Virus record (IMG/VR): IMGVR_UViG_3300021963_008171
Span: 10,995-74,994 of that record
Strand: one strand, 5' to 3'
Source of the DNA: a virus
Lineage: Duplodnaviria; Heunggongvirae; Uroviricota; Caudoviricetes
Length of the DNA: 64,000 nt
In this document: positions 1-64,000 of the stretch, in pieces
How the letters are laid out: the number at the start of each line of letters is the position of its first letter
Position numbering within the stretch: the stretch's first letter is position 1
Notes under the pieces: generated by a model
Told to the model about the DNA's origin: nothing
What the model saw: only the letters and a program-made list of their open reading frames with translations
The model's database searches: none
Program-made: the position numbers and the translations under genes

Positions 1-146
1 CAAAGATATACGATAGACTTCCTGTTCATATAAAAAATAGAGTAATCAAGGAAATATCAGAGAGAAAGAAGGATCCAGAGGCATTTGAAAGATCTGTTCA
101 GAATGTTTCGGATCTAATGCAATCTGGCATATTTGATGATATATAA
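1..146 (+). CDS. 3' end of an ORF that starts upstream of the window; function unknown
   Basis: Frame 3 is open from the window edge to TAA 144-146 (...DLMQSGIFDDI*). It is co-oriented with the downstream genes. Confidence 0.4.
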   Translation, partial: KIYDRLPVHIKNRVIKEISERKKDPEAFERSVQNVSDLMQSGIFDDI

Positions 147-148
147 AT
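138..148 (+). promoter_or_regulatory. GATATATAAAT motif (candidate phage-specific promoter core)
   Basis: Exact 11-mer 2 nt before ATG 151. The same or near-identical motif recurs before many genes and before two RNA genes. Confidence 0.4.
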
Positions 149-150
149 CA

Positions 151-777
151 ATGAAATATCTAAAGAATTTTAAATCCTTATTTGAAAGTGATGATCCTGG
201 ACATTCCGCCAGGGATATCTTTGATATCTGGGAGGTCTACAAGGTACGAGGACCCGGAATAGGCCACACCAGCGAAGAATACTTGAAAAAAATAGATTGG
301 GAGATGGGAGATCATCTAGACACTCCCGACCATCATGTTAAGGTGTATTCAGCAGATGGGTTTCATGAAGACGGCACGGAATTTCAAGCAGAGTATATGG
401 TAATAGATGACAACATTACAGAACTGGATTTGGATAATTTAGAAATTGTTAATTCCGAACGTTTCGAGCAAACGATCTATGATAAAATAGAATCTGATGG
501 ACATATTGTTAAACGCGCAAAAAACTTCAACACGTTAGAGACCTCTGCAGAATGGGACGATATTATTGGGATGTTTAAAAAAGCTTCTGATAATGGATCA
601 AGAACAGATGGAAAAATAACCATCGATGATAAAGAATACGAAACGGACCTAATTCTGTCTTGGGGTATTGTTAAATTGAAAGACGATAAAAAGGAATATT
701 GGTGGAACCCTAATACGAAAATATTATACATTAAATCCAAGCAGGGAGAGGAAATTTGGGCAATCTACAATCGTTGA
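151..777 (+). CDS. hypothetical protein with the recurrent N-terminal motif (MKYLKNFKSLFE)
   Basis: ATG 151 is in frame with track ORF 133..777 and lies directly after the motif. 208 codons. Confidence 0.6.
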   Translation: MKYLKNFKSLFESDDPGHSARDIFDIWEVYKVRGPGIGHTSEEYLKKIDWEMGDHLDTPDHHVKVYSADGFHEDGTEFQAEYMVIDDNITELDLDNLEIVNSERFEQTIYDKIESDGHIVKRAKNFNTLETSAEWDDIIGMFKKASDNGSRTDGKITIDDKEYETDLILSWGIVKLKDDKKEYWWNPNTKILYIKSKQGEEIWAIYNR

Positions 778-965
778 TTCTCTATCAAATTACTTATCTC
801 TAACATCTTGGATTCATCCATAACAATTTCCTCGTTATCGTCAAAGGCATCTATCGAAAAATGTCCTGAATAAAAATCCTCGGTTAACATAACGGTGTAT
901 GAATTGCCATCATCAGTGGTAACATTATAGGTTAGATCTGTTTGCATTAATAATACTGTTGCCAT
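765..965 (-). CDS. small acidic hypothetical protein
   Basis: 66-codon ATG ORF immediately downstream of the minus-strand terminator 973-1002. A 13-nt convergent overlap with 151..777 lowers confidence. Confidence 0.35.
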   Translation of the reverse strand: MATVLLMQTDLTYNVTTDDGNSYTVMLTEDFYSGHFSIDAFDDNEEIVMDESKMLEISNLIENQRL

Positions 966-972
966 AGTTCAT

Positions 973-1002
973 AAAAAAAGCGACTGGATATCCAATCGCT
1001 TT
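973..1002 (-). terminator. rho-independent terminator (minus strand)
   Basis: AAAGCGA (977-983) pairs with TCGCTTT (996-1002). Read on the minus strand, the stem is followed by a run of T (A973-A979 on plus). It sits right after the stop of 1025..1312. Confidence 0.65.
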
Positions 1003-1024
1003 ATTTCATTTTAGTAGATTTCCA

Positions 1025-1312
1025 CTACTTTTTAGCTTTTTTAGCTTTAGTTGTTTCAGCCTTCGCCGGTGCCTTTTTAGCAGCTGGTTTTTTTGCTGGT
1101 GCTTTTTTGGTAGCTGGTTTTTTAGCAGCCGGTTTTACCTTTTCGATAACAGCTGGTGCTGCTTCTACTGATACAACGGGTTCTTCTGCCTTTACCTCTA
1201 CAACAGGATCAGCTTTAACTGGCTCAGCCTCTTGGTTTTTTGGTTTTTTGCTAATCTTTGTGTAAGCAAAATAAGCTCCCAAAACTAAAATCGCTAGAAA
1301 TAATACTTGCAT
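1025..1312 (-). CDS. membrane-anchored Lys/Ala/Pro-rich protein (histone-H1/AlgP-like KKPAAKKAPAKK repeats)
   Basis: N-terminal hydrophobic helix MQVLFLAILVLGAYFAY. The C-terminal tail reads AAKKPATKKAPAKKPAAKKAPAKAETTKAKKAKK. Confidence 0.65.
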   Translation of the reverse strand: MQVLFLAILVLGAYFAYTKISKKPKNQEAEPVKADPVVEVKAEEPVVSVEAAPAVIEKVKPAAKKPATKKAPAKKPAAKKAPAKAETTKAKKAKK

Positions 1313-1327
1313 ATTTTTGGTTATTTG

Positions 1328-1338
1328 ATTTATATATC
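1328..1338 (-). promoter_or_regulatory. GATATATAAAT motif on the minus strand
   Basis: Plus-strand ATTTATATATC is the reverse complement of GATATATAAAT, 15 nt upstream of the minus-strand ATG at 1312. Confidence 0.4.
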
Positions 1339-1419
1339 ACTTAATTCTTTCGTTTTTGCATTTTTAATGGGGTCCTGAATCTTTTCAATACATTTGTGAT
1401 AGAATGAAAAAACATTTTT

Positions 1420-2100
1420 ATGAAGATAAAACACCCACTTGTTAAGGGAAAGGTTGAAATGATAAAACCGTTCATTTATTGTGTGGAGGTAAAGGATGAC
1501 TATGATAGAGCAATGCTTTTTTGTAGATACCAAGAATTTTACGAATCTCCTTATAAAAACATCAGGGGTAAGTATTTTAGCTGGGAAACATTTATGAGAA
1601 CATATACAAAAGAAAGGTTATCCGATTTCTTTACGTATCCTTTTGATTGGTCTGGTTATAATATACCATCTAATGTTTTAGAAAAAGGCATAGATACCTT
1701 TTATAAACAGAGCGAGTATGATAAGATAATGAGTGACATTTACTTTTATTGCTCAATAGATTCTCAAAATAAAAACAAAGGGACAAGAACAAAGTGGTAT
1801 TTAATAGGAGCTGATTCTAAAAAATCACAAACTATGAATCACGAAATAGCACATGGACTTTATTATACCAATAAAGAATATAAAAAAAGAATGGATCGGA
1901 TAATATCCGATATGAAGAAATCCAATTTTAAATTTATGAAAAAAGCATTAGTTAAAATGGGATATGCTGATGACGATAAAATTATATTTGATGAGATACA
2001 GGCATTTATGTCAACTGGTTTATATAAAACACTCGATAATGAAGATACAAGATCCTATCAGGACAGCTTCAAGGAGGTCTATAACGAATTTAATATATAA
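1420..2100 (+). CDS. hypothetical protein with an HExxH motif (NHEIAHGLYY); possible metallopeptidase-like fold
   Basis: 226-codon ORF. A single HEIAH motif is the only recognisable feature. Confidence 0.5.
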   Translation: MKIKHPLVKGKVEMIKPFIYCVEVKDDYDRAMLFCRYQEFYESPYKNIRGKYFSWETFMRTYTKERLSDFFTYPFDWSGYNIPSNVLEKGIDTFYKQSEYDKIMSDIYFYCSIDSQNKNKGTRTKWYLIGADSKKSQTMNHEIAHGLYYTNKEYKKRMDRIISDMKKSNFKFMKKALVKMGYADDDKIIFDEIQAFMSTGLYKTLDNEDTRSYQDSFKEVYNEFNI

Positions 2101-2103
2101 GGA

Positions 2104-2322
2104 ATGATCCCAAACAAAGAATATCTAGATCAGATAGCAAAAAAATTAGATTCGTTTAATAAGATAAACGGTGTTGATCCAGGAATGCGCAGGGATTTAT
2201 ACAACGATAACTTTGATTTTATGGATCATGCAGGAAAGGCTGCGATTGAATACATGAACAGGAGAAAAGAAGAACCCCAAAATTTTATAGATCCTCTATT
2301 CACGGATCACAATAAATACTAA
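2104..2322 (+). CDS. hypothetical protein
   Basis: 72 codons. The ATG is 3 nt after the previous stop, and the ORF is co-oriented. Confidence 0.5.
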   Translation: MIPNKEYLDQIAKKLDSFNKINGVDPGMRRDLYNDNFDFMDHAGKAAIEYMNRRKEEPQNFIDPLFTDHNKY

Positions 2323-2324
2323 TT

Positions 2325-2531
2325 ATGGATTTAAAAAAACTAGATCAAAAAACATTAAAAAAAGGCATAGCTGATAAGGGATGGAACATTCATCTACCAA
2401 ATCCATTAAAGCCTCAAGAAACCGTTTGGATTCATCAGGATCAAACCGGAATAGACACAAGGCAATACGTTAGAATAATACACTCAGAACCTAATGTTGT
2501 CTCAGTTTTTAGTAAAAGATATTTTGAATAA
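2325..2531 (+). CDS. hypothetical protein
   Basis: 68 codons. The ATG is 2 nt after the previous stop. Confidence 0.5.
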   Translation: MDLKKLDQKTLKKGIADKGWNIHLPNPLKPQETVWIHQDQTGIDTRQYVRIIHSEPNVVSVFSKRYFE

Positions 2532-2544
2532 AAATATATAGAGC

Positions 2545-2994
2545 ATGGGATATGAAATTAAGTTAATAGCAGGGGAGATAGGGGCAACTAAGACCTTTAT
2601 TGAGATTGCAAGCGTGGATCTATCCAAGATAGGAAACGGTCCATTAGCTAAGCTCGTTGCATATTCTAAAGGTAAGGAAACACCAGATTTTAGTGATTGG
2701 AAATTTTTAAAGGACGTCAAAGGGTCACATCTAGGAATAGATCCATCCGCCTCTGAGATATTTGACATTGGAATGAATTATAACAACGTTGAGATTTGGG
2801 ACGGTGATGAAAAAATAGGCGAAGATCTTTATGGAGATCCGCTCCCGGCAATCCCGGTTAAGCAGGTACTCGCTGCACTTCATGAGGAATTAAAATCTGA
2901 AAGATATAGAAGATTTGAACTTGCAAAACAGCTTCTCGAAGAACTCTCTACATCCAAATGGGATAACATTTTCGTAGTTCCCTACGGTCACTAG
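2545..2994 (+). CDS. hypothetical protein
   Basis: 149 codons. Preceded by AAAAATATATAGAGC; the identical 18-mer AAAAATATATAGAGCATG also precedes the gene at 29196. Confidence 0.55.
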   Translation: MGYEIKLIAGEIGATKTFIEIASVDLSKIGNGPLAKLVAYSKGKETPDFSDWKFLKDVKGSHLGIDPSASEIFDIGMNYNNVEIWDGDEKIGEDLYGDPLPAIPVKQVLAALHEELKSERYRRFELAKQLLEELSTSKWDNIFVVPYGH

Positions 2995-3035
2995 AAATTT
3001 TGCAAACGGGGAATATATAGAAAAAAACCCCGATT

Positions 3036-3164
3036 ATGGCAAAGGCAAAAGGAGCATCAAGCAGCCAAAAAATTACTTTTGGTAAAAGAAGAAACGGCAA
3101 GGCTAAGAAAACCCACAATAAACACGACCGCAAGGAAAGAAACTACAGAGGTCAAGGCAGATAG
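3036..3164 (+). CDS. very basic 42-aa protein (MAKAKGASSSQKITFGKRRNGKAKKTHNKHDRKERNYRGQGR)
   Basis: Not in the track (shorter than 60 aa). ATG 3036 lies 15 nt after GAATATATAG (3011-3020), and the ORF is co-oriented with its neighbours. It competes with the TTG-started antisense track ORF 2948..3133. Confidence 0.4.
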   Translation: MAKAKGASSSQKITFGKRRNGKAKKTHNKHDRKERNYRGQGR

Positions 3165-3218
3165 TCTCATTTTAGTTTTACGTAAAATAGTATTACCTTT
3201 ATATTCAAAAATAAAGGT

Positions 3219-3632
3219 ATGAATAAAACGTTGACTATAGTTAGGGGTTTACCCGGATCTGGTAAATCTACATTTGCAAATTTTATCTGGAATGATTACG
3301 CTATTTGTGAGGCTGATAAGTTCTTCTATGATAGCGAGGGACATTATCTTTTTGATCCATCTAAGCTAAAGGAAGCTCACAAGTGGTGCCAGGAAGAAGT
3401 TGAGAAAAGAATGCAGGAGAATCAAAACAATCCCCAATATTATCCAGAAATAGTTGTTTCTAATACATTCACACAGGAATGGGAAATGCAAGCATATTTC
3501 GATCTAGCAAAGAAGTACGATTACAAAGTATTTTCGATAATAGTTGAGAATAGGCACGGAAACACTAATATACACGGGGTACCTGACGATACACTCAAAA
3601 AAATGAGGGACCGATTTCACATATCATTATAA
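3219..3632 (+). CDS. P-loop kinase (AAA_33 / polynucleotide-kinase-like family)
   Basis: Walker A motif GLPGSGKST at the N-terminus, then VVSNTFTQEWEM and a C-terminal HGVPDDTLKKMRDRF, typical of small phage ATP-binding kinases. Confidence 0.7.
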   Translation: MNKTLTIVRGLPGSGKSTFANFIWNDYAICEADKFFYDSEGHYLFDPSKLKEAHKWCQEEVEKRMQENQNNPQYYPEIVVSNTFTQEWEMQAYFDLAKKYDYKVFSIIVENRHGNTNIHGVPDDTLKKMRDRFHISL

Positions 3633-3679
3633 ATTAATATTTAATATTTTTATCAGGGGGGATTTTTGTCTTTCAGTCG

Positions 3680-3710
3680 GATATATAAACTGAAAAAATC
3701 CTCATTCCGT
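3680..3710 (+). promoter_or_regulatory. leader box copy 1: GATATATAAAC-TGAAAAAATCCTCATTCCGT
   Basis: Near-identical to 11676-11707. It starts a 168-nt untranslated leader ahead of envelope module I. A strong hairpin (3748-3755 pairing with 3783-3790, plus an inner AGGG/CCCT pair) follows. Confidence 0.5.
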
Positions 3711-3791
3711 GAAAAAAGATACGACCTTTTTACACGAAGATAGTTACAGTCTTTCAGGACAGGGAAACACGAAGCCCTATCAGAAAGACTT

Positions 3792-3799
3792 TATATTTG
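3792..3799 (+). promoter_or_regulatory. TATATTTG = Bacteroidetes-type TAnnTTTG -7 box
   Basis: Exact match to the TAnnTTTG consensus, 47 nt upstream of ATG 3847. Confidence 0.4.
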
Positions 3800-3822
3800 T
3801 CCCTCTCCTGGGATAGTGTGGA

Positions 3823-3847
3823 TTTTTTCCAATTTAATTGGAAAAAA
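3823..3847 (+). promoter_or_regulatory. perfect 12-nt inverted repeat abutting the start codon
   Basis: TTTTTTCCAATT (3823-3834), then T, then AATTGGAAAAAA (3836-3847). The last A is the A of ATG 3847. Confidence 0.4.
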
Positions 3848-4353
3848 TGACAAAGACACTTAAAATCCTATTTATAGCAATTTTTGCTATGGCATTTTCC
3901 TTTCAATCTTTCGGACAAGGAAAATCTGTTCTCATAGGGGAAATCACTAACAAAATTCAAATTGGAAATCTAGCAGGATCTAGGCCATTAACTTTTGGCT
4001 TTAGAAATCTATTGGAGGAATACCTTCAAGAAAACGATTTTGACATCGTAGAAGACGAGACTAAATTTGATTACAAGGTCAACATAGATCTTCTTTTCTT
4101 TGATGTTGAGACCACAAAGTCTAGCGTTGCAATATTCCACAAAAACAATGCAGAGACAGTACTAAAAATAAAGGCATATCTTTTAGATAATAAGGGGAAG
4201 AAAATAAAAGAATGTTTAATAACAGAAAAAGCTTCCGAGATTTCAACATCAACTTTAATAGTTGACGAGGGCGGAAAAATGAATCAACAATCGGTTTCTA
4301 CAGTTATTAAAAAGGTGTGCGGAACAGCAATAAAACAATTATTAACACAATGA
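3847..4353 (+). CDS. secreted short CsgG-like protein
   Basis: Signal peptide MTKTLKILFIAIFAMAFSFQSFGQ. The blocks FGFRNLLEEYLQENDFDIVE, DYKVNIDLLFFDVE and VLKIKAYLLDNKGKKIKE align by eye with CsgG-family blocks and with the paralog at 13503. Confidence 0.5.
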   Translation: MTKTLKILFIAIFAMAFSFQSFGQGKSVLIGEITNKIQIGNLAGSRPLTFGFRNLLEEYLQENDFDIVEDETKFDYKVNIDLLFFDVETTKSSVAIFHKNNAETVLKIKAYLLDNKGKKIKECLITEKASEISTSTLIVDEGGKMNQQSVSTVIKKVCGTAIKQLLTQ

Positions 4354-6005
4354 AAAAACTAATTTTATTATCAGTATTTTTTCTCCTGTTTGGATTCTCA
4401 GGATTTGCACAATTGACGATTAGTCAATCCCTAACACCTACCTCGGGTTTAAAGGTTGGTGACACGATTACAGTTAGATATAATTTAACGAAAGGAACAG
4501 TGATTAAGAATCCTCGTTATCTTTGGTTTAGATATCAGTTTAACAACAAAGCTCTGACTTATGTTTCAACTGCTTTCAATCAAGGATCATCTTCTCAAAC
4601 ATTCTATACAGGTTGGAGCAATTATAAGTTTACGCCAAACGGCGGAGCAAGTGACAATGATCTGGATGTCCAGTATGGTTTAACCCCTTGGAACTACGCA
4701 GTTAATTCTGATTGGAATGTTGGTCAATTAGCGGTTCAAAGAGCAGACCAATCTATTAATGGGTTAATCGCAACACAAAAGTACATTTTGAAGGATCAAA
4801 ATACCTACAACAATATCTTTAAAATAGATTTAGCATCAGGTACGGATACAACAGGTGCAAATGTTGGAACTATTTACGGCGGGGGTTGGTCTTCTATATC
4901 CGGTGTAACTGGTAACACTTCACAATTCAAGGTGAAAGTACTATTCCCTCAGGGATATGCAATCTCTGACCATAATGTTCAATTAATGAAATTAAAATCA
5001 GACGGTAGCGGAGATATCGATTGGTCACAACAGCCTATTGCTCAATTACCTCTAGATGCTACTGGAGAGGCTCTTTTCACAACGCAGGTTAAAGTTGGTG
5101 ATAGCGTTGGTGTGTTTGTATCACCAGCATCCCAAAAATCTTGGATGAATAATGTGATCACGGTTTCTGATGCTTATAAGGCATTTTTAGGACACACACA
5201 AACTGATATCGGCGGAACTGCAAACTTTTTCACTTATCCAGTTTTGGAGAAAAAGGTAGGAAATGTTACTAAAAACGATGCAACGTTTAACGAAGCGGAT
5301 TCTTATAATTTATTCGCTTATGTAATGGGACAAGACGTGTCAGCAAACGCATTCATTCCTACAAGCACTGTGACATCTTGGAGATGGTATAGCGGTTTAT
5401 TAAATCAAAGTTGGTTAGACGGAGTTATTAAGAATAGGGTATTAATTGATACACCTATCAAAGAGGTTTATGCTGTATATGCTTGGGGAGGTGATTTAAA
5501 CTGGTCTCACTCATCAGATCCTGCAGTGATTGCAAGTAGAATATCAGCTGGACAGTATACGAATTCTGTAAATTCAATTCAGACAAACTCTGTTAAATCA
5601 ATGAGTAGTGTTTCCATGGCTTACAGAACAGAAGCAGTTGAAACTGCTAAGCTAAGCGTAACATCAACTTTAGAAAATGGCAAGGTTATTTTAACAACAA
5701 CTTTAACTAAAGCAGAACTAGCAGGTTTACAAGTTGTTATGAACTATGACGAAAGCAAATTAACATTGGATAACGTGGTGTTCGATGCAGGTTCTACTAT
5801 AACGAACTTCTCAACCCACGATGGTGGTAGATTAACATTTGGTTCTATAGATCAATTAAAAACAGCAAGAATTAAAACTGGTACACCTTATAAATTAATC
5901 TTCACACCAAAGGTAGCATTATCAAACACTGCGGGATTATTCTACTTTGTACTATCAGACGCAGTTGACGGCAAAGGAAATAAAATCGACCTAATAGTTG
6001 AATAA
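4350..6005 (+). CDS. secreted protein with a C-terminal cohesin-like module
   Basis: ATG 4350 forms an ATGA overlap with the previous stop. Signal peptide MKKLILLSVFFLLFGFSGFAQ. The C-terminus LQVVMNYDESKLTLDNVVFDAGS...YKLIFTPK parallels the C-terminus of the next protein. Confidence 0.65.
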   Translation: MKKLILLSVFFLLFGFSGFAQLTISQSLTPTSGLKVGDTITVRYNLTKGTVIKNPRYLWFRYQFNNKALTYVSTAFNQGSSSQTFYTGWSNYKFTPNGGASDNDLDVQYGLTPWNYAVNSDWNVGQLAVQRADQSINGLIATQKYILKDQNTYNNIFKIDLASGTDTTGANVGTIYGGGWSSISGVTGNTSQFKVKVLFPQGYAISDHNVQLMKLKSDGSGDIDWSQQPIAQLPLDATGEALFTTQVKVGDSVGVFVSPASQKSWMNNVITVSDAYKAFLGHTQTDIGGTANFFTYPVLEKKVGNVTKNDATFNEADSYNLFAYVMGQDVSANAFIPTSTVTSWRWYSGLLNQSWLDGVIKNRVLIDTPIKEVYAVYAWGGDLNWSHSSDPAVIASRISAGQYTNSVNSIQTNSVKSMSSVSMAYRTEAVETAKLSVTSTLENGKVILTTTLTKAELAGLQVVMNYDESKLTLDNVVFDAGSTITNFSTHDGGRLTFGSIDQLKTARIKTGTPYKLIFTPKVALSNTAGLFYFVLSDAVDGKGNKIDLIVE

Positions 6006-6006
6006 T

Positions 6007-8301
6007 ATGAGATTTTTATTATTTATATTATTTTCTCTAATATCATTTTTAGGGTTCGGACAGAGTGTATCTGCTCCGGACTCTAAATCGTTTATACCAT
6101 CCACAACCGGCCAAGATGGGAGTGGATTCCAATTAAGTGGATTTAGTGCAACATCTACTTTATTAGCATCAATCAGTTTAATCAATCCATCAACAAATAC
6201 TACATTTTACCTTAACGATACACGAGGATTAATTGCCGCAAGTGGATTTACTTTAACGGGTAATAAAACTCGTTTAGTGGTATTGGGAACAATGTCAGAT
6301 ATTAATACTGCATTGGTATCTTTAAAAGTTAATACAGGTTCTGTAGTTGGTAATGTTCAATTATCGGTAGCGGCAACTGTAAACCCTGTTGGATTCTTTT
6401 ACAATGGAGTTAATGGACATTTTTACAAACCCATAACCGCAACCAATGAAAGAACTTCATACACACTTGCAAGAAGTAGGTCATTGCTAACTACATTCAA
6501 AGGACAGACAGGCTATTTGGTAACAATAACATCGGCTTCCGAAGATGCATTTATATTCGCAAATGTTCCTGCAACTAATGTATGGTTTGCTGCAACAGAT
6601 GAAATAAAAGATGGAACTTGGGTAATTGATGCTGGTCCTGAAAAAGGTACTGTGATGAAAACCTCAAATGGACAAACTAATGGAAACATTCCTGGCGTAT
6701 ATAACAACTGGGCACAAGGTGAACCAAATGGTAGTAATGGTAGTGAGAACTATGCAGTGGCAAAGTGGAATGGTGCTGCAAATTGGAACGATTTATCAAA
6801 CAATTGGAGTAATCCTTATGTAATTGAATACGGAACTTGGACTAACCCTGATGATGCAACATTTACTGAATTCTATACTAATAGTGTAACTCACTCAAAT
6901 GGGGAAGTATTGAGAGCAGCATTCAATGTTGATTTCGGAACTAATGTAGATGAAACAAAATTTTCAGCAAAAGCAAATACGTATGTAAATAATTTATGGG
7001 GTACAACAACTAACACATCAAGATCAATTAGTGGATTAGGTAAAGTAGATGTTACAAATGATTTGGATACTGTAAAGATTCAAAACGGAGGATACGTGGG
7101 TTCAATAGTAGGAGGGCAGGTAGAATGGTCTTATGTTAATTTTTATAACGGAGCAACCACACTTTACATTGACATGAGAAAGTTTGGTGCGATCGGTGCA
7201 AATTCTGTATCACACATTACACTCTTAGATGTATACAGTGGACCTGTTACCTTTTTAGGAAATGATGCAACCTGGGCAAGATATACGATACCCTCGACCC
7301 TTCCGAAAGTAACAAACGGAACGTCAACAAATTCACAATATATTCGCAACGCTGGATACGGAGATTATGCATTTATGTGTGAGATTTCATTTGAACTTAA
7401 TCGTGAATATAAACAACACGGAATAGAATTATCGTATACTAATCAAACAGATTTGAACACCCTGTATAATAGTATCGTTACTGTATCTGATGTGTTTATA
7501 GCATTTAAAGAATTATCAAATGGCGGGATATTTGGGGATCAAAGCGGATTGGAATTTACCAACGGTATTCAATTTATGAACGCAGATGTGGACGGTAATG
7601 GATTATTCAATGAATCCGACACGTATAAATTATTACAGCACCTAACTGGAGTTCAGCCATTAACACAAAATCCATTATTAACATTCTTGATGAAGCTTTA
7701 TAGCAAATCTGATTATGATGCAATTACAAAATCAAATTGGAACACAAGATTTAATTCTACGAGAAGTCTATTTCCATTTAGTTTAAATACGGGTACCCTT
7801 AATAACACATACAATGTGAACGTAACCTGGATAGGTGACGTAAACCTTTCTCATTCGGCACAACAAACTGCAAGCGGTGTTGCAACCAATTCATATAGAA
7901 GCATGAGCCTAATGACTAATACAACCACTAATGAAATAAATGCATCAATCATGGGTGAAAATGTTGGAGGTAAGGTTATAGTAACGATATCAGTAGACCC
8001 ATTACAGCAAGAATTAGTAGGAACCCAATTCCAGTTGAATTATGATAATACCTCGTTGGAATTTCAAAAAGTAGATTTTATAACAAAAGGTAATCCAACA
8101 AATTTTGGAACAGATAAAGGATCTTATATCACATTGGGATCATTAATCACTGATGGATCAACAATATTAGACAAAACAACAGAATATAAAATAACATTCG
8201 TACCAAAAATTGGATTAACTGGAACATTAGGGTTAACTTCTGTTTCAGCAACAGATGCTGTTAATAAAGCAGGAACTCAATTAAAAGTAAAATTAAACTA
8301 A
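6007..8301 (+). CDS. secreted multidomain protein: C-type lectin, dockerin-like EF-hand repeat and cohesin-like C-terminus
   Basis: Signal peptide MRFLLFILFSLISFLGFGQ. C-type lectin signature GHFY...YLVTITSASEDAFI...WFAATD...WAQGEPNGSNGSENYAV...WNDLS...YVIEYG. Dockerin-like MNADVDGNGLFNESDTYKLLQHLTG. C-terminus FQLNYDNTSLEFQKVDF...YKITFVPK. Confidence 0.75.
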   Translation: MRFLLFILFSLISFLGFGQSVSAPDSKSFIPSTTGQDGSGFQLSGFSATSTLLASISLINPSTNTTFYLNDTRGLIAASGFTLTGNKTRLVVLGTMSDINTALVSLKVNTGSVVGNVQLSVAATVNPVGFFYNGVNGHFYKPITATNERTSYTLARSRSLLTTFKGQTGYLVTITSASEDAFIFANVPATNVWFAATDEIKDGTWVIDAGPEKGTVMKTSNGQTNGNIPGVYNNWAQGEPNGSNGSENYAVAKWNGAANWNDLSNNWSNPYVIEYGTWTNPDDATFTEFYTNSVTHSNGEVLRAAFNVDFGTNVDETKFSAKANTYVNNLWGTTTNTSRSISGLGKVDVTNDLDTVKIQNGGYVGSIVGGQVEWSYVNFYNGATTLYIDMRKFGAIGANSVSHITLLDVYSGPVTFLGNDATWARYTIPSTLPKVTNGTSTNSQYIRNAGYGDYAFMCEISFELNREYKQHGIELSYTNQTDLNTLYNSIVTVSDVFIAFKELSNGGIFGDQSGLEFTNGIQFMNADVDGNGLFNESDTYKLLQHLTGVQPLTQNPLLTFLMKLYSKSDYDAITKSNWNTRFNSTRSLFPFSLNTGTLNNTYNVNVTWIGDVNLSHSAQQTASGVATNSYRSMSLMTNTTTNEINASIMGENVGGKVIVTISVDPLQQELVGTQFQLNYDNTSLEFQKVDFITKGNPTNFGTDKGSYITLGSLITDGSTILDKTTEYKITFVPKIGLTGTLGLTSVSATDAVNKAGTQLKVKLN

Positions 8302-9194
8302 TGAAAAGGATAACAATCATATTAATCTTACTTTTCATAGGGGTTTATTCTAAAGCACAAATTGTAAAACCTGATACGTTACAGCTTTCACCTAAAGAAT
8401 TGTTTGGTGAGAGTGATGATTGGAATGATATAGGTATATTACAATCCTATATTGATTTTTCAAAAGACGTTCTTTCATCCTCAAATCTATCTGTTGGTAT
8501 AATCGGAAAACAGGTGTCAAGTACTTTAAATCTGGGATACAGTAAATGGTCTAATAATGGAGTATGGGGACACTCATTTTCCACATCAATAAATCCGATA
8601 TGGAATTATTATGGTGTTGGTTATGGATTTAGTAGAAATACTGATAAGAGAACAACAACATTACAAACATTCTATTCAACTGATTTTGATTTTCAAAAAG
8701 ATATCAGTATTTCATTTATAGATGTTTTCAGGACAAAAAAGTTTGGGACATTTGGGTATAGCTTAATTGCATCAAAAACATTTTGGGGAACATATGAAGG
8801 AGCATGGGAAGGAAAATACACAGTTGATGCGAATGGTAATTTTTTGGATTTGATTTACCCACAAATGCCGGCATCATCCGAAATGATTTATAAAGGAATG
8901 TTAATGTACACATATACAATCAAAACAAAGAGAGTTAATATATCCCCACAAATATTTGCTATGAGCGACATCTATAAAGATTTTAAGGATGGTACCTCTT
9001 CGGATTTAGCATATCTTGATGATTTCAATTTGGATTTATATTATGGTACATCATTCGATTGGAAAATAACTAAAAGATTTGTTTTAAACACTAATATTAG
9101 ATTCAACAAAACGTGGGATAAATTAAGCGAGTCTGTTGGATATAAAAAAAGTAATCCAATAATGTTTATGATAGGAACAAACTTTCAATTTTAA
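8301..9194 (+). CDS. outer-membrane beta-barrel-like protein (paralogous to the C-terminus of 10224..11669)
   Basis: Signal peptide MKRITIILILLFIGVYSKAQ. Alternating aromatic/Gly-rich strands with a terminal ...MIGTNFQF. Shared blocks: ISPQIFAMS/IAPQVFVTS and GTSFDWKITKRFVLNTNIRFN/GFSYDYKLTGRFGLNLNYRFS. Confidence 0.6.
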   Translation: MKRITIILILLFIGVYSKAQIVKPDTLQLSPKELFGESDDWNDIGILQSYIDFSKDVLSSSNLSVGIIGKQVSSTLNLGYSKWSNNGVWGHSFSTSINPIWNYYGVGYGFSRNTDKRTTTLQTFYSTDFDFQKDISISFIDVFRTKKFGTFGYSLIASKTFWGTYEGAWEGKYTVDANGNFLDLIYPQMPASSEMIYKGMLMYTYTIKTKRVNISPQIFAMSDIYKDFKDGTSSDLAYLDDFNLDLYYGTSFDWKITKRFVLNTNIRFNKTWDKLSESVGYKKSNPIMFMIGTNFQF

Positions 9195-9197
9195 AAG

Positions 9198-9455
9198 ATG
9201 AAAAAAATATTAATTATATCATTTTTATTCTTAACAATATCATCTTGTACTAGTTACAAGATTAGGGTAATACAGTATGATGGAACTGGATATTCGTTGT
9301 ATTTGCCAATGAAAAAACACGGATTGGATAAATGGTACGATGATAACATTGTGTACTATTCTGAAGAGATGGCAAGGTTTAAAATTAAAAAATGGAAGAG
9401 TGAGGAATATCATTCGGATCCGTGGAAAAAACCAAAATACATTAAAATAAATTAA
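9198..9455 (+). CDS. small lipoprotein
   Basis: MKKILIISFLFLTISSC contains a lipobox Cys. 85 codons. Confidence 0.6.
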   Translation: MKKILIISFLFLTISSCTSYKIRVIQYDGTGYSLYLPMKKHGLDKWYDDNIVYYSEEMARFKIKKWKSEEYHSDPWKKPKYIKIN

Positions 9456-9799
9456 TGAAAAAGATATTATTCATATTTCTGATTTTACTGTATGGATGTA
9501 CTAAACCGGAGTTACCAACACCGGCACCGCCAGTCGAAAAAATATTTGATGTTGGGGAGAGTAGTGTTACCAATGGACAATCTTTGTATTTTGATTTACC
9601 ATCACCTGGAGTTTATATTTTATCCTTAATTGATAAAGAGACAAACCAAGTAATAAGCAGAGAAAAATTCGTGGGTCAGATTGGGGAGAATTCAAGAAAG
9701 ATCTATACCAATTCTATAAAATCACAAACGCTATATCTATTGTTGTCAGATTCTTCTAAAAACGAGATGAAAAGAACAACTATATTAATAAGAAAATAA
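9455..9799 (+). CDS. small lipoprotein, beta-sandwich-like (T9SS-CTD-like pattern)
   Basis: MKKILFIFLILLYGC lipobox. The stretch GQSLYFDLPSPGVYILSLIDKETNQVIS...LYLLL resembles the Por-secretion-tail / Ig-like pattern. Confidence 0.55.
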   Translation: MKKILFIFLILLYGCTKPELPTPAPPVEKIFDVGESSVTNGQSLYFDLPSPGVYILSLIDKETNQVISREKFVGQIGENSRKIYTNSIKSQTLYLLLSDSSKNEMKRTTILIRK

Positions 9800-9810
9800 A
9801 ATAAAAAGAA

Positions 9811-10185
9811 ATGAAAAAATCACTAATCTTCTCAATCTGCGTTATTCTATTTGCAGGATGTACAAAAGACGACATGCTAATTCCTATGCAGGAACAAATT
9901 AAACCAGAGCTTGCTATTCAAAACAGCGTGGGTATTAAATTAGAAACCCCATTTGTTTCCAAGGAAGTTTCAATGAACGTAAAATTGGAAAAGGAAGGTA
10001 CTGTAGTTATTAAAATAACTGACATATCAAATAGAGTTGTATCTAAGGAACAGGTTAATGTAAAGGCTGGAGATAATCTATTGAAAGTTTATACCTCTGC
10101 TTTACCATCTTCTTCATATAGAATTGGTATCTACGACTCTAGTAACAATCTTCTAGGAATAACAGACTTTAATAAGATAAACTAA
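9811..10185 (+). CDS. small lipoprotein, beta-sandwich-like (T9SS-CTD-like pattern)
   Basis: MKKSLIFSICVILFAGC lipobox. The stretch VVIKITDISNRVVSKEQVNVKAGDNLLKVYTSALPSSSYRIGIYD matches the xIxIxDxxGRxV...G.N...L..G.Y pattern. Confidence 0.55.
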   Translation: MKKSLIFSICVILFAGCTKDDMLIPMQEQIKPELAIQNSVGIKLETPFVSKEVSMNVKLEKEGTVVIKITDISNRVVSKEQVNVKAGDNLLKVYTSALPSSSYRIGIYDSSNNLLGITDFNKIN

Positions 10186-10223
10186 AAGATTATCTTAAAA
10201 TATTTGAGGCGGAGAAAAATTGA

Positions 10224-11669
10224 ATGAAGAAATTATTATTGTTCCTTTTATTGGTAGTAGCATCCTTTGCTGCTAGTGCACAGACCTTCACCCAGACCTA
10301 TGTGGATAAATGTACTGGGGAGCTCAAAGTTGTGGTGTCTGCTCCTATGCCCAATGGTGGAGTAATGATTTCTTTTTATAATCAAATGAAGATATTCACG
10401 AATGCGCAGGTCAATGACGGAACGGTTCAAAAATGGCTGAATCAAGTTTATACTGATTATAATACAAGACCTTGTCCAGTAAGTACTGTTGCTGTACAAA
10501 CAGTTCAACAAACTGTTGCACAAGCGGCATCAGCTGCTGCATCTGCTGCAGCTTCTTCCGCAGCAAGTAATGCAGCTTCATCTGCAGCTAGTTCTTCGGC
10601 ATCAGCTGCTGCTTCATCGTCTGCAAGTAGCGCTGCAAGTTCTTCTGCATCATCTTCTGCTAGTGCTTCTGCTGGTTCATCCGCGGGTGCTTCTGCTGGT
10701 TCATCAGGAGGTCCTTCTTCTCAAAGCTCAGGCGGATCTTCAGGTTCATCTAGCTCTAACGGGGAAAGTAAAAGTAGTGGATCATCATCAGGAGAATCAA
10801 AATCTGAAAGTAAAGCTGAATCAAAATCTGAAAGTAAATCAGAATCAAAATCCGAAAGTAAAAGTGAGGAGAAGAAAGAGGAAAGCAAATCTGAGAGTAA
10901 AAAAGAGGAGAAGAAAGAGGAGAATAAAAAAGAAGAAGAGAAGAAAAAAGAGGAGGAGAAAAAGAAAGAAGAGGAAAAGAAGAAGAAAGAAGAGGAAAAG
11001 AAGAAGAAACAATCCGTTAGTAATCCCACACTAGTTGCTTCCGATCTTGCAGTAACACAAGGAAATGACGGTAGATATTCTGCTATGATATCAACAGGTA
11101 TAAGCAAATCTTCCATGACGGGAACGGAAAGTTGGGGATTAACATCCATGATATGGACAACATTTGATCAATTTGCTTTGAATGGCGGATACACTAAAAT
11201 GAATTTCGAAAAAGGCAAATTAAAGAACATAGATTCATATTCTATGACATTAGCATACCTTCAGGGAAATATCATGATTATGCAGGGTTATACGCACATT
11301 AAACCGGATCCTAAGATAGGTACTTATGGATTTAACGTAGGAGTTGTTAGCTTATTATTAAAGGATGGAAATAAGTATACCTATTCTGCTTCTTTTTCGT
11401 CCATCGGATTTTGGACAAAGATTTATCAGGTAAATAAAAAAACATCAATAGCTCCTCAGGTTTTCGTAACAAGCTCCCCGATATCATGGAATCCAAACAC
11501 CAATCAAACCTTGGTAAACAGACATTACGGATATATGACAGGGTTTTCGTATGACTACAAATTAACTGGAAGATTCGGGCTTAATCTAAATTATAGATTT
11601 TCTGGATCAACCCAAGCGGGAACACCGATATTGCATAATTTTATGATAGGATCGAGGATTATGCTGTAG
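10224..11669 (+). CDS. secreted protein: N-terminal domain, long Ser/Ala to Ser/Gly to Ser/Glu/Lys to Glu/Lys low-complexity linker, and C-terminal beta-barrel-like domain
   Basis: Signal peptide MKKLLLFLLLVVASFAASAQ. The linker spans roughly 160 residues. The C-terminal ~200 aa are paralogous to 8301..9194 and end ...FMIGSRIML. Confidence 0.65.
   Translation: MKKLLLFLLLVVASFAASAQTFTQTYVDKCTGELKVVVSAPMPNGGVMISFYNQMKIFTNAQVNDGTVQKWLNQVYTDYNTRPCPVSTVAVQTVQQTVAQAASAAASAAASSAASNAASSAASSSASAAASSSASSAASSSASSSASASAGSSAGASAGSSGGPSSQSSGGSSGSSSSNGESKSSGSSSGESKSESKAESKSESKSESKSESKSEEKKEESKSESKKEEKKEENKKEEEKKKEEEKKKEEEKKKKEEEKKKKQSVSNPTLVASDLAVTQGNDGRYSAMISTGISKSSMTGTESWGLTSMIWTTFDQFALNGGYTKMNFEKGKLKNIDSYSMTLAYLQGNIMIMQGYTHIKPDPKIGTYGFNVGVVSLLLKDGNKYTYSASFSSIGFWTKIYQVNKKTSIAPQVFVTSSPISWNPNTNQTLVNRHYGYMTGFSYDYKLTGRFGLNLNYRFSGSTQAGTPILHNFMIGSRIML
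10523..11010 (+). repeat. coding low-complexity tract including a 3 x 24-nt tandem repeat (10794-10865)
   Basis: GAATCAAAATCTGAAAGTAAAGCT, GAATCAAAATCTGAAAGTAAATCA and GAATCAAAATCCGAAAGTAAAAGT encode ESKSESK(A/S). GCN/TCN runs lie upstream and GAA/GAG/AAA/AAG runs downstream. Confidence 0.85.
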
Positions 11670-11675
11670 AAAAAA

Positions 11676-11707
11676 GATATATAAAGTTGAAAAAATCCTC
11701 ATTCCGT
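11676..11707 (+). promoter_or_regulatory. leader box copy 2: GATATATAAAGTTGAAAAAATCCTCATTCCGT
   Basis: Matches 3680-3710 except for one substitution and one inserted T. It begins 7 nt after the stop of 10224..11669 and heads a 168-nt leader before ATG 11844. Confidence 0.5.
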
Positions 11708-11843
11708 TAGCAAGAAATCTACATTTCTTCGTACGTCTTTTCAAAACTAGCTGGCTTATTGCCGGAAACCTGTATGAAAGGCGGGTCTCAACTTTGAGTA
11801 TTTTTTCTAGGTATTAAAAAAAACCGAATATAAAATAAACAAA

Positions 11844-12158
11844 ATGAGCGAAGAAACAGAAAACGACGGAACCTGGTCAGGTTTAAAAAAGACAATCGTA
11901 GGAGTACTTGGTACAGTAGTAACTGCAGGTGGAGTATTTTTAACTACACTATTAGGAGGCGGAGATAAAGACGAAGCCCCAGCACCAGCAGCCCCAGTAA
12001 TTAACATCACAAACTCAAATCAACAGCAACAAGCAGCAGGAAAAACCGTGATTATTCAGGGTGGCAACAATGGCGGAACAGGCAAACCAGCAGCTCCAGC
12101 TCCAGCACCTAAGAAGAAAGAAGGTGATGAGTTTAAAGAGGAAGCACCAAAATGGTAA
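11844..12158 (+). CDS. single-pass membrane protein with Pro/Ala-rich segments
   Basis: TM helix IVGVLGTVVTAGGVFLTTLLGGG, then APAPAAP ... KPAAPAPAPKKK. Confidence 0.55.
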   Translation: MSEETENDGTWSGLKKTIVGVLGTVVTAGGVFLTTLLGGGDKDEAPAPAAPVINITNSNQQQQAAGKTVIIQGGNNGGTGKPAAPAPAPKKKEGDEFKEEAPKW

Positions 12159-12334
12159 ATATGGAACAAGGGCTAAGTTTCATAGCAGTAGTTGCAGTAT
12201 GTTCAATAGCTATGTTTGTATTTAATTCACCAATAATGTTTTTAACATCTTTTATAATTGGATGTAGCTACTTGGTATTAAGAGGGAGAAAAAAGGGGTG
12301 GAGATTACCCAAAGATATAAAAAATACACATTAA
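12152..12334 (+). CDS. small two-helix membrane protein
   Basis: LSFIAVVAVCSIAMFVF and IMFLTSFIIGCSYLVL. The start is either ATG 12152 or ATG 12161. Confidence 0.45.
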   Translation: MVNMEQGLSFIAVVAVCSIAMFVFNSPIMFLTSFIIGCSYLVLRGRKKGWRLPKDIKNTH

Positions 12335-12348
12335 TAGAATAAATTAAA

Positions 12349-12918
12349 ATGGCAGAAAAAAATCAACAACCAAGTGGATTTAAAGACCTATTAAACTCGA
12401 TGATGACCCGCAGATGGTACATCACCGCATTAGTGTTAGGCGGATTTATGCTAATACTAGCAGGAATGTTTGCAGCTATAGGAATAGGAACCAAAATGGC
12501 AGGAGAATGGAAAGAGCTTCTTCTTTTATTATTAGGGGCTTTTATTGGCTCTTATGGTAAGATTATAGACTACTGGTTCTCAGATACCGACAAAGACAAG
12601 ATGCTAGTTCAGAAGATGGACGAAGAAGATGGAACTACTTTATCTCATACTAATGACATGAAGGAAACTAACAAGCCATACGCACCAACTATCCCTGATG
12701 CATTTGTTGCAGGAGCACAAGCTGCTAGAGAATTAGCAGTGGTTGAAAATCAGCAAAATTTTGAATTGGCTAAGGATCAACAAGAGCACGAGCAGGAAAT
12801 GGAAAAGCTTGAATATGAATCTCATAGACAATGCGAGCATGAATGGGGTGATTCCGATAATGATGGAGAACTTGAATGTCAAAAATGCGGATTGTTAAAA
12901 GACAATTTCGAGGGTTAA
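12349..12918 (+). CDS. membrane protein with an acidic/coiled C-terminal domain containing a CxxC pair
   Basis: Two hydrophobic helices (WYITALVLGGFMLILAGMFAAIGIG and LLLLLLGAFIGSYG). The C-terminus reads ...HRQCEHEWGDSDNDGELECQKCG. Confidence 0.55.
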   Translation: MAEKNQQPSGFKDLLNSMMTRRWYITALVLGGFMLILAGMFAAIGIGTKMAGEWKELLLLLLGAFIGSYGKIIDYWFSDTDKDKMLVQKMDEEDGTTLSHTNDMKETNKPYAPTIPDAFVAGAQAARELAVVENQQNFELAKDQQEHEQEMEKLEYESHRQCEHEWGDSDNDGELECQKCGLLKDNFEG

Positions 12919-12942
12919 TCCCAAACAATATAAAATAATAAC

Positions 12943-13197
12943 ATGACTTTTAAAGAATGGATCATAGATCTTTTTAAAGACGAAAGAGGAGCAATTTCAG
13001 TAAAACCTGTGATTGCATTTGTTGGATCATTATTCCTTTGCGGAACGATGTTAGCTAACTCTTTCAGTGAAGAGCATTTTAAACCAGCAGCAGAATTGGT
13101 GAATGCAGTAATGGTAATAACAGCAATCGGTATGGGCGCTGATACATTAGATAAATTCACTAAGAAAGCACCTGCGGACAAGCAAGAAGAAGCTTAA
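12943..13197 (+). CDS. small two-helix membrane protein (holin-like size and topology; unproven)
   Basis: Helices VIAFVGSLFLCGTMLANSF and LVNAVMVITAIGMGA with a charged C-terminus. A hairpin follows at 13204-13225. Confidence 0.5.
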   Translation: MTFKEWIIDLFKDERGAISVKPVIAFVGSLFLCGTMLANSFSEEHFKPAAELVNAVMVITAIGMGADTLDKFTKKAPADKQEEA

Positions 13198-13203
13198 AGT
13201 TGA

Positions 13204-13225
13204 GGAACGGGTTAATCCCCGTTCC
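13204..13225 (+). terminator. terminator-like hairpin
   Basis: GGAACGGG, loop ttaatc, CCCGTTCC: a perfect 8-bp stem 7 nt after the stop. The downstream tract is only weakly T-rich. Confidence 0.4.
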
Positions 13226-13258
13226 CTTCAAATACAAATAAAACACGACTAAACCCCC

Positions 13259-13492
13259 ATGAAAAATCAATTAACAAAAGCAAGTGAATTTCTATTTCAC
13301 GTATACCTAAGACTTTGTCTGTGCTGGGTATTTTTTGCACTAGGAATACAGGTATTCTTTGTGTATTTACAAGTTAGCGATCAACAAGAAAGAATGCGTC
13401 AATATTCAAACGAATTCGAATGGAAATTTGACGGAAGATTTAAAAACAATCCAGAAAACATTATGTACGAAGGACCGACATCTGAAAAATAA
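13259..13492 (+). CDS. small membrane protein
   Basis: Hydrophobic segment FLFHVYLRLCLCWVFFALGIQVFFVYL. 77 codons. Confidence 0.45.
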   Translation: MKNQLTKASEFLFHVYLRLCLCWVFFALGIQVFFVYLQVSDQQERMRQYSNEFEWKFDGRFKNNPENIMYEGPTSEK

Positions 13493-13502
13493 TTAGGAAA
13501 GA

Positions 13503-14240
13503 ATGAAAAAGCAAATATACAACATCTCAATACTGGTCATCGTTTTTATGATTGGTTTTGTTCTGACTACAAAAGCTCAGACTATAGGTAAAACGAAAAC
13601 TGAAGATTTTAAAGCGGACTTCGAAAAGAAGAAGGATATTTCAGCATATCTTGATTACGAGGGTCCAAAGAAAAATATTCAATTGTTAAAGTGCGGAATC
13701 AATGATGAAACGTACGAGGCATATCCAGAATTAAAAGAAAAAAGAGTAGGACTTGGTGTTACTAACATCGTATTAGAATATCTTGATAACCTAAATAGAT
13801 TCGAATTCACTGAGGATAAAACCGAGATTAAAAACAGAATGGTGAAGCAATTCCAAGCATCACAATCTGGAATTTCTGAAAACAAATTAGACGGTAGAGG
13901 AAAGATAAAGCTAGCACACTATTTTGTTGAAATTGAAGTCTATGATTATTCAGTATCTGAAGACGAGTCAATTAGTCTAAAGGATGGCATCAAAGATAAT
14001 CTTGTAACAAGATTGGGTCTTCAGGTTAGATTTACTAATGCAGAGACTGGAGCAATAATAGCAGCATCTGGATTAGGTGAGGCTAAAACAACTAGGGAAT
14101 TAACTCTTGTTGCTGATGCTTCTGTTGACCCTATTAAATTCAATCAATCTACAATTAGTATTTCAACCAAAAAAGCATTGGATATAGCATGTGCAAACAT
14201 TCTAGATAAGATGATTAGAAAGGGAGTATTCCCTCAATAA
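13503..14240 (+). CDS. CsgG-family-like secretion/assembly protein
   Basis: Signal peptide MKKQIYNISILVIVFMIGFVLTTKAQ. The blocks GVTNIVLEYLDNLNRFEFTE, LAHYFVEIEVYDYS and LGLQVRFTNAETGAIIAASGLGEAKT align by eye with E. coli CsgG blocks (ATAMLVTALKDSRWF, ANIMVEGSIIGYES, IAVNLRVVNVSTGEILSSVNTSKT). Confidence 0.65.
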   Translation: MKKQIYNISILVIVFMIGFVLTTKAQTIGKTKTEDFKADFEKKKDISAYLDYEGPKKNIQLLKCGINDETYEAYPELKEKRVGLGVTNIVLEYLDNLNRFEFTEDKTEIKNRMVKQFQASQSGISENKLDGRGKIKLAHYFVEIEVYDYSVSEDESISLKDGIKDNLVTRLGLQVRFTNAETGAIIAASGLGEAKTTRELTLVADASVDPIKFNQSTISISTKKALDIACANILDKMIRKGVFPQ

Positions 14241-14293
14241 ATTTAGGTATAGCTTAAAACACTATGCTTTAGTTACACGACCTAAAGTATAAA

Positions 14294-14941
14294 ATGAACT
14301 TAAAACACGACAATTCCTCACTTAACACCATAGTAGTGGTGTTCTTTCTAGCAATCTCACAACTATTCTACAGCTGTAAGAATAACAGTTCCCCTAGGAA
14401 AGTATCCGATAAAGATAAAGCATCAATAAGTAAAGGATTGTCAGATACAACATTTATTCACGACACCGTGTATGTGGATAATTTAATTCCGTTCGAAGTT
14501 TTAAGGGACACCATAATTTATAGAGATGTCCCGGCTATCGTTGACACTGCTGCGATATTGGGAATGTATAATGTTAAAAAAGTTAAAATCGATACACTCA
14601 AGCTTGATTATGGCTATATCACAGTGGTTGATACTGTTTCTGGAGGTAATATCCTATCTAGAAAATATTTCTCTAAGATTAAGGTACCTGTTAAAGAGAG
14701 GATCGAAAAGATAAAAGAAGAACCTAGGGGTAATCTGTATTTAGGCCTGAATGGGGGTTTAGATAAACCTAACTATGTTTACTCCCTGGGGACTTCTTTT
14801 CTCTATAAAACACCTAAGGATAAAATTTACGAACTTGGTATAGGGGTTTGGAATATGACATCTAATGGAATAGATGGCCAATTCATTCCGTATGTAAAAG
14901 GAGGGGTTTACTGGAAGGTTAACCTCAAAGGGAAGAAATAA
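14294..14941 (+). CDS. lipoprotein with a beta-rich C-terminal domain
   Basis: TIVVVFFLAISQLFYSC lipobox-like signal. The C-terminus is Gly/aromatic-rich (GNLYLGLNGGLDKPNYVYSLGTSFLYK...GGVYWKVNL). Confidence 0.55.
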   Translation: MNLKHDNSSLNTIVVVFFLAISQLFYSCKNNSSPRKVSDKDKASISKGLSDTTFIHDTVYVDNLIPFEVLRDTIIYRDVPAIVDTAAILGMYNVKKVKIDTLKLDYGYITVVDTVSGGNILSRKYFSKIKVPVKERIEKIKEEPRGNLYLGLNGGLDKPNYVYSLGTSFLYKTPKDKIYELGIGVWNMTSNGIDGQFIPYVKGGVYWKVNLKGKK

Positions 14942-15000
14942 TTTGCCATATTTAAATCGAATTATTTCCTGCATAATGATCTATAATCACTAAAAAATGT

Positions 15001-15237
15001 ATGGAAATTAAATCAAGTCCCCTTAATTGCACATTAGTTTTTGATTTTTCCGTGAACGATAAGAGCTTTAATGTTTCTCTTTATCAGGATCTAATCACCA
15101 ACGACAAATCCGTAATAGTCTTAAATCCTGATGGAACAGATGTTGATGATGTTGCATTATGCGATCTTATTGCTAAATATGCTATAGATAAATATAGTAT
15201 CACTTATGATCCGGGTACTGAGGATAACGAGGATTAA
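15001..15237 (+). CDS. hypothetical acidic protein
   Basis: 78-codon ATG ORF, co-oriented. Confidence 0.45.
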   Translation: MEIKSSPLNCTLVFDFSVNDKSFNVSLYQDLITNDKSVIVLNPDGTDVDDVALCDLIAKYAIDKYSITYDPGTEDNED

Positions 15238-15255
15238 TCAATTTAAAAATAGGTT

Positions 15256-15810
15256 ATGATTTTAGAACAAGAAGATTTCTTATCGGAGCAGGATTGCGAT
15301 AAATTAATAGAATTAGCTCGACCCCAACTTTTCAAAACAACAACTTTGGGAAAACCTGTCGATGGATACAGAGTAGCAGAGGGAGCATGGCTTATGTCGA
15401 CAGAAGAAACTGTGTGCAAATTTAGATGCTTAGTATCAGATCTTGTTGGAATTCCAGAGGAGAACATGGAGGGAACACACATAGTTAAATATGAAATAGG
15501 AGGAGAGTATAAGGTTCATCACGATTTTTTCCATCCCAATGAAGGATATTATGATAGGGAAGTAACACAGAGAGGTGGACAGAGAACTAAAACCGCTCTG
15601 GTTTATCTTAATGACGATTTCAAGGGCGGGTCCACTGAATTTCCACAAAAAGAAAGAATTATCACACCAAGGAAAGGAAAATTAGTAGTCTGGTCAAATC
15701 TTAACGAAGATGGAACTTTAGATTTTACAAGTCTTCATGCGGGACTTCCTGTCGAAGAAGGAACAAAATATATTGCAGTAATCTGGATCAGGGAAAATAA
15801 ATTCAGATAA
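15256..15810 (+). CDS. prolyl 4-hydroxylase-like 2OG-Fe(II) oxygenase
   Basis: HxD in YKVHHDFF, the distal His in SLHAGLPV, and the 2OG-binding Lys in TKYIAVIWIRE. TALVYLNDDFKGGSTEFP is typical of the P4Hc family. Confidence 0.8.
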   Translation: MILEQEDFLSEQDCDKLIELARPQLFKTTTLGKPVDGYRVAEGAWLMSTEETVCKFRCLVSDLVGIPEENMEGTHIVKYEIGGEYKVHHDFFHPNEGYYDREVTQRGGQRTKTALVYLNDDFKGGSTEFPQKERIITPRKGKLVVWSNLNEDGTLDFTSLHAGLPVEEGTKYIAVIWIRENKFR

Positions 15811-15837
15811 ACATTTTTTTACTGACTGTACTATTTT

Positions 15838-15845
15838 TACATTTG
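15838..15845 (+). promoter_or_regulatory. TACATTTG = TAnnTTTG -7 box (preceded by CTGTACTAT)
   Basis: 17 nt upstream of the 15863 start. CTGTACTAT (15826-15834) recurs at 16326-16334, upstream of a TATATTTT box before the gene at 16369. Confidence 0.4.
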
Positions 15846-15862
15846 TAGAAAATCATTATACC

Positions 15863-16285
15863 TTGGGGCACGACATAACAGCAACATCGAAAAAATCTGG
15901 AGAAAGACTTTCATATATTAGTATAAGTGCATTCAACCAGTGTAAATCCTGGATCTTATATGAATCCCTAAATTGTAATGAATTCAATTCCGGGGTTTCC
16001 GGTAATGGAGGATCTAAGATTATTCAAGAGAATGATATAAAAATCTCACTATCGAAGTTTAAATATTTGGCAACTGAGCCTATCCAAGAAATGGAATCTG
16101 CCGTTGTTTCTTCCAAGCCATGTAAATCAGCATCTGGGGTTTTAAAAAAAGTTCTGAGTGCCCTTGGATCTAAACCCGATCGGGGAGATATTAAAACTAA
16201 CCTCGACACAGAATCTTTGAAGGACGTCGAGAGATTCCTAACAGAAATACAGGATTCCGGGGAAATAGTCATAGATTTCCTCTAA
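15863..16285 (+). CDS. hypothetical protein
   Basis: 140 codons. Only a TTG start is available near the 5' end. Confidence 0.45.
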   Translation: MGHDITATSKKSGERLSYISISAFNQCKSWILYESLNCNEFNSGVSGNGGSKIIQENDIKISLSKFKYLATEPIQEMESAVVSSKPCKSASGVLKKVLSALGSKPDRGDIKTNLDTESLKDVERFLTEIQDSGEIVIDFL

Positions 16286-16368
16286 ACCCTCATTTTTACC
16301 CCATTTTTGAAACCTTTTTGTTTGCCTGTACTATAATATGTATATTTTAACAAACTAAATTTAAAAAA

Positions 16369-16569
16369 ATGGCAAACACAAAAAAGGCGGTAAAACGCAA
16401 AAACATGGTCCCAGTGGTACAAATGACTCCGGGTGGAAGAAAGTTAAAGAAGTATTCTTCTATTCGTGAGGCAGCAACATCAACAGGCACAGACGCAAGT
16501 AATATCTCAAAAGTTACTAGAGGCGTTTATAAAACTGCTGGTGGATTCCGTTGGCAAACCTCAAAGTAG
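16369..16569 (+). CDS. small DNA-binding protein, NUMOD1/IENR-type HTH-like (as found in homing-endonuclease DNA-binding modules)
   Basis: YSSIREAATSTGTDASNISKVTRGVYKTAGGFRWQ fits the f.Si.eAa..lgi....Is....g..k...Gf.W pattern. The N-terminus is basic. Confidence 0.5.
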   Translation: MANTKKAVKRKNMVPVVQMTPGGRKLKKYSSIREAATSTGTDASNISKVTRGVYKTAGGFRWQTSK

Positions 16570-16580
16570 TTTAAAACTAA

Positions 16581-16616
16581 ATACGGGACTTCATCATTTT
16601 TTTTGGAGTCCCGTAT
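16581..16616 (+). terminator. terminator-like hairpin
   Basis: ATACGGGACT (16581-16590) pairs with AGTCCCGTAT (16607-16616) to form a 10-bp stem with a T-rich loop, 12 nt after the stop of 16369..16569. Confidence 0.5.
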
Positions 16617-16634
16617 TGTTTATCCCTATCCCAG

Positions 16635-17333
16635 ATGATATACGATTTTCATGGAAATTTTTCTGAGATCTATCCGATACCAAAGGATTCTTTAAAAAGA
16701 CCAGACAGGGAAAGATGGGGGTATTATTGGGATTTTGAAGATTATATAATAGAGCATGAGCCCGGCAGGGGATTATCAATACAGGGAATTCTTTTGACCG
16801 ATCCTGATGATTTTAAACTGTTCTCTGGTTTATTTCAAAGAGCATTTAGGATGTCAACGATAAATGCAAAGCTGAAAAATTTTCACATTGTAAATTTCAC
16901 GGATTTTGATGATTCTCCAGAATTTGAATCATCCTATATAAGCAACTCCGTATCTGGTCTGAGCTCTGAGATAGATGAAAAGATAGAAAGAATGGGAAAT
17001 CTCTTTGAAGAGATCAGGAATTCAATTAAAAGAAGGGATGGGGTTTGGATATCCCTTTGTCCATATTGGACTGATTTAATCCACGAGGAGACCCAAAGAT
17101 TCTGGGGGGACGACATAAAGGTTTTTAGACTTCCAGTAGAGTATTCCCCTATGAATTTCAAAGAGCTTTGGGAAGAGCTTGATGTTATGGGAGGTCTTAG
17201 ATTTGAAAAAGATATGATGTGGGAGGATTTCTCATTCATGTACCCACAATTTGTCAAATACTTAGATCCGGAGATTAGACAGAGGATAGACACAGATTTT
17301 CTGGGAACAAGCTCAGAATACGGACTCCTGTAG
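16635..17333 (+). CDS. hypothetical protein
   Basis: 232-codon ATG ORF. The antisense ORF 16934..17395 is judged a shadow. Confidence 0.55.
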   Translation: MIYDFHGNFSEIYPIPKDSLKRPDRERWGYYWDFEDYIIEHEPGRGLSIQGILLTDPDDFKLFSGLFQRAFRMSTINAKLKNFHIVNFTDFDDSPEFESSYISNSVSGLSSEIDEKIERMGNLFEEIRNSIKRRDGVWISLCPYWTDLIHEETQRFWGDDIKVFRLPVEYSPMNFKELWEELDVMGGLRFEKDMMWEDFSFMYPQFVKYLDPEIRQRIDTDFLGTSSEYGLL

Positions 17334-17528
17334 AAGAAAGGATAGATACAGCAAGATGGAAAGGATATAGCATTAATTAAACAGCCATTTAACAATTAGT
17401 TAGGTGATTTTTAATAAATCTTCTATCCCAAAATTCCATCCTCCCCAATTTATCGGCACATAAAACGGCAATCCAGAGAAATCCAGATTGCTACAAATGA
17501 TGACCTTGGGGATCATATAAAACAATAG

Positions 17529-17966
17529 ATGGAAGAGAAAGAATTGAGTGGGAAGGTAGTAACTACCACAGAAACAGACGAAAGTGTGGAATCAACACAC
17601 GAAACTACCTCGAGCAAAGGTAAAATGACAGACTTAGATGTTGCTAAGAAAATGATCAATTTAAAACAAAGCGCAGATGCTAGAAACATTAAATTTGATT
17701 TATCCTTCACAACATTAAAGAAACTGATGGAGCAGAAAAAATGCTTCTATACAGGAAGGGTTTTAGATCCAAGAGGGGATTATGCATTAAGCATAGACAG
17801 AATCGATAACAAATTAGGATATGTGGAAGGTAACGTCGTTTCCTGTACTGTTGAAATAAACAGAAAGAAAACCGACATTACATTGGATGAAATTGAAATG
17901 ATCTATAAGGCTATAAAAAAAGCCAAAAAAGGAATTTTTGAATCTGATGAAAACGGAGATAACTAG
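17529..17966 (+). CDS. HNH endonuclease-like protein
   Basis: ALSIDRIDNKLGYVEGNVVSCTVEINRKK matches the HNH_3-type pattern (sIDRIDn..gY...Nv......N..K). Confidence 0.55.
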   Translation: MEEKELSGKVVTTTETDESVESTHETTSSKGKMTDLDVAKKMINLKQSADARNIKFDLSFTTLKKLMEQKKCFYTGRVLDPRGDYALSIDRIDNKLGYVEGNVVSCTVEINRKKTDITLDEIEMIYKAIKKAKKGIFESDENGDN

Positions 17967-18375
17967 GGAGAACGTTGAAAAATCGTTTTTAAGTATGCTC
18001 GGATTAGAGTCCGGAGAGATTCTTTTTGAATCTCTCTGGAATCATTTTGTTGACCGGGGAGATTTTATTAATGTTGTTCTTTTAGACGGAAGTCCTCTTT
18101 ATAATAGCGAGGGATATCATTTAAAGCCAGTCTATTTGGATCCTGAAACCAGCGATAGCACGTATGATATATTTTATACGCCTTCGGAAATACCTGAGAA
18201 ATTCAGGGGCAAGATTGGTAATTACTACTATATCACAGGGAAAATAAGATTTATGGACGATGGTGGTCCCGCTTCAGATCTTATAGTATACGCAAGGAGA
18301 AAGAATAAAAACGGGGAATGGAAAAAATCCCACAATCAATTAATAGTCTATAAAATAAGACAAAAAGAAGAATAG
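17947..18375 (+). CDS. hypothetical protein
   Basis: ATG 17947 is in frame with track ORF 17938 (which starts at TTG). 142 codons. Confidence 0.5.
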   Translation: MKTEITRENVEKSFLSMLGLESGEILFESLWNHFVDRGDFINVVLLDGSPLYNSEGYHLKPVYLDPETSDSTYDIFYTPSEIPEKFRGKIGNYYYITGKIRFMDDGGPASDLIVYARRKNKNGEWKKSHNQLIVYKIRQKEE

Positions 18376-18394
18376 AAATCTAAAGAAAAAGAAT

Positions 18395-18766
18395 ATGAAT
18401 ATTTCAGACATTAATTTAAAAAATGCCAGGATTATTCTAGATTGGTGCTACCAAAATCTGGGTAGATCAAAGTACAGACCATATTCCAAATTAAAGATTT
18501 CAATGTCAAGAAGCATAAATTGTAAGGGAATGTACGAGGAGGAAGGCGATTCAAGTACCATATACATTAATCCCAAAAGACACAGGAGCTTTAATGAATT
18601 CATAGACACCATGATTCACGAGTATATCCATTTCTTGCAAAGCCTAAGATACTACGATCAAATCATGGAGATAACTGGATACGACAAGCATCCGATGGAG
18701 CATTCCTCAAATCTGGTAGCGGACATTCTTAAGCACAGATGCAGAAAAGAGCTTTTCAGCCGCTAA
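18395..18766 (+). CDS. hypothetical protein with an HExxH motif (MIHEYIHFLQ); SprT-like?
   Basis: One HEYIH motif in a 123-aa protein. Confidence 0.45.
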   Translation: MNISDINLKNARIILDWCYQNLGRSKYRPYSKLKISMSRSINCKGMYEEEGDSSTIYINPKRHRSFNEFIDTMIHEYIHFLQSLRYYDQIMEITGYDKHPMEHSSNLVADILKHRCRKELFSR

Positions 18767-18819
18767 TTTTTTTATACCGGGATATTCCCCTATATTTACA
18801 TTCTAAATGGAAATATTTT

Positions 18820-19230
18820 ATGGATTCAAAAGGTAAACAATGGTCTTCTGAGGAGATCGATTTTCTGAAGAAAAATTACGAAGCGATGAAATTTAAGGAT
18901 CTTTCAGAAAGCCTCGAAAGAAGCATAGAAAGCATCAGATCTAAGTTAAAAAGAATGGGCCTTTCAAAGGAGGCAAAAACACCTGGACCTAAGAATACTA
19001 TTATAGTTAAGGGTCTGATAGGAAAGGCTGCTAAACCAGATCCCAAGAATGGAAGAATCCCGAGAAGTAGAAAACAGTTTGAAACACTAACTAACGATAA
19101 GAAAATGATTCCAGTTTATATAGATTCAAAAACCACGATCTATATAAAAGAAGGGGAGGATCCACAGGCTGCTAGGGAGAAGTACTTTGCTAGAATGGCA
19201 GAAAGAACAGCTCCAATAGTGCATTTTTAA
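18820..19230 (+). CDS. Myb/SANT-like putative DNA-binding protein
   Basis: ATG 18820 is in frame with track ORF 18739. WSSEEIDFLKKNYEAMKFKDLSESLERSIESIRSKLKRMGL resembles a single Myb-like repeat. Confidence 0.4.
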   Translation: MDSKGKQWSSEEIDFLKKNYEAMKFKDLSESLERSIESIRSKLKRMGLSKEAKTPGPKNTIIVKGLIGKAAKPDPKNGRIPRSRKQFETLTNDKKMIPVYIDSKTTIYIKEGEDPQAAREKYFARMAERTAPIVHF

Positions 19231-19247
19231 TTATGAGTATCCTACCT

Positions 19248-19255
19248 TATCTTTG
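19248..19255 (+). promoter_or_regulatory. TATCTTTG = TAnnTTTG -7 box
   Basis: 9 nt upstream of ATG 19265, in a 34-nt intergenic gap. Confidence 0.4.
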
Positions 19256-19264
19256 CATTAACAT

Positions 19265-19606
19265 ATGAAGGTATACCACATTTCGCCTAAAAGATTAAGA
19301 AAAAACATTTTACAAGAGGGATTAAAACCAACACTGGGACCTAGATCTAAAAGATTGGGAGAAAAAGAAGCTAAGCTTTTTTTCACCAAAGAATTAAATC
19401 ACTCTGTGGAATTGAGCAACAATAAAAGATTCAACAGACATCCGGATTTTTCTAACGGAATTGATATTTGGGAGATTAAGCTATCTGACAAAGTTAAAAT
19501 AGAAAATGATATGAAATTTAATGATGGATTCTACACTAGAGAAATAGTAGGTGTTCTTGATATAGAACTTGTGAAATCTTTCGAATGGATGGACAAACAA
19601 AACTAG
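19265..19606 (+). CDS. hypothetical protein
   Basis: 113-codon ATG ORF. Confidence 0.55.
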   Translation: MKVYHISPKRLRKNILQEGLKPTLGPRSKRLGEKEAKLFFTKELNHSVELSNNKRFNRHPDFSNGIDIWEIKLSDKVKIENDMKFNDGFYTREIVGVLDIELVKSFEWMDKQN

Positions 19607-19610
19607 AATT

Positions 19611-19859
19611 ATGAAAAATTGGATAAAACATAAAAACAAAACGATAAATCTCAATAATGTTTTCTCGTACAGTAGTGGTTTATTCGAGAGATTAACAGAT
19701 TTTCAGAGCAATAAATCCGAGACTGTTTATTACATACAATTCGATTCAACTGGGAAAGAAAGTCAGCGATTCGAATTTGAATCTGCACAAGAAAGGGATG
19801 AATTCCTTACCCTCCTAGAAGATAAAATCAATGAAACTTCGGGTGATTCTGTGATATAA
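19611..19859 (+). CDS. hypothetical protein
   Basis: 82-codon ATG ORF, 4 nt after the previous stop. Confidence 0.5.
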   Translation: MKNWIKHKNKTINLNNVFSYSSGLFERLTDFQSNKSETVYYIQFDSTGKESQRFEFESAQERDEFLTLLEDKINETSGDSVI

Positions 19860-19879
19860 TAAGCATATAACATGCTGTA

Positions 19880-20245
19880 TTGAAAAGGTCAGAGCACTAC
19901 GAGGATTATCCTAAACCGGTTTCAGAATTGACAGAAAAGCTATTAGATGGCTTAGAAGAAGAGAATTTTTTCGAAACTGAACACGCAGATTACAACATCA
20001 CTTTTAGAAGATTCGCAGATTCCGCTTTAAAGAAGTGGATCAAGGGCGATGATATGGATGATTTTACAGAGGAGGAATTTTCTCAAATCCTCCGATTCTC
20101 CATGGTAGAAACAGATCTATTAAGAATGAGTGAAAGGGGATTGCTTGACTCTATAGAAGATTCCAATGGCGAAGCTATGTATTTCTTAACCGACAAGGGT
20201 AAGAAAGAGATAGAAACACTAGTGGAAAAGGAAAAATCCAAATAA
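19880..20245 (+). CDS. hypothetical acidic protein
   Basis: 121 codons with a TTG start only. Confidence 0.45.
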   Translation: MKRSEHYEDYPKPVSELTEKLLDGLEEENFFETEHADYNITFRRFADSALKKWIKGDDMDDFTEEEFSQILRFSMVETDLLRMSERGLLDSIEDSNGEAMYFLTDKGKKEIETLVEKEKSK

Positions 20246-20308
20246 ATTAATCTGGGCATTTACTGAAATAAAATTCATTTCTCCTACTAATATAGAGAAA
20301 GGTAAAGA

Positions 20309-20536
20309 ATGAATAATTTATCATGGTCTTCCGAAGATTCTGCTTCAAAAAAAGCTCAGACAAAGAAGGAGGAAGTAAAGAAAAAGAGGATAGATTACAA
20401 GAAGGAAATAGAGGATCTAGAAAAGATCCATAAGAGAATTCTAGATAAGTACGAACTTCATGCACACAACAAGGTGTCCAATGCTATGATTGATATAAAA
20501 GGAGCCATTGAGAATCTGAAAAAATTTGAGCAATAG
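20309..20536 (+). CDS. hypothetical Lys/Glu-rich protein
   Basis: 75-codon ATG ORF. Confidence 0.45.
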   Translation: MNNLSWSSEDSASKKAQTKKEEVKKKRIDYKKEIEDLEKIHKRILDKYELHAHNKVSNAMIDIKGAIENLKKFEQ

Positions 20537-20537
20537 C

Positions 20538-20753
20538 ATGAACCTTCCCGATAAGATAACTCAGAGTGACATCAAGGCAGCCTCCCTGAAATTCGTAAAA
20601 GAGAGGTTTGGTTTTGTGAACTTGAGATCTGCAGAATCTTATGATATAAATCTTAAATCACATAGGGTATCATACGAGGTTGGTATGATACAAACCCTGG
20701 AAAAAATGGGATACAGAAAGAAGGGGAATTCTTACCTGTACGGAGGAGAGTAA
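20538..20753 (+). CDS. hypothetical protein
   Basis: ATG 20538 is in frame with track ORF 20526 (TTG start) and lies 1 nt after the previous stop. Confidence 0.45.
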   Translation: MNLPDKITQSDIKAASLKFVKERFGFVNLRSAESYDINLKSHRVSYEVGMIQTLEKMGYRKKGNSYLYGGE

Positions 20754-20781
20754 AATCCCTCCACAATATAACGTATTTTAA

Positions 20782-21189
20782 ATGAGCGAATCGAAGTTCA
20801 GAGTTCTTTCAAAAGAAAAATTACTTTCCTACAAAGAAAGCCATTATCTAACTGTCGGAAGACTTTTAGAATTTATTAAGGAAAATAACATTCCTGAGGA
20901 TGCATTAGTTGTATCCCAAAGGGTGGAAGATATCTACTACGAAACTCACAATTGGGGCGTATATGTCAAAGAAGGATATCATTCACATTGGATGAAAGAT
21001 ATGAATCGAAAAATAGACGAAGGTGTATTTGATGACAAGGAAGAATTTCCTATGATCACAGAGGAGATGAAAAGGAAATTTACAGAAGATGAAATAGCTG
21101 AAGCACACGAGCAATATCATCCGGTTTGGTGTCCTGTATTATACAAGGACGACAAAGACGATATACTTTTTTTAGATCTACATTATTAG
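20782..21189 (+). CDS. hypothetical protein
   Basis: 135-codon ATG ORF. Confidence 0.55.
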   Translation: MSESKFRVLSKEKLLSYKESHYLTVGRLLEFIKENNIPEDALVVSQRVEDIYYETHNWGVYVKEGYHSHWMKDMNRKIDEGVFDDKEEFPMITEEMKRKFTEDEIAEAHEQYHPVWCPVLYKDDKDDILFLDLHY

Positions 21190-21192
21190 CAT

Positions 21193-21915
21193 ATGTCAAA
21201 AAGAAAAGTCTGTATAATCATTCCATCCAGAATGAATAGTTCTAGATTTCCCAATAAACCACTGGTTGATATTGATGGCAAATCCATGATAAGGAGAGTA
21301 TACGAAAAATGCTCTGCATCCATAGCAGATTCAGTGGCGGTTGCAACCGAGGATAAATCCATATACAATCACGTAACCGAATTTGGAAACTGTCACTTAA
21401 CCGATAAATTTGATAACGGAACATTAAGGGTTTGTCAGGTTGCTCAGATGCTGGAAGACTTCGATTATATTATCAACGTTCAGGGTGACGAGCCTTTCTT
21501 AGATTTGTCCTTTCTGAATAGATTTATTTCAGATTTATCCTGGATCAAAAGCGGAGAAATTTTAACAGGTGCAGAGGATAATTCCCTAATGACAGAAGAA
21601 CAAATGATCAATCCAAATGCAGTTAAATTCATAGCATCCGATGGCCTTGTTTCAGGATTCACAAGAAGCCCGATATTCAAGCCAACCAAGAACATATTTA
21701 AGCACATAGGAATATACGGATTCTGCTCTTCCGATATTAAATTGATAGCATCAATGGAGCCTAGTGATCTTTCAAAAAGAGATTCGCTAGAACAAATAAC
21801 CTGGATGGAAAGGGGCTTTAATTTTAAGTATACGGTGTGTTACAATAAAGCCATATCTATAGATACCCCTGAGGATTTAAGCTTAGCTATGAGCGTCTTT
21901 TTGCCCTCTAAATAG
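21193..21915 (+). CDS. kdsB: 3-deoxy-manno-octulosonate cytidylyltransferase (CMP-Kdo synthetase)-like
   Basis: Aligns by eye along its whole length with E. coli KdsB: IIIPSRMNSSRFPNKPLVDIDGKSMI, VAVATED, NVQGDEPFL, NPNAVKF, HIGIYGF, LEQ, IDTPEDL. Confidence 0.85.
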   Translation: MSKRKVCIIIPSRMNSSRFPNKPLVDIDGKSMIRRVYEKCSASIADSVAVATEDKSIYNHVTEFGNCHLTDKFDNGTLRVCQVAQMLEDFDYIINVQGDEPFLDLSFLNRFISDLSWIKSGEILTGAEDNSLMTEEQMINPNAVKFIASDGLVSGFTRSPIFKPTKNIFKHIGIYGFCSSDIKLIASMEPSDLSKRDSLEQITWMERGFNFKYTVCYNKAISIDTPEDLSLAMSVFLPSK

Positions 21916-21943
21916 AGAAAAATCCATTACATTTAGGATAAAT

Positions 21944-22426
21944 ATGGAAGTGAGAATTTACATAGATCTTGACGGCACAGTGTGCGATCTTAAATCTGCA
22001 GTTAATAAATACAGGGAGCAGAATTCGAACGACATCGAATCGATCAACTACAAATATCCGTGGTCTATACCCGGATTTTTTCTTGATCTGCAACCACTTC
22101 CTCTAGCAATAGAATCCGTTAATTTTCTAAAGAAAAATCACGATGTTTGGTTCTTGAGTAGACCATCTTTTAAAAACACAAACTCTTATACGGAAAAGGC
22201 AGAATGGGTCAAAAAACATTTTGGCTATGAGATGCAGAGAAAATTAATATTATGTGGGGATAAATCTCTACTAAAAGGAAAGATCCTAATCGACGATGCA
22301 GAAAATGCTAAGCAAGATATGTTTGACGGAGTGTGGTTAAAGATAGGATCCGAGCAATATCCTGATTGGGAAAGCATTCTCCCGAGGATCCAAGAAATAT
22401 CAGAATTGGGGATAAATAGCTTATAA
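21944..22426 (+). CDS. HAD-superfamily 5'(3')-deoxyribonucleotidase-like phosphatase
   Basis: Motif I IYIDLDGTVCDL; the distal motif is KGKILIDD. Size and pattern fit the NT5C family. Confidence 0.6.
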   Translation: MEVRIYIDLDGTVCDLKSAVNKYREQNSNDIESINYKYPWSIPGFFLDLQPLPLAIESVNFLKKNHDVWFLSRPSFKNTNSYTEKAEWVKKHFGYEMQRKLILCGDKSLLKGKILIDDAENAKQDMFDGVWLKIGSEQYPDWESILPRIQEISELGINSL

Positions 22427-22435
22427 GATTTTCTT

Positions 22436-22741
22436 ATGGCTAGAATGATTAGAAGATTCAGTTTCGACTCTGGTGATGTTACACTAGACACCCTAGTTGG
22501 CACTAACGACAGAGAAATAGTATATGAGATACTGAGAGGAATATTTTATGGGATTGCATCGGGGCATGAATCAGTAGAACTCTTTGAAATCAAAACAGTT
22601 TGCGGTAATCAGGTTTTTGCAATAAACAGAAAGCAATGGGGTAAAGCTCTGGAGAGATGTTTGGAATCCATGATAGAGGAGGAGGATTATGAGACGTGCT
22701 CTGAAATACAAAAAGCTTTAGATATAGTTAAGAATATATAA
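22436..22741 (+). CDS. hypothetical protein
   Basis: 101-codon ATG ORF. Confidence 0.5.
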   Translation: MARMIRRFSFDSGDVTLDTLVGTNDREIVYEILRGIFYGIASGHESVELFEIKTVCGNQVFAINRKQWGKALERCLESMIEEEDYETCSEIQKALDIVKNI

Positions 22742-22745
22742 GGTA

Positions 22746-22988
22746 ATGAAGCATATTAGAATTTTTGAAGAGTACGATCCTAATTACAATCCTTATCCTT
22801 ATAAGGTTCTTAATCCTGGGCAGATCCAGCACTATCGTCAAGTTTTTAGACTTAGACCTGCCAAAGATGTAGACTATGCCTGGAAAATACTTGATACGGT
22901 CGAGAAAAACGAAGGTAAGGTTTCACTTAAGCAGTGGAATGTAATCCAAAGAACATATCACGGAGGAAATTATCCGGTTAATTATTAA
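22746..22988 (+). CDS. hypothetical protein with the recurrent N-terminal motif (MKHIRIFEEY)
   Basis: 80-codon ATG ORF. Confidence 0.5.
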   Translation: MKHIRIFEEYDPNYNPYPYKVLNPGQIQHYRQVFRLRPAKDVDYAWKILDTVEKNEGKVSLKQWNVIQRTYHGGNYPVNY

Positions 22989-23629
22989 TGAAGCACCTAT
23001 TAGAATATCTTGATTTCAGTGAGCTTTCCCCGGAAGCAGCAAACAATGCCATAGAAAAGGTCAGACAGGAAAGATACGAAGATTATGATATTTGTGATTG
23101 GGTAGTTGATGATTCTGAATTATTCGAGCCGCCACATAAAGAAATGTCACAGCTTTTTGGGGAGGATTATTATGAATCCAATGGAGATCGATTCATGATC
23201 GAGAATGAATCACCCAAAAAAATCAGCTTTGTTGGAAAACAGGATCAGAACCACTACCTCCACTGCTCAAAGGCGATGGAAGTAAGTAATGACAATCTTT
23301 TTTTAAGATGGCTAGGTATACCCCCAAAATTTTTTAAATATATTTATTATTCATTTATAGACGGGGGACTTGGATATTCTGGCTCAAATACTGCAATAGC
23401 TTTTGAAATCGAAGACCATCAAGAGTTTGAAGAAAGATTCGGGTCACAAGGAGAAACAATCCTCGCAGAGTATTTTGAAAAAGCAGAAAAGAAATTTGAT
23501 TCACACATGGATTATGTTCTGACCAAGATCTCATCTTGCATAGATTCCCAATACGAAGACGATGCAATAATAGACCACATAGAATCCAATGAGATTACCT
23601 TTGACGAAGAAGGCAATCCAATAAGATAG
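22988..23629 (+). CDS. hypothetical acidic protein with the recurrent N-terminal motif (MKHLLEYLDF)
   Basis: TAATG overlap with the previous gene. 213 codons. Confidence 0.55.
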   Translation: MKHLLEYLDFSELSPEAANNAIEKVRQERYEDYDICDWVVDDSELFEPPHKEMSQLFGEDYYESNGDRFMIENESPKKISFVGKQDQNHYLHCSKAMEVSNDNLFLRWLGIPPKFFKYIYYSFIDGGLGYSGSNTAIAFEIEDHQEFEERFGSQGETILAEYFEKAEKKFDSHMDYVLTKISSCIDSQYEDDAIIDHIESNEITFDEEGNPIR

Positions 23630-23658
23630 TTACATTTTAAAGTTCGGGGAAATTATTT

Positions 23659-23666
23659 TATATTTG
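23659..23666 (+). promoter_or_regulatory. TATATTTG = TAnnTTTG -7 box
   Basis: 27 nt upstream of the TTG start at 23694. Confidence 0.4.
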
Positions 23667-23693
23667 TAGATATAATATGTTAAACCCGAAGAA

Positions 23694-24431
23694 TTGAGCC
23701 AGAAAGATATAAATTTTGATAGATTAAAATTAGATCCGTCTGATGGAATTCTAAAGATAACAAAATCCAAACAATTTAAGGAAATACCATATATTGATGT
23801 TAATCAACACATCGAGGAATCTGTCATTTGGGCTGTTAAGAACGAATTTCAAAGAAACGGAAGGGTTCTTGATAAAGTGATAAAAAATTCAATCATCGGA
23901 AAACTTGGTGAATTTGCAGTCTATCATTTTTTAGATAGAATGGGATATCTTCCTGGATATCCAGATCTTAGAATAATAGAAAAAGGCGAAAGCAAGAATG
24001 ACGGTGGATACGATCTAAAAATTCTTAATAAGTATTACATCAACGTAAAAACATCAACAGGAGGATCCAATACACTTCTCTTAAAAAAAAGTCATTTCGA
24101 TTCCTTGGGAAATTGTGTATATAGAAAATCACCAGAAGATCCTCCGTGCCAATATTTTTTTCTATGCAGGATAAATCCAGATCTAAAAAAAATTAATCTG
24201 GATGATTGGACTGATATCGATTCCGTTGCTAGAGAACTATCACAATTAAGATTTAGGTGTGACATACCTGGATTTTTGACAATAGATGATTTTAGAAAAA
24301 TCATCTTAGAGAAGGTCACAATAAATACTGGACAAATGTTAGCAGTGAAGGATTTTAAATTCGACGAGGATAACTATTATTGTCAGACTGGAAATCTTAG
24401 AGATATAGAACAAATTAAAAAATATGGTTGA
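23694..24431 (+). CDS. hypothetical protein, possible PD-(D/E)xK nuclease fold
   Basis: GEFAVYHFL...DGGYDLKILNKYYINVKTS loosely fits a D...(D/E)xK arrangement. A TTG start is the only option near the 5' end. Confidence 0.4.
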   Translation: MSQKDINFDRLKLDPSDGILKITKSKQFKEIPYIDVNQHIEESVIWAVKNEFQRNGRVLDKVIKNSIIGKLGEFAVYHFLDRMGYLPGYPDLRIIEKGESKNDGGYDLKILNKYYINVKTSTGGSNTLLLKKSHFDSLGNCVYRKSPEDPPCQYFFLCRINPDLKKINLDDWTDIDSVARELSQLRFRCDIPGFLTIDDFRKIILEKVTINTGQMLAVKDFKFDEDNYYCQTGNLRDIEQIKKYG

Positions 24432-25134
24432 TATAGTAATACTTAGTTGCTCTGCAAATGATGAATTAAAAAAGCAAACTACCGATTGCCTCGATTCCCT
24501 ATTTTTATCAGAGAACGATTCGGAAAATTTATTCAACGTCATAGTATTGGAATCCGAAGATTCCGTTAATTGGAATTCTTATCCAAACACCAAAACATAT
24601 AAATCTCCAGAGCCATATGGATACCACAAGTACATGAACTATGGCAGAAAACTTGGAATCAATGAATATGTCTGCTTATGTAATAATGATCTCATATTTT
24701 ATAAGGGATGGGCTTCTCATATTCTAGAATTATCTAAGGCACACCCAGGTATACTTTCATTTTCCCCAATATGTCCGAGAACCCAGCCTCTGTACGGAAT
24801 ACAACCAAATTCTGAAAATTATCTTGGATATGAAATAAGAAAGCATATTTCTGGTTGGTGCATATTTCAGAAAAGAGAAATTTATGAAATTATTGGGGAT
24901 CTTGACGAGAGCTTTACCCACTGGTTCTCTGATAATGATTATGCTTTAACCCTGTACACAAAAGGCATTCAGCACTGTTTAGTTACGCATTCCATAGTGG
25001 AACATCACGACAAAAATGTCGGAAAAACTGGACCTGCAGTATTATCAGACTCCGAGATGTATAATATGACAAGCGGAAGCCAAGATTTATTCACTAGGAA
25101 ATGGGATTCCTATTTCTCACAAATCGGTAAATAA
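24424..25134 (+). CDS. glycosyltransferase family 2-like
   Basis: N-terminus VDIVILSCSANDELKKQTTDCLDSL...VIVLESEDS fits the usual GT2 start. Acidic motifs NNDLIF and SDNDYAL lie downstream. Confidence 0.5.
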   Translation: MVDIVILSCSANDELKKQTTDCLDSLFLSENDSENLFNVIVLESEDSVNWNSYPNTKTYKSPEPYGYHKYMNYGRKLGINEYVCLCNNDLIFYKGWASHILELSKAHPGILSFSPICPRTQPLYGIQPNSENYLGYEIRKHISGWCIFQKREIYEIIGDLDESFTHWFSDNDYALTLYTKGIQHCLVTHSIVEHHDKNVGKTGPAVLSDSEMYNMTSGSQDLFTRKWDSYFSQIGK

Positions 25135-25193
25135 TTCAGATTTATTTGAAAATCCAAACAGGTTTTGATCTATAGTAATGAATATGGATTTTA

Positions 25194-25682
25194 ATGTTTA
25201 GGATATCCTTTAGAATTTCACCATTCCAAGAATTTAACGTTGGATCCCTGGTTGCTTACCGGGACGAAAATCTAGTGGATTACATAAGGGAAACCCTTTA
25301 TTCTAGATCCAATTTTTTCTACATTGAATCAGTTGATTGGCAAAAATATGAATGCAAAATATCTAATGGTATAGACTCTATCATGTCAACCCCAGACCAA
25401 CTCATAGAGGTGGTTTCTTATATAGAAAAGATCGAGATGAACGGAATAAGATCTATGAAATTTTCAGAGAATACCGTTGAAAATGTTGCTAGATGGCAAG
25501 ATGATTTTGACAATAGAGAATCCTATATTTTGGAGGATCAAAAAATGGGAGTATTTCTCGAAAATGTTGAAATACCGAGGGATTATTTTTCCTTAGCGAA
25601 TAAAATAATTAATGTCAATTCCAAGATTAAAAATTATATAGTTGCCCGGTTTGACGACGAGGTAATTCATAGTCTCCTTTGA
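25194..25682 (+). CDS. hypothetical protein
   Basis: 162-codon ATG ORF. Confidence 0.5.
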   Translation: MFRISFRISPFQEFNVGSLVAYRDENLVDYIRETLYSRSNFFYIESVDWQKYECKISNGIDSIMSTPDQLIEVVSYIEKIEMNGIRSMKFSENTVENVARWQDDFDNRESYILEDQKMGVFLENVEIPRDYFSLANKIINVNSKIKNYIVARFDDEVIHSLL

Positions 25683-25725
25683 GATAGATACAAGAATCAA
25701 TCAGATAAAATATAAATTTAGAAAA

Positions 25726-26025
25726 ATGACAGAATTGCAAGGTGACAATTTCGAAAGTGCTGTTTCTTCAGCCAAAAAATGTTTAGTAGATTTTTATGCA
25801 ACTTGGTGTGGGCCGTGCAGAGCTATGAATCCGGTTTTAGAAAGTGTAGAGAGTGAATTGGGTGCAGATATTATTTTTAAAATTGACGTTGATAAAAATA
25901 GAGAATTGGTTGAAAAATACGGAATTAGATCCGTTCCAACTTTTATATTTTTTGAAGATGGGGAAGAAAAGGAAAGAAAAAGCGGAGCGATCCCTAAAGG
26001 ATATTTAATAGAATCTTTATCATAA
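25726..26025 (+). CDS. trxA: thioredoxin
   Basis: WCGPC active site in VDFYATWCGPCRAM, followed by VPTFIFF. 99 aa. Confidence 0.9.
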   Translation: MTELQGDNFESAVSSAKKCLVDFYATWCGPCRAMNPVLESVESELGADIIFKIDVDKNRELVEKYGIRSVPTFIFFEDGEEKERKSGAIPKGYLIESLS

Positions 26026-26315
26026 TGGAAAAAATTAAATCATTTAATTCATTTCTTAGCGAGGGAAATAAATCAGGAGAGATGACACCTGATGAGGTAT
26101 ACCAAAGAGCCTCTTCACACAAAAAGTGGTATCATCTTGAAGATTTTGAAAAAGAATTAAAGGCAGGAATAGCAGTGGAAATGGAACACACCAATGACCA
26201 AGAAACCGCTAGAAGAATTGCATTGGATCATCTTTATGAAGATCCCGAATACTATGAAAAATTAGCTAAAGCTGGTTTAATCGATGAACCAGACGCATTG
26301 AAAAATTTGGAATAA
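26025..26315 (+). CDS. conserved small protein (VEMEHT...DHLYEDPEYY motif) with the recurrent N-terminal motif (MEKIKSFNSFLSE)
   Basis: TAATG overlap with the thioredoxin gene. 96 codons. Confidence 0.55.
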   Translation: MEKIKSFNSFLSEGNKSGEMTPDEVYQRASSHKKWYHLEDFEKELKAGIAVEMEHTNDQETARRIALDHLYEDPEYYEKLAKAGLIDEPDALKNLE

Positions 26316-26351
26316 TTTTTCAAAACATTTTTATTTCTCAGGAAACTATCA

Positions 26352-26370
26352 TAGATTTGCATATATAAAC
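26352..26370 (+). promoter_or_regulatory. TAGATTTG (-7 box) immediately followed by CATATATAAAC
   Basis: Both promoter-like motifs are juxtaposed at the 5' edge of the ORF-free region. Confidence 0.5.
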
Positions 26371-26822
26371 ATCTAAAGAAAAAGTTCTTTAAAATATTGG
26401 TTGTTAAAGTTGAAGCGGCAGAATTGGATACATCAAAATCAATTATGCAAGGAACGAATTTGATCTCGTATCAAATTTATCCAAACACCATCTTATCCGG
26501 TCTAATAGGATGAGATACGTCAGACACTAGCTGGATGACGGTAAATTTAGATATTTCTGAATAGAAATTCGGGGCGGCTAACAGGCCTTAGGGGTTAGAG
26601 AATCGTTCACTTAATGGACAACCTCCAGATCTGGAGATTCTCATCTTTACAATAACCAATTAATAAAATACTATCCGACGCGGGATAGGGAGTTACTTCA
26701 CTGCAAACGAAACAACACTCCCTTTCAATATTCTCGGTAAGTTATTCTTATTAAATACATTAAATTGTGTTTGCTTAAATATAGGAAGGCTTATCGACTC
26801 ACGTTGGTAAGCTTTTTTTTTT
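26371..26822 (+). ncRNA. candidate structured non-coding RNA locus (possible Y-RNA/YrlA-like partner of the adjacent Ro60 homolog); one long RNA or two shorter ones
   Basis: No ORF of 60 aa or more. Hairpins at 26427-26472, 26490-26516, 26518-26540, 26553-26568, 26623-26636, 26671-26688 and 26688-26722. Possible long-range helix between 26399-26409 and 26645-26657 with bulges. Ends in a terminator. Confidence 0.55.
26789..26822 (+). terminator. rho-independent terminator
   Basis: GCTTATCGAC, loop tcac, GTTGGTAAGC: 10 bp including 2 G:U pairs, followed by T10 (26813-26822). Confidence 0.8.
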
Positions 26823-26844
26823 GCCAAAAATTTAAAACAAACAT

Positions 26845-28470
26845 ATGAGCAAGTTATCAGAGTACGCGGTTAAGTCCAAAACAGAAATTAGAAAATACGA
26901 GGATCTAGTTGTTGAGAATTTTATGGGGGGTAATTCCTATAAATTGTCACCGCTACAAACACTTAAAATAGTAGCTGCTAGCTCGATCTTCGGGGAGCCA
27001 CAGTACTATAGAGATGGGATAAAGAAGCAGGCTTCGATAAAGAACCATGATACCCTATTGAAATACTCAATATTTGCTGGCCTTATAGAAGGCTGTACCT
27101 CCGCAGCGGACGTTTTTACGAACGCTATTGATGCAGCCTTAGATTATGACTTCAAGGGAACTTTAGACTTAGCTACGGAGCTAAGAATGGTGTTTTTTAT
27201 GAGATTAAACCCAGCCGTCATATTTATACGTGCTTCTATCCATCCAAAAAGAGCAGAATTCAATGGATCCAACCCAGGATACATGAAAACTGTGGGCAAA
27301 TCCATAGCACTTAGACCCGATGATTTAACAAATCAGCTTGAATATTTCATGTACGTGAACAAGACAAAAAGCAAATTAAGCTCCATTGTTAAAAGAACCT
27401 GGGCAGAAAGACTTGGAGAGTATTCAAGATATCAACTAAACAAATACAAAGGCAAAAGTCTAATTGATCTTGTTAGAATTTCACACGCTTGGAATAATGA
27501 TATAGATGAGCTAATGAAGACCGGATCTATCAAGGTTGAAGAATCTGAAAGAACATGGGAAAATTTAAGGTCGGAGGGCAAGACATGGAAGGAGATTCTA
27601 GAAGCAATCGAAATCCCTCACATGGCTCTTTTGAGAAATCTGAGGGGAATCTTCAAAGAAATAGAGGATTTGGAGATTGCTAAATCCGTCATGACAAAAT
27701 TATCGGCTGGTGTTACTAAGGGAAATCAATTTCCATTTAGATATTGGTCTGCATATAAAGCGGTAGAGAAAGAAGAAATAAATCATAAAGGAGTCATTCT
27801 TGATGGATTAGAGGAGTGCATGGACATTTCAGTACTGAATATGCCAAAGCTTGATGGAAAAACTATATGTCTTTCCGATAATTCAGGATCTGCCTGGGGT
27901 CAGTTATCATCAGAATATGGAACGGTTTATGCAGCAGAGATAGCAAATCTTTCTTCACTGATTACTGGAAAACAATCCGACGAAGGCGAAATAGGTTTAT
28001 TCGGAGATCGCCTTATTGTAGAGTCAGTTTCTAAAAGAAATGGACTTCTATCTCAGTTAAAAGCTATCAATGAGGTGGAGAGAGATCATGGTAAATTGGG
28101 GGGAGGCACAGAGAATGGGATTTGGTTGTTCTTCGATGATGCAATCAAGAGTAAAAAACATTACGATAACATTTTTATCTATTCTGATATGCAAGCTGGA
28201 CATGGTGGGTTATATGGAACAGATTCTTCAGAATATAAAGATTTCTTACATGGAGATTGGAGGCATATAGATGTTCTAGCTCTTGTTTCTAAATATAGGA
28301 AAGACGTGAATCCCAAGGTGAATCTATTTTCCGTTCAAGTTGCTGGATATGACAATACAGTATTGCCGGAGAATCTTTATAGGGGAGCTATTTTAGCAGG
28401 ATGGACGGGTAAAGAGCCAGTTTTTGCTAAGGCGTTAATCGACACCTGGAACGAAATAGAAAATCGATAA
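26845..28470 (+). CDS. rsr: Ro60-like TROVE-domain protein with a C-terminal vWA domain
   Basis: By-eye matches to human Ro60: NKYKGKSLIDLVRISHAWN vs YKQRNGWSHKDLLRLSH; IPHMALLRNLRGI vs MPLTALLRNLGKM; NQFPFRY vs RIHPFHI. The vWA MIDAS-like motif is ICLSDNSGSAWG. Confidence 0.85.
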   Translation: MSKLSEYAVKSKTEIRKYEDLVVENFMGGNSYKLSPLQTLKIVAASSIFGEPQYYRDGIKKQASIKNHDTLLKYSIFAGLIEGCTSAADVFTNAIDAALDYDFKGTLDLATELRMVFFMRLNPAVIFIRASIHPKRAEFNGSNPGYMKTVGKSIALRPDDLTNQLEYFMYVNKTKSKLSSIVKRTWAERLGEYSRYQLNKYKGKSLIDLVRISHAWNNDIDELMKTGSIKVEESERTWENLRSEGKTWKEILEAIEIPHMALLRNLRGIFKEIEDLEIAKSVMTKLSAGVTKGNQFPFRYWSAYKAVEKEEINHKGVILDGLEECMDISVLNMPKLDGKTICLSDNSGSAWGQLSSEYGTVYAAEIANLSSLITGKQSDEGEIGLFGDRLIVESVSKRNGLLSQLKAINEVERDHGKLGGGTENGIWLFFDDAIKSKKHYDNIFIYSDMQAGHGGLYGTDSSEYKDFLHGDWRHIDVLALVSKYRKDVNPKVNLFSVQVAGYDNTVLPENLYRGAILAGWTGKEPVFAKALIDTWNEIENR

Positions 28471-28475
28471 TTAGT

Positions 28476-28497
28476 GGGATCTTACGATCCCATTTTT
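28476..28497 (+). terminator. rho-independent terminator
   Basis: GGGATC, loop ttac, GATCCC, then ATTTTT. It starts 6 nt after the stop of the Ro60-like gene and is immediately followed by GATATATAAAT. Confidence 0.7.
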
Positions 28498-28499
28498 CT

Positions 28500-28510
28500 G
28501 ATATATAAAT
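28500..28510 (+). promoter_or_regulatory. GATATATAAAT motif
   Basis: Exact 11-mer between the terminator (28476-28497) and ATG 28512. Confidence 0.45.
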
Positions 28511-28511
28511 C

Positions 28512-29192
28512 ATGAAGCACCTGAATACGTTCAATGAATCAATGAGATCCAACAACATTATTGTGGGTGGATCAAGTTTCAAAGATCCAAGAGACGGAAG
28601 AGAATATCAAACTGTTATACTTGATAACGGAAAAGAGAAAGTAGAATGGTTTGCGGAAAACTTAGATTATGATGACACTGATGACTTTGGTGGAAAATCT
28701 GCATTAGACATATTCTTTACTAATAATGATCTGCCATCGATCAAGGAGGATACAAACAGAAACACCTGCGGTAGATATTATAGATTCAATTCGTTGGTGA
28801 ACGCATGTCCAGAAGGATGGGAGATACCAGAAAGAAGTGAATTTATAGATCTTTTTAAAAAAATCACGGGAAAAGATCCACATTTATGGAGGGATCACGA
28901 TAGAACTGAAATATTTAAATCAGTTTGCGGGTTTAGATCCTCATTAGAATTGACAATGTGCGGAAGCTATGAAAAACCAAGATATATGGGAACATCTTCT
29001 TTTGCAGGACAAAGACCGGATTCTAACGGATTTAATTTTAGCGGTAATAGGGATGGATATTATTGGTCAAGTACACCAGGTTCTATGAATAATGGAGGCG
29101 CAGTCTTTATATTCAGGGAGGATGAAAAAAAGTACCTAGAGGATGTTGGCTATGGTTATTACGCGGTTAGACCGATAAGAAAAAATATATAG
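28512..29192 (+). CDS. FISUMP (Fibrobacter succinogenes major paralogous) domain protein with the recurrent N-terminal motif (MKHLNTFNES)
   Basis: FKDPRDGREYQTVILDNGKEKVEWFAENLDY, CPEGWEIPERSEFIDLF and GYYWSST match the FISUMP pattern. Confidence 0.7.
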   Translation: MKHLNTFNESMRSNNIIVGGSSFKDPRDGREYQTVILDNGKEKVEWFAENLDYDDTDDFGGKSALDIFFTNNDLPSIKEDTNRNTCGRYYRFNSLVNACPEGWEIPERSEFIDLFKKITGKDPHLWRDHDRTEIFKSVCGFRSSLELTMCGSYEKPRYMGTSSFAGQRPDSNGFNFSGNRDGYYWSSTPGSMNNGGAVFIFREDEKKYLEDVGYGYYAVRPIRKNI

Positions 29193-29195
29193 AGC

Positions 29196-29438
29196 ATGGA
29201 AATTAAAAGATTTGGCACATTTCTTAACGAAATGAAAAAAGAATACGGACAGGATTTCTCTCTTAGAGATATTAAACCTGGTGATAAAGTGACCTACATG
29301 GGGACTAAATACCACGTGATAGATTCTAATGAGGTTGTTTTAGAGCTTTCTAAAAATGACAAAGCAAAGCAGGGTGACAAGGGAAACTTCTTTGTGAACA
29401 GAAATATGTTCAAACAAAACGGGGCTATTCCTGACTAA
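29196..29438 (+). CDS. hypothetical protein (N-terminus MEIKRFGTFLNEM)
   Basis: 80 codons. Preceded by the same AAAAATATATAGAGC string as the gene at 2545. Confidence 0.5.
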   Translation: MEIKRFGTFLNEMKKEYGQDFSLRDIKPGDKVTYMGTKYHVIDSNEVVLELSKNDKAKQGDKGNFFVNRNMFKQNGAIPD

Positions 29439-29441
29439 TCC

Positions 29442-29452
29442 GATATATAAAT
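29442..29452 (+). promoter_or_regulatory. GATATATAAAT motif
   Basis: Exact 11-mer 10 nt before ATG 29463. Confidence 0.4.
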
Positions 29453-29462
29453 AAACAAAAAT

Positions 29463-29849
29463 ATGAAGCACTTAAAAGACTTTGATTCTATAGTAGAAAA
29501 TTTGGAAGAATCTGATGTTATGGATACATCTGGCGATTCCCCAGTGATGGAACCGGTTGAAAATAAATCATTAATCAACGCAGATTCTTGGATACCATCC
29601 CAACACGAAGAGGGTGATTACGATGTCACATGGACAGATGAAAATGGTGAAAAAGTGACCGCGGCATTTAAAGACGCTGGAGGTCCAATTCAATCTATGG
29701 AAAATGGAACCGGGTTTTCAGATCTAGAATCCATTGAAGGAACGGCAACCGACGGTAAAGAATATGTTGGAGAGATCAGATATAAAGAAGGAAAGGGCAA
29801 TTCTGAGGATGTTTTCTTAGTTACCAATATATCAATTAGCCATAAATAG
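29463..29849 (+). CDS. hypothetical acidic protein (N-terminus MKHLKDFDSIVEN)
   Basis: 128-codon ATG ORF. Confidence 0.55.
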   Translation: MKHLKDFDSIVENLEESDVMDTSGDSPVMEPVENKSLINADSWIPSQHEEGDYDVTWTDENGEKVTAAFKDAGGPIQSMENGTGFSDLESIEGTATDGKEYVGEIRYKEGKGNSEDVFLVTNISISHK

Positions 29850-29893
29850 CTGAAACATTTTTTCGAAACAAATATTTTTAATACATTTGAAGG

Positions 29894-30403
29894 ATGAAAC
29901 ACATCCTTCTTTTTTTGCTCCTGATTTCAGGTATTTCGGGATATTCGCAAACATCGGTTCCGTTCGGATCTGATGGTGATAAGGTTAATAGAGCATGCTC
30001 ACTTGTTAAAGAATATGCCCCGGATGTATATAATCACATAACATCCAGATCCAGGATCCAATCCTTCCTTGATTCCAATGGTGATAAATTTTCAAGCACA
30101 AATAGAATAGAAGGAGGAAATGAAAAAACTTATTGGATATTGGCGGGATTTGGATCAATCAGAGAAAGAAGCCAATATCACCTTGCAGGACTTATATTCC
30201 ACGAATCCATGCACATGTTGATAGCTGAGCAAAGAATGGCAAACGGAAGATCTGGGTATTTTTCTCATTTATCTCCGAAACAACAGAAACAAGAAGAATT
30301 TTTGATCTATAAAATGCAGATAGATCTTCTCGTAAGAATGAATGCACCACGTAGGGAAATTCAAGAAATGAGGGAGTGGATGCAACCCTACGTATCTAGA
30401 TAA
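29894..30403 (+). CDS. secreted protein with an HExxH motif (IFHESMHMLI); possible metallopeptidase
   Basis: Signal peptide MKHILLFLLLISGISGYSQ and a single HESMH motif. Confidence 0.45.
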   Translation: MKHILLFLLLISGISGYSQTSVPFGSDGDKVNRACSLVKEYAPDVYNHITSRSRIQSFLDSNGDKFSSTNRIEGGNEKTYWILAGFGSIRERSQYHLAGLIFHESMHMLIAEQRMANGRSGYFSHLSPKQQKQEEFLIYKMQIDLLVRMNAPRREIQEMREWMQPYVSR

Positions 30404-30453
30404 AAAACATCTTTTTTTACTGAGATAGATAGCGGCAATATAAGTAATTAGAA

Positions 30454-30780
30454 ATGGCTCTAGTTGTCTACAGTAAGTTAAAGGAATTACAAATCCAAGA
30501 AAAAGAAATATACGAATTTGGTAATTGGCTAAGAAGCTTTGCCAATGAATCAGCGTGGGACGGTGACGATGAGTATGAGGATTCATATGAGGAAGAAACC
30601 GAGGTACCTACCAATCATGACGGTGATGTCATGGAATACCCATGGGATGATTTCAGCTATATAGTGGTACCGGATTCAGCGGACGAGGTTAATGATGCAT
30701 TAGACGTTTCAAGAATGCTTGGTGTGTCATCAAGATTTGACGTTTATGACATGGGTAGGGTATTTTTTGTCGTTAAGTAG
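30454..30780 (+). CDS. hypothetical acidic protein
   Basis: 108-codon ATG ORF. A weak hairpin (30781-30796) follows it. Confidence 0.5.
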   Translation: MALVVYSKLKELQIQEKEIYEFGNWLRSFANESAWDGDDEYEDSYEEETEVPTNHDGDVMEYPWDDFSYIVVPDSADEVNDALDVSRMLGVSSRFDVYDMGRVFFVVK

Positions 30781-30799
30781 AGGACCCGGCGGTCTTTTA

Positions 30800-30810
30800 G
30801 ATATATAAAA
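30800..30810 (+). promoter_or_regulatory. GATATATAAAA motif
   Basis: Follows the weak hairpin AGGACC-cggc-GGTCTT. Lies 13 nt before ATG 30824. Confidence 0.4.
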
Positions 30811-30823
30811 AAAAGAGATTAAA

Positions 30824-31375
30824 ATGGCTTTACAAATTAATCAAGAAATTGAGACAATTAATAAGGGAATAGTGACTAATCCGTATTTAAGGATAGAATC
30901 ATACAGAATAGATAAGGTTTTAGGATATTTTATAGTTGCAACTGCTATGTTCAGGGACAAAGCAGACGCAGACTCTAATAAATTTGTCTATCACGAGGAT
31001 TATACACAGCCTATAGATAGAGCACCACAAACTGGGCCGATAGCAACAATGATCACATACGAGGATAACTCTTTCGAATATCCAGTAATTGTTGAATTCC
31101 CATTAACTGTTTCAGAAGAAGTTACCGAAGACATTTACGAGGATCAGGAGGTAACTAGAACCATAACATACAATGACTTTGACGAAAACGGAGATATCGT
31201 AGAGAAAACAAGAACAGAAACCACGATAGAAAAAGTTAAGACAGGGACACACGAAGTAACCAAATCAAGAATAGATCTTTCCGTAGTAGGAGCAGATCCT
31301 TATGGATGGGCTTACTCAAGATTAAAGACGCACTACGAAGGAATCTTCGGGGCTGGAAATGTAACTGATTGTTAA
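30824..31375 (+). CDS. hypothetical protein
   Basis: 183-codon ATG ORF. Confidence 0.55.
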   Translation: MALQINQEIETINKGIVTNPYLRIESYRIDKVLGYFIVATAMFRDKADADSNKFVYHEDYTQPIDRAPQTGPIATMITYEDNSFEYPVIVEFPLTVSEEVTEDIYEDQEVTRTITYNDFDENGDIVEKTRTETTIEKVKTGTHEVTKSRIDLSVVGADPYGWAYSRLKTHYEGIFGAGNVTDC

Positions 31376-31378
31376 GAT

Positions 31379-31858
31379 ATGAGTGTAGTTGCGTTTACTT
31401 CTAGTAATATTAGATTTGGTAATCAGGGTACCTTCGGAGGAACTACCCAATTATCCAATCTATGGATGGGAACAACCAACGTTTCCTTGCAAACAATATA
31501 CACGTCAAAAATATACCCAAGGGGTCCTGCATTAGGAGCGAATCTTGCAACTTTCAGATCCTCGAAATGGAGAGTTATTAGACTCGTGAGCAATGATTAC
31601 ACAAAGGGTAACGTTGCATTTTCTTATCCGGTATTAACATTGGGTGCAGGTGGCCCGGTTGGAGATGGATATGCCTGGAGTTATCTTGATTATAGTTACA
31701 TTACTATAGCAGCAACCGCCGTATATCCATACACATTCCAAAGATGGGAAACTTTAAATCCTGCGCCGGCAGGAACGACACTTAGCACATCATCAGCAGT
31801 ATCTCTTTACAACACAGATTGGACTGGATACTATGAGGTTAGAGCAGTATTTGCATAA
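31379..31858 (+). CDS. hypothetical protein
   Basis: 159-codon ATG ORF, 3 nt after the previous stop. Confidence 0.55.
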   Translation: MSVVAFTSSNIRFGNQGTFGGTTQLSNLWMGTTNVSLQTIYTSKIYPRGPALGANLATFRSSKWRVIRLVSNDYTKGNVAFSYPVLTLGAGGPVGDGYAWSYLDYSYITIAATAVYPYTFQRWETLNPAPAGTTLSTSSAVSLYNTDWTGYYEVRAVFA

Positions 31859-31861
31859 TTT

Positions 31862-32764
31862 ATGAAAGTAATTTGGGTCCTAGAAAATATCAGGAAAGAC
31901 CATAAATTTTTTTTACCAGAAATAGAACTTCTTGGATTGATCGCTTCTATTTCTAATTGGAAATTACTGTATCCAGAAACAAACACGCATCTTTATTGTG
32001 ATTCCACAGTACTCGAATATCTAACCAAGATAGAAATATTAGATCTCTGGGATAACGTACACACAGAAGAACTTTGCACAGAGGACAAAATAAACAGAAG
32101 GGCTTTCTGGGCAGCTTCAAAAATTAAAATTCTAAGAAATATAGAGGCTCCTTTTATAATAATGGACTGTGATCTTTATTTTAAAAAAAGATCTCTAGAT
32201 CTTGATTCTTTTCAAAAATTTGACATAGTAACAAATCAGATAGAAGATGGATTGGGATACTATCCAACAAAGAGAGATCCTATTATAAAAGAAATGAATG
32301 ATCCTTTTAAATACAGATCCTCACACGCATTCAATGTTGCCTTTCTTTATATAGGCTGTGAAAAAATTAGAAGGGAATACACAAATTTAGCATATTCATG
32401 GATGGAAGATTTATCTTCAAAAAATCCAGACATTGGGATTTTAACCGGAAAGCATATGATTTTCTGTGAACAAAAGATGCTAAAGGAATTTTCAGATCTT
32501 TATGATTCTAAGGTAATATCCCTAGCAGATCATATGATAAAAGGAGCGGAAGAAAGAATACCTATGATGGATGGATATGAATCTTTAAATCTTAGAGATT
32601 CAGATTATGTGCATCTGCACAGATTAAAAAGCAGAGTTAAATTCAATTCCGGGCTGTTTATTGATACCAGAAGTGATATCATTAAATCTATATACAATCT
32701 AAGTCCAGAGAGATCTAAGAAAGCATTCTCAGCATTAAAGCTCTCTAATCAGGATCTATTCTAA
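31862..32764 (+). CDS. hypothetical protein (contains IIMDCDLYF, a possible DxD motif)
   Basis: 300-codon ATG ORF. No confident family assignment. Confidence 0.55.
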   Translation: MKVIWVLENIRKDHKFFLPEIELLGLIASISNWKLLYPETNTHLYCDSTVLEYLTKIEILDLWDNVHTEELCTEDKINRRAFWAASKIKILRNIEAPFIIMDCDLYFKKRSLDLDSFQKFDIVTNQIEDGLGYYPTKRDPIIKEMNDPFKYRSSHAFNVAFLYIGCEKIRREYTNLAYSWMEDLSSKNPDIGILTGKHMIFCEQKMLKEFSDLYDSKVISLADHMIKGAEERIPMMDGYESLNLRDSDYVHLHRLKSRVKFNSGLFIDTRSDIIKSIYNLSPERSKKAFSALKLSNQDLF

Positions 32765-33380
32765 CCTTTCTTTTATCCGAAATGATGTAATCGTAAATTA
32801 CATCATTTTCTATTTCTACTCCAATATATTCTAGCATCCTTGCAATTTCTGAAATGTTATGGCCGACAAAAAGATCTTCATAATAAAATATAGGCCACGA
32901 ATTTTGTTCTGCTATTGAGGTCATTTTATAGGAAAAATATTTGAAAGATTCGATTTCATTCTTTAGTCTTTCCCGATCTATTTTATTTACATCATATATC
33001 TTAGGAATATCCCACCCAATCTTAGAATCTAGATTTATTAAAAGACTTTCTGCCTGTAATCCTTTATCTCTTCTATCCAAAACTATAACCTTATCAAAGA
33101 ATTCTTTCATCCAATCAGTAAATCTTCTTTCATCGTTTCCTGTCGATTTTTTGGGATGCTGGCTACATCCAAAAAGGGTTTTAGTTAATACCTGATCGTA
33201 TTTAAAAAAAGGATCTATATAATCAAAATCAAAACCTTCTTTATAATATGTAACGTAATTTTTTGGATTATATGGTTCATAGAAACATTGAAATCCCTTT
33301 GGATGTAAATGCGATTCCAACATTCTATATAAGGAGGTTGAACCTGTTCTTGGCCTAGCTAATATTGCTATTTTACTCAT
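32745..33380 (-). CDS. Stf0-type sulfotransferase-like protein
   Basis: 5'-PSB-like loop ILARPRTGSTSL and 3'-PB-like VIVLDRRDKGLQAESLL. Paralogous to the two upstream genes. Confidence 0.7.
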   Translation of the reverse strand: MSKIAILARPRTGSTSLYRMLESHLHPKGFQCFYEPYNPKNYVTYYKEGFDFDYIDPFFKYDQVLTKTLFGCSQHPKKSTGNDERRFTDWMKEFFDKVIVLDRRDKGLQAESLLINLDSKIGWDIPKIYDVNKIDRERLKNEIESFKYFSYKMTSIAEQNSWPIFYYEDLFVGHNISEIARMLEYIGVEIENDVIYDYIISDKRKVRIDPD

Positions 33381-33407
33381 TACATATCTATCCTAATGGT
33401 TTGGATA

Positions 33408-33989
33408 TCAAATTAATCTCTTTCCTGATTTCCCTCCTCTTAATTTATTCTGAGGATTTACTATGTTAATTTTAGGGGTAAACCCTAGATAAGATGCTAT
33501 TTTTTCACCTCCCGTGTTATTGAAATATAGATCTTCGTATGTTACCTGTATACAGTCCTTTAGTGATTTAAAATATTTATTTCTTATTACTATTGATTCG
33601 TGAACGGATCTTATCCTTTCCTCGTTATCCAATAGAAATTCGTTATTTATTTCATAATATGAAACGTCCCACTTATCATTAACTAAATTATTATGCCACC
33701 TATTATGAACGTTTGCCCAAACTACGCTTTCTGCTTGAGCCATAGAATCATTCCTTGTTAAAACTATTCTTTTATCAAAGAAATCCTTACCATTATCATA
33801 ACTCCATCTATTATCAGTTGATATCTTAACTATACACTCATTCATCTTTTCCAATTTAATTCCTTTAAAAAATTCCTCATGTTTAGGATTTAGCAACTCG
33901 TGATAATACGTTATACCGGTCTCAAGTTCTAACCATTCCCCCAGAGATCTTGATCCAGTCCTGTAGTCGGTGTATATTAATATTCTCAT
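33408..33989 (-). CDS. Stf0-type sulfotransferase-like protein
   Basis: ILIYTDYRTGSRSL and IVLTRNDSMAQAESVVWA. Confidence 0.7.
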   Translation of the reverse strand: MRILIYTDYRTGSRSLGEWLELETGITYYHELLNPKHEEFFKGIKLEKMNECIVKISTDNRWSYDNGKDFFDKRIVLTRNDSMAQAESVVWANVHNRWHNNLVNDKWDVSYYEINNEFLLDNEERIRSVHESIVIRNKYFKSLKDCIQVTYEDLYFNNTGGEKIASYLGFTPKINIVNPQNKLRGGKSGKRLI

Positions 33990-33992
33990 CTG

Positions 33993-34523
33993 CTATATCA
34001 ATTGTTTTTTCATATTTCTATATCTTTTAGATCCTATTTCGAATTTTGATTCAAATTCTAAATAATCCTCAATTTTCTTAAGACCCTCTTTTGAATAAAA
34101 TAATTCCTCATATGTTAAATGAAGACATTCTATTAATTTTTTAAATTCCACATTTTCAGAAATTATTTTATTTTCTATTTCTTTAATTTCTTGCTTGTTT
34201 GAATTTAAAAAATCATCCGATATAGAATATGCTGAAAATTTCTTTTCTTCTATTTCAGAATATAATCTACTTTCAGCTTGTTCCCTAGTATTTTCCCTTA
34301 CGAGAACTATTTTTTTATCGAACATATGTTTGATTCTATCATAAGAATCTTCGTCCGGGCAAACCTTGTATATTCCGAATGTGTGCGAATTCACAGCTTG
34401 GTCAAACTCATCGTTTGTTTTATAATGAAATCTTCTATAATAATCACAGCTATATTCTATCATCAAAAAGTTAGCTAATGATGTGGATCCTGTTCTATGG
34501 CTTGTGTATATTAATATTTTCAT
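33993..34523 (-). CDS. Stf0-type sulfotransferase-like protein
   Basis: ILIYTSHRTGSTSL and IVLVRENTREQAESRLYS. Confidence 0.7.
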   Translation of the reverse strand: MKILIYTSHRTGSTSLANFLMIEYSCDYYRRFHYKTNDEFDQAVNSHTFGIYKVCPDEDSYDRIKHMFDKKIVLVRENTREQAESRLYSEIEEKKFSAYSISDDFLNSNKQEIKEIENKIISENVEFKKLIECLHLTYEELFYSKEGLKKIEDYLEFESKFEIGSKRYRNMKKQLI

Positions 34524-35346
34524 TGATGTGCTTTAATATATTATTTGCAATCTCCTCATGCCCACTATAGCTTGGATGATAATCAACAATTTTACCATTT
34601 GTATCGTGCATAATAGTGTGCTTATCTTTGCGTATTTTATATGATATTCCATTATCGCCATCGGAAATTAAATTTTTTGGCTTCTCGCAACATTTAGGCC
34701 AGTAGTCTTCGTGTAGGATAAAAACATTAAATCCTATATTTAAGAGAATTTCATTTATTTGTATAAATCTCCAAACCTCCCTCTCGTAATATTTTTTGGT
34801 TGATATGAATTCTAAAAAAAAGTCTTGCATTAAATCATACTTTTTTTTAGATAATTTTAAATTTTCATTACGTAAATATTGCCCGGTGTTTGTATAGAGT
34901 AAGGTGTCTTCTCCCCCGTCCTCATAACTCTTGATTATATTATTAATAAAGACGGTTTTTAAGAAATATGGAGATTGATTATCGGGATCATATAAAAAAT
35001 CTCTAGGCTCAATGCACCACCCACCCAGGAGCTTTTGCTGTTTAACTAAGGGGAAGTCATATCTAGCGCTAGTCGATATTTGAATTATGATAATATCGTC
35101 TTTTTTAAAATTATTAAACTCCTTTAATATTCTATCTAAAATAGAATCGTTTGTTGACCCATTTACGCCATAGTTTAAAATATCAAATCCGATTTTTTCT
35201 GCTACATGTTCCGCCCATATTTTTTTTGTTGGATCGATATAATCAAGATATTTTGAATTGTAAAATGATTTAGGATCGCCCGACTTATCCTCTTTGCATC
35301 CGTGTCCCCACGTAAAACTGTCACCAAAAGCCCAGAGTTTACTCAT
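34495..35346 (-). CDS. SGNH/GDSL hydrolase-like protein
   Basis: Block I LWAFGDSFTWGHG and block V-like IVDYHPSYSGHEEIA. Confidence 0.65.
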   Translation of the reverse strand: MSKLWAFGDSFTWGHGCKEDKSGDPKSFYNSKYLDYIDPTKKIWAEHVAEKIGFDILNYGVNGSTNDSILDRILKEFNNFKKDDIIIIQISTSARYDFPLVKQQKLLGGWCIEPRDFLYDPDNQSPYFLKTVFINNIIKSYEDGGEDTLLYTNTGQYLRNENLKLSKKKYDLMQDFFLEFISTKKYYEREVWRFIQINEILLNIGFNVFILHEDYWPKCCEKPKNLISDGDNGISYKIRKDKHTIMHDTNGKIVDYHPSYSGHEEIANNILKHINENINIHKP

Positions 35347-35930
35347 ATTAATTTTTTTTCAAAATTTAAAAAAGAAAACATATTATAATATTTTCTATCC
35401 TCTTTAATCATATTCATCATAATACCATATTGGTCGGGATAAGTACTTTTAATATAATTTTTAATATAATTAGGGCTCCTCCATATATTAAATTCTTTAA
35501 AATTATATCTATCTTTATCGTATGGTTTCATTTTTCCCTCGAGAGATAAAAACAAAGTTAGATCTTTCAGTCTTAAAGCAATCGGCTTTTTATCCTTGGA
35601 TAAATAGGCCTCAAAAATAGTTCTATTCAGAATCCCACACCAGTGTGTTGACCCTAATTCAGAAACAAACAGGTTAATTAATTCTTCCTCCGTAATTCCT
35701 TCCCAGTTACTATGATTGTTCCACAAGCTTAAAATCTCTGTGTGTAGAGCACTATTTAGATGATCCTCAGGGTCTCTTAATATTATAACCCCCCAATTCA
35801 AATTCTTAAATTCGTCCCATCCGGCATCGAGCATAATTACTCCTTTTGTTTCTCCCCCGAAGGATCTTAAATATCTCGTTCCACACTTTAACGGTGTTAT
35901 AAATCTATTATCGATTTGTATTATCGTCAT
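35343..35930 (-). CDS. sulfotransferase-like protein (fourth, divergent)
   Basis: ITPLKCGTRYL resembles the PK.GTT 5'-PSB loop. ILRDPEDHLNSAL resembles the RDP..R..S 3'-PB motif. Confidence 0.45.
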   Translation of the reverse strand: MTIIQIDNRFITPLKCGTRYLRSFGGETKGVIMLDAGWDEFKNLNWGVIILRDPEDHLNSALHTEILSLWNNHSNWEGITEEELINLFVSELGSTHWCGILNRTIFEAYLSKDKKPIALRLKDLTLFLSLEGKMKPYDKDRYNFKEFNIWRSPNYIKNYIKSTYPDQYGIMMNMIKEDRKYYNMFSFLNFEKKLI

Positions 35931-36596
35931 TTAAATACTTTAAAAAATATTCACATTGAACTAATTGGCCTATCTCACCGAATTGATCGTCATTTAGCTC
36001 GTTTTTTGTTTCTTCCTTAATAGTCTGAGCACCAATTTTTTTAAGATGATTGTACAGATCTGTTACATCCCCTCCTATGTAATATGGCTTGTGTATTTTT
36101 TTATCAAACGTCCAATAATAAACTTTAAACCCTATAGATCTAGATAATAGATTAATTAGATTTTCCCAGCTAAATATTTCATCGAGCCACGACTCGTTGA
36201 TCCTATTATCGTGCAATTCCTTTATTGTTGTTAAATTAATACCGCTCAAAAACTCTGGGGTATTCACATGTTTTAATACATACGGTCTAGATGTAACAAC
36301 TCCCCATTATATTGATTAACTATTCTAAAATTTTGAATATCGGACCAACCAATAATGACAATATCTTCTTTCTTAATCGATGCAGAGAGTTTACAGAACC
36401 ACTCAAATATATCATAGTTAGATTGTCCTCCTATAGCATAATTTTTTAAACCAAGATTTAATTTTTCAGAAAGAAGCTCTGACCACGACTTAGGAAATTT
36501 TCCGGACCTGTATTGATTGTAATAATGATATCGACGCTCTTTCGTCTTTCCGAATATAGCGGAAGAATTATCTCCGAATATCCATAAATCGCTCAT
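35908..36596 (-). pseudogene. split SGNH hydrolase paralog (two ORFs, 36273..36596 and 35908..36267, in different frames)
   Basis: The N-terminal piece (LWIFGDNSS...YAIGGQSNYDIFEWF...DIVIIGWSD) parallels the N-terminus of 36593..37291. The C-terminal piece (..DDQFGEIGQLVQCEYFLKYL) parallels DMHFSENGNRQMSEYLYDLI, with the catalytic His position read as Gln. Confidence 0.5.
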
Positions 36597-37291
36597 AGTA
36601 ATTTTACTTTTTTGGTATTATCATAGGATTTAATTAGATCATAAAGATATTCAGACATTTGTCTATTTCCATTTTCACTGAAATGCATATCATAGATTTC
36701 GCCGTTTGTTTCTTCGAATATGGTTTCTATTTTTTGCTTTATCGGCGTAACAAACAATCCTCCTTCTTCCTGTTTAAATGGAGACCAATTAATTATAATA
36801 TTATCCGGATATATGTGATTGATTAATTTAATATATCTATTAATCTCGTCAACATATGGAAGTTCGCACCTATTAACAATTATTTCATTTAATGCGTCCA
36901 CACTAATGTCAGTTAAATAACTTGTATCAGATATTGTGGATATCAACTGCGAATCTTTGTCTTTGTTATTTAAATTATCTGGCCTAATTGTTAAAAAACT
37001 GCCATTCCTTGAAGCTACTCTAAATCTAATCGTAGACGACCATCCGATAATTATGATGTCTTCCCTATCGATTTTATTTAAACTATCAATTATAGAATCC
37101 ATGATGGTATAATTGTCTGCTCCGCCTATTCCCAGGTTTCTAGAAGGCATTCCCAGTTTTGCAGACAAAAAATCAGAAAATACCTTCGGAACATATTTTT
37201 TCCAATTGATATAATCCCTCCTCCATTTTACTAAAAATCGTCCTTCGTTTGTTTCTGAGAACGAATCACCAAAGATCCATAGTTTTGGCAT
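36593..37291 (-). CDS. SGNH/GDSL hydrolase-like protein
   Basis: LWIFGDSFSE, LGIGGADNY and DMHFSENGNRQM (the D-x-H block). Confidence 0.65.
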   Translation of the reverse strand: MPKLWIFGDSFSETNEGRFLVKWRRDYINWKKYVPKVFSDFLSAKLGMPSRNLGIGGADNYTIMDSIIDSLNKIDREDIIIIGWSSTIRFRVASRNGSFLTIRPDNLNNKDKDSQLISTISDTSYLTDISVDALNEIIVNRCELPYVDEINRYIKLINHIYPDNIIINWSPFKQEEGGLFVTPIKQKIETIFEETNGEIYDMHFSENGNRQMSEYLYDLIKSYDNTKKVKLL

Positions 37292-37302
37292 AAAATTACC
37301 AG

Positions 37303-37416
37303 TTAGGAATGCTTATTTCTTATTGCTGTAAATATTGTGCTTAGTATAGCTAAGCAGACAGTTTTGTCTGAAGCCTGTACTTGAGTTGGTGTGGATTTGT
37401 CTAATAATTTTGCCAT
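37303..37416 (-). CDS. possible 37-aa protein with a short hydrophobic segment
   Basis: Not in the track. MAKLLDKSTPTQVQASDKTVCLAILSTIFTAIRNKHS fills the only gap in the minus-strand operon. Confidence 0.3.
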   Translation of the reverse strand: MAKLLDKSTPTQVQASDKTVCLAILSTIFTAIRNKHS

Positions 37417-37424
37417 TTTTTTTA

Positions 37425-38825
37425 TTATTTTTCTGGGACGAAGTTGTGTGTTATTACGCTACCTAGTAGATTAACCCCGGTAATTCCGTTTAAATCTGTA
37501 CCTGCTACAAATACGTCATCAGGCTCTATGTTTATTGTTGTGATATTACCGTTGTACCATTCTAAATTTATTGAATTTATGTCAGCAACAATTTCATCTG
37601 AGATTACAATTGAATCTGTGTCCTCTATATCACTTGCTATTTTGAATTTAACGATGCCTGTGTTTTTTTCCCTAATTAATAGTTTTTCGTTTGGAGTTAC
37701 CAGTGTACTTCCGTTTAATGATCCATTGGAATATTCTATTCTTGGAAGCCAACCCTGAAATGTTGAGGTTAATTTATTAATAACAGATGCTGAAGAATAC
37801 GTGATTAACTCAGATATTGATAAAGATGATGACCAATTTAAACTCTCTGTTGAAAGTTCGTCTTTATTTAAACCTGATATAGAAATAGATTTAATTACAT
37901 CTCCTATATCAATGGAGTTTAAATCAATGGAAATTTCCTGATCTTCTACAATTTTAATAACCTCGTATTCGCTGGGTGTTCCCGTAGAATTCATGGGATT
38001 TGAGAAATACATAGACCTCCATTTATTGTCTAATTTATTATCTGTATATGTTATTTCAGTTTCCGCTAGTGGTACTGTGTTAGAATAAACACATCCCCCC
38101 ATATCAATAATGGTTTCAGCATCCTCTAATAATAGCGTCCATGTTCTGATCACGTTTGAAATTTTCCCATTTTCTAACGTATTTTCGTCAAATCTATATT
38201 CCTGCAGCATACTTGTACCATCTAGTGTAGATTTTAAATTTGACAGATTCGTTTCATTGTCTATTTTATAAAATGCGGGATATTCATTTTTTTCAAAATC
38301 TGGCAGTATTTTTTTAGCTATAACGTTAGGATTTAAACCGTTATCTATTAATTCGTTTAGATTATCAAATGTAACATTATCATCTGGGTGTAAAAGACAC
38401 GTTTTGGGTAAAATTCCCTCATTGTTTGATTCAAATAGCAATTTTACCATTTCAGACTTATCCCTGCAATAAAGATCGTCTATGATGGCAGTTAAATCAT
38501 ATGCGCATCTCAGATAAAATGTACTTTCGTCTACAACTATAGAAGGTGTAGTCAAGCTATTATTTGGAACTACAATTAACTCCAGTATTATGCTGTTATT
38601 GTCACAAAAATCTTGAAACTTAGAAATAGCAGACTGTGAAATGTGCTTTTTTTTGTAAACTAGTATTAGCTTAGTATACGAATTAGACGTCAAATATGTC
38701 ATTAAATTATCCAATTCTAGAAATTCGATAGTTGTGTGAAAAAGATCAACATCTGTGTTTGTTTCTAAGAATTTTATGTCGTTTTCCAATTTTAAAAAAT
38801 CGGATCCTATTAATACTGCTTTCAT
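37425..38825 (-). CDS. hypothetical protein (466 aa)
   Basis: Long ATG ORF inside the minus-strand operon. No recognisable motif. Confidence 0.6.
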   Translation of the reverse strand: MKAVLIGSDFLKLENDIKFLETNTDVDLFHTTIEFLELDNLMTYLTSNSYTKLILVYKKKHISQSAISKFQDFCDNNSIILELIVVPNNSLTTPSIVVDESTFYLRCAYDLTAIIDDLYCRDKSEMVKLLFESNNEGILPKTCLLHPDDNVTFDNLNELIDNGLNPNVIAKKILPDFEKNEYPAFYKIDNETNLSNLKSTLDGTSMLQEYRFDENTLENGKISNVIRTWTLLLEDAETIIDMGGCVYSNTVPLAETEITYTDNKLDNKWRSMYFSNPMNSTGTPSEYEVIKIVEDQEISIDLNSIDIGDVIKSISISGLNKDELSTESLNWSSSLSISELITYSSASVINKLTSTFQGWLPRIEYSNGSLNGSTLVTPNEKLLIREKNTGIVKFKIASDIEDTDSIVISDEIVADINSINLEWYNGNITTINIEPDDVFVAGTDLNGITGVNLLGSVITHNFVPEK

Positions 38826-38835
38826 ATATTGTTTT

Positions 38836-39417
38836 TTATAAATATTTATTTTTTCTCTCCATTATTTTTTCTTTCAATAAAAATGGAATCTTTTCTTCGA
38901 TACTAAAGGTTTCGTCGTTATATAATAGATGAAAATCGTCTAAAAACTCAGTTTTAAAATTGGTAATATTTCCGTACGATAAATACCAGCTATCAATTGT
39001 AACAGATTCATCGTATGTTCTATCCCTATTTTTAACCCTATTAATACACACGTCCAGCGGCGCATATAGCATAAACATTATGGTTTTGTATCCATTAATA
39101 TTCAACTTTTTGCGCTGTTTCCTTATAGAATCTATATATCTACCAACTGTATCGATGACTATATTATCCCCATGGGCTATAGCTTCTAAAAATGTATTAT
39201 AACTAATATCCTTTGCACTCTCGAAAAACTTAGAAGCCTGTCCTGCCTGATCCTCGCTGAAATCTGTTATTTTAACCCCCATCCCCGAGCCTTTTAATAG
39301 TTTTTCGTATGGGATGTCAACATTAATCTTCTTAAAAGAACTAAAATATCTATCGGAAAATGTAGTTTTACCACTTCCCCCAGAGCCACAAACAAAGACT
39401 GCTATCTTATCTTTCAT
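38836..39417 (-). CDS. P-loop NTPase/kinase
   Basis: Walker A motif VFVCGSGGSGKTTFS at the N-terminus. 193 aa, kinase-sized. Confidence 0.6.
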   Translation of the reverse strand: MKDKIAVFVCGSGGSGKTTFSDRYFSSFKKINVDIPYEKLLKGSGMGVKITDFSEDQAGQASKFFESAKDISYNTFLEAIAHGDNIVIDTVGRYIDSIRKQRKKLNINGYKTIMFMLYAPLDVCINRVKNRDRTYDESVTIDSWYLSYGNITNFKTEFLDDFHLLYNDETFSIEEKIPFLLKEKIMERKNKYL

Positions 39418-39874
39418 TTACCCATTTTTTTATTGATTCAATATCCTCATTGTGTTTAATTAGTTCTGGCTCTGTTTCTAGTATCCATAATTTATCCTTT
39501 AGAATAAATTCAGGCTTTAAAACCCTTATTGAGTAACCCCCGGATGATATCGTGTTAAAAATGTTTTCTACGTAATTAACAAACAAGTGAAATTCCCCGC
39601 ATTTGTTTTTATTAAATCCGGTGTATACCTCAAAATTAAATCCAAGATCCTGGTTGACTATTAAATCACCCCGATACAATCTAAATTTCCTTTGTAAAAT
39701 ATTTTCGTAAATGTCCCAATCTTTTTTTAAAATATTAAGATCTATATCAGAAATATCTCTACTTATTACCCCTTGTAGATTTAAGCTTAAAGATCCTCCG
39801 ACAATTATATTACCCTCTGTGATACTGTAAATTTCTTTGAATATCTCCTCGTAGGGTCCGTGTAGTTTAATCAT
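39407..39874 (-). CDS. minimal nucleotidyltransferase (pol-beta-type fold)
   Basis: IVGGSLSLNLQGVISRDISDIDLNI fits hG[GS]x9-13Dh[DE]h. Confidence 0.55.
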   Translation of the reverse strand: MIKLHGPYEEIFKEIYSITEGNIIVGGSLSLNLQGVISRDISDIDLNILKKDWDIYENILQRKFRLYRGDLIVNQDLGFNFEVYTGFNKNKCGEFHLFVNYVENIFNTISSGGYSIRVLKPEFILKDKLWILETEPELIKHNEDIESIKKWVNER

Positions 39875-40422
39875 ATTAATGTCTTTTTAAATCCACCAGA
39901 TCCTTTAAGAGAAACCCAATTGACCAAAGAATATCTGATCCCGCTAATAACAGGGGTTACCCTGTGTGGTGTGTCGGAATAAAAGATCAATAAGGTTCCT
40001 GTGTTAACATTTGGAGTTGTTAAATTACCATTATCGTCTTTGAATTGTAGATATCCCCCGTCATAATCATTATTGAGTACGATTACAACCGAACAATATC
40101 TTTCTCTGTAGACATCGTCTGAAGAATCTGTATGCCAATTATAATATTCATCGGGTTTGTATTCAGTAAATTGATATCTACCTAGATTTGTTAATTCGTG
40201 TCCCTTAACATTCATGGTTTTTCTTAGAATTTCCTTTAATCTATCATCTAAACCATCAATCTTATCTATAAATCCCACTGATGATTTTCTAGCGTTAGAA
40301 ATACCAGAATTTGCCACTTTTGCTGCGGTTAGATTCAATTCAGTTTTATACTTTATTATACATTCGAAACATTCATCCTCTGTTAAAAATCCACAAAAAA
40401 CTTGAACGTTCCTATTCATCAT
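39871..40422 (-). CDS. 2OG-Fe(II) oxygenase (P4H-like)
   Basis: HxD in NWHTDSSDD, the distal His in DTPHRVTPV, Arg in IRYSLVNWV, and VVIVLNNDYDGGYLQF. Confidence 0.75.
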   Translation of the reverse strand: MMNRNVQVFCGFLTEDECFECIIKYKTELNLTAAKVANSGISNARKSSVGFIDKIDGLDDRLKEILRKTMNVKGHELTNLGRYQFTEYKPDEYYNWHTDSSDDVYRERYCSVVIVLNNDYDGGYLQFKDDNGNLTTPNVNTGTLLIFYSDTPHRVTPVISGIRYSLVNWVSLKGSGGFKKTLI

Positions 40423-40633
40423 TCATCTTTTTTAGTCCGTATTTAATACATTTGTACCATATTCTTTCGTGCAAATAGTATTGAATGGGTTTCCACAGGA
40501 GCTCTGCAACACCAAAGGCTGCCCCAATCTTTATTGATCCGGTTACTATCCACATTGTTAAAAATCCAATCGTAGTACTAAGCACCCTATAGCTAATTGT
40601 TTTTGCTATGTGTCTCTTTTTCTCTACTATCAT
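40412..40633 (-). CDS. DUF2061-type small membrane protein
   Basis: RHIAKTISYRVLSTTIGFLTMWIVTGS...ELLWKPIQYYLHERIW matches the R..KT.sYR...Yy.HER.W pattern as remembered. Confidence 0.6.
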   Translation of the reverse strand: MIVEKKRHIAKTISYRVLSTTIGFLTMWIVTGSIKIGAAFGVAELLWKPIQYYLHERIWYKCIKYGLKKMNDE

Positions 40634-40653
40634 ATATTATATGTGTATAAAAA

Positions 40654-41031
40654 CTATCCTTTGCTTACGTCATATTTTATAGACCCATCAGCTGACATAT
40701 GACCAGTTCTTATAGCAGTACCGCTTATTGCTCCTACCTCTGCTGGCGGTTCATGGTAAATCACATCATATCCTACTCCCCTTCCATAATTAACACTTTC
40801 TATATCAGGTATAACGGAGATAAAAAGTCTCCCGGTTTGTAAATAATCGTTCAGTTCGATTTTTAATTCATCAAAAACTTGCAATGCAGATTTTGGATTG
40901 TTTTCGTCTTGCGGTACGTCTCTAATTGCGACCCAGACATTCTTCCCCTGACTAAATTGCTGATCTATTAACCACTGGTGTCCTTTGTGCCAGTTTTGCC
41001 ATCTTCCGATGTATAACGCGTATTTTTTCAT
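40654..41031 (-). CDS. minimal HxGH-type nucleotidyltransferase (cytidylyltransferase-like superfamily)
   Basis: YIGRWQNWHKGHQWLI carries the (H/T)xGH motif, and ISGTAIR matches the ISxTxxR motif. 125 aa. 4-nt overlap with the APS-kinase gene. Confidence 0.65.
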   Translation of the reverse strand: MKKYALYIGRWQNWHKGHQWLIDQQFSQGKNVWVAIRDVPQDENNPKSALQVFDELKIELNDYLQTGRLFISVIPDIESVNYGRGVGYDVIYHEPPAEVGAISGTAIRTGHMSADGSIKYDVSKG

Positions 41032-41465
41032 ATAGATTCTAGACCCAAAATACTGATAAGTTCCTCGAACGATTCATTCAGATCATCACCATTTACAAAT
41101 GCCTTATAATTATCAACGGGCAGCTCAAATGCTTGTACATGGAGTTTATCCTTTCCTGAGAAATGCGGCCTATTAAACAGTATCTCAGTGACCTCGTTAT
41201 TCGCTTTTAAATCCTCCCTAATTGCACGATAAGGACAAACCATACTTATCACTACATCATATCCTTTTTGGCTCATAAAACGAGCTATTGTAAAGGATCT
41301 TTCTATGTTTCTAATTCTCCCCGAATATGAATAATCAGTATTTGGAAATATCTCTCTTAAATCGTCGCCGTCTATCCAAATTGTTTTTTCGCCCAATCTT
41401 TCTACGAGCATACTAGACATTTGGGTTTTTCCTGTGCCAGGCTGCCCGATAAACAAATAAATCAT
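41028..41465 (-). CDS. cysC: adenylyl-sulfate (APS) kinase-like
   Basis: IYLFIGQPGTGKTQMSS...IWIDGDDLREIFPNTDYSYSGRIRNIERSFTIARFMSQKGYDVVISMVCPYRAIRE aligns with E. coli CysC LWFTGLSGSGKSTVAG...[53 protein letters not shown]. The lid region appears shortened. Confidence 0.7.
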   Translation of the reverse strand: MIYLFIGQPGTGKTQMSSMLVERLGEKTIWIDGDDLREIFPNTDYSYSGRIRNIERSFTIARFMSQKGYDVVISMVCPYRAIREDLKANNEVTEILFNRPHFSGKDKLHVQAFELPVDNYKAFVNGDDLNESFEELISILGLESI

Positions 41466-41476
41466 ATATTTTTAAA

Positions 41477-41593
41477 TTAATGGTTATATGTGAACGGATC
41501 TCTTTTTCTGATCTCCTCTATTTTCTTCATGAACTCCTTCTTTTTCCTTCTTTTTTCGAAGTAATCCTTGATCCAGTTTAGTATCTTTTTCAT
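41477..41593 (-). CDS. possible 38-aa very basic protein at the head of the minus-strand operon
   Basis: Not in the track. MKKILNWIKDYFEKRRKKKEFMKKIEEIRKRDPFTYNH, with ATG 41593 and TAA 41477-41479. Confidence 0.3.
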   Translation of the reverse strand: MKKILNWIKDYFEKRRKKKEFMKKIEEIRKRDPFTYNH

Positions 41594-41694
41594 CTTAATA
41601 GTTATATTGATTATATATTTTAAGTTTCCCCCTTCCTGGCGGTAACTATTTCGGAATTTTATCCAATTTTACTCTAAAATATTAAAATAGAAAT

Positions 41695-42918
41695 ATGGTT
41701 TGGAATTACCAAGATACAGTGCTAGTTCATGTGGAACTTTCCAATCTTTGCAATGCTGCTTGTCCCCTTTGCCCAAGATATGTAAACAATTCGTTAAGGG
41801 TCAATCCAGAATTGGACTTGGGCAGCGTTTCTTTTGAGGATTTTAAAAAATGGTTCCCTCTAGAATTTGTACAAAAAAGTAAAGGATGGATATTCTGCGG
41901 TACTAATGGCGACCCCATGATGGCTAGAGACGTGTATGAGATATTAGAATATGTTCTCAGAAATTCGACTGCTAAGGTCCAGGTCAACACTAACGGTTCC
42001 ATAAGAGACGGGGAATTTTGGGAAAAAATAGGATCTTTATTTGCCGAGCCCTGTGAAAATAGCAGATATGTTGTTTTCTCTGTTGATGGACTGGAGGACA
42101 CGAACCACATCTACAGAAGAAACGTGAAATGGGAGAGGGTGATGGAAAATATGAGAGCCTATGCAAAATCAGGATCTACTGGTATTTGGGACTTTCTAAT
42201 ATTCAAGCACAATGAGCATCAGCTAGAGGAGGCTGAGCTTCTCTGCAAAGAAATAGGTCTAGCATTTTCTCCAAAAAGACCCTTTGGGTTTGAAACGGGA
42301 AATCCTGATGAATACCAGGACTTAATGGTTTATGACATGGAAGGAAATTTTTTATACAAGATAGAGCCGGCCAGCGAGGAGTGGAGATTAAATAGATCCA
42401 TGAATAAATTTGAGAGAGGAGAGGAAAAAATATGGATTCCGGGAAAGGGGAAAAGAACAGATGATGAAATCAAAGAAAAGTGGAATGGACTGATCGAGAG
42501 GGATCTTCCTAAATATAAATTCCCGGAAAGATTCAAAGAAAAATCAGTTAGTTGCAAATCTTGCCATCCTATCGGGAAGGAAATTTATGTTGATTGTAAG
42601 GGAAATGTTATGCCTTGCTGCTTTGTTGGAACAATGTACAACAGTGACTTTCAACACCACGAGGCATTACAGATAAAAAAACATTTATGGGACTGGGGAT
42701 TGGATAAAATAAATCTGAATAATCATTCTCTCAAAGATATACTAGATAGCAAATATCTAGATGAGGTTTTTGCCAACCGCTGGGAAGGAGCTAAGGATGA
42801 GGATAAAATGGGATATTGCTTTAACACATGCTCGGTTGATCACATGAAAGATCTTTTTGTCAGAAAGGAAAATCTACCAATTTCTTCAGAAAAATCAGGC
42901 AAAAAAAGTCTTATCTAG
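41695..42918 (+). CDS. radical SAM enzyme with a Cys-rich (SPASM/twitch-like) C-terminal region
   Basis: CxxxCxxC in LSNLCNAACPLCPRY. The C-terminal region has CKSCHP...CKGNVMPCCF...CFNTC. Confidence 0.75.
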   Translation: MVWNYQDTVLVHVELSNLCNAACPLCPRYVNNSLRVNPELDLGSVSFEDFKKWFPLEFVQKSKGWIFCGTNGDPMMARDVYEILEYVLRNSTAKVQVNTNGSIRDGEFWEKIGSLFAEPCENSRYVVFSVDGLEDTNHIYRRNVKWERVMENMRAYAKSGSTGIWDFLIFKHNEHQLEEAELLCKEIGLAFSPKRPFGFETGNPDEYQDLMVYDMEGNFLYKIEPASEEWRLNRSMNKFERGEEKIWIPGKGKRTDDEIKEKWNGLIERDLPKYKFPERFKEKSVSCKSCHPIGKEIYVDCKGNVMPCCFVGTMYNSDFQHHEALQIKKHLWDWGLDKINLNNHSLKDILDSKYLDEVFANRWEGAKDEDKMGYCFNTCSVDHMKDLFVRKENLPISSEKSGKKSLI

Positions 42919-42933
42919 GGACATTTTTTGGGC

Positions 42934-42944
42934 GATATATAAAA
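42934..42944 (+). promoter_or_regulatory. GATATATAAAA motif
   Basis: Ends 1 nt before ATG 42946. Confidence 0.35.
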
Positions 42945-42945
42945 T

Positions 42946-45441
42946 ATGAACGATAAGATAAATTTAGTCTATGACGATTGGCCTCTTGATCAGGAAAGGC
43001 CGAATCCCAATGGAGATAAATATTTTCCAGAAGCAAATGCCTGGATGACTGGTGATGGTCCGATGGAGACTCTTCGATACTGCAATTACGTCAACCGAAG
43101 AATGGAAGATGTCGACAAGTACCAGGAGGAAAATTTCTTTTATGTTGTTTGGCATCGACATTCTCTCTATGACAGATTTTTGTATTTTGACAGACTTCCA
43201 ATAGGTGATGATATGATAGGGGCTTTCCAAAGAAAGCCAAATCTTTATCTTCTTTTAATAAACGATCAAGAGATAGAGCCTATAGAAACTATAAGCAAAC
43301 TTGATCTCGCTCTAGAAAGAAATAATATAGATCCAAGAAAGGTTTTTGTAGTTAACAACAATTCTAGAAATTGGGAATATAAAAAAGAATTGGGGAGTAA
43401 TATTAATGTTCATAGTACGAGGGCAATGCCTCTAGCATTGGCTAAAATTCCCAGAAGTAATTTCGTAGAGAATAAAGAAGGGCATTTTTTCATGTCACAC
43501 AACCATTCTTTAAGAGAAAGCAGATCCGCGTTTGTGTGTCTCTTAAAAAAATATGGACTGATCGATGATTTTGATTGGTCTTATTTGAAGCTCTGGAGAC
43601 TACCTGGTGAGGATTGGATAACTATCTATAGAAGAATATTCAACGATTCCGATATGGAATTCATGATGCCAGAAATAGAATATTTTAATTCTTATGGTAT
43701 TAAGAAAAGCAATTACGAGTCACATTTTCCGTGGCTTGATGAAATGACAACTAATAGTCCTTCTTGGTGGGAAACATTTAATTCACAGCAGTACGAGAAT
43801 ACCTATTTTAATGTAACTGTGGAAACACAATATTTTGGAAGGGACCTTCACATAACAGAAAAGTCATTTAAACCCTTTATCCATCTGCAGTTTCCTATGA
43901 TTCTTGCCTCCAGACATCATATAAAACATATGCGGGAGTATTACGGGTATGATTTTTTCGATGATGTGATTAACCACGATTATGATAACGTCGTAAGTGA
44001 TAGAGATAGAATCTTTAGGTTCATAGAAGAACTAAAAAGAATTCAGGAGAATAAAGAATTCTTTATCGATTTTTATAAAAATAACAAGGAAAGATTTCGG
44101 AGGAATCAAGAAATGGTTTATCAATTCACCAATGAATATGATGCTAGCTATTTCAGGGCATTGACAAAATTTGATCACCCAAAGAAAACCCTTAATCTTG
44201 TTTATGATAATTGGGATACCCAAACTAATCGCCCATTAAGAGGCAATTCTGAAGATCTTTACCTAAGTACATTCCACATGAATGTTGACAGTGTAGTTGG
44301 ATCCTTACAATTTGATAGAAGATTAATCAGAAGATATAGATTGGAAGATGTTCCTAAGATAAAAAATGAGACATTCTTTTATTTTGTCACCTTAATTCCT
44401 GGCATCCTAGCGGAGAATTTAAGATCTGGAAAACTACCAATAAATAGAGATGCTATCAACATGCTCAAGAATTATTCAAACTTTAATGTGATAATAATGA
44501 ATGAGCAGGAAGCAGAAAGAAAAGAAACACTGGTTCTTCTTGATAAATGGTCCAAAGAATCCGGCTTAAATCAGCAACAAATTTGGTTTTCTAATAACAA
44601 CCCAAGACTACAAGAATTCAAAGAGGAAATAGGAACTGATATAAATGTTCATTCGACAGTTAGACTTGCTAATTTCACAGCAAATTCTGTTATACATTCA
44701 GTGGGAAGGGTGGAGTTCAAGTCTGAGAAAGACGGGGAATTTTTCATGTGTCACAATAGAAGGCCAAGACCGCATAGATATGGTTTACTATGCTTGCTTA
44801 AAAAGAGCGGGGTTTTAGATGATGTTGATTGGTCTTTAGTTCAAGGGTTTCAGTTCAAGGGAAATAAGCACCCTGAATCCTTCTTTAGAACAATATTTAA
44901 CGATGAAGATATAGAAAACATGAGAGAAGAAATTGAGTACTTCTCTAACATAGAACAAAAGAAAAGTAGATACGAGGAAGAAAGAACATGGTTCGATGAT
45001 AGGGAAAATGAAAATAATGTTCCTTGGAATGAAACCTATGATAAAAATCAGTTGGAAAATTCATATTTCAATATCACAACAGAAACTGAATTTTCATCAG
45101 ATCTGACACACATATCAGAAAAATCTTTCAAAGCTTTCTGTGCAATGCAGTTTCCCATGATTCTTGCATCTGCTCACCACATCAGAGAAATTAAAAAGAA
45201 ATATGATTTTGATTTTTTTGATGATGTGATCAATCACGATTATGACGACGAAGAGAATCACAGAGACAGACTTTTTAAATTTGTAAAAGAGATAAAAAGA
45301 ATAAACGACAACAAGGAGTTCTTCATAGAATTTTATAAGAACAACAAATTTAGATTCGAGGAAAATCTTAGAAAAATAGAGGAGAAAGTAAAGGATCAAT
45401 CAGATTCTGACTTTTTAAAAAGAATATCTGGTATAATATGA
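42946..45441 (+). CDS. tandem-duplicated two-module enzyme, fucosyltransferase (GT10/GT11)-like C-terminal motif in each half
   Basis: The halves (aa 1-~411 and ~412-831) are colinear. Shared blocks: INLVYDDW/LNLVYDNW, NVHST, FFMSHN/FFMCHN, LCLLKK.G..DD.DWS, and HITEKSFKPFIHLQFPMILASRHH/HISEKSFKAFCAMQFPMILASAHH followed by FFDDVINHDYD. Confidence 0.45.
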   Translation: MNDKINLVYDDWPLDQERPNPNGDKYFPEANAWMTGDGPMETLRYCNYVNRRMEDVDKYQEENFFYVVWHRHSLYDRFLYFDRLPIGDDMIGAFQRKPNLYLLLINDQEIEPIETISKLDLALERNNIDPRKVFVVNNNSRNWEYKKELGSNINVHSTRAMPLALAKIPRSNFVENKEGHFFMSHNHSLRESRSAFVCLLKKYGLIDDFDWSYLKLWRLPGEDWITIYRRIFNDSDMEFMMPEIEYFNSYGIKKSNYESHFPWLDEMTTNSPSWWETFNSQQYENTYFNVTVETQYFGRDLHITEKSFKPFIHLQFPMILASRHHIKHMREYYGYDFFDDVINHDYDNVVSDRDRIFRFIEELKRIQENKEFFIDFYKNNKERFRRNQEMVYQFTNEYDASYFRALTKFDHPKKTLNLVYDNWDTQTNRPLRGNSEDLYLSTFHMNVDSVVGSLQFDRRLIRRYRLEDVPKIKNETFFYFVTLIPGILAENLRSGKLPINRDAINMLKNYSNFNVIIMNEQEAERKETLVLLDKWSKESGLNQQQIWFSNNNPRLQEFKEEIGTDINVHSTVRLANFTANSVIHSVGRVEFKSEKDGEFFMCHNRRPRPHRYGLLCLLKKSGVLDDVDWSLVQGFQFKGNKHPESFFRTIFNDEDIENMREEIEYFSNIEQKKSRYEEERTWFDDRENENNVPWNETYDKNQLENSYFNITTETEFSSDLTHISEKSFKAFCAMQFPMILASAHHIREIKKKYDFDFFDDVINHDYDDEENHRDRLFKFVKEIKRINDNKEFFIEFYKNNKFRFEENLRKIEEKVKDQSDSDFLKRISGII

Positions 45442-47105
45442 AAAAGGTACTAATTACAGGATGCAATGGTTTAGTTGGAAGCTATCTAAGAGATCTTTGT
45501 TTAGATAATGGATGGAAAGTTACTGGTGTAGATAGAAACGCAACAAAGAGAATTACCAGAGATTTTAATTACAAATTTAAAAAACTAGACTTATTAATAG
45601 AACAAAATATAATAGATCTTTTTAAAGATGAAAAATATGATGTAGTATTTAATTGTTTTGGAATTAAAGGATCTCCAGTAAGGGCAAAAAATAATCCTGT
45701 TGATTTTCTGTACCCGTCTTTTAAAATAAACACTGAGATAATAAATCAATGTTATTTAAACGACACGTGGTTGGTTTTTGTTAGCTCTGTTGGTGTTTAT
45801 AGCCCAGCAGAAAAATTCTCAGAAGATGATGTTTGGAAAACACTACCATCAGAATCCGATTGGTTTCCGTCTTGGTCTAAAAGAATGGGAGAATTGCTAT
45901 TGGAATCATATCGGGTTCAATATGGATACAACAAATGGACGATAGTAAGACCAGCAAATATATTTGGTGAATACGACGACTTTAGTGGTAGTGGAACATT
46001 GATATCAACCATGGTAAAAAAGGTCTACGAATCTTCTGGAGAGATTGAAGCATGGGGAGACGGCACACCTATCAGGGATTTTGTTTACGGAAAAGACGTT
46101 GCTTTGTCTTTAATAAAACTTTATGAAGAAGAAATAAACGATATAGTTAATTGCGGGTCAGGAATAGAGGTATCAATAAAAGATGTTGTTGAAGAAATTA
46201 TAAAAGCAAGCGGGAAGGAAATCTCAGTAAAATGGGATTCTTCTAAACCTAATGGAGATCTTAGAAGACTAATGGATACCACAAGACAGGAAATTCACGG
46301 GATAATGCCAAAAACCAATTTTTCCGATGCTATACTTAATGTTTATAAATATTACTCAGGTCTTTTCGAAGAGGAGTTACCAGTAATATCTAAAGACGAT
46401 TTGCTCGTCGAAGGTGCATATGTTGGAAAAATATCTGATTTCCTAGAGGAGGATGAATTAGAGCTTTTCAAAGAAATGATAGAGGATGTTAAAGAGTACT
46501 CCTCCGAAGATATTGAAAATAGACTTTCGTGCAAATATAATTATGACGATATAGTAAATGAATATGACCATAATATTCCACCCAGTAAAGTTGCGGAGAG
46601 AGATGCATTTATTCGAAAGAATAAATATCACGTTTGGCAAAAATGGTGGGATTTTAGGTATCCTAAAGAGTCATATTTCAGCGAGATAGCCACAAAAATA
46701 TTAAAGGATCTTTACCCACAGGCTGCCGCTGCTTTGAATGAGGCTAAGATATCAGGATCTATGGCACTTTTTGAAGATGGACATTTCATAGACATTCACA
46801 ACGATGGAGCTAATGTAGGAAGACTTTGTGTAATTATATTCTATCTCTCCGACCCTTCTGCTCATAATAACGGGGGAGGGGAATTAAGAATAATTACCAG
46901 CACAGGAAAAGAATTTATAATAGATCCAGTTTTTGATAATTTCTGCGTGATGGATTTTGCAAAGAATAACATAAAACATGAAGTAAAGATGGTTAATAAC
47001 GGATTTAAAAGATATACCTATATAAATTTTATATCACTCAAAGATGGGATTTTAGAATCAATTTTCCCGAACGAAATAAAAATAGAAAAGAAAAAAATAA
47101 TATGA
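45438..47105 (+). CDS. fusion protein: NAD(P)-dependent epimerase/reductase (extended SDR) plus C-terminal 2OG-Fe(II) oxygenase-like domain
   Basis: N-terminus VLITGCNGLVGSYL, RPANIFG and WGDGTPIRDFVY. C-terminus IDIHNDGANVGRLCVIIFYLSD...GGGELRI...IKHEV...RYTYINF, giving HxD, a distal His and an Arg. Confidence 0.65.
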   Translation: MKKVLITGCNGLVGSYLRDLCLDNGWKVTGVDRNATKRITRDFNYKFKKLDLLIEQNIIDLFKDEKYDVVFNCFGIKGSPVRAKNNPVDFLYPSFKINTEIINQCYLNDTWLVFVSSVGVYSPAEKFSEDDVWKTLPSESDWFPSWSKRMGELLLESYRVQYGYNKWTIVRPANIFGEYDDFSGSGTLISTMVKKVYESSGEIEAWGDGTPIRDFVYGKDVALSLIKLYEEEINDIVNCGSGIEVSIKDVVEEIIKASGKEISVKWDSSKPNGDLRRLMDTTRQEIHGIMPKTNFSDAILNVYKYYSGLFEEELPVISKDDLLVEGAYVGKISDFLEEDELELFKEMIEDVKEYSSEDIENRLSCKYNYDDIVNEYDHNIPPSKVAERDAFIRKNKYHVWQKWWDFRYPKESYFSEIATKILKDLYPQAAAALNEAKISGSMALFEDGHFIDIHNDGANVGRLCVIIFYLSDPSAHNNGGGELRIITSTGKEFIIDPVFDNFCVMDFAKNNIKHEVKMVNNGFKRYTYINFISLKDGILESIFPNEIKIEKKKII

Positions 47106-48076
47106 TAAACAAGAATTCAAGAATTTTAATTACCGGTGGATCTGGATTGGTTGGACAAAATTTAACTGAAAGACTAGTCAGAGAGGGATATACAGATTTA
47201 AGAGTAAATCTTCATAGAAGAGGAGTTAGAAAGGTTCATGACGGTGTTAATTACACATATCATGATCTACAAACATACGAAGGGTGTAAAATCGCAACAG
47301 TGGACGTTGATGTTGTTTTTCATGCCGCTGCTTCAACCTCAAATGCAGTTGATACTGTAGTAGATCCTTTAGCACACGTTACACCAAATGTTGCTATGAA
47401 TAATTTTCTTATAGATGCAGCTTGGAGGAATAATGTACAGCACTATATTTTCATTTCTTCCAATACCGTTTATCCACCAAAGGGTGATGAGCCTGTGGTA
47501 GAAACAGATTTTCTATTTGATGAACCTTATCCAGTATATTTTCCAGTTGGCTGGATGAAAAGATACGCAGAGGTTCAGTGCGAACTTTACGGAAAATATC
47601 TCCCAAGAAAGATGAAATCAACTGTGATAAGACCAGCCAATTTGTTTGGTCCTCATGATAAGTACGATTTCAATAAATGTCACGTTACCCCAGCAACAAT
47701 AAGAAAGGTAGCAGACAAAATGAACCCGATTCCTGTTTGGGGTGACGGATCGGAATTAAGGGATCTCCTTTTCGTAGAAGATTTTGTAGAAGCTCTACAG
47801 ACGGTAATGGAAAAAGAAACTGAAATGTTCGAGGTGTATAATGTTGGATCTAATAAAGTATATTCAGTTCTTGATGTTCTTGAGAAGATGAAAAAGATTG
47901 CAGACTATGATGCACCGACAGAGTTCATTAGTGGAAAGCCTTCTATGATACCAACTAGAAAAATAGATTCTAATAAAATCAAAGAAAAATTAGGATGGGA
48001 GGCAAAAACCCCCCTAGAAGATGGATTGGCTATAGCTTATAATTGGTATCTTGAGAATAATAAAGAATTCAAATAA
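47102..48076 (+). CDS. GDP-L-fucose synthase (Fcl/GMER)-like NAD(P)-dependent epimerase/reductase
   Basis: [14 protein letters not shown]. By-eye matches to E. coli Fcl: [26 protein letters not shown] vs [64 protein letters not shown] vs GWYHEISLEAGLASTYQWFLEN. Confidence 0.75.
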   Translation: [324 protein letters not shown]

Positions 48077-48077
48077 T

Positions 48078-48983
48078 ATGAAGGGATTGATTTTTGCTGG
48101 TTGTTCTTTTACCTGGGGTCAGGGATTATATTACTATTCGGGATTGAATACTTTAGTCGAGCCTGAACCAGATTGTTATGATGCTAGTCTTATCACAGAT
48201 GCCCATAAAAGATATATGGAAACACTGAGATATCCCAGGATAGTTGCAAATCATTTCAACACGTTTGAGTTGGTGTCTAAGCAAAATGGAGGATCTGAAG
48301 AAAGTTCGATTGATTTTATTAATTCAGCATTTGGAATTGGGGAAAAATTTGGATTTTTAACAGATCAGGAATTTTCTTTTAGCGAAATAGAATATGTTAT
48401 AATACAAACATCCCAACCGAATAGAAATGGATTTTACTTCCAATACGAGGGAGAGGAACATAAATTCTTGATTCACGAAAAATCATCAAAAGGTAAATTT
48501 TACGAATGGCTTATAGAAGAAAGAAAATTAACTATCGATGAGTGGTTTGAAGAGCACAAGGAAACATACATTGAGAAAATAAAAAGATTGATGAAGTTCC
48601 TTGAATCCAATGGAATTAAAACGAAAATACTCTGCTGGGAGAACGATTATTTAAATCTAATCAGATCTGATATTTTTATGTACAACAGATTTATCCCGTT
48701 GGAATACAGAGGGGATCAATTTTCGTCCATAAGAGATTTAATGTCCAAACACTCGCATCTTACCATAAATTCAGATTATGATAACTTTCAGGATCCTCCG
48801 AAGGATCACCATCCATCTAAAGAATGTCACCAGGTTCTAGCAGAATCTGTTATAAAATCTATAGAAAGTGATCTGAAGAATTTAAGCGAAACCCATATTT
48901 TTGATGATCACAGGGAGTTTATGAAAACTCTTCCTTGTCCAGCAAAAGAGCCAATTATAAAAAAGGCTAAAACCCTTATATAG
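48078..48983 (+). CDS. divergent SGNH-like hydrolase
   Basis: ATG 48078 is in frame with track ORF 48051. The N-terminus LIFAGCSFTWGQG has GCS in place of GDS. The C-terminus is PKDHHPSKECHQVLAESV. Confidence 0.45.
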   Translation: MKGLIFAGCSFTWGQGLYYYSGLNTLVEPEPDCYDASLITDAHKRYMETLRYPRIVANHFNTFELVSKQNGGSEESSIDFINSAFGIGEKFGFLTDQEFSFSEIEYVIIQTSQPNRNGFYFQYEGEEHKFLIHEKSSKGKFYEWLIEERKLTIDEWFEEHKETYIEKIKRLMKFLESNGIKTKILCWENDYLNLIRSDIFMYNRFIPLEYRGDQFSSIRDLMSKHSHLTINSDYDNFQDPPKDHHPSKECHQVLAESVIKSIESDLKNLSETHIFDDHREFMKTLPCPAKEPIIKKAKTLI

Positions 48984-50421
48984 GTTTTTCTGGTGGATAT
49001 GGATAAGTACCTGTTTCGAAGTGCGTTATTCTTCCATCGTTAAGATTAACTACTGGAATGGATTGATCAACTTTTATAGCCCCATACCATTCAGCTAATT
49101 CTGGAAAAGTCTCTTTGAAGTTCTTACCCCTTCTACTATCATATTGTACATAGAAGCTTTTGAAATCATGGTGTAGTATCGATTTATCGTCTTCTGTTGT
49201 ATTGTGCCCTTTCTCTACAACCTGTATGTAATCCAATAATCTTTGAACCTGAGCAAATTCTCCAACACTGAATAAATTGGGTGTCATTTTTTCGTTGAAC
49301 CATTTACTCAATTTTGCATGAAGCTCAGCTTTGATTTCATCAGGAAGAACTAATGGTGACATAAATGCCGGCCATCTTAGAATATTAAGATCAACGTTTG
49401 GTTTATTTGCACCATATTTCTTTTTTAGTTCTATCATATCATCCAAGAAATCAGTGATGCTAAATAGACATAAACTGTTGATTGTCATCATTATGGTTAA
49501 AGATCTTAATTTAGCTCTTTCGATTAAGCTAACAAGATTGCTTCTCCATGTTTCGTAAACTAATCCGTCTCTAATATATTCTGCATGTCTTCCATAGGAT
49601 TCGTTGCTAGTATAGATGTCCATTTCTTTAATGTCCATCGTGTGTGACATTGCTATCATCTTCTCTAATGTTTGTTCTGTCATTCCGAGATTTGAATTAA
49701 CAGCAAGTCTTAGATTAGGAGAAGGGTTGGATTTTAATATGTCTATGAAATCCCAAAAATTGTGGCTCAAAGAAGGCTCTCCCCCTGTAATTCTGATCTC
49801 CTCTAATGTTTGAGATAACTCTGGCCACCATTCGAAAAAAGCCTGTACGAATGGATTCCTTTCGTTATACTTTCCAAATATTTCTGACCAAGAACCGTCA
49901 CTTCGGTATGCACCCGCTGAATCTGTTCTCATCTTTTGATATGGACCAAATTGCTGAATTTCCTTTCCCCACGTGGTACTGTATCCTGCATTACAATAGC
50001 TACACGCAAAATTACAAGTTCTATCAAAGCTTATTTCTAATGTCTTTAAAAGAATATCATCTCTGTAATCGGTCTCTTCTATTTTAGCTATGTCTTCCTC
50101 GTTATAGATGATGCTTTTGTAAACCCTGTCAGATACATTGTTTCTCCCTATGTCCTCTATTTTCCAGCAATAAGAGCATTCTGCAGGTCTAATGCCACTA
50201 AGCATCATTTTTCGCATTTGCTTTTTATGCCTTGTGTTGTGAATTGCAGAAGGATTTGTTTTTATTTCTTCCAAGTCTATAGGATGCGGAAGGGGTAAAT
50301 GGCAGGATCCGGTGTATCCATGTCCAAGATGTATACTTGCATTGTACCATTTCGCTGCACAAAAGCTTTTGCTTATCTTATTAAGGTTTTTTTCTCTCCA
50401 GTCTATCAGTTCTTTTGACAT
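48976..50421 (-). CDS. radical SAM enzyme (paralog of 50989..52383)
   Basis: CxxxCxxC in DRTCNFACSYCNAGYS. The N-terminal Cys/His cluster is CAAKWYNASIHLGHGYTGSCHLPLPH...ECSYCWKIED. Confidence 0.75.
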   Translation of the reverse strand: MSKELIDWREKNLNKISKSFCAAKWYNASIHLGHGYTGSCHLPLPHPIDLEEIKTNPSAIHNTRHKKQMRKMMLSGIRPAECSYCWKIEDIGRNNVSDRVYKSIIYNEEDIAKIEETDYRDDILLKTLEISFDRTCNFACSYCNAGYSTTWGKEIQQFGPYQKMRTDSAGAYRSDGSWSEIFGKYNERNPFVQAFFEWWPELSQTLEEIRITGGEPSLSHNFWDFIDILKSNPSPNLRLAVNSNLGMTEQTLEKMIAMSHTMDIKEMDIYTSNESYGRHAEYIRDGLVYETWRSNLVSLIERAKLRSLTIMMTINSLCLFSITDFLDDMIELKKKYGANKPNVDLNILRWPAFMSPLVLPDEIKAELHAKLSKWFNEKMTPNLFSVGEFAQVQRLLDYIQVVEKGHNTTEDDKSILHHDFKSFYVQYDSRRGKNFKETFPELAEWYGAIKVDQSIPVVNLNDGRITHFETGTYPYPPEKPI

Positions 50422-50429
50422 AGTCTAAA

Positions 50430-51011
50430 TTATATTTGGTGTAGAAAATTGCAGTTATCTGTTAGATCGTAGCTTTTTCCGTGGATGAATTCTTCGAATA
50501 CATGCTTACTTATAGTTTCTTCGTCTCTTATTATTTCCAGTTCATGAAGAATTACCTCAAGATAATTGAGATTAAATTCATTTTTCGGGAAATTCCCAGC
50601 TCCAAATATTATATGTGAATTTGTGTCTGCTGCTAATTTGTCGTTTATAAAATAAAGGGTTAATGCATTTCCGTCTATATAAACAGTTATTACACCATTT
50701 CCTTTTGTTACCAACAATTCATATTTTCTGTTTGGCTCCCATTCAAAGTTACAAGAAAGATATTCAGTTTTTCCTTTACCGTCAGTAACAATTAATAGCA
50801 TGCCATATTCCTCCAGATCTATTCCAAGGTAGCTGGGAAGTTTAGCAAATAGAGTTGATTTTCTAGTTATTTCTTTCTCTAGTTCAAAGACTAGCTTAAA
50901 ACTAAAATCCCCTTCATAATCAAATATGTGATTTGCTGGATCTTTTATGAATTTTTGTCCTAATATATTAGGCCACATTATCCAGGGTTCACCCTCTTTT
51001 ATTTTTAACAT
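50430..51011 (-). CDS. LamG/concanavalin-like jelly-roll protein
   Basis: FSFKLVF...RKYELLVTKGNGVITVYIDGNAL...NSHIIFGAGNF...LEVILHELEII fits the Laminin_G_3 pattern. Confidence 0.5.
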   Translation of the reverse strand: MLKIKEGEPWIMWPNILGQKFIKDPANHIFDYEGDFSFKLVFELEKEITRKSTLFAKLPSYLGIDLEEYGMLLIVTDGKGKTEYLSCNFEWEPNRKYELLVTKGNGVITVYIDGNALTLYFINDKLAADTNSHIIFGAGNFPKNEFNLNYLEVILHELEIIRDEETISKHVFEEFIHGKSYDLTDNCNFLHQI

Positions 51012-52383
51012 CTTCGTAGAATTTTTTTAGTTCAGGAAAGGTTTTTATAAAATCTGTACCTCTTCTTTTATCGTGTTCATCAACAAACAATACAAAATCT
51101 TTTCTATTTTTTTCAACGTCGAATCCATCCTCTGATATAGCATAGTCATAGATTCTTTTTATCTTTTGAATCTCAACATCGGAAAATCCATAATTATCGT
51201 GTGTGAATTCAGGTGTTGCGTAATAGAATGCTTTTTGAGCAGCTTTGAATATGAGCTCTTTGTGTTCGTCGTTAAGTATTTTAACCGACTGATGCTCTGG
51301 CCATCTTAGATAGGATGTATCTAGCTGTATGGCAGATATCCAATACCTTTCTTTGTTTTGGTATTTCTTTTTTAGCTGGAATATCTTTTCTATTAACTTA
51401 GAATACCCAAACACCGACATTGCGTTAAACGTTGCCATAACGTTCACTGTGACCTTCGGAAGTTCGGTTAGGATAGTTTCTACATTTTCGAAGAAGTGGT
51501 CAAAATTGAGCCCGAAACGGATGTATTCGGCTTGTTCTTTCCATGCTTCACACGAGGTAAATACTATTAGCTCGTTTACCCTGTTTTCCTCAATTATTTT
51601 TTTACACAATTTCACAAATTTTTCTACCAGATTTTTAGGAACACCAAGATTGGTATTGATTGAAAGATTTAATTTTCTATTAGGTTCCTCGGTTTCTGCT
51701 ATGAATTCTAATAACTTCCACGTGTCTTTTGAAAGAAGTGGTTCACCACCAGTTATTCTAAATGTGTGTAAGTCGTTGTAAAGATCTGGCCACCATTCCC
51801 AAAATGCTTCAACGTATGGATTTTCTTCTGAATGCTTGTATGGTATTTGTCCGGTTTCCCTGGGCCATTTAAGATCATTAAAATTTGTTGATGTTGGATA
51901 TCCCCCATGATTTTCTATTTCTTCCATCCATTTGGAAGAAAACATAGGGCTACAATAGGAGCATTTGAAATTACACGTGTTTGAAAAATTAACCTCAACA
52001 TATTTTGGATTGTAATCTGAGCTCCATCTTAGATTTTTAATTTCGTCCATGTGTGGAAATGACCATGGCTCTGAGCTTTTGAAAACCCTATCAGAAAAAG
52101 ATTCTGAACTATCTTCCACCTTCCAACAATAATTACATTCCTCGGGTCTTTGCCCATTTAACATTTCCCTTCTCACCTTCTTTTTGTGCTTGGTGTTGTG
52201 AAGAGCCGATGGATTATTTTCCAGTTCGCTCAAAGGAATTTTATGTGGAATCGGGTGATGACATGAATGCGTCATTCCATTATGAAGATGCATAGTAACT
52301 TGTGTCCACTTAGCGAGACACATCCCACATCCAGTTGAATTTAATTCTTTTCTTGTTTCCTCAAAAATTCTTTGATCGCTCAT
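50989..52383 (-). CDS. radical SAM enzyme (paralog of 48976..50421)
   Basis: SNTCNFKCSYCSPMFS. The N-terminal cluster is CGMCLAKWTQVTMHLHNGMTHSCHHPIPH...ECNYCWKVED. Confidence 0.75.
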   Translation of the reverse strand: MSDQRIFEETRKELNSTGCGMCLAKWTQVTMHLHNGMTHSCHHPIPHKIPLSELENNPSALHNTKHKKKVRREMLNGQRPEECNYCWKVEDSSESFSDRVFKSSEPWSFPHMDEIKNLRWSSDYNPKYVEVNFSNTCNFKCSYCSPMFSSKWMEEIENHGGYPTSTNFNDLKWPRETGQIPYKHSEENPYVEAFWEWWPDLYNDLHTFRITGGEPLLSKDTWKLLEFIAETEEPNRKLNLSINTNLGVPKNLVEKFVKLCKKIIEENRVNELIVFTSCEAWKEQAEYIRFGLNFDHFFENVETILTELPKVTVNVMATFNAMSVFGYSKLIEKIFQLKKKYQNKERYWISAIQLDTSYLRWPEHQSVKILNDEHKELIFKAAQKAFYYATPEFTHDNYGFSDVEIQKIKRIYDYAISEDGFDVEKNRKDFVLFVDEHDKRRGTDFIKTFPELKKFYEDVKNKRG

Positions 52384-53825
52384 TATGCTTTACAATTTAT
52401 TAAAAGTACGTTATTGCCAAGATCCTTCGCCGTGATTAATTCATATTGCATATTATTAATCCCGTCGCTCTTGTAATCTATGGATCTTCTTTGCATTTCT
52501 GTAACAAATCTTCTTTCGTTTCTGGCTGTTGTTTCTCCCTTAGCCCATTTATTGTTTACTAATCCTTCGTCAACATGTGGCATGCATTCAAAATCTCCTT
52601 CTCTTCTAAATGGTATTGGCATATCAGTAACCGAAAAATCCTTCTTCTCAAATTCCACATTTTTATGATCTGCTCTTACTCCTTTTATTAAATCTGGTAT
52701 TTTTTCTGCTGATATATTTTCAAAATCATAATGCAAGACAGGATCTATTTTCTTTGAATGAAAATCCGATATTTGACTAGCATTATCTACGAATTTATCA
52801 AATATAAGTAATTCTGCTATCTCTCCCCTGAAATTTATAGGATTTCCTTTATCTGCATTGGTTCCTAAATACATCGGACTTTTATCTTCGTAATTGAACA
52901 TACCTCCAAATATGTAAGTGGATTTTTCCTCCTTGATGCCCTTTTCGTTAGATTTTCCAAGCTCGTCATTAAGAAAAAAGTTAAATCTGGACTCAGATTC
53001 TTTATACGAAGTTGTCACCCATGTCCATTCTTCGTCACTTCTTTTGAGCCAATTGTAAAACATAGTTTTGTCCTGGTTGTAAACCATGCTTGTTACTGCT
53101 CTTGAATTATTGAAAGAGATTGAATATGGACAATAGCTTTGCTTTCTAAAAACTGGAAATTCTATAAATTGTTTATCTTCCTCCCCTATTAACCATTCGT
53201 TATACTTTTCATTCTGTTGCTGAGCCCGGAATAAAACCGCTATGGTGTGATCTTTGGTTAACAGGTGATTCATTTCTTTTTTGTGAGGAATCTTTATCCA
53301 TGAATCCTCCCCATTAAAAATTGCAACATTCTTCTGATCGTACTTTTTATACACCCTGCAGTTAGAGTATCCCTCGAAATGAGCACGGAAAAAAAGATCA
53401 TCGTCTTCCATTCCCCAATCCCAATAGTTATTAGAATATCCATTTGTTCTCTCCACCTGCTCCTTGGTAAAAAGAACCACCCCGCCAAAGTATTGTTCGT
53501 AATTTAATTTGTAATCATACTTTGATAGTTTGGTTGCTATATGAACAGGATTTTCTCCTGGGTAGGAATAATCACAGTCTTCTGACACTGGTATCATATC
53601 AATATCGTGCCATGCTATGTAATCACATCCGTCATCAAAAGCAAACTTGGCTGCAATGTTCTTCATTAAACCCCGGTTAAAGAGTTTATCGTCCATTTGA
53701 TTTGCAACATAGAATTTATGTTCTATTCCTCTCTTGTTCAGAAATTCTGTCAAGTGCGGAACTAGTTTTTGTAAATGTTCGTATCTATTTCTGTATGGGA
53801 TACAGATTCCAAGTTTATGTTTCAT
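52383..53825 (-). CDS. GT7 (beta-1,4-galactosyltransferase-like) glycosyltransferase with an inserted LamG-like domain
   Basis: Start ATG 53825, forming an ATGA overlap. IPYRNRYEHL..., FNRGLMKN, HDIDMIPV and YFGGVVLFTKEQVERTNGYSNNYWDWGMEDDDLFFR compare with mammalian B4GalT1 [36 protein letters not shown]. The C-terminal tail SDGINNMQYELI... resumes the GT7 fold after a ~230-aa insert. Confidence 0.8.
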   Translation of the reverse strand: MKHKLGICIPYRNRYEHLQKLVPHLTEFLNKRGIEHKFYVANQMDDKLFNRGLMKNIAAKFAFDDGCDYIAWHDIDMIPVSEDCDYSYPGENPVHIATKLSKYDYKLNYEQYFGGVVLFTKEQVERTNGYSNNYWDWGMEDDDLFFRAHFEGYSNCRVYKKYDQKNVAIFNGEDSWIKIPHKKEMNHLLTKDHTIAVLFRAQQQNEKYNEWLIGEEDKQFIEFPVFRKQSYCPYSISFNNSRAVTSMVYNQDKTMFYNWLKRSDEEWTWVTTSYKESESRFNFFLNDELGKSNEKGIKEEKSTYIFGGMFNYEDKSPMYLGTNADKGNPINFRGEIAELLIFDKFVDNASQISDFHSKKIDPVLHYDFENISAEKIPDLIKGVRADHKNVEFEKKDFSVTDMPIPFRREGDFECMPHVDEGLVNNKWAKGETTARNERRFVTEMQRRSIDYKSDGINNMQYELITAKDLGNNVLLINCKA

Positions 53826-55234
53826 ATGCCTACGTCTACCCAAGTTATATTCTTGTCTTTTTTTATTCCGTGTTCTGTGAATTTGATTCTGAATACACCA
53901 TCATCTTCATCTGATGATGACATACTATAATTTTTAGAAACCTCGTTGATGAACCTCAATTGATTCCATCTAGTTGCCTGATCCTTCCATTTATTTTCAA
54001 AGAATCCATTCTCACTGTGACCAAGTGCTTTGAATAATCCCTTCCTCCTTCTGGGAATTTCTAATTTTTTGTGTGATGGAATTTCCATTTCCCTGATATC
54101 ACAATTGAATATTCTAGCATGATTCCTATTTCCGGATTGATCTACCAATCGATAATTTCTGATACTTTTTGCATTGTAAAGAAGATGTAGCTCGTTAGAA
54201 ATTTTATATTTTCTAAATTTTTGATTTTTAGTTAATTCCTCTACCTCTTCTTTGGATAAACATTTCTTGACAACTGCAAATGAGTCTATCAGTCCTTTAA
54301 ACATATTAGGATCTCCTATTCTGTGTGGATTTCCTGCTCCTAGATAAAACAAATCAACATCATCATATGACCTTAAAGATTCGAATCCCTCAGATTCTCC
54401 TATTAATTCACCATCCTGATAGAATTTGATTTTCTTTTCTCCTAATGATATTGTCACACAAACTGTAGTTTGATAGTTTGTTTTAATATCGGAATTCACG
54501 TAAAAAGCTTTTTCTTCCTTATCGAATGTTACAAAATTGTATCTCTGAAAAGAATTATAAGAAACTGCAGTGTCATATCCAGGTAAGCTAAATGCTGTAA
54601 AAACGTCCGAATCCTTTGTGTGATCACACTCGATATCTTCTGGATAAAAAGAAACAAAAAATGTTAGATCCGTATCAAGATCAAAATTGTTTTTAATCTC
54701 GACGTAAGAATTAATTCCATTAAAATATAATGCTGTGAATTTCTTTTTTGAATTCTTAACAAATCCAAAATCAGTCTCACATCCGTTTCTAACGCATCTT
54801 AATAATAGATCATCGTCTTCGAATCCCCATCCCCAATATCTGTTTGAGTAACCATTTATTCTTCTAAATTCATCTGCTGGAAAAATAGTAACACCACCAA
54901 AATATTGATCGAAAGTCTTTTTTGTATTTCCAGATTCTACCTCCACTATATTTTTAGCCAAGTGAACTGGGAATGGTGAATAACTATAATCAACATCAAC
55001 AGGAAGAAGATCTATGTCATGAAATACCACATAATTACATCCAAGTCTTTTTGCGTATTTGAATCCAATATTTAAGAGCATCCCACGGTTAAATTGCTTA
55101 GCATCATCTTGGTTGATAATGATAAGCTCGAATGAGATCCTTTTCTCGTCAAGATAATTTATTAGATGTCTCTTGAATGCTAGAAGATGCTCCCATCTGT
55201 GCCGATGAGGTACTATTACTCCTAGTTTATTCAT
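53822..55234 (-). CDS. GT7 (beta-1,4-galactosyltransferase-like) glycosyltransferase with an inserted LamG-like domain (paralog)
   Basis: VPHRHRWEHL, FNRGMLLN, HDIDLLPV and YFGGVTIFPADEFRRINGYSNRYWGWGFEDDDLLLR. The insert contains FKGLIDSFAVVKKCLSKEEVEEL. The tail ...NITWVDVGI compares with B4GalT1 ...TQITVDIG. Confidence 0.8.
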   Translation of the reverse strand: MNKLGVIVPHRHRWEHLLAFKRHLINYLDEKRISFELIIINQDDAKQFNRGMLLNIGFKYAKRLGCNYVVFHDIDLLPVDVDYSYSPFPVHLAKNIVEVESGNTKKTFDQYFGGVTIFPADEFRRINGYSNRYWGWGFEDDDLLLRCVRNGCETDFGFVKNSKKKFTALYFNGINSYVEIKNNFDLDTDLTFFVSFYPEDIECDHTKDSDVFTAFSLPGYDTAVSYNSFQRYNFVTFDKEEKAFYVNSDIKTNYQTTVCVTISLGEKKIKFYQDGELIGESEGFESLRSYDDVDLFYLGAGNPHRIGDPNMFKGLIDSFAVVKKCLSKEEVEELTKNQKFRKYKISNELHLLYNAKSIRNYRLVDQSGNRNHARIFNCDIREMEIPSHKKLEIPRRRKGLFKALGHSENGFFENKWKDQATRWNQLRFINEVSKNYSMSSSDEDDGVFRIKFTEHGIKKDKNITWVDVGI

Positions 55235-55430
55235 TCAAATTATCGTTTTCTTCTACGAATTTAGTGTGGAATTCAGACAGATAGAATTGGATTCGGTTGC
55301 TCCATTCGTTTTTGTCTATCTCCTCTACCCAAGCTGTTAGGTCTTCCATACAGTTTGCAATCTTTTCTAATGCTTTAACCTTTCTGATTTCCAGGTCTTG
55401 TGGATTTTCTGTTTTTTTAGATACTGACAT
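55227..55430 (-). CDS. hypothetical small acidic protein
   Basis: 67-codon ATG ORF with an 8-nt overlap onto the downstream gene. Confidence 0.45.
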   Translation of the reverse strand: MSVSKKTENPQDLEIRKVKALEKIANCMEDLTAWVEEIDKNEWSNRIQFYLSEFHTKFVEENDNLNE

Positions 55431-55441
55431 GATTTCTGTTT

Positions 55442-56287
55442 TTATATGGATGTGATAATTTTTATTAATTTTTTCCAGGAAGTGTATCCATCATAGCTGT
55501 TTACATTCTGCTCGAACATAAATGAAGGATCGCTTACGTCTAGTTTATTCTCTATTATAGCATCATACATCTTTTTATATTCGGATGAAAATGCATATTG
55601 TGAATTTACGTCCGCCACAGCCTTGATCCTTTCTAGACACGTTGAATCCCATTTGAAGTGATGAACTTGGACCGAGTATTTTTCAACTGGAGCAATTAAT
55701 GGATGATTCCACCCCTGCCATTTCCATGTTGTATAGCCATCTATCTTTGCATAGTGCTGGCCAGAAGTTATTTGAACGTGCCCCTTTACCAAACAAACTT
55801 TATTTGGGCAGGCATTACTTAGTGGATATCTAAAAAACCCAGCAAGTGGAAATTGAGAAAATATGTCTTTTCCTGATCTTATTCTGGGGAATTCACCATC
55901 TTCTCCTAATCTATCAACAAATCCACCTCTAACCAAATCCCACCCATTTTTTTCGCAGTCGTCTGCTATTCTTCTTGGATGATCGTTGTAAAGATGAAAT
56001 TCATCAATATCAGCAACCATCCACCAATCGTTAGGATGCTCATATTTACAAGAATTATAAATTGTGGTTACCTCTTCCCAGTCAAAACCCCTACTTTTTC
56101 TGGATCCGCAGATTTTTACATTCTTGTGATCCTTTATCTTTTCCTCTACCTGTTTTTTTAAATCTGGATAAAGATCCGATTCATAGACGTAAAACAAAAT
56201 TTCATCCACATTAAATTTACTATAATGTTGAATGAAGTGGGGTATAAGATTAACCCCGTGTCCTATTACTGATACGACTCTAAGCAT
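55442..56287 (-). CDS. glycosyltransferase-like protein (GT2_4/GT92-like, DxDEF motif)
   Basis: DWWMVADIDEFHLY resembles the dW....D.DEf motif of the Glyco_tranf_2_4 and GT92 families. Confidence 0.45.
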   Translation of the reverse strand: MLRVVSVIGHGVNLIPHFIQHYSKFNVDEILFYVYESDLYPDLKKQVEEKIKDHKNVKICGSRKSRGFDWEEVTTIYNSCKYEHPNDWWMVADIDEFHLYNDHPRRIADDCEKNGWDLVRGGFVDRLGEDGEFPRIRSGKDIFSQFPLAGFFRYPLSNACPNKVCLVKGHVQITSGQHYAKIDGYTTWKWQGWNHPLIAPVEKYSVQVHHFKWDSTCLERIKAVADVNSQYAFSSEYKKMYDAIIENKLDVSDPSFMFEQNVNSYDGYTSWKKLIKIITSI

Positions 56288-57011
56288 TTTTTCTTTTTAA
56301 TATAGTTATACCGCTCGAAGCTGGTTTTTCTTTTAATCTTCCATAATTGAATAAATTAAAAATTTCCCATTCATCGTTATTAAAATCCTTTACGAATTGG
56401 GAAGGACCTGAGAAATCATGGAAATCCTTTTTCTGGTCCTCTGTTACTATATAATTTTCTGAAAAGCTTGGATCTGTGTCGTGTATAGCGATTATCCCAT
56501 TCTTTTCCATTATCGTGCTGTACATATTAAAATCCTTGGAAACCCCTTCATATGAATGATCGCCGTCTATAAATAAGAAATCTATTTTGATGTCTTGCAT
56601 TATAAAGAAATCATAGAATGCTTTCTCTGATGTTTCTTTTATAAATCTTGGGTGGAAATTAGATCTATAGAATCCAGATTCGTCCATCATATTGGATTGT
56701 CCCCCGATTCCATTGCAAGGATCTACCACGTAGGTAGCTCCGATATCTCCCCAATTGTAATCGGGATTTCCTTCGAATATTCCCGAACCGTGTAAATCTA
56801 TTCTTGCCTGTGTCATTATCCTAGGAATAAAACCTCCCCCGCTCCCAATACACACGCAATTTTTAGATCTTGTAAACTGGATAAGCGAGTATATTAATAG
56901 TCCATCGCCTAGATCAGAATCCGTTGCACCATGTGACCAGCGGAAAGGTACAGGAATTTCCCCGTCGTTTGTTATCTTTTCCCTGATATAATCTAAATTC
57001 AATACCATCAT
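56280..57011 (-). CDS. class I SAM-dependent methyltransferase (Methyltransf_24/CmcI-like)
   Basis: Motif I CVCIGSGGGFIP, then FLFIDGDHSYEGVSKDFNMY...GIIAIHD. Confidence 0.6.
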   Translation of the reverse strand: MMVLNLDYIREKITNDGEIPVPFRWSHGATDSDLGDGLLIYSLIQFTRSKNCVCIGSGGGFIPRIMTQARIDLHGSGIFEGNPDYNWGDIGATYVVDPCNGIGGQSNMMDESGFYRSNFHPRFIKETSEKAFYDFFIMQDIKIDFLFIDGDHSYEGVSKDFNMYSTIMEKNGIIAIHDTDPSFSENYIVTEDQKKDFHDFSGPSQFVKDFNNDEWEIFNLFNYGRLKEKPASSGITILKRKNA

Positions 57012-57116
57012 TTTATTTTATCAATTAAGGATGAAAGATTTCACCAAAACGAAACTTAATAGTAAACAAATAGTATTACATTTTATATTCGGAAGGATTT
57101 ATATTATATTTACACC

Positions 57117-57899
57117 ATGGGACAAAAAATAATGACAATAGGGGACGTTCACGGGAGGGATACCTGGAAGTTTCTGACCCATGGGAGTAGTTATGAATTC
57201 GAGCAATGGTCTATTATGGTCGAAAATGGTGCGGATCCCAGTGATGAAATGTTCAAGGATGATTATCCATATTTCGGGGTAGATAAGATTGTTTTTATCG
57301 GTGACTATGTTGATAGCTTCACGGTATCAAATGTTGAGATTAAGAGAAATCTGGAAGACATTATTATGTTTAAAAAGAAAATGCCGGATAAAGTGATTCT
57401 TCTTTGGGGAAATCATGATGTTCAGTATTTTATCCCAAATCAAATTTGCAGCGGGTTTAGACCAGAGGCTAAATGGGACTTACAAATTCTATTTGATCAC
57501 AACAAAGAGCTTTTTCAAATGGCGTATCAGGAGGGAGAATATCTTTGGACCCATGCTGGTTTATTGAAACCGGTTCTTTCGGATATGCTAAAAATGTACC
57601 CAGATTTGAAAGAATTTAAAACTGAGATGGATATTTTGAATCATGCTTTTGAAATGGAAATTCCACAGATATTTCAGGTCGATGGAGCAAGTGGGGGATG
57701 GAGTATGTATGGAGGACCTTTATGGGTAAGACCTAAACAGCTCGAGCAGTACGGATGTAGATTGAATCAAATAGTAGGTCACACCCCGCAGAAAAAATTA
57801 GTTGAAATTGAAACAGGTCATGGTTATAAAATCTGGCTAACGGATTACATCGAATATAATGAAGAATCGGAGATCATTCCATTTATACTAGAGATATGA
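57117..57899 (+). CDS. calcineurin-like metallophosphoesterase
   Basis: MTIGDVHGR, VFIGDYVDS, LWGNHD and WTHAG. Confidence 0.85.
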   Translation: MGQKIMTIGDVHGRDTWKFLTHGSSYEFEQWSIMVENGADPSDEMFKDDYPYFGVDKIVFIGDYVDSFTVSNVEIKRNLEDIIMFKKKMPDKVILLWGNHDVQYFIPNQICSGFRPEAKWDLQILFDHNKELFQMAYQEGEYLWTHAGLLKPVLSDMLKMYPDLKEFKTEMDILNHAFEMEIPQIFQVDGASGGWSMYGGPLWVRPKQLEQYGCRLNQIVGHTPQKKLVEIETGHGYKIWLTDYIEYNEESEIIPFILEI

Positions 57900-58180
57900 T
57901 ATCAAAAAAGACAAAAGAAAGAGCGAAACAAATTATGAATGGAACATATACTCCGCCGGAGCCTGAAAAAATTGCTGTTAAATTCGAGGTCACAGAAAAA
58001 CAGTATAAAAAATATAAGAGATGGAGAAATGCTAAAACTAAAAAAGACGGGGAGCTTTATGTCGGAACAATCGGAGGAGCATATACTTTTTGCTTTACTG
58101 CAACCGGAATAGGAGAAATAGTAACGGTGAGAGCAGCAGACGGAGACGAGTTAGATTTAACAGATTATAATACTTGGTAA
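57896..58180 (+). CDS. hypothetical protein
   Basis: 94 codons with an ATGA overlap onto the phosphoesterase gene. Confidence 0.5.
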   Translation: MISKKTKERAKQIMNGTYTPPEPEKIAVKFEVTEKQYKKYKRWRNAKTKKDGELYVGTIGGAYTFCFTATGIGEIVTVRAADGDELDLTDYNTW

Positions 58181-58782
58181 TGAAGGTAATATTTTTAGAT
58201 CACGATGGAGTGATATGTCTTTCTAATAATTGGGGAGGTAGAATGAAGAAGCAGAAAGAGTATGGCAGAAAGATGAGCCAATCTGTTAATGAACTTCCTG
58301 TGGAGGTTAGATTCGATAATTTTGACAAAAAAGCAATTGACACATTAAATGAAATACTGGAAGAAACTGGTGCTGAAATTGTTGTCTCATCTGATTGGAA
58401 AAGATGGGCCACTGTTGAGGAGATGGGTGAATATTACGAGTCACAGGGGATCAAAAAGAAACCCATAGATTGTACTCCATATTTCAGAGATCTCATGAAA
58501 GACGGAAAGGCTCCTAAAATAGGAGAATTTCACTATCAAAGATTTGAAGATCTTGAACAGGAGAGGCATTTTGAAATCCTGGATTATTTAAGAGATCATC
58601 CAGAGATAACACATTGGGTTGCTATTGATGATTTAAATATGGGTATCGACATTGTTTATACCGACGGACAGGAGGATCAAAGATATTGGGGACTTACAAA
58701 TTTTGTTTGGACGCCAAGAGAAGATGAAGGAATTAAACAATCAGGTATCAAAGAAAAGATTTTAAAATTTTTAAAACAATAA
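58180..58782 (+). CDS. HAD-like phosphatase-fold protein
   Basis: ATG 58180 forms a TAATG overlap. Motifs VIFLDHDGVI, VVSSDWK and VAIDDLN. Confidence 0.55.
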   Translation: MKVIFLDHDGVICLSNNWGGRMKKQKEYGRKMSQSVNELPVEVRFDNFDKKAIDTLNEILEETGAEIVVSSDWKRWATVEEMGEYYESQGIKKKPIDCTPYFRDLMKDGKAPKIGEFHYQRFEDLEQERHFEILDYLRDHPEITHWVAIDDLNMGIDIVYTDGQEDQRYWGLTNFVWTPREDEGIKQSGIKEKILKFLKQ

Positions 58783-58787
58783 TAATT

Positions 58788-58973
58788 ATGGAATACGCAC
58801 CGGTTTTTGGATTAATGTTTATAGTAGTTGCTTTCATATCGTGGCAATGGGTTAGAGGTATTGACAACATGAAAAAGAATCATCCTGATTACAAAGGTGA
58901 GGATTTTTTAAACTGGGGAGATGAAGATATCGATGACGAATTTAGCAGGCAAAATAAAAATAATAACAAATGA
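58788..58973 (+). CDS. small single-pass membrane protein
   Basis: TM segment YAPVFGLMFIVVAFISWQWV. Confidence 0.45.
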   Translation: MEYAPVFGLMFIVVAFISWQWVRGIDNMKKNHPDYKGEDFLNWGDEDIDDEFSRQNKNNNK

Positions 58974-59329
58974 AAAGAGTATTAAAAAAGATTTTTATCA
59001 ACAAATTCTCGGAGATCCTACTGATTATTTTCGTAGCAGGATTCTCTCTTGATCTTTTAGCGTTCCCACTAATGAGCGCACCGAGTTCAATAAAGAATAT
59101 AATAGGAGGTGCAATTCTGGTTTTCTTTGTCATGTTCATCGTTATGTATGCAAGTGAAATGCTATCAGACGGAAAAAAAGAAGCCGAAGATTCTGAGGAT
59201 CCGGGAGAAACTGAATTGGATTATATCCCGAAGGATAAGCTACCAAAAAAGAAGAAAAATTCCAAGCAATTTCCCGAAATTAAGAGCGATGAACCCTTTG
59301 TAAAAACAAGAAAGAAAGCAAAAAAATAG
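58970..59329 (+). CDS. two-helix membrane protein with a charged tail
   Basis: Helices EILLIIFVAGFSLDLLAFPLM and IIGGAILVFFVMFIVMYA. It sits directly upstream of the SPFH gene. Confidence 0.5.
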   Translation: MKRVLKKIFINKFSEILLIIFVAGFSLDLLAFPLMSAPSSIKNIIGGAILVFFVMFIVMYASEMLSDGKKEAEDSEDPGETELDYIPKDKLPKKKKNSKQFPEIKSDEPFVKTRKKAKK

Positions 59330-59333
59330 TAAT

Positions 59334-60251
59334 ATGAATTTCGAAGAAAGATATGCTCAACAAATCAAAGAGAGGGAAGAGCAAGCACAACAAGAAAAAT
59401 TAAAAAAACAAATAAAACAAAAACAGATGATGAGAAACATTTTAATTGGGGTTGGGTTATTTTTTACACTAACCTTTTTATTCTTCTCTTGTGAGAGGAT
59501 CGATGCAGGACACGTTGGCGTCAAGGTGAATCAGTACGGGGATAATAAAGGCGTGGATGATGTTGTTGCAGTTACCGGTATGGTATTCTTTAATCCATTC
59601 ACAACTGCAATCTATGAATTTCCAACTTTTATTCAACACAAAGAATATAAAGGAGAGAATTCATTTGTGGTAAATAGCAAAGATGGTTCTGAATTTAGTG
59701 TTTCTCCTATTATGAACTACTCCGTACAGAGAGATAAAGTACCAGCAATCTTTAGTAAGTATCGTAGACCATTAGAAGATATTGAAGAAGGCTTTTTAAA
59801 AACTGCTGTGTATGATGCTTTTAGATTGGCAACTAATAAATATACTGCGGATGAATTAATTTCAAACAGAGCAGTATTTGAAATTGAGGTTCGCAGATTA
59901 CTAGACGGACAACTATTAAAAGAGGGTTTTATCATTAATCAATTCACGTCTAACCTGATCTACCCAGAAACATTTAAGAAATCTATTGAAGCTAAAAATA
60001 ATGCGGTACAAGCAGCTTTAAGAGCTGAGAACGAAGTTAAAACTGCAGAAGCACAAGCTAAGATTAAGGTAGCAACTGCTGAAGGTAATGCACAGGCTAT
60101 GCTAACGTCTGCAAAGGCAGAAGCTGAATCAAATAGAATGAAACAGCAGACATTAACACCACTGTTATTGCAATTGGAGTACATTAATAAATGGGACGGA
60201 AAACTTCCTGTTTATGGAACTGCACCTATGTTATATAAACCGGTTAACTAG
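59334..60251 (+). CDS. SPFH/band-7 (prohibitin-like) membrane protein
   Basis: N-terminal TM helix, IDAGHVGVKVNQYG, and a C-terminal Ala/Glu/Lys coiled region ...ALRAENEVKTAEAQAKIKVATAEGNAQA.... Confidence 0.8.
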   Translation: MNFEERYAQQIKEREEQAQQEKLKKQIKQKQMMRNILIGVGLFFTLTFLFFSCERIDAGHVGVKVNQYGDNKGVDDVVAVTGMVFFNPFTTAIYEFPTFIQHKEYKGENSFVVNSKDGSEFSVSPIMNYSVQRDKVPAIFSKYRRPLEDIEEGFLKTAVYDAFRLATNKYTADELISNRAVFEIEVRRLLDGQLLKEGFIINQFTSNLIYPETFKKSIEAKNNAVQAALRAENEVKTAEAQAKIKVATAEGNAQAMLTSAKAEAESNRMKQQTLTPLLLQLEYINKWDGKLPVYGTAPMLYKPVN

Positions 60252-60278
60252 GATTTACAAGAAACTAAATCTTCCTCC

Positions 60279-60297
60279 GAATATATAATCCTCAATT
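60279..60297 (+). promoter_or_regulatory. GAATATATAATCCTCAATT: promoter-like motif upstream of the tmRNA
   Basis: Combines the ATATATAA core with AATCCTCA(A)TT, which also follows the core in the two leader boxes. It ends 16 nt before the tmRNA 5' end. Confidence 0.45.
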
Positions 60298-60313
60298 AGT
60301 TCTTTTAAATATT

Positions 60314-60725
60314 GGGGATGACATGGCATTTGATCCGGATGTGGATTTTAATACTACACGCAGAGGTATGGTACTCATCCTCTTTAATCTCGGTACAAAC
60401 AAGTAAACGACGTAGAATTATCTACCATGACTTTCGAAGACGCAATGTCTTTCGTAGGTGCTGATTACGCACTAGCTGCCTAATCACTCCCGCACACATC
60501 GTGGGACTTAAAATAGAATGTGTACCAAGGTGTGATTTCTACCCAAAAAGGAATAAGGTCACGTTCAGAGGACTACCTTAATACAAGTGAACTCGACACA
60601 GTTATTGGTAACGATGTCAAAATAGGAACCATTTATTTTGTTAGGCAAGAAAAACTAGCTAAGCGTGTGAGACGTTAGTATTATTATTTCTTTCGGAGAC
60701 CGGGGTTCGAATCCCCGCATCTCCA
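60314..60725 (+). ncRNA. ssrA: tmRNA (transfer-messenger RNA)
   Basis: 5' GGGGATG pairs with CATCTCC (60718-60724), including a G3:U pair. T-arm CGGGG-TTCGAAT-CCCCG. Discriminator A at 60725. The internal tag frame ends ...GGT GCT GAT TAC GCA CTA GCT GCC TAA (GADYALAA*, stop 60481-60483). Confidence 0.9.
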
Positions 60726-60737
60726 CAAATTTTATAT

Positions 60738-60812
<75 letters not shown>

Positions 60813-60823
60813 AATTTAAAATC

Positions 60824-61207
60824 ATGTCTACCAATTGTAATATCTGCAGCGAAAAATGTTTTGGAAAGGATGGATATGATGGAAGTTGCTGTACAATAGA
60901 AGCACGTGACTATATCATAGGTCCACATAAGGACGCTAAGCAATTCATTCAATCATTATCATTAAAGCTCGGAAGAGAGATCAGCTACGAGTCAATATTC
61001 ATTGATTACGAAGAAGGAAAAAGACTTTTTCCCGACAAATCCGCATGGCAAAGCCCAACTTCATATCCTGCATTCAGAGTTGATCTAAATAATCCAAGAA
61101 ACCCCTGCATCTTTTACAATACAGTAGTTAAATCATGTATGGTATATGATATCAGACCAGAAACATGCGAGACATATCAATGCGATTATCTTAAAAGTAA
61201 TCTCTGA
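60824..61207 (+). CDS. YkgJ-family (CxxCxxCC) Cys-cluster protein
   Basis: ATG 60824 is in frame with track ORF 60752, whose 5' part overlaps the tRNA. CNICSEKCFGKDGYDGSCC...CIFYN...CMVYDIRPETCETYQC. Confidence 0.6.
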   Translation: MSTNCNICSEKCFGKDGYDGSCCTIEARDYIIGPHKDAKQFIQSLSLKLGREISYESIFIDYEEGKRLFPDKSAWQSPTSYPAFRVDLNNPRNPCIFYNTVVKSCMVYDIRPETCETYQCDYLKSNL

Positions 61208-61214
61208 TATATAG
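61206..61214 (+). promoter_or_regulatory. GATATATAG motif variant
   Basis: Overlaps the stop of the previous gene. Lies 19 nt before ATG 61234. Confidence 0.3.
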
Positions 61215-61233
61215 ATGCAAAACACGTGCATCA

Positions 61234-62046
61234 ATGATTAAGAAGTATCTAGATTTTATTAATGAATCCATAAAATATCTTTCAACCCAAGAGTTTTTCA
61301 ATTGGCTAGAGGAAAGAAAGGACCATGTATTCATTGCTCTTGACACAGAAACTACTGGGCTAAAAGGTCCAAGGATAGATCAATTGACTCAAATTGCTGC
61401 TATTGCTTTTTCTTTTGATTATGATTCTCTATCATTCTTGGAAATTAGCAGATACAATAAGAAGATCTCTTTAACTCCAGAAATTAAAGCATTAAAACAA
61501 TTACCGGATTCTGAAATTCAGGGAGCACTTAAATATAACAGATACGGCGTAAGCGGAGGAAAATTCCAAGACGAGCAGGTAGTTATAAACGAATTGGTAG
61601 ATTTTGTTGCACAATTTGATAAAAGCATTTTATTAATTCAAAATTCACCATTTGATATGCCAATGATTAATGTCAGGGCTAAATTTCAAAGACTGAATTC
61701 AGAGGTATTTGATACAAAAGATTTCTTTGCATATTTCTTAATACCAACTCTTCAAAGATTAGCAGATACTGATCCAGAAGCCCAAAGTATATTGGATACT
61801 TTCGGTAAATCATCAAGTGGGAAGCTTTACACATCATCGCTTCCTAAGGTAGCTGCAGGACTTGGTGTTGACCCGAGTGGAGCGCATGATGCATTATACG
61901 ATTGCTCATATATGGTTGAAACCCTGGAAAAAGCGTTTCAAATAGTTAGAAATAATTCAGATTTTGACAGAAAAGATTTAATCAGACAAAGAATACTAAC
62001 AGATCGCTATATGAAAGCGAAGAATAAGGCAGAAGGAAGACTATGA
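61234..62046 (+). CDS. DEDD-family (DnaQ-like) 3'-5' exonuclease
   Basis: ExoI VFIALDTETTGL, ExoII LLIQNSPFDMPMI and ExoIII GAHDALYDCSYM. The N-terminus is MIKKYLDFINESI. Confidence 0.85.
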   Translation: MIKKYLDFINESIKYLSTQEFFNWLEERKDHVFIALDTETTGLKGPRIDQLTQIAAIAFSFDYDSLSFLEISRYNKKISLTPEIKALKQLPDSEIQGALKYNRYGVSGGKFQDEQVVINELVDFVAQFDKSILLIQNSPFDMPMINVRAKFQRLNSEVFDTKDFFAYFLIPTLQRLADTDPEAQSILDTFGKSSSGKLYTSSLPKVAAGLGVDPSGAHDALYDCSYMVETLEKAFQIVRNNSDFDRKDLIRQRILTDRYMKAKNKAEGRL

Positions 62047-62735
62047 TAAAGAACTTTTCATCATACATTAATGAGCAGTATTCCAATCCAAAAGATGTGG
62101 TTAATCTGAAATATGGCACCCCTCAGATGGATCACAAAGAAAAAATGGATCAAGGATCATCCCTATATTCCTCCGTGAAAGACACAGATCTTTGGAAAAA
62201 GTGGACTTCCACCTTTCCTCCGGCGCAGAGTTCAGAAGATGCTATAAAATCCCTAGAAGAATTAATTCTAATTGGATCTTCACAAACCCCAGAGGATAAA
62301 GAATTTGTTAAAGATGCTGAACATGATATGAAAGGCATTTTCGTTAAATTTTTAAAACTCAACGGAGTAGATAATATAACTGTAGAAGATCTTAAAGAGA
62401 TATCCAAAGAATTAGATCCTATAACATTTCATCTGAAATACATTTTTAATTATCCAAGACCTCACCAATTAGCAGGCGAATTGGAAATCCCGTTATACCC
62501 TTCTCAAACAACAGATGCATGCAGTCCTGCATATCCGTCGGGTCATTCTATAGATTCATTCGTTATGGGAGGATTAATAGGTAAAAAAATACCTCAACTC
62601 CGAAACGATGTTCTAAAACTGTCTGAAAAAATTTCCAGATCTAGACTTCAAGGAGGTATACATTTTTCTTTCGATCAGGAGTTTGGGAGACAAATTGCAG
62701 AGGATATTTTAAACCTTGATTTTTTGTCTCTCTAG
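62043..62735 (+). CDS. PAP2-superfamily phosphatase
   Basis: NYPRPHQ (the RP of motif 1), YPSGHS, and SRSRLQGGIHFSFD (SRx5Hx3D). The N-terminus is MIKNFSSYINEQ. Confidence 0.75.
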   Translation: MIKNFSSYINEQYSNPKDVVNLKYGTPQMDHKEKMDQGSSLYSSVKDTDLWKKWTSTFPPAQSSEDAIKSLEELILIGSSQTPEDKEFVKDAEHDMKGIFVKFLKLNGVDNITVEDLKEISKELDPITFHLKYIFNYPRPHQLAGELEIPLYPSQTTDACSPAYPSGHSIDSFVMGGLIGKKIPQLRNDVLKLSEKISRSRLQGGIHFSFDQEFGRQIAEDILNLDFLSL

Positions 62736-62794
62736 AGCCATTTTTTCCCTTTCTAAAATAAAATCACCTTCTTTCCTGTTTAATCATATTTCTT

Positions 62795-62806
62795 GAATAT
62801 ATAAAT
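62795..62806 (+). promoter_or_regulatory. GAATATATAAAT motif
   Basis: 32 nt upstream of ATG 62839 of the collagen-like gene. Confidence 0.4.
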
Positions 62807-62838
62807 GAACTCGATAGAGTCAAAATTCAAAGAAATAG

Positions 62839-64000
62839 ATGCCATTAATTTTAAGAAACGTCAAAGGTTCGGCTTTAACCATCAATGAGATGGATGATAA
62901 CCTTGAGTATTTATACAATAGGACATCGGTTGGAACATCAGGTACTGCTGGTACATCAGGTATTCAAGGATCCCAAGGATTTCAAGGTGCTCAGGGTCTA
63001 ACAGGACCTCAAGGTCTTAAAGGTGATACCGGGTCAACCGGAGCACAGGGTAGCACAGGATCAACCGGGGCTCAAGGAGCTCAGGGATTAACTGGTTCAG
63101 GAGCACAGGGAGCAGAAGGTCCAACCGGAGCACAGGGTAGCACAGGATCAACCGGAGCTCAAGGAGCTCAGGGATTAACTGGTTCAGGAGCACAGGGAGC
63201 AGAAGGTCCAACAGGGGCTCAGGGAGACATTGGATCTACAGGATCACAGGGAGCGCCGGGAACAGGAGCACAGGGAGCGCCAGGTCCAACAGGAGCACAG
63301 GGTGATACAGGTTTAACCGGAGCTCAAGGAATTAGCGGAACATCTGGCCAGTCAGGAGCACAAGGTCCAGCAGGTTCAGGAGCGCAAGGGGATCCAGGTC
63401 CAACGGGAGCTCAGGGAGACCCTGGATTAACAGGAGCACAAGGTCCAGCAGGGGCGGGAGCTCAGGGAGAGGCTGGTCCAACGGGAGCTCAGGGAGACAC
63501 TGGATTAACGGGAGCACAAGGAGCACAAGGTCCAGCAGGTTCTGGGGCACAGGGTGATTCAGGTCCAACCGGAGCTCAGGGGGACATCGGATTAACAGGA
63601 GCGCAAGGACCAGCAGGTTCTGGAGCCCAGGGTGCAGAGGGTGCTCAGGGAGCAACAGGAGCAGATGGATCCTCAATTACCTGGATGGGTGGATGGGTTA
63701 ATAATATACCATACGGAGAAAACGATGTAGTACAATATAATGGCAATTCCTACATAGGAACTGTAAATTCGATAACAGTAGGGGTAGCACCTGAAAATAA
63801 TCTAGCGGAATGGGACATATTTGTTCTTTCTGGGGAAGGAGCTCAAGGAGCAGAAGGAGCACAGGGTGCTAACGGAGCAGCTGGAGCACAGGGAGCAGCA
63901 GGTGAAGGAGCTCAGGGAGATGCCGGATCTGCAGGAGCGCAGGGAGCTAAAGGAGATGATGGGTCCGCAGGGGCACAAGGAGCAAAAGGAGACACAGGAG
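62839..64000 (+). CDS. collagen-like (Gly-X-Y) fibre protein with an embedded CBM5/12-like module; 3' end lies beyond the window
   Basis: Hand translation is open from ATG 62839 to the window edge. N-terminus MPLILRNVKGSALTINEMDDNLEYLYNRT. About 250 residues of GXY follow (GTSGTAGTSGIQGSQG...). A non-collagen block ITWMGGWVNNIPYGENDVVQYNGNSYIG...AEWDIFV lies at 63676-63828, after which GXY resumes. Confidence 0.85.
   Translation, partial: MPLILRNVKGSALTINEMDDNLEYLYNRTSVGTSGTAGTSGIQGSQGFQGAQGLTGPQGLKGDTGSTGAQGSTGSTGAQGAQGLTGSGAQGAEGPTGAQGSTGSTGAQGAQGLTGSGAQGAEGPTGAQGDIGSTGSQGAPGTGAQGAPGPTGAQGDTGLTGAQGISGTSGQSGAQGPAGSGAQGDPGPTGAQGDPGLTGAQGPAGAGAQGEAGPTGAQGDTGLTGAQGAQGPAGSGAQGDSGPTGAQGDIGLTGAQGPAGSGAQGAEGAQGATGADGSSITWMGGWVNNIPYGENDVVQYNGNSYIGTVNSITVGVAPENNLAEWDIFVLSGEGAQGAEGAQGANGAAGAQGAAGEGAQGDAGSAGAQGAKGDDGSAGAQGAKGDTG
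63034..63207 (+). repeat. 2 x 87-bp tandem duplication inside the collagen-like gene
   Basis: 63034-63120 and 63121-63207 differ at 2 positions. Each encodes 29 aa ((S/P)TGAQGSTGSTGAQGAQGLTGSGAQGAEG). Confidence 0.9.

Follow-up and report, generated by a model that had tools for sequence, protein, structure and literature searches.

We found that an uncultured large aquatic bacteriophage encodes two tandem glycosyltransferases of the GT7 type, here called A and B, in which a LamG-like domain is inserted into the catalytic domain. Both genes lie on the minus strand of the window, i.e. the whole stretch of 64,000 nucleotides that was analysed (Table 1). We consider it fairly probable that A and B are soluble, Mn-dependent UDP-hexose transferases which act in succession on an intracellular acceptor, each attaching a sugar, and that this acceptor is recognised by the insert.

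Table 1 Positions of proteins A and B, their segments and the accompanying genes in the window.
Feature	Position	Strand	Length or residues	Remarks
Protein A	52383..53825	-	480 aa from ATG 53825	GT7 enzyme with LamG insertion
A N-core	53364..53825	-	aa 1-154 (480-aa form)	PYRNR, FNRG, HDIDMIP (DxD), QYFGG, YWDWGMEDDD
A insert	52620..53363	-	aa ~155-402	LamG/pentraxin-like jelly roll
A C-segment	52383..52619	-	aa 403-480 + stop	invariant-His strand (H423, 486-aa numbering), helix, terminal beta-hairpin with DGINNMQY
Protein B	53822..55234	-	470 aa	GT7 enzyme with LamG insertion; Pfam 7N, 7C and Laminin_G_3 all above cut-off
B N-core	54779..55234	-	aa 1-152	donor-binding half of GT-A fold; PHRHR, FNRG, HDIDLLP (DxD), QYFGG, YWGWGFEDDD
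B insert	54056..54778	-	aa ~153-393	LamG_3 jelly roll
B C-segment	53822..54055	-	aa 394-470 + stop	completes GT7 fold; invariant P394, H406, G410, W416, N424
Module gene 1, class I SAM methyltransferase (Methyltransf_24)	56280..57011	-	243 aa	Pfam PF13578, E 3.5e-11
Module gene 2, GT2-like glycosyltransferase (Glyco_tranf_2_4)	55442..56287	-	281 aa	Pfam PF13704, E 4.8e-8; 35/36 loci
Module gene 3, 67-aa protein	55227..55430	-	67 aa	36/36 loci; 8-nt overlap with B start
Module gene 6, twitch-domain radical SAM enzyme (rSAM1)	50989..52383	-	464 aa	NCBIfam NF033640 N_Twi_rSAM, E 2.2e-104
Optional accessory gene, possible jelly-roll protein	50430..51011	-	193 aa	24/36 loci; sub-threshold TS_C and Laminin_G_3
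Optional accessory gene, second twitch radical SAM paralog (rSAM2)	48976..50421	-	481 aa	NF033640, E 8e-92

The GT7 core and the inserted domain

The Pfam profiles Glyco_transf_7N and 7C scored 66-78 bits in both A and B (cut-offs 23-27), and animal B4GalT7 and B4GalT1 structures in the PDB were matched at E values of 1e-37 to 1e-44 with 36-41% identity, residues 8-159 of A matching B4GalT7 (3lw6) at E 1.9e-37 in phmmer. Judged by sequence similarity, the GT7 homology of the N-terminal ~155 residues is far beyond chance. The catalytic motifs are invariant within the family of each paralog (76-77 homologs of each). The motifs quoted in the preliminary description were found in the translations, namely HDIDMIPV and HDIDLLPV (DxD), QYFGGV...NGYSN.YW.WG.EDDDL, LIFDKFVDN and IDSFAVVKKCLSKEEVEEL, IPFRREGDFECMPH...SDGINNMQYELI and RWNQLRF...NITWVDVGI. 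The match to B4GalT1, described there as nearly residue-for-residue, applies to the N-core at the identity given above, but not to the C-segment, which lacks independent sequence significance. The metazoan likeness is in part a database effect reflecting the content of the PDB: the core is abundant in metagenomes, where an exhaustive search returned 5482 clusters at the 50% identity level, many of them compact forms of 215-230 aa, and it has giant-virus relatives in BFVD.

The start of A is most likely ATG 53825 rather than TTG 53843, which would give 486 aa, since the orthologs also have 480 aa; with this start, the gene shares an ATGA overlap with the stop of B. The two proteins are collinear paralogs of 30% identity. 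At least 2037 homologs of B were found, and all 120 among the matches listed are 452-479 aa long and cover the complete query. In A and B the GT domain begins at residue ~3-8 and is not preceded by a membrane anchor or stem, unlike in animal B4GalT7 (PDB 3lw6, 4irq) and B4GalT1 (1o0r, 6fwu) of CAZy family GT7. The animal enzymes further differ in that they belong to the Golgi, whereas A and B are phage-encoded, and in that their domain is not broken by a jelly roll of ~245 aa.

We conclude that the LamG domain is a true insertion and not a C-terminal fusion, because three observations agree. When the insert was excised in silico, a single HMMER alignment ran through the junction, from profile position 3 to 220, against residues 51-260 of B4GalT7 and 51-259 of B4GalT1; the invariant His after the insert aligned with the His of 'RMIRH' in B4GalT1; and compact natural relatives (215-228 aa) span the same junction. 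The insertion point lies ~12 residues before this metal-binding His, between the helix following EDDD and the His-bearing strand. The tandem arrangement first described from the sequence is confirmed, the placement of the domain is borne out by both the excised alignment and the compact relatives, and the pre-set test of the idea, a C-segment located outside the GT-A fold, gave the opposite result: the segment belongs to this fold. The proposed return of the GT7 C-terminal region is real by structure, with ~78 aa completing the GT-A fold, but sequence by itself lends it no significance: searching the PDB with a profile made from this segment gave no match at E<=10, and against the C-terminal sequence of human B4GalT1 hhalign gave only 12% probability, with the register kept at DG(I/L)N...Y.

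The insert itself, first put at ~230 aa, exists but measures about 240-248 aa. Residues 174-331 of B correspond to Pfam PF13385 (E 1.5e-11), and in the AF2 model of B (pLDDT 93.4, pTM 0.89) the secondary structure of residues 155-393 is all-beta. By sequence comparison, the insert is the fastest-evolving segment. Members of the A family share on average 76% identity with the window protein in the N-core, 41% in the insert and 60% in the C-segment, and the respective values for A against B are 45%, 20% and 29%. This could simply mean weaker constraint; some insert positions nevertheless remain invariant or nearly so (S-F-N-N-S-R in A, S-Y-N-S-F-x-R-Y in B). Separate modules are known to steer the acceptor choice of GT-A enzymes, as the ricin-type lectin domain of GT27 ppGalNAc-transferases and alpha-lactalbumin with B4GalT1 do, and a role of the LamG insert in acceptor specificity is reasonable. 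The analogy is functional alone: the GT27 lectin is appended at the C-terminus and alpha-lactalbumin is a separate protein, whereas the module of A and B has a LamG/ConA-like fold and sits inside the catalytic domain.

The compact metagenomic proteins (e.g. P0358, P0353, P0371) share the soluble core from residue 1, with N-cores 42-48% identical, and carry the same segments as A and B, R-R-x-G-x-F-x-x-L-x-H and DGL..L.Y, but directly after the EDDD helix. The giant-virus proteins A0A5J6VLB6 and A0A481YZG5 are 31-32% identical in Foldseek alignments, and A0A076FM45 is also GT7-like. Unlike A and B, the compact and giant-virus proteins have no inserted domain and lie outside the six-gene module described below; P0358 sits in a glycan-gene island. 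The form without insert, probably the ancestral one, persists in related environmental sequences.

A conserved six-gene module of a large tailed phage

Comparison of 36 related viral DNA loci, with identities down to ~40%, revealed the same order and orientation of methyltransferase, GT2-like protein, 67-aa protein, B, A and twitch radical SAM enzyme in 36/36 loci. The methyltransferase, which has a weak PDB match to 6g7d ('Methyltransferase domain protein'), opens the colinear module in 35 of the 36, and rSAM1 directly follows A in all 36; in the window, it overlaps the A stop by 1 nt. Start/stop overlaps within the module amount to 8, 4 and 1 nt. The GT2-like protein had no match in PDB and NCBIfam. 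The 67-aa protein is probably helical and has the conserved core ERKVKALEKIA..W.EEIDK.EW..R.Q.YL; a RiPP-like nature was rejected, as a core that is variable or rich in Ser/Thr/Cys is missing.

The replicon is a large tailed phage, with PHROG matches to the Srd anti-sigma factor, a sigma70 decoy and endonuclease VII and a coding density of 91%. Related sequence is carried by 32 IMG/VR loci. Searches of 50,697 phage records with blastn and tblastn gave no match and thus no cultured phage with these genes, and the genomes of 185,579 species yielded a single one, a 23-kb MAG contig with the same six-gene module.

Proposed activity and acceptor

A and B would be cytoplasmic inverting GT-A glycosyltransferases, predicted to be soluble from the missing anchor and stem. 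Their apparatus for a UDP-sugar and Mn2+ appears complete: PxRxR and FNRG would bind the nucleotide, the DxD motif is present as HDID, the W-G-x-E-D-D-D loop would carry the catalytic base, and the invariant His after the insert stands where B4GalT1 has the His that binds metal and opens the flexible lid. The tyrosine of QYFGG, which we take to be the equivalent of Tyr289 of bovine B4GalT1, is one residue known from vertebrate enzymes and suggests that a hexose is transferred, from UDP-Gal or UDP-Glc, rather than a HexNAc. Encoded by translationally coupled genes in a fixed operon, A and B would most likely act one after the other on the same glycan, each adding a sugar, the insert serving as a built-in acceptor-recognition module, and the neighbouring enzymes may extend the glycan, methylate it and modify it by radical chemistry.

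A sulfated GAG- or LacNAc-like product had been suggested from a nearby sulfation operon. The sole sulfotransferase signal is a 35-residue Sulfotransfer_3 match of 22.4 bits (cut-off 27), ~19 kb away; an APS_kinase match is also present in the window, at an unlocalised position, and no ATP sulfurylase was among the Pfam families matched by the scanned ORFs of the window, which comprised part of the short ones. Since the sulfation operon is unsupported, the proposed product is without basis.

As acceptor we would guess first at a protein of the virion or fibre that is synthesised in the course of infection, since no flippase, polymerase, ligase or initiating phosphoglycosyl transferase was found among the family matches for the window ORFs scanned, and since fibre-like genes accompany the module: a collagen-like ORF is located at a distance of 7.7 kb from A, and the upstream parts of the jumbo contigs encode large proteins without family matches, LamG_3 proteins and one fibrinogen-like protein. 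In marine T4-like phages, tail fibres, glycosyltransferases and radical-SAM cassettes are reportedly grouped in a 'host recognition cluster' (PMC7029224), and the present genome is similar in being large, aquatic and of myophage type, with glycosyltransferases, sugar-nucleotide enzymes and radical-SAM genes accompanying fibre-like genes. Those islands are hypervariable and dominated by GT8, with GT7 not among the families reported (PMC7029224), whereas the module described here is strictly colinear and matches no deposited phage genome. This conservation, unlike the hypervariable islands of receptor arms races, weakens both the virion protein and our second choice, a lipid-linked host envelope glycan.

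The latter would mean that the operon modifies a lipid-linked LPS, O-antigen or capsule precursor at the inner membrane face, so that the surface is altered in infection (superinfection exclusion or receptor masking) and the LamG inserts bind host glycan. It is favoured by the pelagimyophage study, which reads such island glycosyltransferases as host O-chain remodellers (PMC7029224), and by a CMP-Kdo synthetase of the KdsB type that the window appears to encode; two GDP-fucose-synthase-like SDRs and SGNH/GDSL esterase-like proteins encoded there, as well as one compact GT7 relative adjoining GT9 (heptosyltransferase family) and GT11 genes, point the same way. We regard host-surface remodelling as unlikely, given the lack of flippase, polymerase, ligase and initiating transferase among the family matches for the window ORFs scanned and the strict conservation of the module; the near absence of the A/B family from bacterial genomes moreover argues against a recently captured host gene.

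The insert might also be purely structural, mediating oligomerisation, an A-B heterodimer or docking to the 67-aa protein or radical SAM enzyme without a part in acceptor choice, or one paralog might be a non-catalytic partner. The constant adjacency and translational coupling of A and B would fit this, as would the S-x-N-x-S/F-x-R motif conserved in the inserts of both, a possible interface, and the lack in B of the Cys/Met that precede the His in A (C-M-P-H in A, A-L-G-H in B). Without a second metal ligand near the His, B could behave differently from A. However, every catalytic motif is invariant in both families, and relatives of the LamG, pentraxin and CBM40 type typically function in ligand binding, which makes this alternative very improbable.

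Hypermodification of phage DNA, with sugars put on bases as by the T4 glucosyltransferases or 5hmC glycan-adding enzymes and with the methyltransferase and radical SAM enzymes preparing base or sugar, is very improbable: phage GT-A enzymes building multi-sugar 5hmC glycans do exist (bioRxiv 10.1101/2023.12.21.572611), and the phage has T4-like early-gene homologs and 2OG-Fe(II) oxygenases in the window, but known DNA glycosyltransferases are JGT-like GT-A or T4-BGT-like GT-B enzymes adjoining a C5-cytosine methyltransferase with a TET-like oxygenase, or thymidylate-synthase homologs, none of which is among the window Pfam/PHROG matches, while the oxygenases are of the prolyl-hydroxylase type (2OG-FeII_Oxy_3), the methyltransferase is a Methyltransf_24 and no DNA methyltransferase, and a lectin-like LamG domain is better suited to a glycan or protein than to DNA as its ligand.

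Accessory genes

The free-standing ORF 50430..51011, described earlier as LamG-like, does sit between the two radical-SAM paralogs, but its LamG character is no more than suggestive: the Pfam matches were sub-threshold, BLASTP to B was not significant and hhalign aligned it in register at 6% probability. The rSAM2 gene is present in a subset of loci, and some contain further paralogs.

GT7 membership of the two enzymes

The region 52383-55234 is wholly occupied by two minus-strand ORFs, A and B, which are listed together with their surroundings in the table below. Since the orthologs of A are 480 aa in length and ATG 53825 forms an ATGA overlap with the stop codon of B, this ATG was taken as the start of the A gene; the residue numbers of A (H423, excised segment 161-408) follow the 486-aa form, which was the one modelled. 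All motifs quoted in a preliminary description of the region were found in the translations of A and B. The Pfam models Glyco_transf_7N and Glyco_transf_7C (cut-offs 27 and 23 bits) matched A with 67.3 and 77.9 bits and B with 71.0 and 66.2 bits, in each case within the first ~165 residues. A single-sequence search of the PDB retrieved Drosophila and human B4GalT7 and B4GalT1 over residues 8-163 with E-values of 1e-30 to 1e-37, which improved to 1e-44 with a profile of 76 sequences. The PHROGs, NCBIfam and PADLOC searches with A and B gave no match.

The donor-binding motifs PxRNR and FNR(G/A) of both proteins, together with HDID (DxD), QYFGG and YW.WG.EDDD, align in register with those of animal B4GalT1/7. 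The catalytic motifs, HDIDM and YWDWGMEDDD in A and HDIDL and YWGWGFEDDD in B, are intact and invariant in both families (76-77 homologs of each), at positions corresponding to D252/D254, Y289, W314 and E317/D318 of bovine B4GalT1. Replacement of Tyr289 by Leu or Ile opens B4GalT1 to GalNAc; since the Tyr of QYFGG is this very residue, a hexose is the better guess for the donor of A and B, with this one Tyr as the hint. Upon excision of the insert, two invariant residues, H423 of A and H406 of B, are brought into alignment with the metal-binding His in 'RMIRH' of B4GalT1 and 'FSHIH' of B4GalT7, and this putative metal-binding His is kept in 14 of 15 aligned compact relatives. Neither protein has the N-terminal anchor and stem of a type II membrane protein: the GT domain starts at residue 3-8 and the first GT strand of the models at residue 4-11, and both enzymes are soluble. 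Anchor and stem are a trait of the animal Golgi members and not part of the CAZy definition of the family. In the models, the predicted GT-A fold can be superposed on that of B4GalT structures throughout the catalytic domain, its C-terminal part included. A and B belong to GT7 by sequence and by fold.

Insertion of the LamG domain

As both GT7 models of Pfam stop before the jelly roll, Pfam alone reads the proteins as 7N-7C-LamG. The preliminary description had placed the LamG domain inside the GT7 domain, as opposed to a simple C-terminal fusion, and had proposed AlphaFold modelling as a check. The AlphaFold2 models, built on alignments of 76-77 sequences, were of high confidence (pLDDT 91.6 and pTM 0.86 for A, 93.4 and 0.89 for B) and predict the same order for both proteins, namely the strands and helices of the GT domain, a long all-beta block, and then a strand, a helix and a beta-hairpin. 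In addition, residues 161-408 were excised in silico from 15 family members and the resulting profile was run with HMMER. It gave one unbroken alignment of positions 3-220 to residues 51-260 of B4GalT7 and 51-259 of B4GalT1, with the invariant His on the His of 'RMIRH'; the accompanying gain in score was small (153.7 to 154.5 bits). A profile of the C-segment (the last ~78 aa) found nothing in the PDB at E<=10, and hhalign of this segment against an approximate C-terminal sequence of B4GalT1 gave a weak match, so the return of the GT fold cannot be proven from sequence alone; the homology of the C-segment to GT7 is supported by predicted fold and register rather than by statistics of its own.

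Further evidence came from relatives that lack the insert. An exhaustive search with the N-core (the first ~152-154 aa) yielded 5482 clusters at the 50% identity level with E<=0.001, 153 of them with E<=1e-30. About fifty of the best 150 matches are 450-510 aa long, and many are proteins of 215-230 aa in which the core begins at residue 1. Realignment of 15 such compact proteins with the insert-excised A and B revealed that their EDDD helix leads directly into R-R-x-G-x-F-x-x-L-x-H, followed by DGL..L.Y and a terminal K-V-x-I, a series that matches the C-segments of A and B exactly. Models, excision alignment and compact relatives all uphold the earlier assignment: the LamG block is an insertion into an otherwise compact enzyme, located after the helix that follows the catalytic base and before the strand with the metal-binding His, about 12 residues ahead of the position where the mobile long loop of B4GalT1 starts.

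The insert has a predicted beta-sandwich jelly-roll fold. That of B matched Pfam Laminin_G_3 (PF13385) with 45.1 bits (cut-off 27.6), and that of A reached only 13.7 bits with Laminin_G_2, under the cut-off of 22.9, although many A-type orthologs do carry PF13385. It is the most divergent segment: within the A family, its mean identity to the protein of the window is 41%, whereas the N-core reaches 76% and the C-segment 60%; between A and B, the insert is 20% identical, the N-core 45% and the C-segment 29%. Invariant residues nevertheless persist in it, among them a motif that both paralogs have (S-F-N-N-S-R in A, S-Y-N-S-F-x-R-Y in B). A and B align collinearly across all three segments with 30% identity (E 8e-54), which argues for an insertion older than their duplication. 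A 'D-x-SGN-x-N' strand comes after the Pfam-matched part of the LamG domain; for this reason a circular permutation of the domain was considered, though we do not claim one. The free 193-aa ORF showed no significant BLASTP match to the inserts, and hhalign placed it in register with them, with a weak probability of 6%.

Operon and replicon

A and B lie in a fixed, translationally coupled operon. The order methyltransferase (Methyltransf_24), GT2-like protein, 67-aa protein, B, A and radical SAM enzyme is kept in all 36 loci, down to ~40% identity, the first two genes being missing in one locus because the contig is short; overlaps of 8, 4 and 1 nt occur at the junctions. The radical SAM enzyme is a twitch-domain protein (NCBIfam NF033640, E 2e-104), and many loci carry the additional 193-aa protein and more radical SAM paralogs. 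PDB sequence searches gave no useful information on the GT2-like protein, the methyltransferase or the radical SAM enzyme. The core of the 67-aa protein is uniformly conserved and probably helical. This ORF has no variable or Cys/Ser/Thr-rich core of the kind that RiPP or glycocin precursors carry beside a conserved leader; it is not precursor-like, which speaks against a RiPP/glycocin-type maturation cluster.

Coding sequence makes up 91% of the window, in small and often overlapping genes, and the ORFs match PHROGs such as the T4 Srd anti-sigma factor, a sigma70 decoy, endonuclease VII and HNH endonucleases. One related contig of 7.5 kb carries the label GVMAG; on the basis of the PHROG matches and the gene packing, we rejected a giant-virus origin and identify the replicon as that of a tailed phage. 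The relatives are IMG/VR viral contigs and metagenome contigs of 86-345 kb, and there are ~2000 sequence clusters (90% identity) per paralog, nearly all annotated as 'hypothetical protein'. Blastn and tblastn of the A and B genes and of other window regions gave no match in the 50,697 deposited phage genomes searched. In a search of the genomes of 185,579 species, the gene was present on only one 23-kb contig (25-29% GC) of a Pelagibacterales MAG, together with the module. This is probably a phage contig, and Pelagibacterales as host is a weak hint. The module also occurs on the 278-kb contig JACCDP010966648.1 (locus L037) of NCBI assembly GCA_013565555.1. The contig numbering of this assembly points to close to a million contigs; it is likely to be a metagenome, or else a host-associated assembly in which a jumbo phage is present.

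Genes surrounding the module

Features of the window discussed in the text
Feature	Position	Strand	Remarks
KdsB-like CMP-Kdo synthetase (cytidylyltransferase)	21193-21915	+	179 bits, cut-off 193
Ro60/TROVE-like RNA-binding protein	26845-28470	+	phrog_850, E 5e-42; Pfam TROVE
DUF6734 protein	31862-32764	+	
SPASM-type radical SAM	41695-42918	+	
831-aa ORF	42946-45441	+	between SPASM radical SAM gene and SDR genes
GDP-fucose-synthase-like SDR fused to C-terminal 2OG-Fe(II) oxygenase (2OG-FeII_Oxy_3)	45438-47105	+	
Twitch radical SAM	48976-50421	-	full-length NF033640
Twitch radical SAM	50989-52383	-	full-length NF033640
A	52383-53825	-	ATG 53825, product begins MKHKLG; listed alternative TTG 53843, 486 aa
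B	53822-55234	-	470 aa
tRNA-Met (CAT)	60738-60812	+	single; between SPFH/Band 7 gene and RNase T-like exonuclease gene
Collagen-like Gly-X-Y ORF	~62880-64000	+	GTSGTAGTSGIQGSQGFQGAQG...; frame of base 62737; runs off window end

The glycan-related surroundings comprise two GDP-fucose-synthase-like SDRs, one of them the oxygenase fusion, the KdsB-like cytidylyltransferase and more 2OG oxygenases, and the window also encodes SGNH esterase-like proteins. The SDR-oxygenase fusion, an unusual pairing for sugar-nucleotide modification, is kept in the related loci L001 and L039. The 831-aa ORF has no match in Pfam, PHROG or NCBIfam, and its closest relatives are 85-89% identical. Three radical SAM genes lie within 11 kb, and related loci have up to five paralogs in series; in L039 (331-kb contig), the first radical SAM position is occupied by a 935-aa protein (11439-14246), suggestive of a fusion in being about double the usual length. 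In 28 of the 36 related loci, the upstream DUF6734 gene is separated from the module by a few kb, in the window by ~24 kb, so the glycan-gene block at 33-50 kb looks like a lineage-specific insertion or rearrangement. In jumbo contigs, the genes upstream of the module code for very large proteins lacking a family match, LamG_3 proteins or a fibrinogen-like protein.

The 'sulfation operon' reported earlier next to the two GTs was not borne out. The Sulfotransfer_3 match at 32745-33380 covers 35 residues with 22.4 bits, under the cut-off of 27, and the same ORF had no match in NCBIfam. The one APS_kinase match (E 5.4e-10) belongs to an unlocalised P-loop ORF, and no ATP sulfurylase was among the families returned for window ORFs of about 100 aa or longer.

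Proposed function

We propose that A and B catalyse a Mn2+-dependent, inverting transfer from a UDP-hexose and would add successive sugars to a glycan that may be extended and tailored by the other enzymes of the operon (GT2-like protein, methyltransferase and twitch radical SAM). Sugars are substrates of known twitch enzymes such as BtrN. The LamG insert may recognise the acceptor, which would have to be within reach in the cytoplasm. Since no export machinery was seen, fibre-like genes lie near, and viruses are known to glycosylate their own proteins, as in chlorovirus capsids, mimivirus fibrils and mycobacteriophage virions, we favour a phage structural protein as acceptor. The collagen-like ORF, which starts ~7.7 kb away from A, beyond the far end of the module, and in which a short non-collagen segment breaks the repeat, probably encodes a phage fibre protein, and the prolyl-hydroxylase-type 2OG oxygenases of the window make it a candidate target of glycosylation or hydroxylation. 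Remodelling of the host envelope by the module is a serious rival to such a virion acceptor; the GTs of pelagimyophage islands are interpreted in this way (PMC7029224). A third possibility, glycosylation of DNA, is unlikely: by criteria taken in part from bioRxiv 10.1101/2023.12.21.572611, such systems combine a JGT-like or T4-BGT-like GT with a C5-cytosine methyltransferase and a TET-like oxygenase, or with a thymidylate-synthase-like hydroxymethylase, whereas the GTs are GT7-like here and no hallmark partner was among the top Pfam/PHROG families of the window ORFs scanned (45 ORFs in one scan). No link to defence systems was found with PADLOC. For the favoured structural-protein acceptor, the complete scenario would be a virus branch of GT7 in which LamG acts as a specifier in cis before the lid, and in which the pair joins with the methyltransferase and the twitch radical SAM to build a novel modified glycan on virion proteins (e.g. 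collagen-like fibres) of uncultured jumbo phages that are abundant in aquatic habitats; taken as a whole, we consider it rather improbable.

Comparison with known GT7 enzymes

GT7 members are textbook animal Golgi enzymes. A and B differ from the solved members in their solubility and in the insertion. Alpha-lactalbumin acts on B4GalT1 in trans, whereas LamG would act in cis, just ahead of the mobile lid. A viral structure library, which does include compact GT7-like giant-virus proteins and many free LamG proteins, had no entry that combines the two domains (TM-score over the query 0.37 at best), and no description of this architecture was found in the literature on phage or LamG-bearing proteins of the GT7/Glyco_transf_7 type. 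As the parts, their chemistry and the glycan-gene islands of marine phages are already known, the system is not of a new kind; the finding itself is real, well supported and widespread, its parts are familiar and its function is a proposal. A soluble GT7, divided by a lectin-like domain, forms the centre of a conserved operon that is widespread in uncultured large phages, and provides a lead to a phage-made glycan. It also represents a natural domain-insertion experiment beside the conformational lid of a well-studied enzyme, for which the insert-free relatives allow a comparison.

The GT7 core is far commoner outside animals than reference databases suggest. If compact soluble GT7 enzymes are indeed common in viruses that infect microbes, a large sister group, environmental and in part viral, would stand beside the 'animal' B4GalT family and would be relevant to the origin of that family. 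One compact metagenomic GT7 of 223 aa, P0358, is encoded at 8001-8672 of a 123-kb metagenome contig (L040), inside a dense glycan-gene island with GT11, GT2, GT47/exostosin-like, GT9, FkbM-type methyltransferase, DegT and asparagine-synthase-like genes. Environmental chains with two or three GT7 cores and a length of 450 to 1686 aa (P0304, P0310, P0316, P0328 and P0338) are another elaboration of the family outside animals.

Follow-up and report, generated by a model that had tools for sequence, protein, structure and literature searches.

A phage-borne one-piece tmRNA gene whose internal frame probably encodes a 24-residue tag

Known tmRNAs and their tags

The tag encoded by the SsrA RNA of E. 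coli is ANDENYALAA. tmRNAs encoded by phages are also known, yet to our knowledge they have hardly been studied, and we know of no explanation of why a virus should need a rescue RNA of its own. The tag native to Bacteroides is GETNYALAA (bioRxiv 10.1101/2025.03.18.644028). The locus considered here lies within a window of 64,000 nucleotides (positions 10,995 to 74,994 of the IMG/VR record IMGVR_UViG_3300021963_008171), which probably holds a functional one-piece tmRNA gene of a large uncultivated freshwater phage, with a 24-residue tag read from GAC 60409. Like canonical one-piece tmRNAs, it comprises a tRNA-like domain (TLD) that includes the T-arm and a G3:U70 pair, the pseudoknot PK1, an A-rich linker with an adenine at -4, a putatively pseudoknot-rich body, and a start-less internal frame ending in YALAA and UAA. 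The last eight residues of this frame, GADYALAA, resemble an entire Bacteroides-type tag. Unlike canonical tmRNAs, the gene is phage-encoded, its tag runs to 24 residues where 9-10 are usual, it lacks an encoded CCA, and no adjacent or nearby smpB was found among open reading frames (ORFs) of at least 150 residues.

Long tags have been met before in a phage and in a bacterium. When the tmRNA of phage Bxz1 (Bixzunavirus) was re-derived, resumption was placed at nt 96, after GAUAAAC, giving a 25-residue tag, ATDTDATVTDAEIEAFFAEEAAALV. Bxz1 shares with the window a large phage genome, a tmRNA situated among tRNA genes and resumption at nt 96; both tags are long and acidic and contain aromatic residues, and each genome encodes a Ro/TROVE-like 'RNA-binding protein'. 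The two nevertheless lack detectable sequence homology, probably infect hosts of different phyla and have unrelated tag sequences, that of Bxz1 ending in AALV and that of the window in YALAA. On sequence comparison, the window tmRNA resembles that of Bxz1 in kind, not in lineage, and long phage tags have precedent. In Mycoplasma a tag of 27 residues provides for recognition by Lon instead of ClpXP (PMC8403727). This tag, like that of the window, exceeds twice the usual length, and its extra residues are thought to recruit a protease other than ClpXP; it is however bacterial and its extension tracks the loss of ClpXP, whereas the window tag is that of a phage and keeps the canonical ALAA end. 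Phage-encoded ssrA genes are found as well in marine two-piece tmRNAs of the type described in the OM43 phage Melnitz, and are thought either to keep hijacked translation running or to tag proteins for recycling (PMC9004378). Melnitz-type RNAs are circularly permuted, of alphaproteobacterial type and in some cases riboswitch-controlled, while the window gene has the standard one-piece form. The supplements of the same study list phages with tmRNAs and do not give their tags.

The tmRNA gene and its promoter-like block

A tmRNA gene had been proposed in a preliminary description of this DNA, made from its letters alone, and every coordinate given there for the gene proved right. The Rfam model RF00023 accepts the fold on this phage genome as that of a one-piece tmRNA, matching window 60314-60728 (+ strand) at 80.4 bits (E = 1.4e-29; gathering score 47) and covering model positions 1-374 of 374, end to end. 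ARAGORN concurred in part: with the -ps option it found the gene on the + strand at 60314-60726, at default settings it missed it, and the resume codon that it put out corresponds to a short tag, not to the 24-codon reading. The features of the locus are as follows.

60279..60297, + strand: promoter-like block and presumed 5' leader, GAATATATAATCCTCAATT, with TATAAT at 60284-60289
60314..60725, + strand: tmRNA (ssrA) gene, 5' G to discriminator A (RF00023, ARAGORN -ps)
60314..60320, + strand: acceptor stem, 5' strand GGGGAUG, including the pair G3 (60316):U (60722)
60362..60396, + strand: PK1; stem 1 AGAGG 60362-66/CCUCU 60379-83, stem 2 GUACU 60371-75/GGUAC 60392-96
60397..60408, + strand: single-stranded A-rich linker, AAACAAGUAAAC; A60405 is the -4 adenine
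60409..60483, + strand: probable tag frame, DVELSTMTFEDAMSFVGADYALAA, 24 codons and stop UAA 60481-60483 (comparison with loci L209 and L103)
60460..60483, + strand: alternative short tag within the long frame, ADYALAA (relaxed ARAGORN)
60484..60672, + strand: PK2-PK4 region, putatively pseudoknot-rich body (Rfam alignment, candidate pairings by eye)
60673..60725, + strand: 3' strand of helix 2, T-arm, 3' strand of the acceptor stem and discriminator
60738..60812, + strand: tRNA-Met (CAU), 12 nt 3' of the tmRNA (ARAGORN; Rfam 67.7 bits)
60824..61207, + strand: CxxCxxCC gene, 127 residues, PF03692-like 'Fe-S cluster protein', 111 homologues
62839..64000, + strand: collagen-repeat tail-fibre gene, 742 residues, running off the window (Pfam, PHROG)

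The two ends of the gene pair as had been described, GGGGATG (60314-60320) with CATCTCC (60718-60724), forming seven pairs of which the third is G:U. This third pair (60316:60722) is the alanine identity pair. Among about 50 relatives the pairs G1-C, G2-C and G3-U are invariant, and pairs 4-7 covary over nine acceptor variants. The T-loop TTCGAAT likewise stands at 60706-60712, closed by a CGGGG/CCCCG stem (60701-05 with 60713-17), and the whole arm, CGGGG-UUCGAAU-CCCCG at 60701-60717, is of the GUUCGAAUC type and adjoins the acceptor 3' strand (60718-24). Discriminator A60725 is followed by CAA, so the gene has the 3' tail ACAA, whereas most relatives have ACCA. Rfam aligns the PK2-PK4 body poorly, at low posterior probability and with several pairs that are not canonical, and this module has been replaced wholesale in the related loci L103, L125 and L209.

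The promoter-like block had also been placed correctly: GAATATATAATCCTCAATT occupies 60279-60297, its last base 16 nt 5' of the tmRNA. A ATATATAA[T/C] block occurs at equal distance 5' of the tmRNA in L001, L042, L103, L207, L208 and L209, and it is this conservation that suggests a putative promoter at 60279-60297; a sigma-70 consensus scan of the + strand did not call a promoter-like element. Transcription from the conserved A/T-rich element would start at about 60296, and host RNase P may trim the transcript before G60314. The motif ATATATAAT was considered as a recurrent phage promoter motif and dropped, as it is not enriched (two matches of ATATATAAY in the window against 4.65 expected).

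Site of resumption and length of the tag

The limits of the internal frame were read correctly in the preliminary description: an in-frame TAA lies at 60385-60387, the GAC codon occupies 60409-60411 and the frame stops with TAA at 60481-60483, and the ending GADYALAA-TAA is present at 60457-60483. The frame has neither a start codon nor a Shine-Dalgarno sequence, and closes with a hydrophobic, Ala-rich C-terminus and a stop. Residues 1-16 of the 24 form an acidic and hydrophobic extension, and residues 17-24 are GADYALAA; neither Lys nor Arg occurs anywhere in the tag. Since 24 stop-free codons arise by chance with a probability of about 0.19 at the composition of the window, the open frame alone is not significant, and relatives were needed to test the long tag.

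In the family the stems of PK1 covary, with 12 distinct stem-1 and 20 distinct stem-2 pairings, all complementary; these come from a pseudoknot search carried out sequence by sequence, MAFFT having misaligned the stems in its columns. Among 45 unique related phage tmRNAs, all have a first codon that begins with G (GGC, GGA or GAC) and falls within nt 91-97, the A at -4 is invariant throughout these 45, and the distance from the end of PK1 to the first codon is 9-12 nt in 35 of 40 relatives. A60405 of the window is equivalent to A86 of E. coli, whose role has been described together with the -4 adenine rule (PMC2481249). In the window GAC lies at nt 96, 12 nt beyond PK1, with GUAAAC immediately before it. 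The linker CAAACAAGUAAAC is identical in L152, where a conserved 21-residue tag, GNVLDKLSAVGFIRTEEVAVA, begins directly after it. As judged from these comparisons, resumption of translation at GAC 60409, 12 nt after PK1, is strongly supported, in agreement with the resume codon and the 24 codons originally suggested. Resumption may in fact lie one or two codons away from GAC 60409, since the frame stays open for seven codons further upstream and the linker is rich in A.

Variation within the tag points the same way. Loci L207 and L209 have the same PK1 as the window and encode the tag DNELSTMTFEDAMSFVGADYAVAA, in which one codon is changed from V to N. The extension of L209 additionally differs from that of the window by six single bases (codons 4, 5, 6, 8, 11 and 12), all of them at third positions and synonymous; the chance of the six third-position placements alone is (1/3)^6 = 0.0014. 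L207/L209 is the one informative variant of the window tag that was found, the near-identical strains L099-L102 showing no tag variation. In L103 the tag is 100% conserved, identical through the stop, though the flanking protein is only 87% identical. A further allele, in L125, L206 and L208, combines the same PK1 and the context AUAAAC before GAC with a 27-codon open frame of unrelated sequence, DNTIARQEIGASIINMAFANAPVALAA, ending in VALAA. Read from this pattern of substitution, the 16-residue extension is under purifying selection.

A sister family of tmRNAs (L105-L204) is likewise linked to the CxxCxxCC gene and carries a 21-residue tag, GNTFAKMA(A/T)LGL..E..VV.A. In 31 unique DNAs of this tag there are no in-frame stops, whereas the other two frames are stopped in 27 and 30 of them; codon entropy is 0.86 at position 3 against 0.57 at position 1 and 0.52 at position 2. 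As in the window, the tmRNA is followed by the CxxCxxCC gene, the resume position and linker are the same, and the body (PK3/PK4) and 3' end are homologous; a tag core TF..M..(L/V)G may also be shared. The sister tmRNAs differ in the sequence of PK1, in a first codon GGC where the window has GAC, and in a tag of 21 residues without the YALAA end that closes the 24 residues of the window. Taken as coding sequence, these comparisons, which cover the window and roughly 50 relatives, show that in one widespread freshwater phage group tags are as a rule long and constrained at the protein level.

The principal alternative is a functional tmRNA with a short tag, translation resuming at GCU 60460 (ADYALAA) or GGU 60457 (GADYALAA) and the preceding 51 nt forming an untranslated structured insertion. 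Relaxed ARAGORN picks GCU 60460, but the same program miscalls conserved 21-residue sister tags (for example VENNVWVG for L113 and L118). The context of this codon, CGUAGGU before GCU (U at -5, A at -4), is close to the UAGUC before GCA of E. coli; the adenine at -4 is common to GAC 60409 and the distal 60460 and alone does not discriminate between them, while GGU 60457 has C at -4, not A. The L125-type allele, moreover, keeps 27 open codons and has no UA context at its distal Ala codon. GADYALAA does match the native Bacteroides tag GETNYALAA in length and form, but a short tag would leave 63 nt between PK1 and the resume site where the family has 9-12 nt, and all six single-base differences in L209 are synonymous third-position changes in the long frame. 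Two hairpins are predicted within the 51 nt, and 30 nt of the stretch are aligned as an insertion by Rfam. A predicted hairpin would also survive two of these synonymous changes (GAC to GAU and GCA to GCU), but the register of the first hairpin is not conserved in L209, and the extension region is predicted to fold no more stably than shuffled sequences (z -1.4, and z -0.25 when the L125-type tag is taken from L206). A structured insert was dropped as an account of the extension on this last ground. We regard the short tag as unlikely, and the 24-residue tag is supported by the comparisons over the ADYALAA of ARAGORN. The label 'host-style' formerly given to the degron is plausible, to judge by the likeness of GADYALAA to the Bacteroides tag.

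Function, origin and exchange at the locus

In the proposed course of events, the RNA would receive its 3' CCA from the CCA-adding enzyme of the host, since CCA is not encoded, and would be charged with alanine by host alanyl-tRNA synthetase (AlaRS) through the G3:U pair, which is itself present. It would then enter stalled ribosomes with SmpB. SmpB, Clp and Lon were all absent among window ORFs of at least 150 residues, which would leave the host, or another part of the phage genome, as the source of SmpB. The ribosome would add Ala and DVELSTMTFEDAMSFVGADYALAA and terminate at UAA 60481. Since its final eight residues look like an entire host-type tag, the tagged product would still be expected to reach ClpXP-type or other tail-recognising proteases. 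For the extension, the most likely role, a speculative one drawn by analogy with the 27-residue Mycoplasma tag and Lon, would be to offer an adaptor or a different protease a further surface to recognise.

Tag lengths in the window and its relatives are 21, 24, 26 and 27 residues, possibly 47, and that of Bxz1 is 25. It is possible, though we hold it only tentatively, that lineage-conserved extended tags are a general, selected property of phage tmRNAs, through which the host tag is replaced and stalled products are rerouted. If so, such products might go to another protease or adaptor, have their amino acids recycled faster, or be protected from, or targeted by, a phage factor; the window tag would be a composite of a phage-specific 16-residue recognition module and the host-type degron GADYALAA, and the CxxCxxCC protein could be a partner in the tagging pathway. 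Should the extension redirect tagged proteins, it would constitute a new route by which phages reprogramme protein quality control in the host. ARAGORN-based surveys of phage tmRNAs (e.g., PMC7162821, PMC9004378) are likely to mis-describe such genes, because the program misses them or reports wrong short tags.

A decoy that binds SmpB or AlaRS and so inhibits host trans-translation, or else a decayed, non-functional copy, would also account for a gene that does not encode CCA and whose PK2-PK4 body is poorly aligned to Rfam and exchanged wholesale among close relatives. Precedent for a decoy exists in the TLD-only RNA of mycobacteriophage DS6A, for which titration of SmpB was suggested (PMC4131195). 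The window gene, by contrast, matches the covariance model over its full length, all tmRNA modules being covered (PK2-PK4 at low posterior probability), and its tag frame shows protein-level purifying selection, with the L103 tag fully conserved beside a flanking protein of only 87% identity. For a decoy, the family-wide -4 A, the PK1 spacing and the hydrophobic C-termini would be needless, and we consider both a decoy and a decayed copy very improbable.

The preliminary description also proposed that the element brings its own trans-translation RNA, and this claim stands, a complete one-piece tmRNA being present on what reads as a phage genome. From its gene content the element is a phage and the tmRNA phage-borne, because a collagen-repeat tail-fibre gene lies downstream, starting 2.1 kb 3' of the tmRNA. 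This gene matches Pfam Collagen plus Peptidase_S74 and the PHROG tail fibre family (E 4.5e-123); L098:9506-11734, on a contig of 85.5 kb, equals window 62839-65067, which is the tail-fibre gene. The IMG/VR contigs that bear relatives reach 434 kb. The tRNA-Met next to the tmRNA looks like an initiator type in sequence, with an A1xA72 mismatch and an anticodon stem GGG/CCC. The tmRNA is directly 5' of the CxxCxxCC gene in 15 of 18 metagenome loci and about 60 of 80 IMG/VR loci; the contigs of the closest CxxCxxCC homologues (P0002, P0003, P0005 and P0007) begin just past the tmRNA. The CxxCxxCC protein had no tblastn match in GenBank phages, and its gene occurs in 103 IMG/VR stretches against one of 185,579 bacterial species genomes. 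The sole contig in that bacterial collection is phage-like, has no tmRNA and was placed in the bin of a Saprospirales MAG. This binning and the best SPFH matches, which are crAss-like and Lak phages, point to a probable host among the Bacteroidota.

ssrA is a frequent site of prophage integration. That the window should be a bacterial chromosome or prophage edge carrying the host's own ssrA is nonetheless so improbable that it can be set aside: TonB-dependent-receptor-like genes do adjoin the CxxCxxCC gene in several related loci, and no capsid or terminase was found among the window ORFs tested (10 + 42), but the Collagen plus Peptidase_S74 gene lies close downstream, the tmRNA has phage-type genes on either side in the interior of IMG/VR contigs as long as 245 kb (L125/L206), viral stretches account for nearly all occurrences of the linked gene and its one bacterial-collection contig is phage-like, the locus is a mosaic of modules, and no integrase or attachment repeat was seen.

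Sequence matches to the tmRNA as a whole are few. By blastn it had no match at E <= 1e-3 in 50,697 phage records, earlier matches to GenBank phages having covered query 424-542 only, the 3' end of the TLD and the tRNA-Met region. Exact scans of viral contigs with the window 3' TLD 32-mer and 5' 21-mer gave 0 matches, and nhmmer and blastn with the tmRNA had no hits at 80 IMG/VR loci having the upstream SPFH gene, nor did ARAGORN report any tmRNA at them. L001 and L042, the two loci closest by SPFH, are the only ones with a tmRNA after it, and theirs is of another lineage; both contigs end inside the tmRNA. Loci recovered by the downstream exonuclease gene (L081-L083) have neither tmRNA nor tRNA. 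The 5' TLD 21-mer from L042 leads to 14 contigs with unrelated standard, permuted and intron-bearing tmRNAs that cannot be aligned with the window. Comparison of the relatives shows the tmRNA locus to be a hot spot of modular exchange, in which the TLD, PK1 plus tag, and body are swapped independently; some of the relatives have a homing-endonuclease-like ORF and group I introns there.

The tmRNA gene and its phage setting

The landmarks of the tmRNA gene named in the preliminary description are borne out on reading the sequence from 60100 to 60900. GGGGATG (60314-60320) pairs with CATCTCC (60718-60724) in a 7-bp acceptor stem with G:U as its third pair, the T-loop TTCGAAT (60706-60712) is closed by CGGGG/CCCCG, and an A/T-rich block, GAATATATAATCCTCAATT, ends 16 nt 5' of the first tmRNA G. 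The alanine identity pair is invariant across relatives, and neighbouring acceptor pairs covary. The gene matches the whole Rfam tmRNA model RF00023 at 80.4 bits (E 1.4e-29; gathering score 47). ARAGORN gave a mixed answer: at default thresholds no tmRNA was reported at 60314-60728, and at relaxed thresholds the gene was recovered (60314-60726) but with the tag ADYALAA, resuming at GCU 60460, rather than a long one. Its status as a true tmRNA gene is virtually beyond doubt. It lies among the following features of the window:

60314-60728, plus strand: tmRNA (Rfam RF00023)
60738-60812: tRNA-Met (CAU), 12 nt 3' of the tmRNA (ARAGORN, Rfam)
60824-61207: CxxCxxCC gene (PF03692-like, 'Fe-S cluster protein'), 127 residues, 3' of the tmRNA
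from 62839: collagen-repeat tail-fibre gene, 742 residues, with a Peptidase_S74 chaperone domain (Pfam, PHROG)

The tRNA-Met has the features of an initiator, namely an A1xA72 mismatch and an anticodon stem whose lowest three pairs are G-C (GGG/CCC), and the same tmRNA-then-tRNA order occurs in the related loci L125/L208 and L103/L104.

The element is assigned to a large phage above all because it carries the tail-fibre gene (E 4.5e-123 against PHROG tail-fibre families). In addition, its flanking genes have relatives on IMG/VR viral contigs as long as 434 kb, its SPFH protein finds its best GenBank phage matches in crAss-like Bacteroides phages and Lak Prevotella megaphages, and the linked CxxCxxCC gene is nearly absent from bacteria: its single match in 185,579 bacterial species genomes is on a contig of phage-like character that was binned with a Saprospirales MAG. 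The tmRNA is almost certainly phage-borne, as first proposed, given the tail-fibre gene downstream and the relatives on viral contigs. The host is probably a member of the Bacteroidota. The window is identical to part of L098, an 85.5-kb ENA freshwater metagenome contig. Of its ORFs 52 were tested (10 selected and 42 with 150 residues or more); most are auxiliary (glycosyltransferases, sugar-nucleotide enzymes, radical SAM, the SPFH protein, endonucleases), a TROVE/Ro-like RNA-binding protein and a HAD_SAK_2 RNA-repair-type domain are also present, and SmpB, Clp and Lon were matched by none of the 52. GC content rises from ~35% to 46% where the tail-fibre gene begins (62839-64000); a second, larger gene (1117 residues in L098) lies 3' of it, and the related locus L206 has collagen-repeat tail-fibre genes at both corresponding places (829 and 994 residues).

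Resume codon and tag length

The tag frame is bounded by TAA codons at 60385-60387 and 60481-60483, between which it reads SRYKQVN-DVELSTMTFEDAMSFVGADYALAA. At the base composition here, a run of 24 stop-free codons has a roughly one-in-five chance of arising, so the open frame by itself does not place the resume site. Comparison is more informative. In the 45 unique tmRNAs of the group the first tag codon, always one with G as its first base (GGC, GGA or GAC), starts at nt 91-97. An adenine is invariant at -4; it corresponds to E. coli A86, which dominates frame selection by experiment (PMC2481249). All 45 have an H-type pseudoknot (PK1) upstream of that codon; its stems covary, with 12 different complementary combinations in stem 1 and 20 in stem 2, and in 35/40 the first codon follows its 3' end by 9-12 nt. 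In the window, GAC 60409 stands at nt 96, 12 nt past PK1, and the linker CAAACAAGUAAAC is the same as that of the related locus L152, where the conserved tag starts directly 3' of it.

The closest relatives, retrieved by an exact scan with the window PK1, are L207/L209 and L125/L206/L208. L207/L209 share this PK1 and encode the tag DNELSTMTFEDAMSFVGADYAVAA. Over the 16 codons that precede the terminal GADYALAA (the extension), six differ from the window by one base each (UUA-UUG, UCU-UCA, ACC-ACA, ACU-ACC, GAC-GAU and GCA-GCU, window first); all six changes are synonymous, and all are in the third position, a placement that by itself has a chance of 0.0014. Another codon is exchanged (V to N). 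L125/L206/L208, on a 245-kb IMG/VR contig, join the window PK1 and the context AUAAAC/GAC to an unrelated frame of 27 open codons, DNTIARQEIGASIINMAFANAPVALAA, ending in VALAA. A sister family of phage tmRNAs carries a 21-residue tag, GNTFAKMA(A/T)LGL(T/I)(R/A)E..VV.A; its 31 unique DNAs hold no in-frame stops, with stops in 27 and 30 in the other frames, and entropy is 0.86 at third positions versus 0.57 and 0.52 at the other two. Position, substitutions, second allele and sister family agree in pointing to GAC 60409.

An ordinary short tag resuming near 60457, which the preliminary description had named as the outcome at odds with a long one, is the reading of the relaxed ARAGORN call; its GCU 60460 lies 63 nt from PK1 versus 9-12 nt in the group, and ARAGORN mis-reads sister tags too (e.g., VENNVWVG). 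The extension is also poorly explained as a structured non-coding insert, since its folding stability does not exceed that of shuffled sequence (z -1.4) and the register of its first predicted hairpin is not kept in L209. The 24-codon tag starting at GAC 60409, as originally suggested, is thus favoured by family position, PK1 spacing, synonymous changes and the second allele, and a 24-residue product is very likely, although the true start may lie one or two codons away.

Linked genes and exchange of modules

Among 80 loci fetched through the highly conserved upstream SPFH gene, no RNA similar to the window tmRNA was found; the two most syntenic, L001 and L042, have a tmRNA from another lineage, inside which their contigs break off. 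The CxxCxxCC gene has 111 homologues, and nearly every contig with one has a tmRNA next to it on the 5' side. A tmRNA lies immediately 5' of it in 15 of 18 metagenome loci and, by a simple structural search, 5' of it in 48 of 80 IMG/VR loci; Rfam searches of 20 of the remaining IMG/VR loci added 10 more. The gene has no match in GenBank phages, and its protein may work in partnership with phage tmRNAs. Directly 3' of the tmRNA/CxxCxxCC pair, several contigs classed as viral (L127 1969-3378, L141, L154, L158, L114-L116) carry TonB-dependent-receptor-like genes (CarboxypepD_reg and Plug; 904 residues in L114), an unusual phage cargo that points to a Bacteroidota host.

The tmRNA locus itself is mosaic. 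The L103 tmRNA (L103 1245-2268; 501 nt in total) equals that of the window over its first 172 nt, through the tag stop, and then has a completely different, longer body followed by a 155-residue GIY-YIG/NUMOD-like ORF, which looks like homing-endonuclease-driven module exchange within the gene. In L209 and L125 the window PK1 is combined with other tRNA-like domains, tags and bodies. In several independent metagenome assemblies the contig terminates within the tmRNA or at its edge (L001, L042, L101, L102, L121-L124, L207), which fits strain-level mosaicism breaking assembly graphs. Group I introns (Rfam RF00028, 72-98 bits) lie within phage tmRNA genes or shortly after them in the following loci:

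L176 655-860: group I intron
L186 877-1093: group I intron
L187 933-1148: group I intron
L084 904-1133: group I intron
L091: group I intron
L092: group I intron

In L176 the T-arm is split by the intron, with ...GCGAACAA before it and AGTCCCGTCTTCTCCACCA after it, and the spliced RNA would encode the tag DNTLSKMALLGLIAEEAPVVA. Another phage tmRNA, L088 5516-5964 (Rfam, 62 bits), has a frame open for 47 codons from GAC (nt 92, after UUAAUC) and ending QLAMAV; ARAGORN reports its last 25 residues alone, and reading from the PK1-proximal codon would make the tag exceptionally long.

Proposed action and precedents

A complete tRNA-like domain, PK1, linker and tag frame are all present by sequence and comparison. 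From tmRNA biology, the RNA would be transcribed from the conserved upstream A/T-rich element, processed at its 5' end by RNase P, given CCA by a host enzyme (because the gene ends in ACAA where most relatives read ACCA) and charged by AlaRS. It would then enter stalled ribosomes with SmpB, add Ala and 24 residues to the stalled product and deliver it to tail-recognising proteases. This mechanism as a whole is considered likely. The acidic and hydrophobic extension is under purifying selection, for which reason its sequence matters; it might, speculatively, bind an adaptor or another protease, or act otherwise.

The proposed host-style degron is plausible, GADYALAA having the same form as the native Bacteroides tag GETNYALAA (bioRxiv 10.1101/2025.03.18.644028). 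The extension finds its closest functional analogy in the Mycoplasma tag of 27 residues, where the added length carries Lon determinants (PMC8403727). Phage tmRNAs are known from mycobacteriophages and Bacillus phage G (PMC4131195), from huge phages (PMC7162821) and from 2.3% of sequenced phage genomes (PMC9004378). A long tag on such an RNA has precedent because in the Bxz1 tmRNA, re-derived from its GenBank record, translation picks up at nt 96, behind GAUAAAC, for a tag of 25 residues, ATDTDATVTDAEIEAFFAEEAAALV, which is present in ARAGORN's own list. At the DNA level nothing in 50,697 deposited phage records matches the window tmRNA, and its tag sequences are new. No description was found in the open literature searched of the family-level long-tag pattern, the tight tmRNA-CxxCxxCC linkage, the systematic ARAGORN mis-annotation of these tags or the modular mosaicism of the locus. 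The window tmRNA is unsurprising in kind and offers a clean, testable case of an unexplained phage-tmRNA feature.

Beside its long-tag tmRNA Bxz1 encodes a 552-residue 'RNA-binding protein' (gp220); the window has its TROVE/Ro-like protein (26845-28470; 541 residues; phrog_850, E 5e-42), for which Rfam called no Y-RNA-like partner at gathering thresholds. Metallophosphatase and HAD_SAK_2 ('Swiss Army Knife' RNA repair type) genes lie at 57117-58782, just 5' of the SPFH gene and tmRNA, and have been kept in the closest relatives (L001, L042, L206, L209); this stretch may be an RNA-repair or translation-maintenance neighbourhood.

Follow-up and report, generated by a model that had tools for sequence, protein, structure and literature searches.

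The 64,000-nucleotide stretch of viral DNA analysed here (hereafter the window) ends within a gene whose 5′ half, located on the plus strand, encodes the first part of a collagen-like phage fibre. Completed on an overlapping contig, this fibre comprises a short N-terminal head, a collagen-like rod, a single module of the CBM5/12 fold, a second collagen-like rod, a small tip and a C-terminal Peptidase_S74 domain. To these parts, defined by sequence and fold, taken together with the mechanism proposed for them below, we assign a probability of about 0.55. Collagen-like fibres are among the commonest and least understood adsorption structures of uncultivated phages, and the locus provides a clean and complete example, with a presumed anchor peptide, a rod, a CBM-fold collar, a further rod and a predicted self-cleaving chaperone. 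The finding opens no new kind of system; the design is common in phage and metagenome proteins.

The start codon (ATG) of the fibre gene lies at position 62839, and the frame that it opens is still running at the end of the window (position 64000), after 387 codons. An exact protein-sequence lookup with a neighbouring gene of the PAP2 family located the ENA metagenome contig ERZ27296343 k141_1586432 (L001; 85,545 bp), which overlaps the window by 11,958 nucleotides at 100% identity and extends 8.5 kb past the window's end. On this contig the full ORF covers positions 10797 to 13025 and encodes 742 amino acids, the end of the gene being equivalent to window position 65067. The domains of the complete protein follow each other in the order head, collagen segment 1 (247 aa), insert, collagen segment 2 (283 aa), a tip of 43 aa and Peptidase_S74. 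A preliminary description of this DNA, based on the window alone, had proposed a fibre gene, and the extended ORF agrees with this proposal in its collagen repeats, in the Peptidase_S74 domain at the C-terminus (outside the window) and in an N-terminal motif shared with viral fibres. The G+C content at the fibre gene is 46%, compared to about 35% for the window, as a result of the Gly and Ala codons.

The C-terminal domain (residues 658–705) matches Peptidase_S74 (PF13884), described in Pfam as “chaperone of endosialidase”, at 30.2 bits when searched by itself and at 25.9 bits within the full-length protein, the gathering score being 22. The segment SSILLK of this region aligns with SDERLK of the solved tail fibre 8jov, so that the S74 dyad keeps its Ser-x4-Lys spacing. 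A second fibre gene, encoding 1117 aa, starts just 5 bases downstream and specifies collagen, a globular middle, collagen again and an S74 domain (E = 1.4e-16). This second fibre is without the head motif and has in its place, at the N-terminus, a paralogue of the insert, MANVQWLGEWISSSPYGNGDIVTYQGITY...NWNVVVTSG, at 32% identity. It is followed by two ORFs (281 and 572 aa) and then by an array of seven tRNA genes. PHROG and Pfam searches gave no match for these two ORFs, nor for most large ORFs of the window, and a scan for promoters and terminators around the fibre genes gave no signal above chance.

The source of this DNA is read as an uncultivated large, and probably jumbo, tailed phage. 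A near-identity DNA search of window positions 44000–64000 against 50,697 phage records yielded no match. A scan of IMG/VR with the insert module detected a syntenic locus on the viral contig UViG_3300032331_003609 (244,850 bp), which shares methyltransferase, phosphoesterase and HAD genes, both fibre genes and a 280-aa ORF, with gene products 71–93% identical to those of the window phage. Other family matches of the window are also of phage type, e.g. a phrog_850 Ro-like RNA-binding protein, radical-SAM proteins and a nucleotide-sugar epimerase. The tailed-phage origin is suggested by the orthologous IMG/VR locus, the array of seven tRNA genes and the PHROG matches to phage families. An origin from a giant virus was also considered, on account of the collagen, of GT7-like glycosyltransferases and of a 2OG oxygenase, and was discarded because four features point to a tailed phage, namely the fibres with S74 domains, a head motif that also occurs in a Flavobacterium myophage, the array of tRNA genes and the orthologous contig from IMG/VR. 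That myophage, immuto, is the only cultured phage matched by the head and by a 767-aa ORF; together with the G+C content of 35%, these matches lead to a weak guess of a host among the Bacteroidota.

The head (residues 1–31, positions 62839–62931) is non-repetitive and reads MPLILRNVKGSALTINEMDDNLEYLYNRTSV. Its resemblance to the starts of tail-fibre-like collagen proteins, suggested in the preliminary description, reflects a real and conserved motif, which starts at Met1 in at least 80 viral ORFs. Alignment of the window head and that of the orthologue with the first 35 residues of the tail fibre (QQO91846) and the tail spike (QQO91847) of Flavobacterium phage immuto, both of which begin with the motif, gave the consensus M..(L/K)R..(K)G(S/T)ALT..(E/Q)MD.N(F/L). 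At least 205 relatives in viral contigs were confirmed by motif scan, and in the 80 of them that were read the motif is located at, or a few codons from, the start of the ORF. The proteins behind it are diverse: about 30 of these 80 carry long collagen stretches (190–600 residues), most are without a CBM5/12-fold module, and the orthologue is the only one among them to combine the head with a single module and an S74 domain. No family was matched in a Pfam search of the head, and a single tblastn match of the motif has an E-value of only about 2, so that it is the position and recurrence of the motif that carry weight in the assignment to a head family. When JGI metagenomes were scanned at the DNA level with a degenerate form of the head, a single further contig was returned, of the orthologue type and cut after 77 codons. 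Since one motif heads different fibre and spike proteins of the same phage, it may represent a shared attachment peptide, and the head is presumed to be the part that connects with the virion.

Collagen-like segment 1 (residues 32–278, positions 62932–63672) consists of 247 aa of GXY repeats rich in GAQ and GxT. Its periodic register breaks, already noted in the preliminary description, amount to seven G-x-G breaks spaced 26–38 residues apart (GSG 86, GSG 115, GTG 141, GSG 179, GAG 205, GSG 234 and GSG 260). In collagen nomenclature, such breaks are termed “G1G” interruptions. The GXY repeats resume after the insert and were seen up to base 64000, as had been described; the window holds only the start of collagen-like segment 2 (positions 63838–64000), the remainder being on contig L001. 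This second segment of 283 aa has two G1G breaks, bringing the number for both segments to nine. Collagen (PF01391; gathering score 27.2) is matched in HMMER with E = 1.6e-36 for the part within the window and E = 1.7e-69 for the full protein. Matches of the window protein to PHROG “tail fiber” families were set aside, as their alignment is confined to the collagen repeats. Proline is very rare, at 15 of the 530 collagen residues, and the formation of a triple helix is assumed here by analogy with prophage collagens (PMC3368898).

The near-perfect tandem duplication reported earlier within collagen segment 1 is present in the sequence as described. The two copies of 87 bp (29 codons), at positions 63034–63120 and 63121–63207, differ at exactly 2 of 87 nt (T/C at 63034 and G/A at 63069), and in the best register positions 63035–63125 show a single mismatch in 91 nt to the sequence 87 nt further on. 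This similarity is far beyond chance. According to TRF, the pair is part of a 3.5-copy array of 87-nt units with 80% matches overall, after which a 78-nt tandem array follows in the same collagen segment. Units of 87 and 78 nt correspond to 9 or 8 triplets, respectively, plus one two-residue break. The fibre had also been proposed to be variable in length, and the orthologue (829 aa) on the 244,850-bp contig bears this out with collagen segments of 393 and 224 aa, compared to 247 and 283 aa here. The first of these contains 11 G1G breaks, and the second a Ser/Thr-rich stretch and three G4G breaks. Identity between the two proteins is 93.5% in the head, 79.6% in the insert, 93% in the tip and 91.8% in S74. 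In the orthologue, rod lengths and collar position have thus drifted fast while the globular parts have stayed fixed. The repeat units are different too (102, 78 and 267 nt in the orthologue versus 87 and 78 nt here), and both genomes have young arrays with 92–94% matches. This suggests that independent expansion and contraction of repeats is the normal mode of change of such genes, and the 87-bp duplication is one recent instance of it.

The duplication is known from one short-read metagenome assembly, and it could be asked whether the second copy, and hence the exact length of the rod, was created by the assembly of a repetitive region. The source contig has the name of such an assembly (k141_...), repeats of 9, 27, 78 and 87 nt lie nested in the region, and L002, the one further contig of this strain, breaks off after the first 30 nt of copy 1. 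However, the copies differ at two positions, are in frame and lie within a longer, diverged array, as real duplications do, and the orthologous contig features independent arrays with 92–94% matches. An artefact therefore appears highly improbable.

The insert between the two collagen segments (I280–E333, ITWMGGW...WDIFVLSGE; positions 63676–63837) is non-collagenous and aromatic, with the sequence ITWMGGWVNNIPYGENDVVQYNGNSYIGTVNSITVGVAPENNLAEWDIFVLSGE. Its length, previously given as 51 aa, is 50 aa if counted as ITW...DIFV, or about 54 aa if the count is carried on to the following GXY triplet. The similarity to CBM_5_12 (PF02839) put forward in the preliminary description was recovered in HMMER as the only Pfam match of the insert (E = 4–5e-4), but with 20.4–20.8 bits the match stays below the gathering score of 26.2; it covers positions 2–29 of the 44 of the profile, i.e. 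the N-terminal two thirds. The family around the insert gives a clearer picture. Searching with 57 aa of the insert among 1.84 billion representative proteins, HMMER detected 880 relatives at E ≤ 1e-3, of which 163 reach E ≤ 1e-10; many relatives carry 10–44 tandem copies of the module. As whole proteins, relatives score between 1e-12 and 6e-63 on CBM_5_12, and all single module copies taken from relatives (61/61) match this family at E ≤ 0.01, the best at 1.2e-10. The family profile matches the chitin-binding domain of Bacillus circulans ChiA1 (1ED7, 45 residues) from end to end (E = 2.7e-7). Chitinases and chitin deacetylases are also matched, in their CBM5/12 domains, and so are several fibres of phages and pyocins with solved structures. 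A search for homologous proteins with a two-module alignment produced no candidate, and the source names of ten module-bearing clusters are all either “hypothetical” or absent.

An AlphaFold2 model of the insert, built on the family alignment, reached a pLDDT of 93.5, and the Foldseek result for this model agrees with the CBM5/12 fold. In the viral structure library BFVD, the best matches (TM 0.8–0.87) are phage proteins labelled “Collagen triple helix repeat”, “minor tail protein”, “tail fiber” or “ChiC_BD”, along with collagen-like proteins of Tupanvirus and Megavirus. The CBM-like fold, on which the preliminary description had made its proposal depend, is hence found alike by family profile, AlphaFold2 model and Foldseek. 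Judging from these profiles and the predicted model, the insert is homologous to CBM5/12 and of that fold class.

Fold and ligand binding have to be considered separately. Domains of CBM5/12 bind via exposed aromatics, a Y-W/W-W pair that hardly varies and a Tyr as third residue, and two further conserved aromatics are part of the hydrophobic core (PMC8449059). In the family-profile alignment, residues Y16, Y29 and W49 of the insert align with conserved aromatics of ChiA1, including the two assigned to the core by the same authors. A search of the insert for the ligand aromatics found Val40 in place of ChiA1 Trp687, and non-aromatic loop residues in place of the Y-W/W-W pair. Across 61 family members, positions 6, 10, 16, 29 and 49 are close to 100% aromatic, and the loop 31–47, inspected for chitin-contacting aromatics, has them in no more than 5% of members at each of its positions. 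With core positions aromatic and the ligand loop not, the aromatic motif appears to be a signature of the fold. The W...Y..GD pattern that had been taken for that of a chitin- or cellulose-binding module thus does mark the CBM5/12 fold, but it represents hydrophobic core and not a binding site. The insert is therefore best described as “CBM5/12-fold, ligand site not conserved”, and not as a bona fide CBM5/12. Binding of a sugar or receptor in the canonical CBM mode is doubtful from the residues at these positions, and carbohydrate binding in general is unproven, considering both the absent ligand aromatics and the occurrence of the fold in anchoring and joint regions of two solved phage fibres, away from their receptor-binding tips.

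A mode of assembly may be proposed for the fibre as a whole. The C-terminal chaperone would align three chains in register and then cut itself off, the collagen segments would zip into a triple helix, and the head peptide would attach the fibre to the virion. Collagen rises by 0.286 nm per residue, and at this value the two collagen segments would be about 71 nm and 81 nm long here, and about 112 nm and 64 nm in the orthologue. The N- and C-termini of the CBM5 fold lie side by side, and are linked by a disulfide in CjCBM5 (PMC8449059), so that the chain would be expected to depart from the fibre axis and rejoin it at one and the same point. Three modules would then form a three-lobed collar about halfway along a continuing rod, at approximately 47% of its length here compared to 64% in the orthologue. 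The collar and the G1G breaks would act as flexible points. DNA with a period of 9 nt and longer units of 78–87 nt is expected to slip or recombine easily, and rod length and collar position would for this reason change fast between relatives.

Each component of this fibre is already known, from collagen-like phage fibres, from S74-matured fibres and from CBM5/12-fold modules in fibres. The distinguishing feature of the present protein is that a single head, a single collar and an S74 terminus occur in it together. The insert has its fold in common with CBM5 and CBM12 domains (PF02839), such as those of ChiA1 (1ED7), Serratia ChiB (1E15), Streptomyces ChiC (2D49) and a Vibrio chitin deacetylase (4NY2). 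It differs from them by Val or polar residues at the sites of the ligand aromatics (W687 of ChiA1 and the Y-W/W-W pair of CBM5), by an extra conserved W-x-G-x-W at its N-terminus, and by being embedded in collagen, whereas the domains just named are attached to enzymes. Proteins that combine Collagen and CBM_5_12, e.g. A0A6J5M145 of an uncultured Caudovirales phage, the minor tail protein of Streptomyces phage Saftant, and proteins of Tupanvirus and Megavirus, have the same module within or between GXY runs. This association is widespread: about 90 of the 120 best database matches carry both PF02839 and PF01391, and collagen is present in 125 of the top 150 module-bearing representatives. Unlike the fibre described here, with its single module, KGSALT..EMD.N head and S74 end, such proteins mostly have different termini and a larger number of modules, from several to dozens. 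Collagen-associated “CBM_5_12” modules, which Pfam labels in a great many metagenome proteins (the module occurs in 880 representatives), keep the core of the fold, but not the known chitin-binding surface, and their annotation as chitin or cellulose binders is consequently unjustified without a binding test. A literature search on collagen-like tail fibres with chitin-binding modules found no paper.

The K1F endosialidase and the L-shaped fibre pb1 of phage T5 are matured by a C-terminal Peptidase_S74 intramolecular chaperone. The present fibre resembles these in its above-threshold S74 match, its Ser...Lys motif and a coiled-coil-like tail end, with cleavage predicted in this case. It differs in that its shaft is collagen and theirs a triple beta-helix, and in having SSILLK in place of the usual SDxRxK. 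With regard to the shaft, a parallel is provided by the trimeric collagen-like proteins EPclA and EPclB of E. coli O157:H7 prophages, for which triple helices have been documented experimentally (PMC3368898). EPclA/B are likewise collagen-like phage fibres with globular ends, form a hinged stalk and do so without hydroxyproline, but have PfN, PCoil and PfC as terminal domains, much shorter collagen, and no internal module of CBM type.

As for the role of the collar, the reading that we rank first, although tentatively, is weak multivalent adhesion to a glycan of the host surface through a non-canonical surface of the module. Predicted S74 cleavage would leave only the 43-aa tip at the distal end, and no other globular element of the mature fibre would then be as large as the collar. 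Among the globular parts, the insert is also the least conserved, with the identity between orthologues given above compared to 92–93.5% for head, tip and S74, and most of the substitutions fall into loop residues 31–43, the counterpart of the CBM ligand loop. Size, a variable loop of ligand type, and the dozens of copies in relatives, as in multivalent adhesins, together favour an adhesive role. The module could alternatively be a structural joint or docking element that binds no sugar, a possibility that we consider less probable and rank second. The missing canonical ligand aromatics would fit such a function, and so would several matches of the family profile: to residues 29–66 of the long tail fibre gp015 of phage 7-7-1, within the N-terminal region 1–120 that anchors it to the baseplate (PMC12796354), to residues 139–180 of the short fibre gp33 of cyanophage A-1(L), within the joint domain 111–215 that binds the wedges (PMC10966104), and to the baseplate protein All3316 of the Anabaena contractile injection system. 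Moreover, fibre 2 starts with its module and is without the head motif in the window phage as well as on the orthologous contig, and the extreme N-terminus, where its module sits, is where anchors are usually found. On such a model, the paralogous module at the N-terminus of fibre 2 would be its anchor, and could dock on the collar of fibre 1 or on a protein of the baseplate, so that a fibre assembly with joints or branches would result. Nevertheless, there is no sign here that two such modules bind each other, relatives with up to 44 tandem copies that alternate with short collagen look more like a repeated adhesion or spacer bead, and to be the least conserved globular part would be unusual for an assembly interface.

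A further function to be weighed against adhesion is that of a ligand-free folding or registration node, a small domain that folds fast and, in the manner of the trimerisation domains of other collagens, would set the register of the chains and nucleate or staple a triple helix poor in proline. We rank this third and regard it as improbable. Besides the very low proline content, it would account for the direct flanking of modules by GXY, with collagen on both sides in 337 of 1135 copies from the top 150 relatives, and for the arrangement of fibre 2, in which one module stands right before the first collagen run and a small module, NYVIGxVVSY...W.V.L.G, right before the second; the latter also heads many related collagen/S74 fibres. 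Trimerisation is, however, already supplied by the C-terminal S74 chaperone, CBM5/12 domains are monomeric in enzymes, and head-bearing ORFs mostly do without such a module, as seen in the 80 that were read. Adhesion remains the preferred role of the collar. It is tempting to speculate, at quite long odds, that the collar serves as a docking node between fibres, onto which the headless fibre 2 would plug through its module paralogue to yield a branched, all-collagen adsorption apparatus. In such an apparatus, the GxT triplets might be decorated by the products of the adjacent cluster of glycosyltransferase, epimerase and radical-SAM genes.

Just past the end of the window, the longer metagenome contig L001, which is identical to it over 11,958 nt, carries another gene for a collagen-like fibre, 1117 aa long (L001 13031-16384, equivalent to window positions 65073-68426). 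At its start, where the window fibre has the conserved head motif, the product has a paralogue of the CBM5/12-fold insert, and it ends in a canonical Peptidase_S74 (S74) terminus (SDERLKENI). The globular middle of 200 aa contains Cys and Trp residues and gave no match in a Pfam search. A second, different small module (NYVIGTVVSY...W.I.L.G) is also present internally in this neighbour fibre. The same type of module, which is without a Pfam name, opens many collagen/S74 fibres encoded on other viral contigs (L005-L021, retrieved with the C-terminal domain), where it lies immediately N-terminal of the GXY run and follows the pattern ...D.VQ.S....NY(I/V)IG.VVSY...G.L...P....G.G.Y..W.V.L.G.

In the orthologue of the window fibre (829 aa, on the IMG/VR contig portion L003), a Ser/Thr-rich GTS/GSS run takes the place of part of collagen segment 2 (L003 6303-6700), and G4G-type breaks ('GAANTG') are present. 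Rod composition, besides length, is therefore exchanged between relatives. The CBM5/12-fold module itself also occurs in other architectures: some metagenome proteins (P0002, P0004 and P0013) are made of 30-44 tandem copies, with or without short GXY linkers. Some module-bearing proteins (P0064 and P0155) have hydrophobic N-termini which by eye resemble signal peptides; this suggests that they are cellular surface proteins. Phages are therefore not the only carriers of the module family.

The fibre genes are preceded, at a distance of a few kb, by a block of sugar and modification genes that spans 15 kb (window 41695-57011). It encodes three radical-SAM proteins (41695-42918, 48976-50421 and 50989-52383), two NAD-dependent epimerase/dehydratases (45438-47105 and 47102-48076), one of them a fusion with a 2OG-Fe(II) oxygenase domain, two GT7 (beta-1,4-galactosyltransferase-like) proteins (52383-53843 and 53822-55234), one with a Laminin_G_3 domain, a GT2-like protein (55442-56287) and a methyltransferase (56280-57011). 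Possible targets of these enzymes are the Thr-rich collagen fibres or glycans of the host. Four large ORFs of 562, 767, 297 and 831 aa (window 4317-9194 and 42946-45441) found no match in Pfam or PHROG; for a 140-aa stretch of the 767-aa ORF, the only similarity is to Flavobacterium phage immuto, in a 'lectin C-type domain' protein (E = 1e-5).

A tRNA-Met gene is located at window 60738-60812, and the fibre gene block is immediately followed by a seven-gene tRNA array (Ser, Thr, Ser, Leu, Arg, His, Pro; L001 19227-20461). A Ro60/TROVE-like RNA-binding protein (window 26845-28470; Pfam TROVE, 2e-6; phrog_850, 5e-42), a HAD domain of the HAD_SAK_2 'RNA repair' type (58174-58782) and a metallophosphoesterase (57117-57899) together hint at an RNA-repair or quality-control set.
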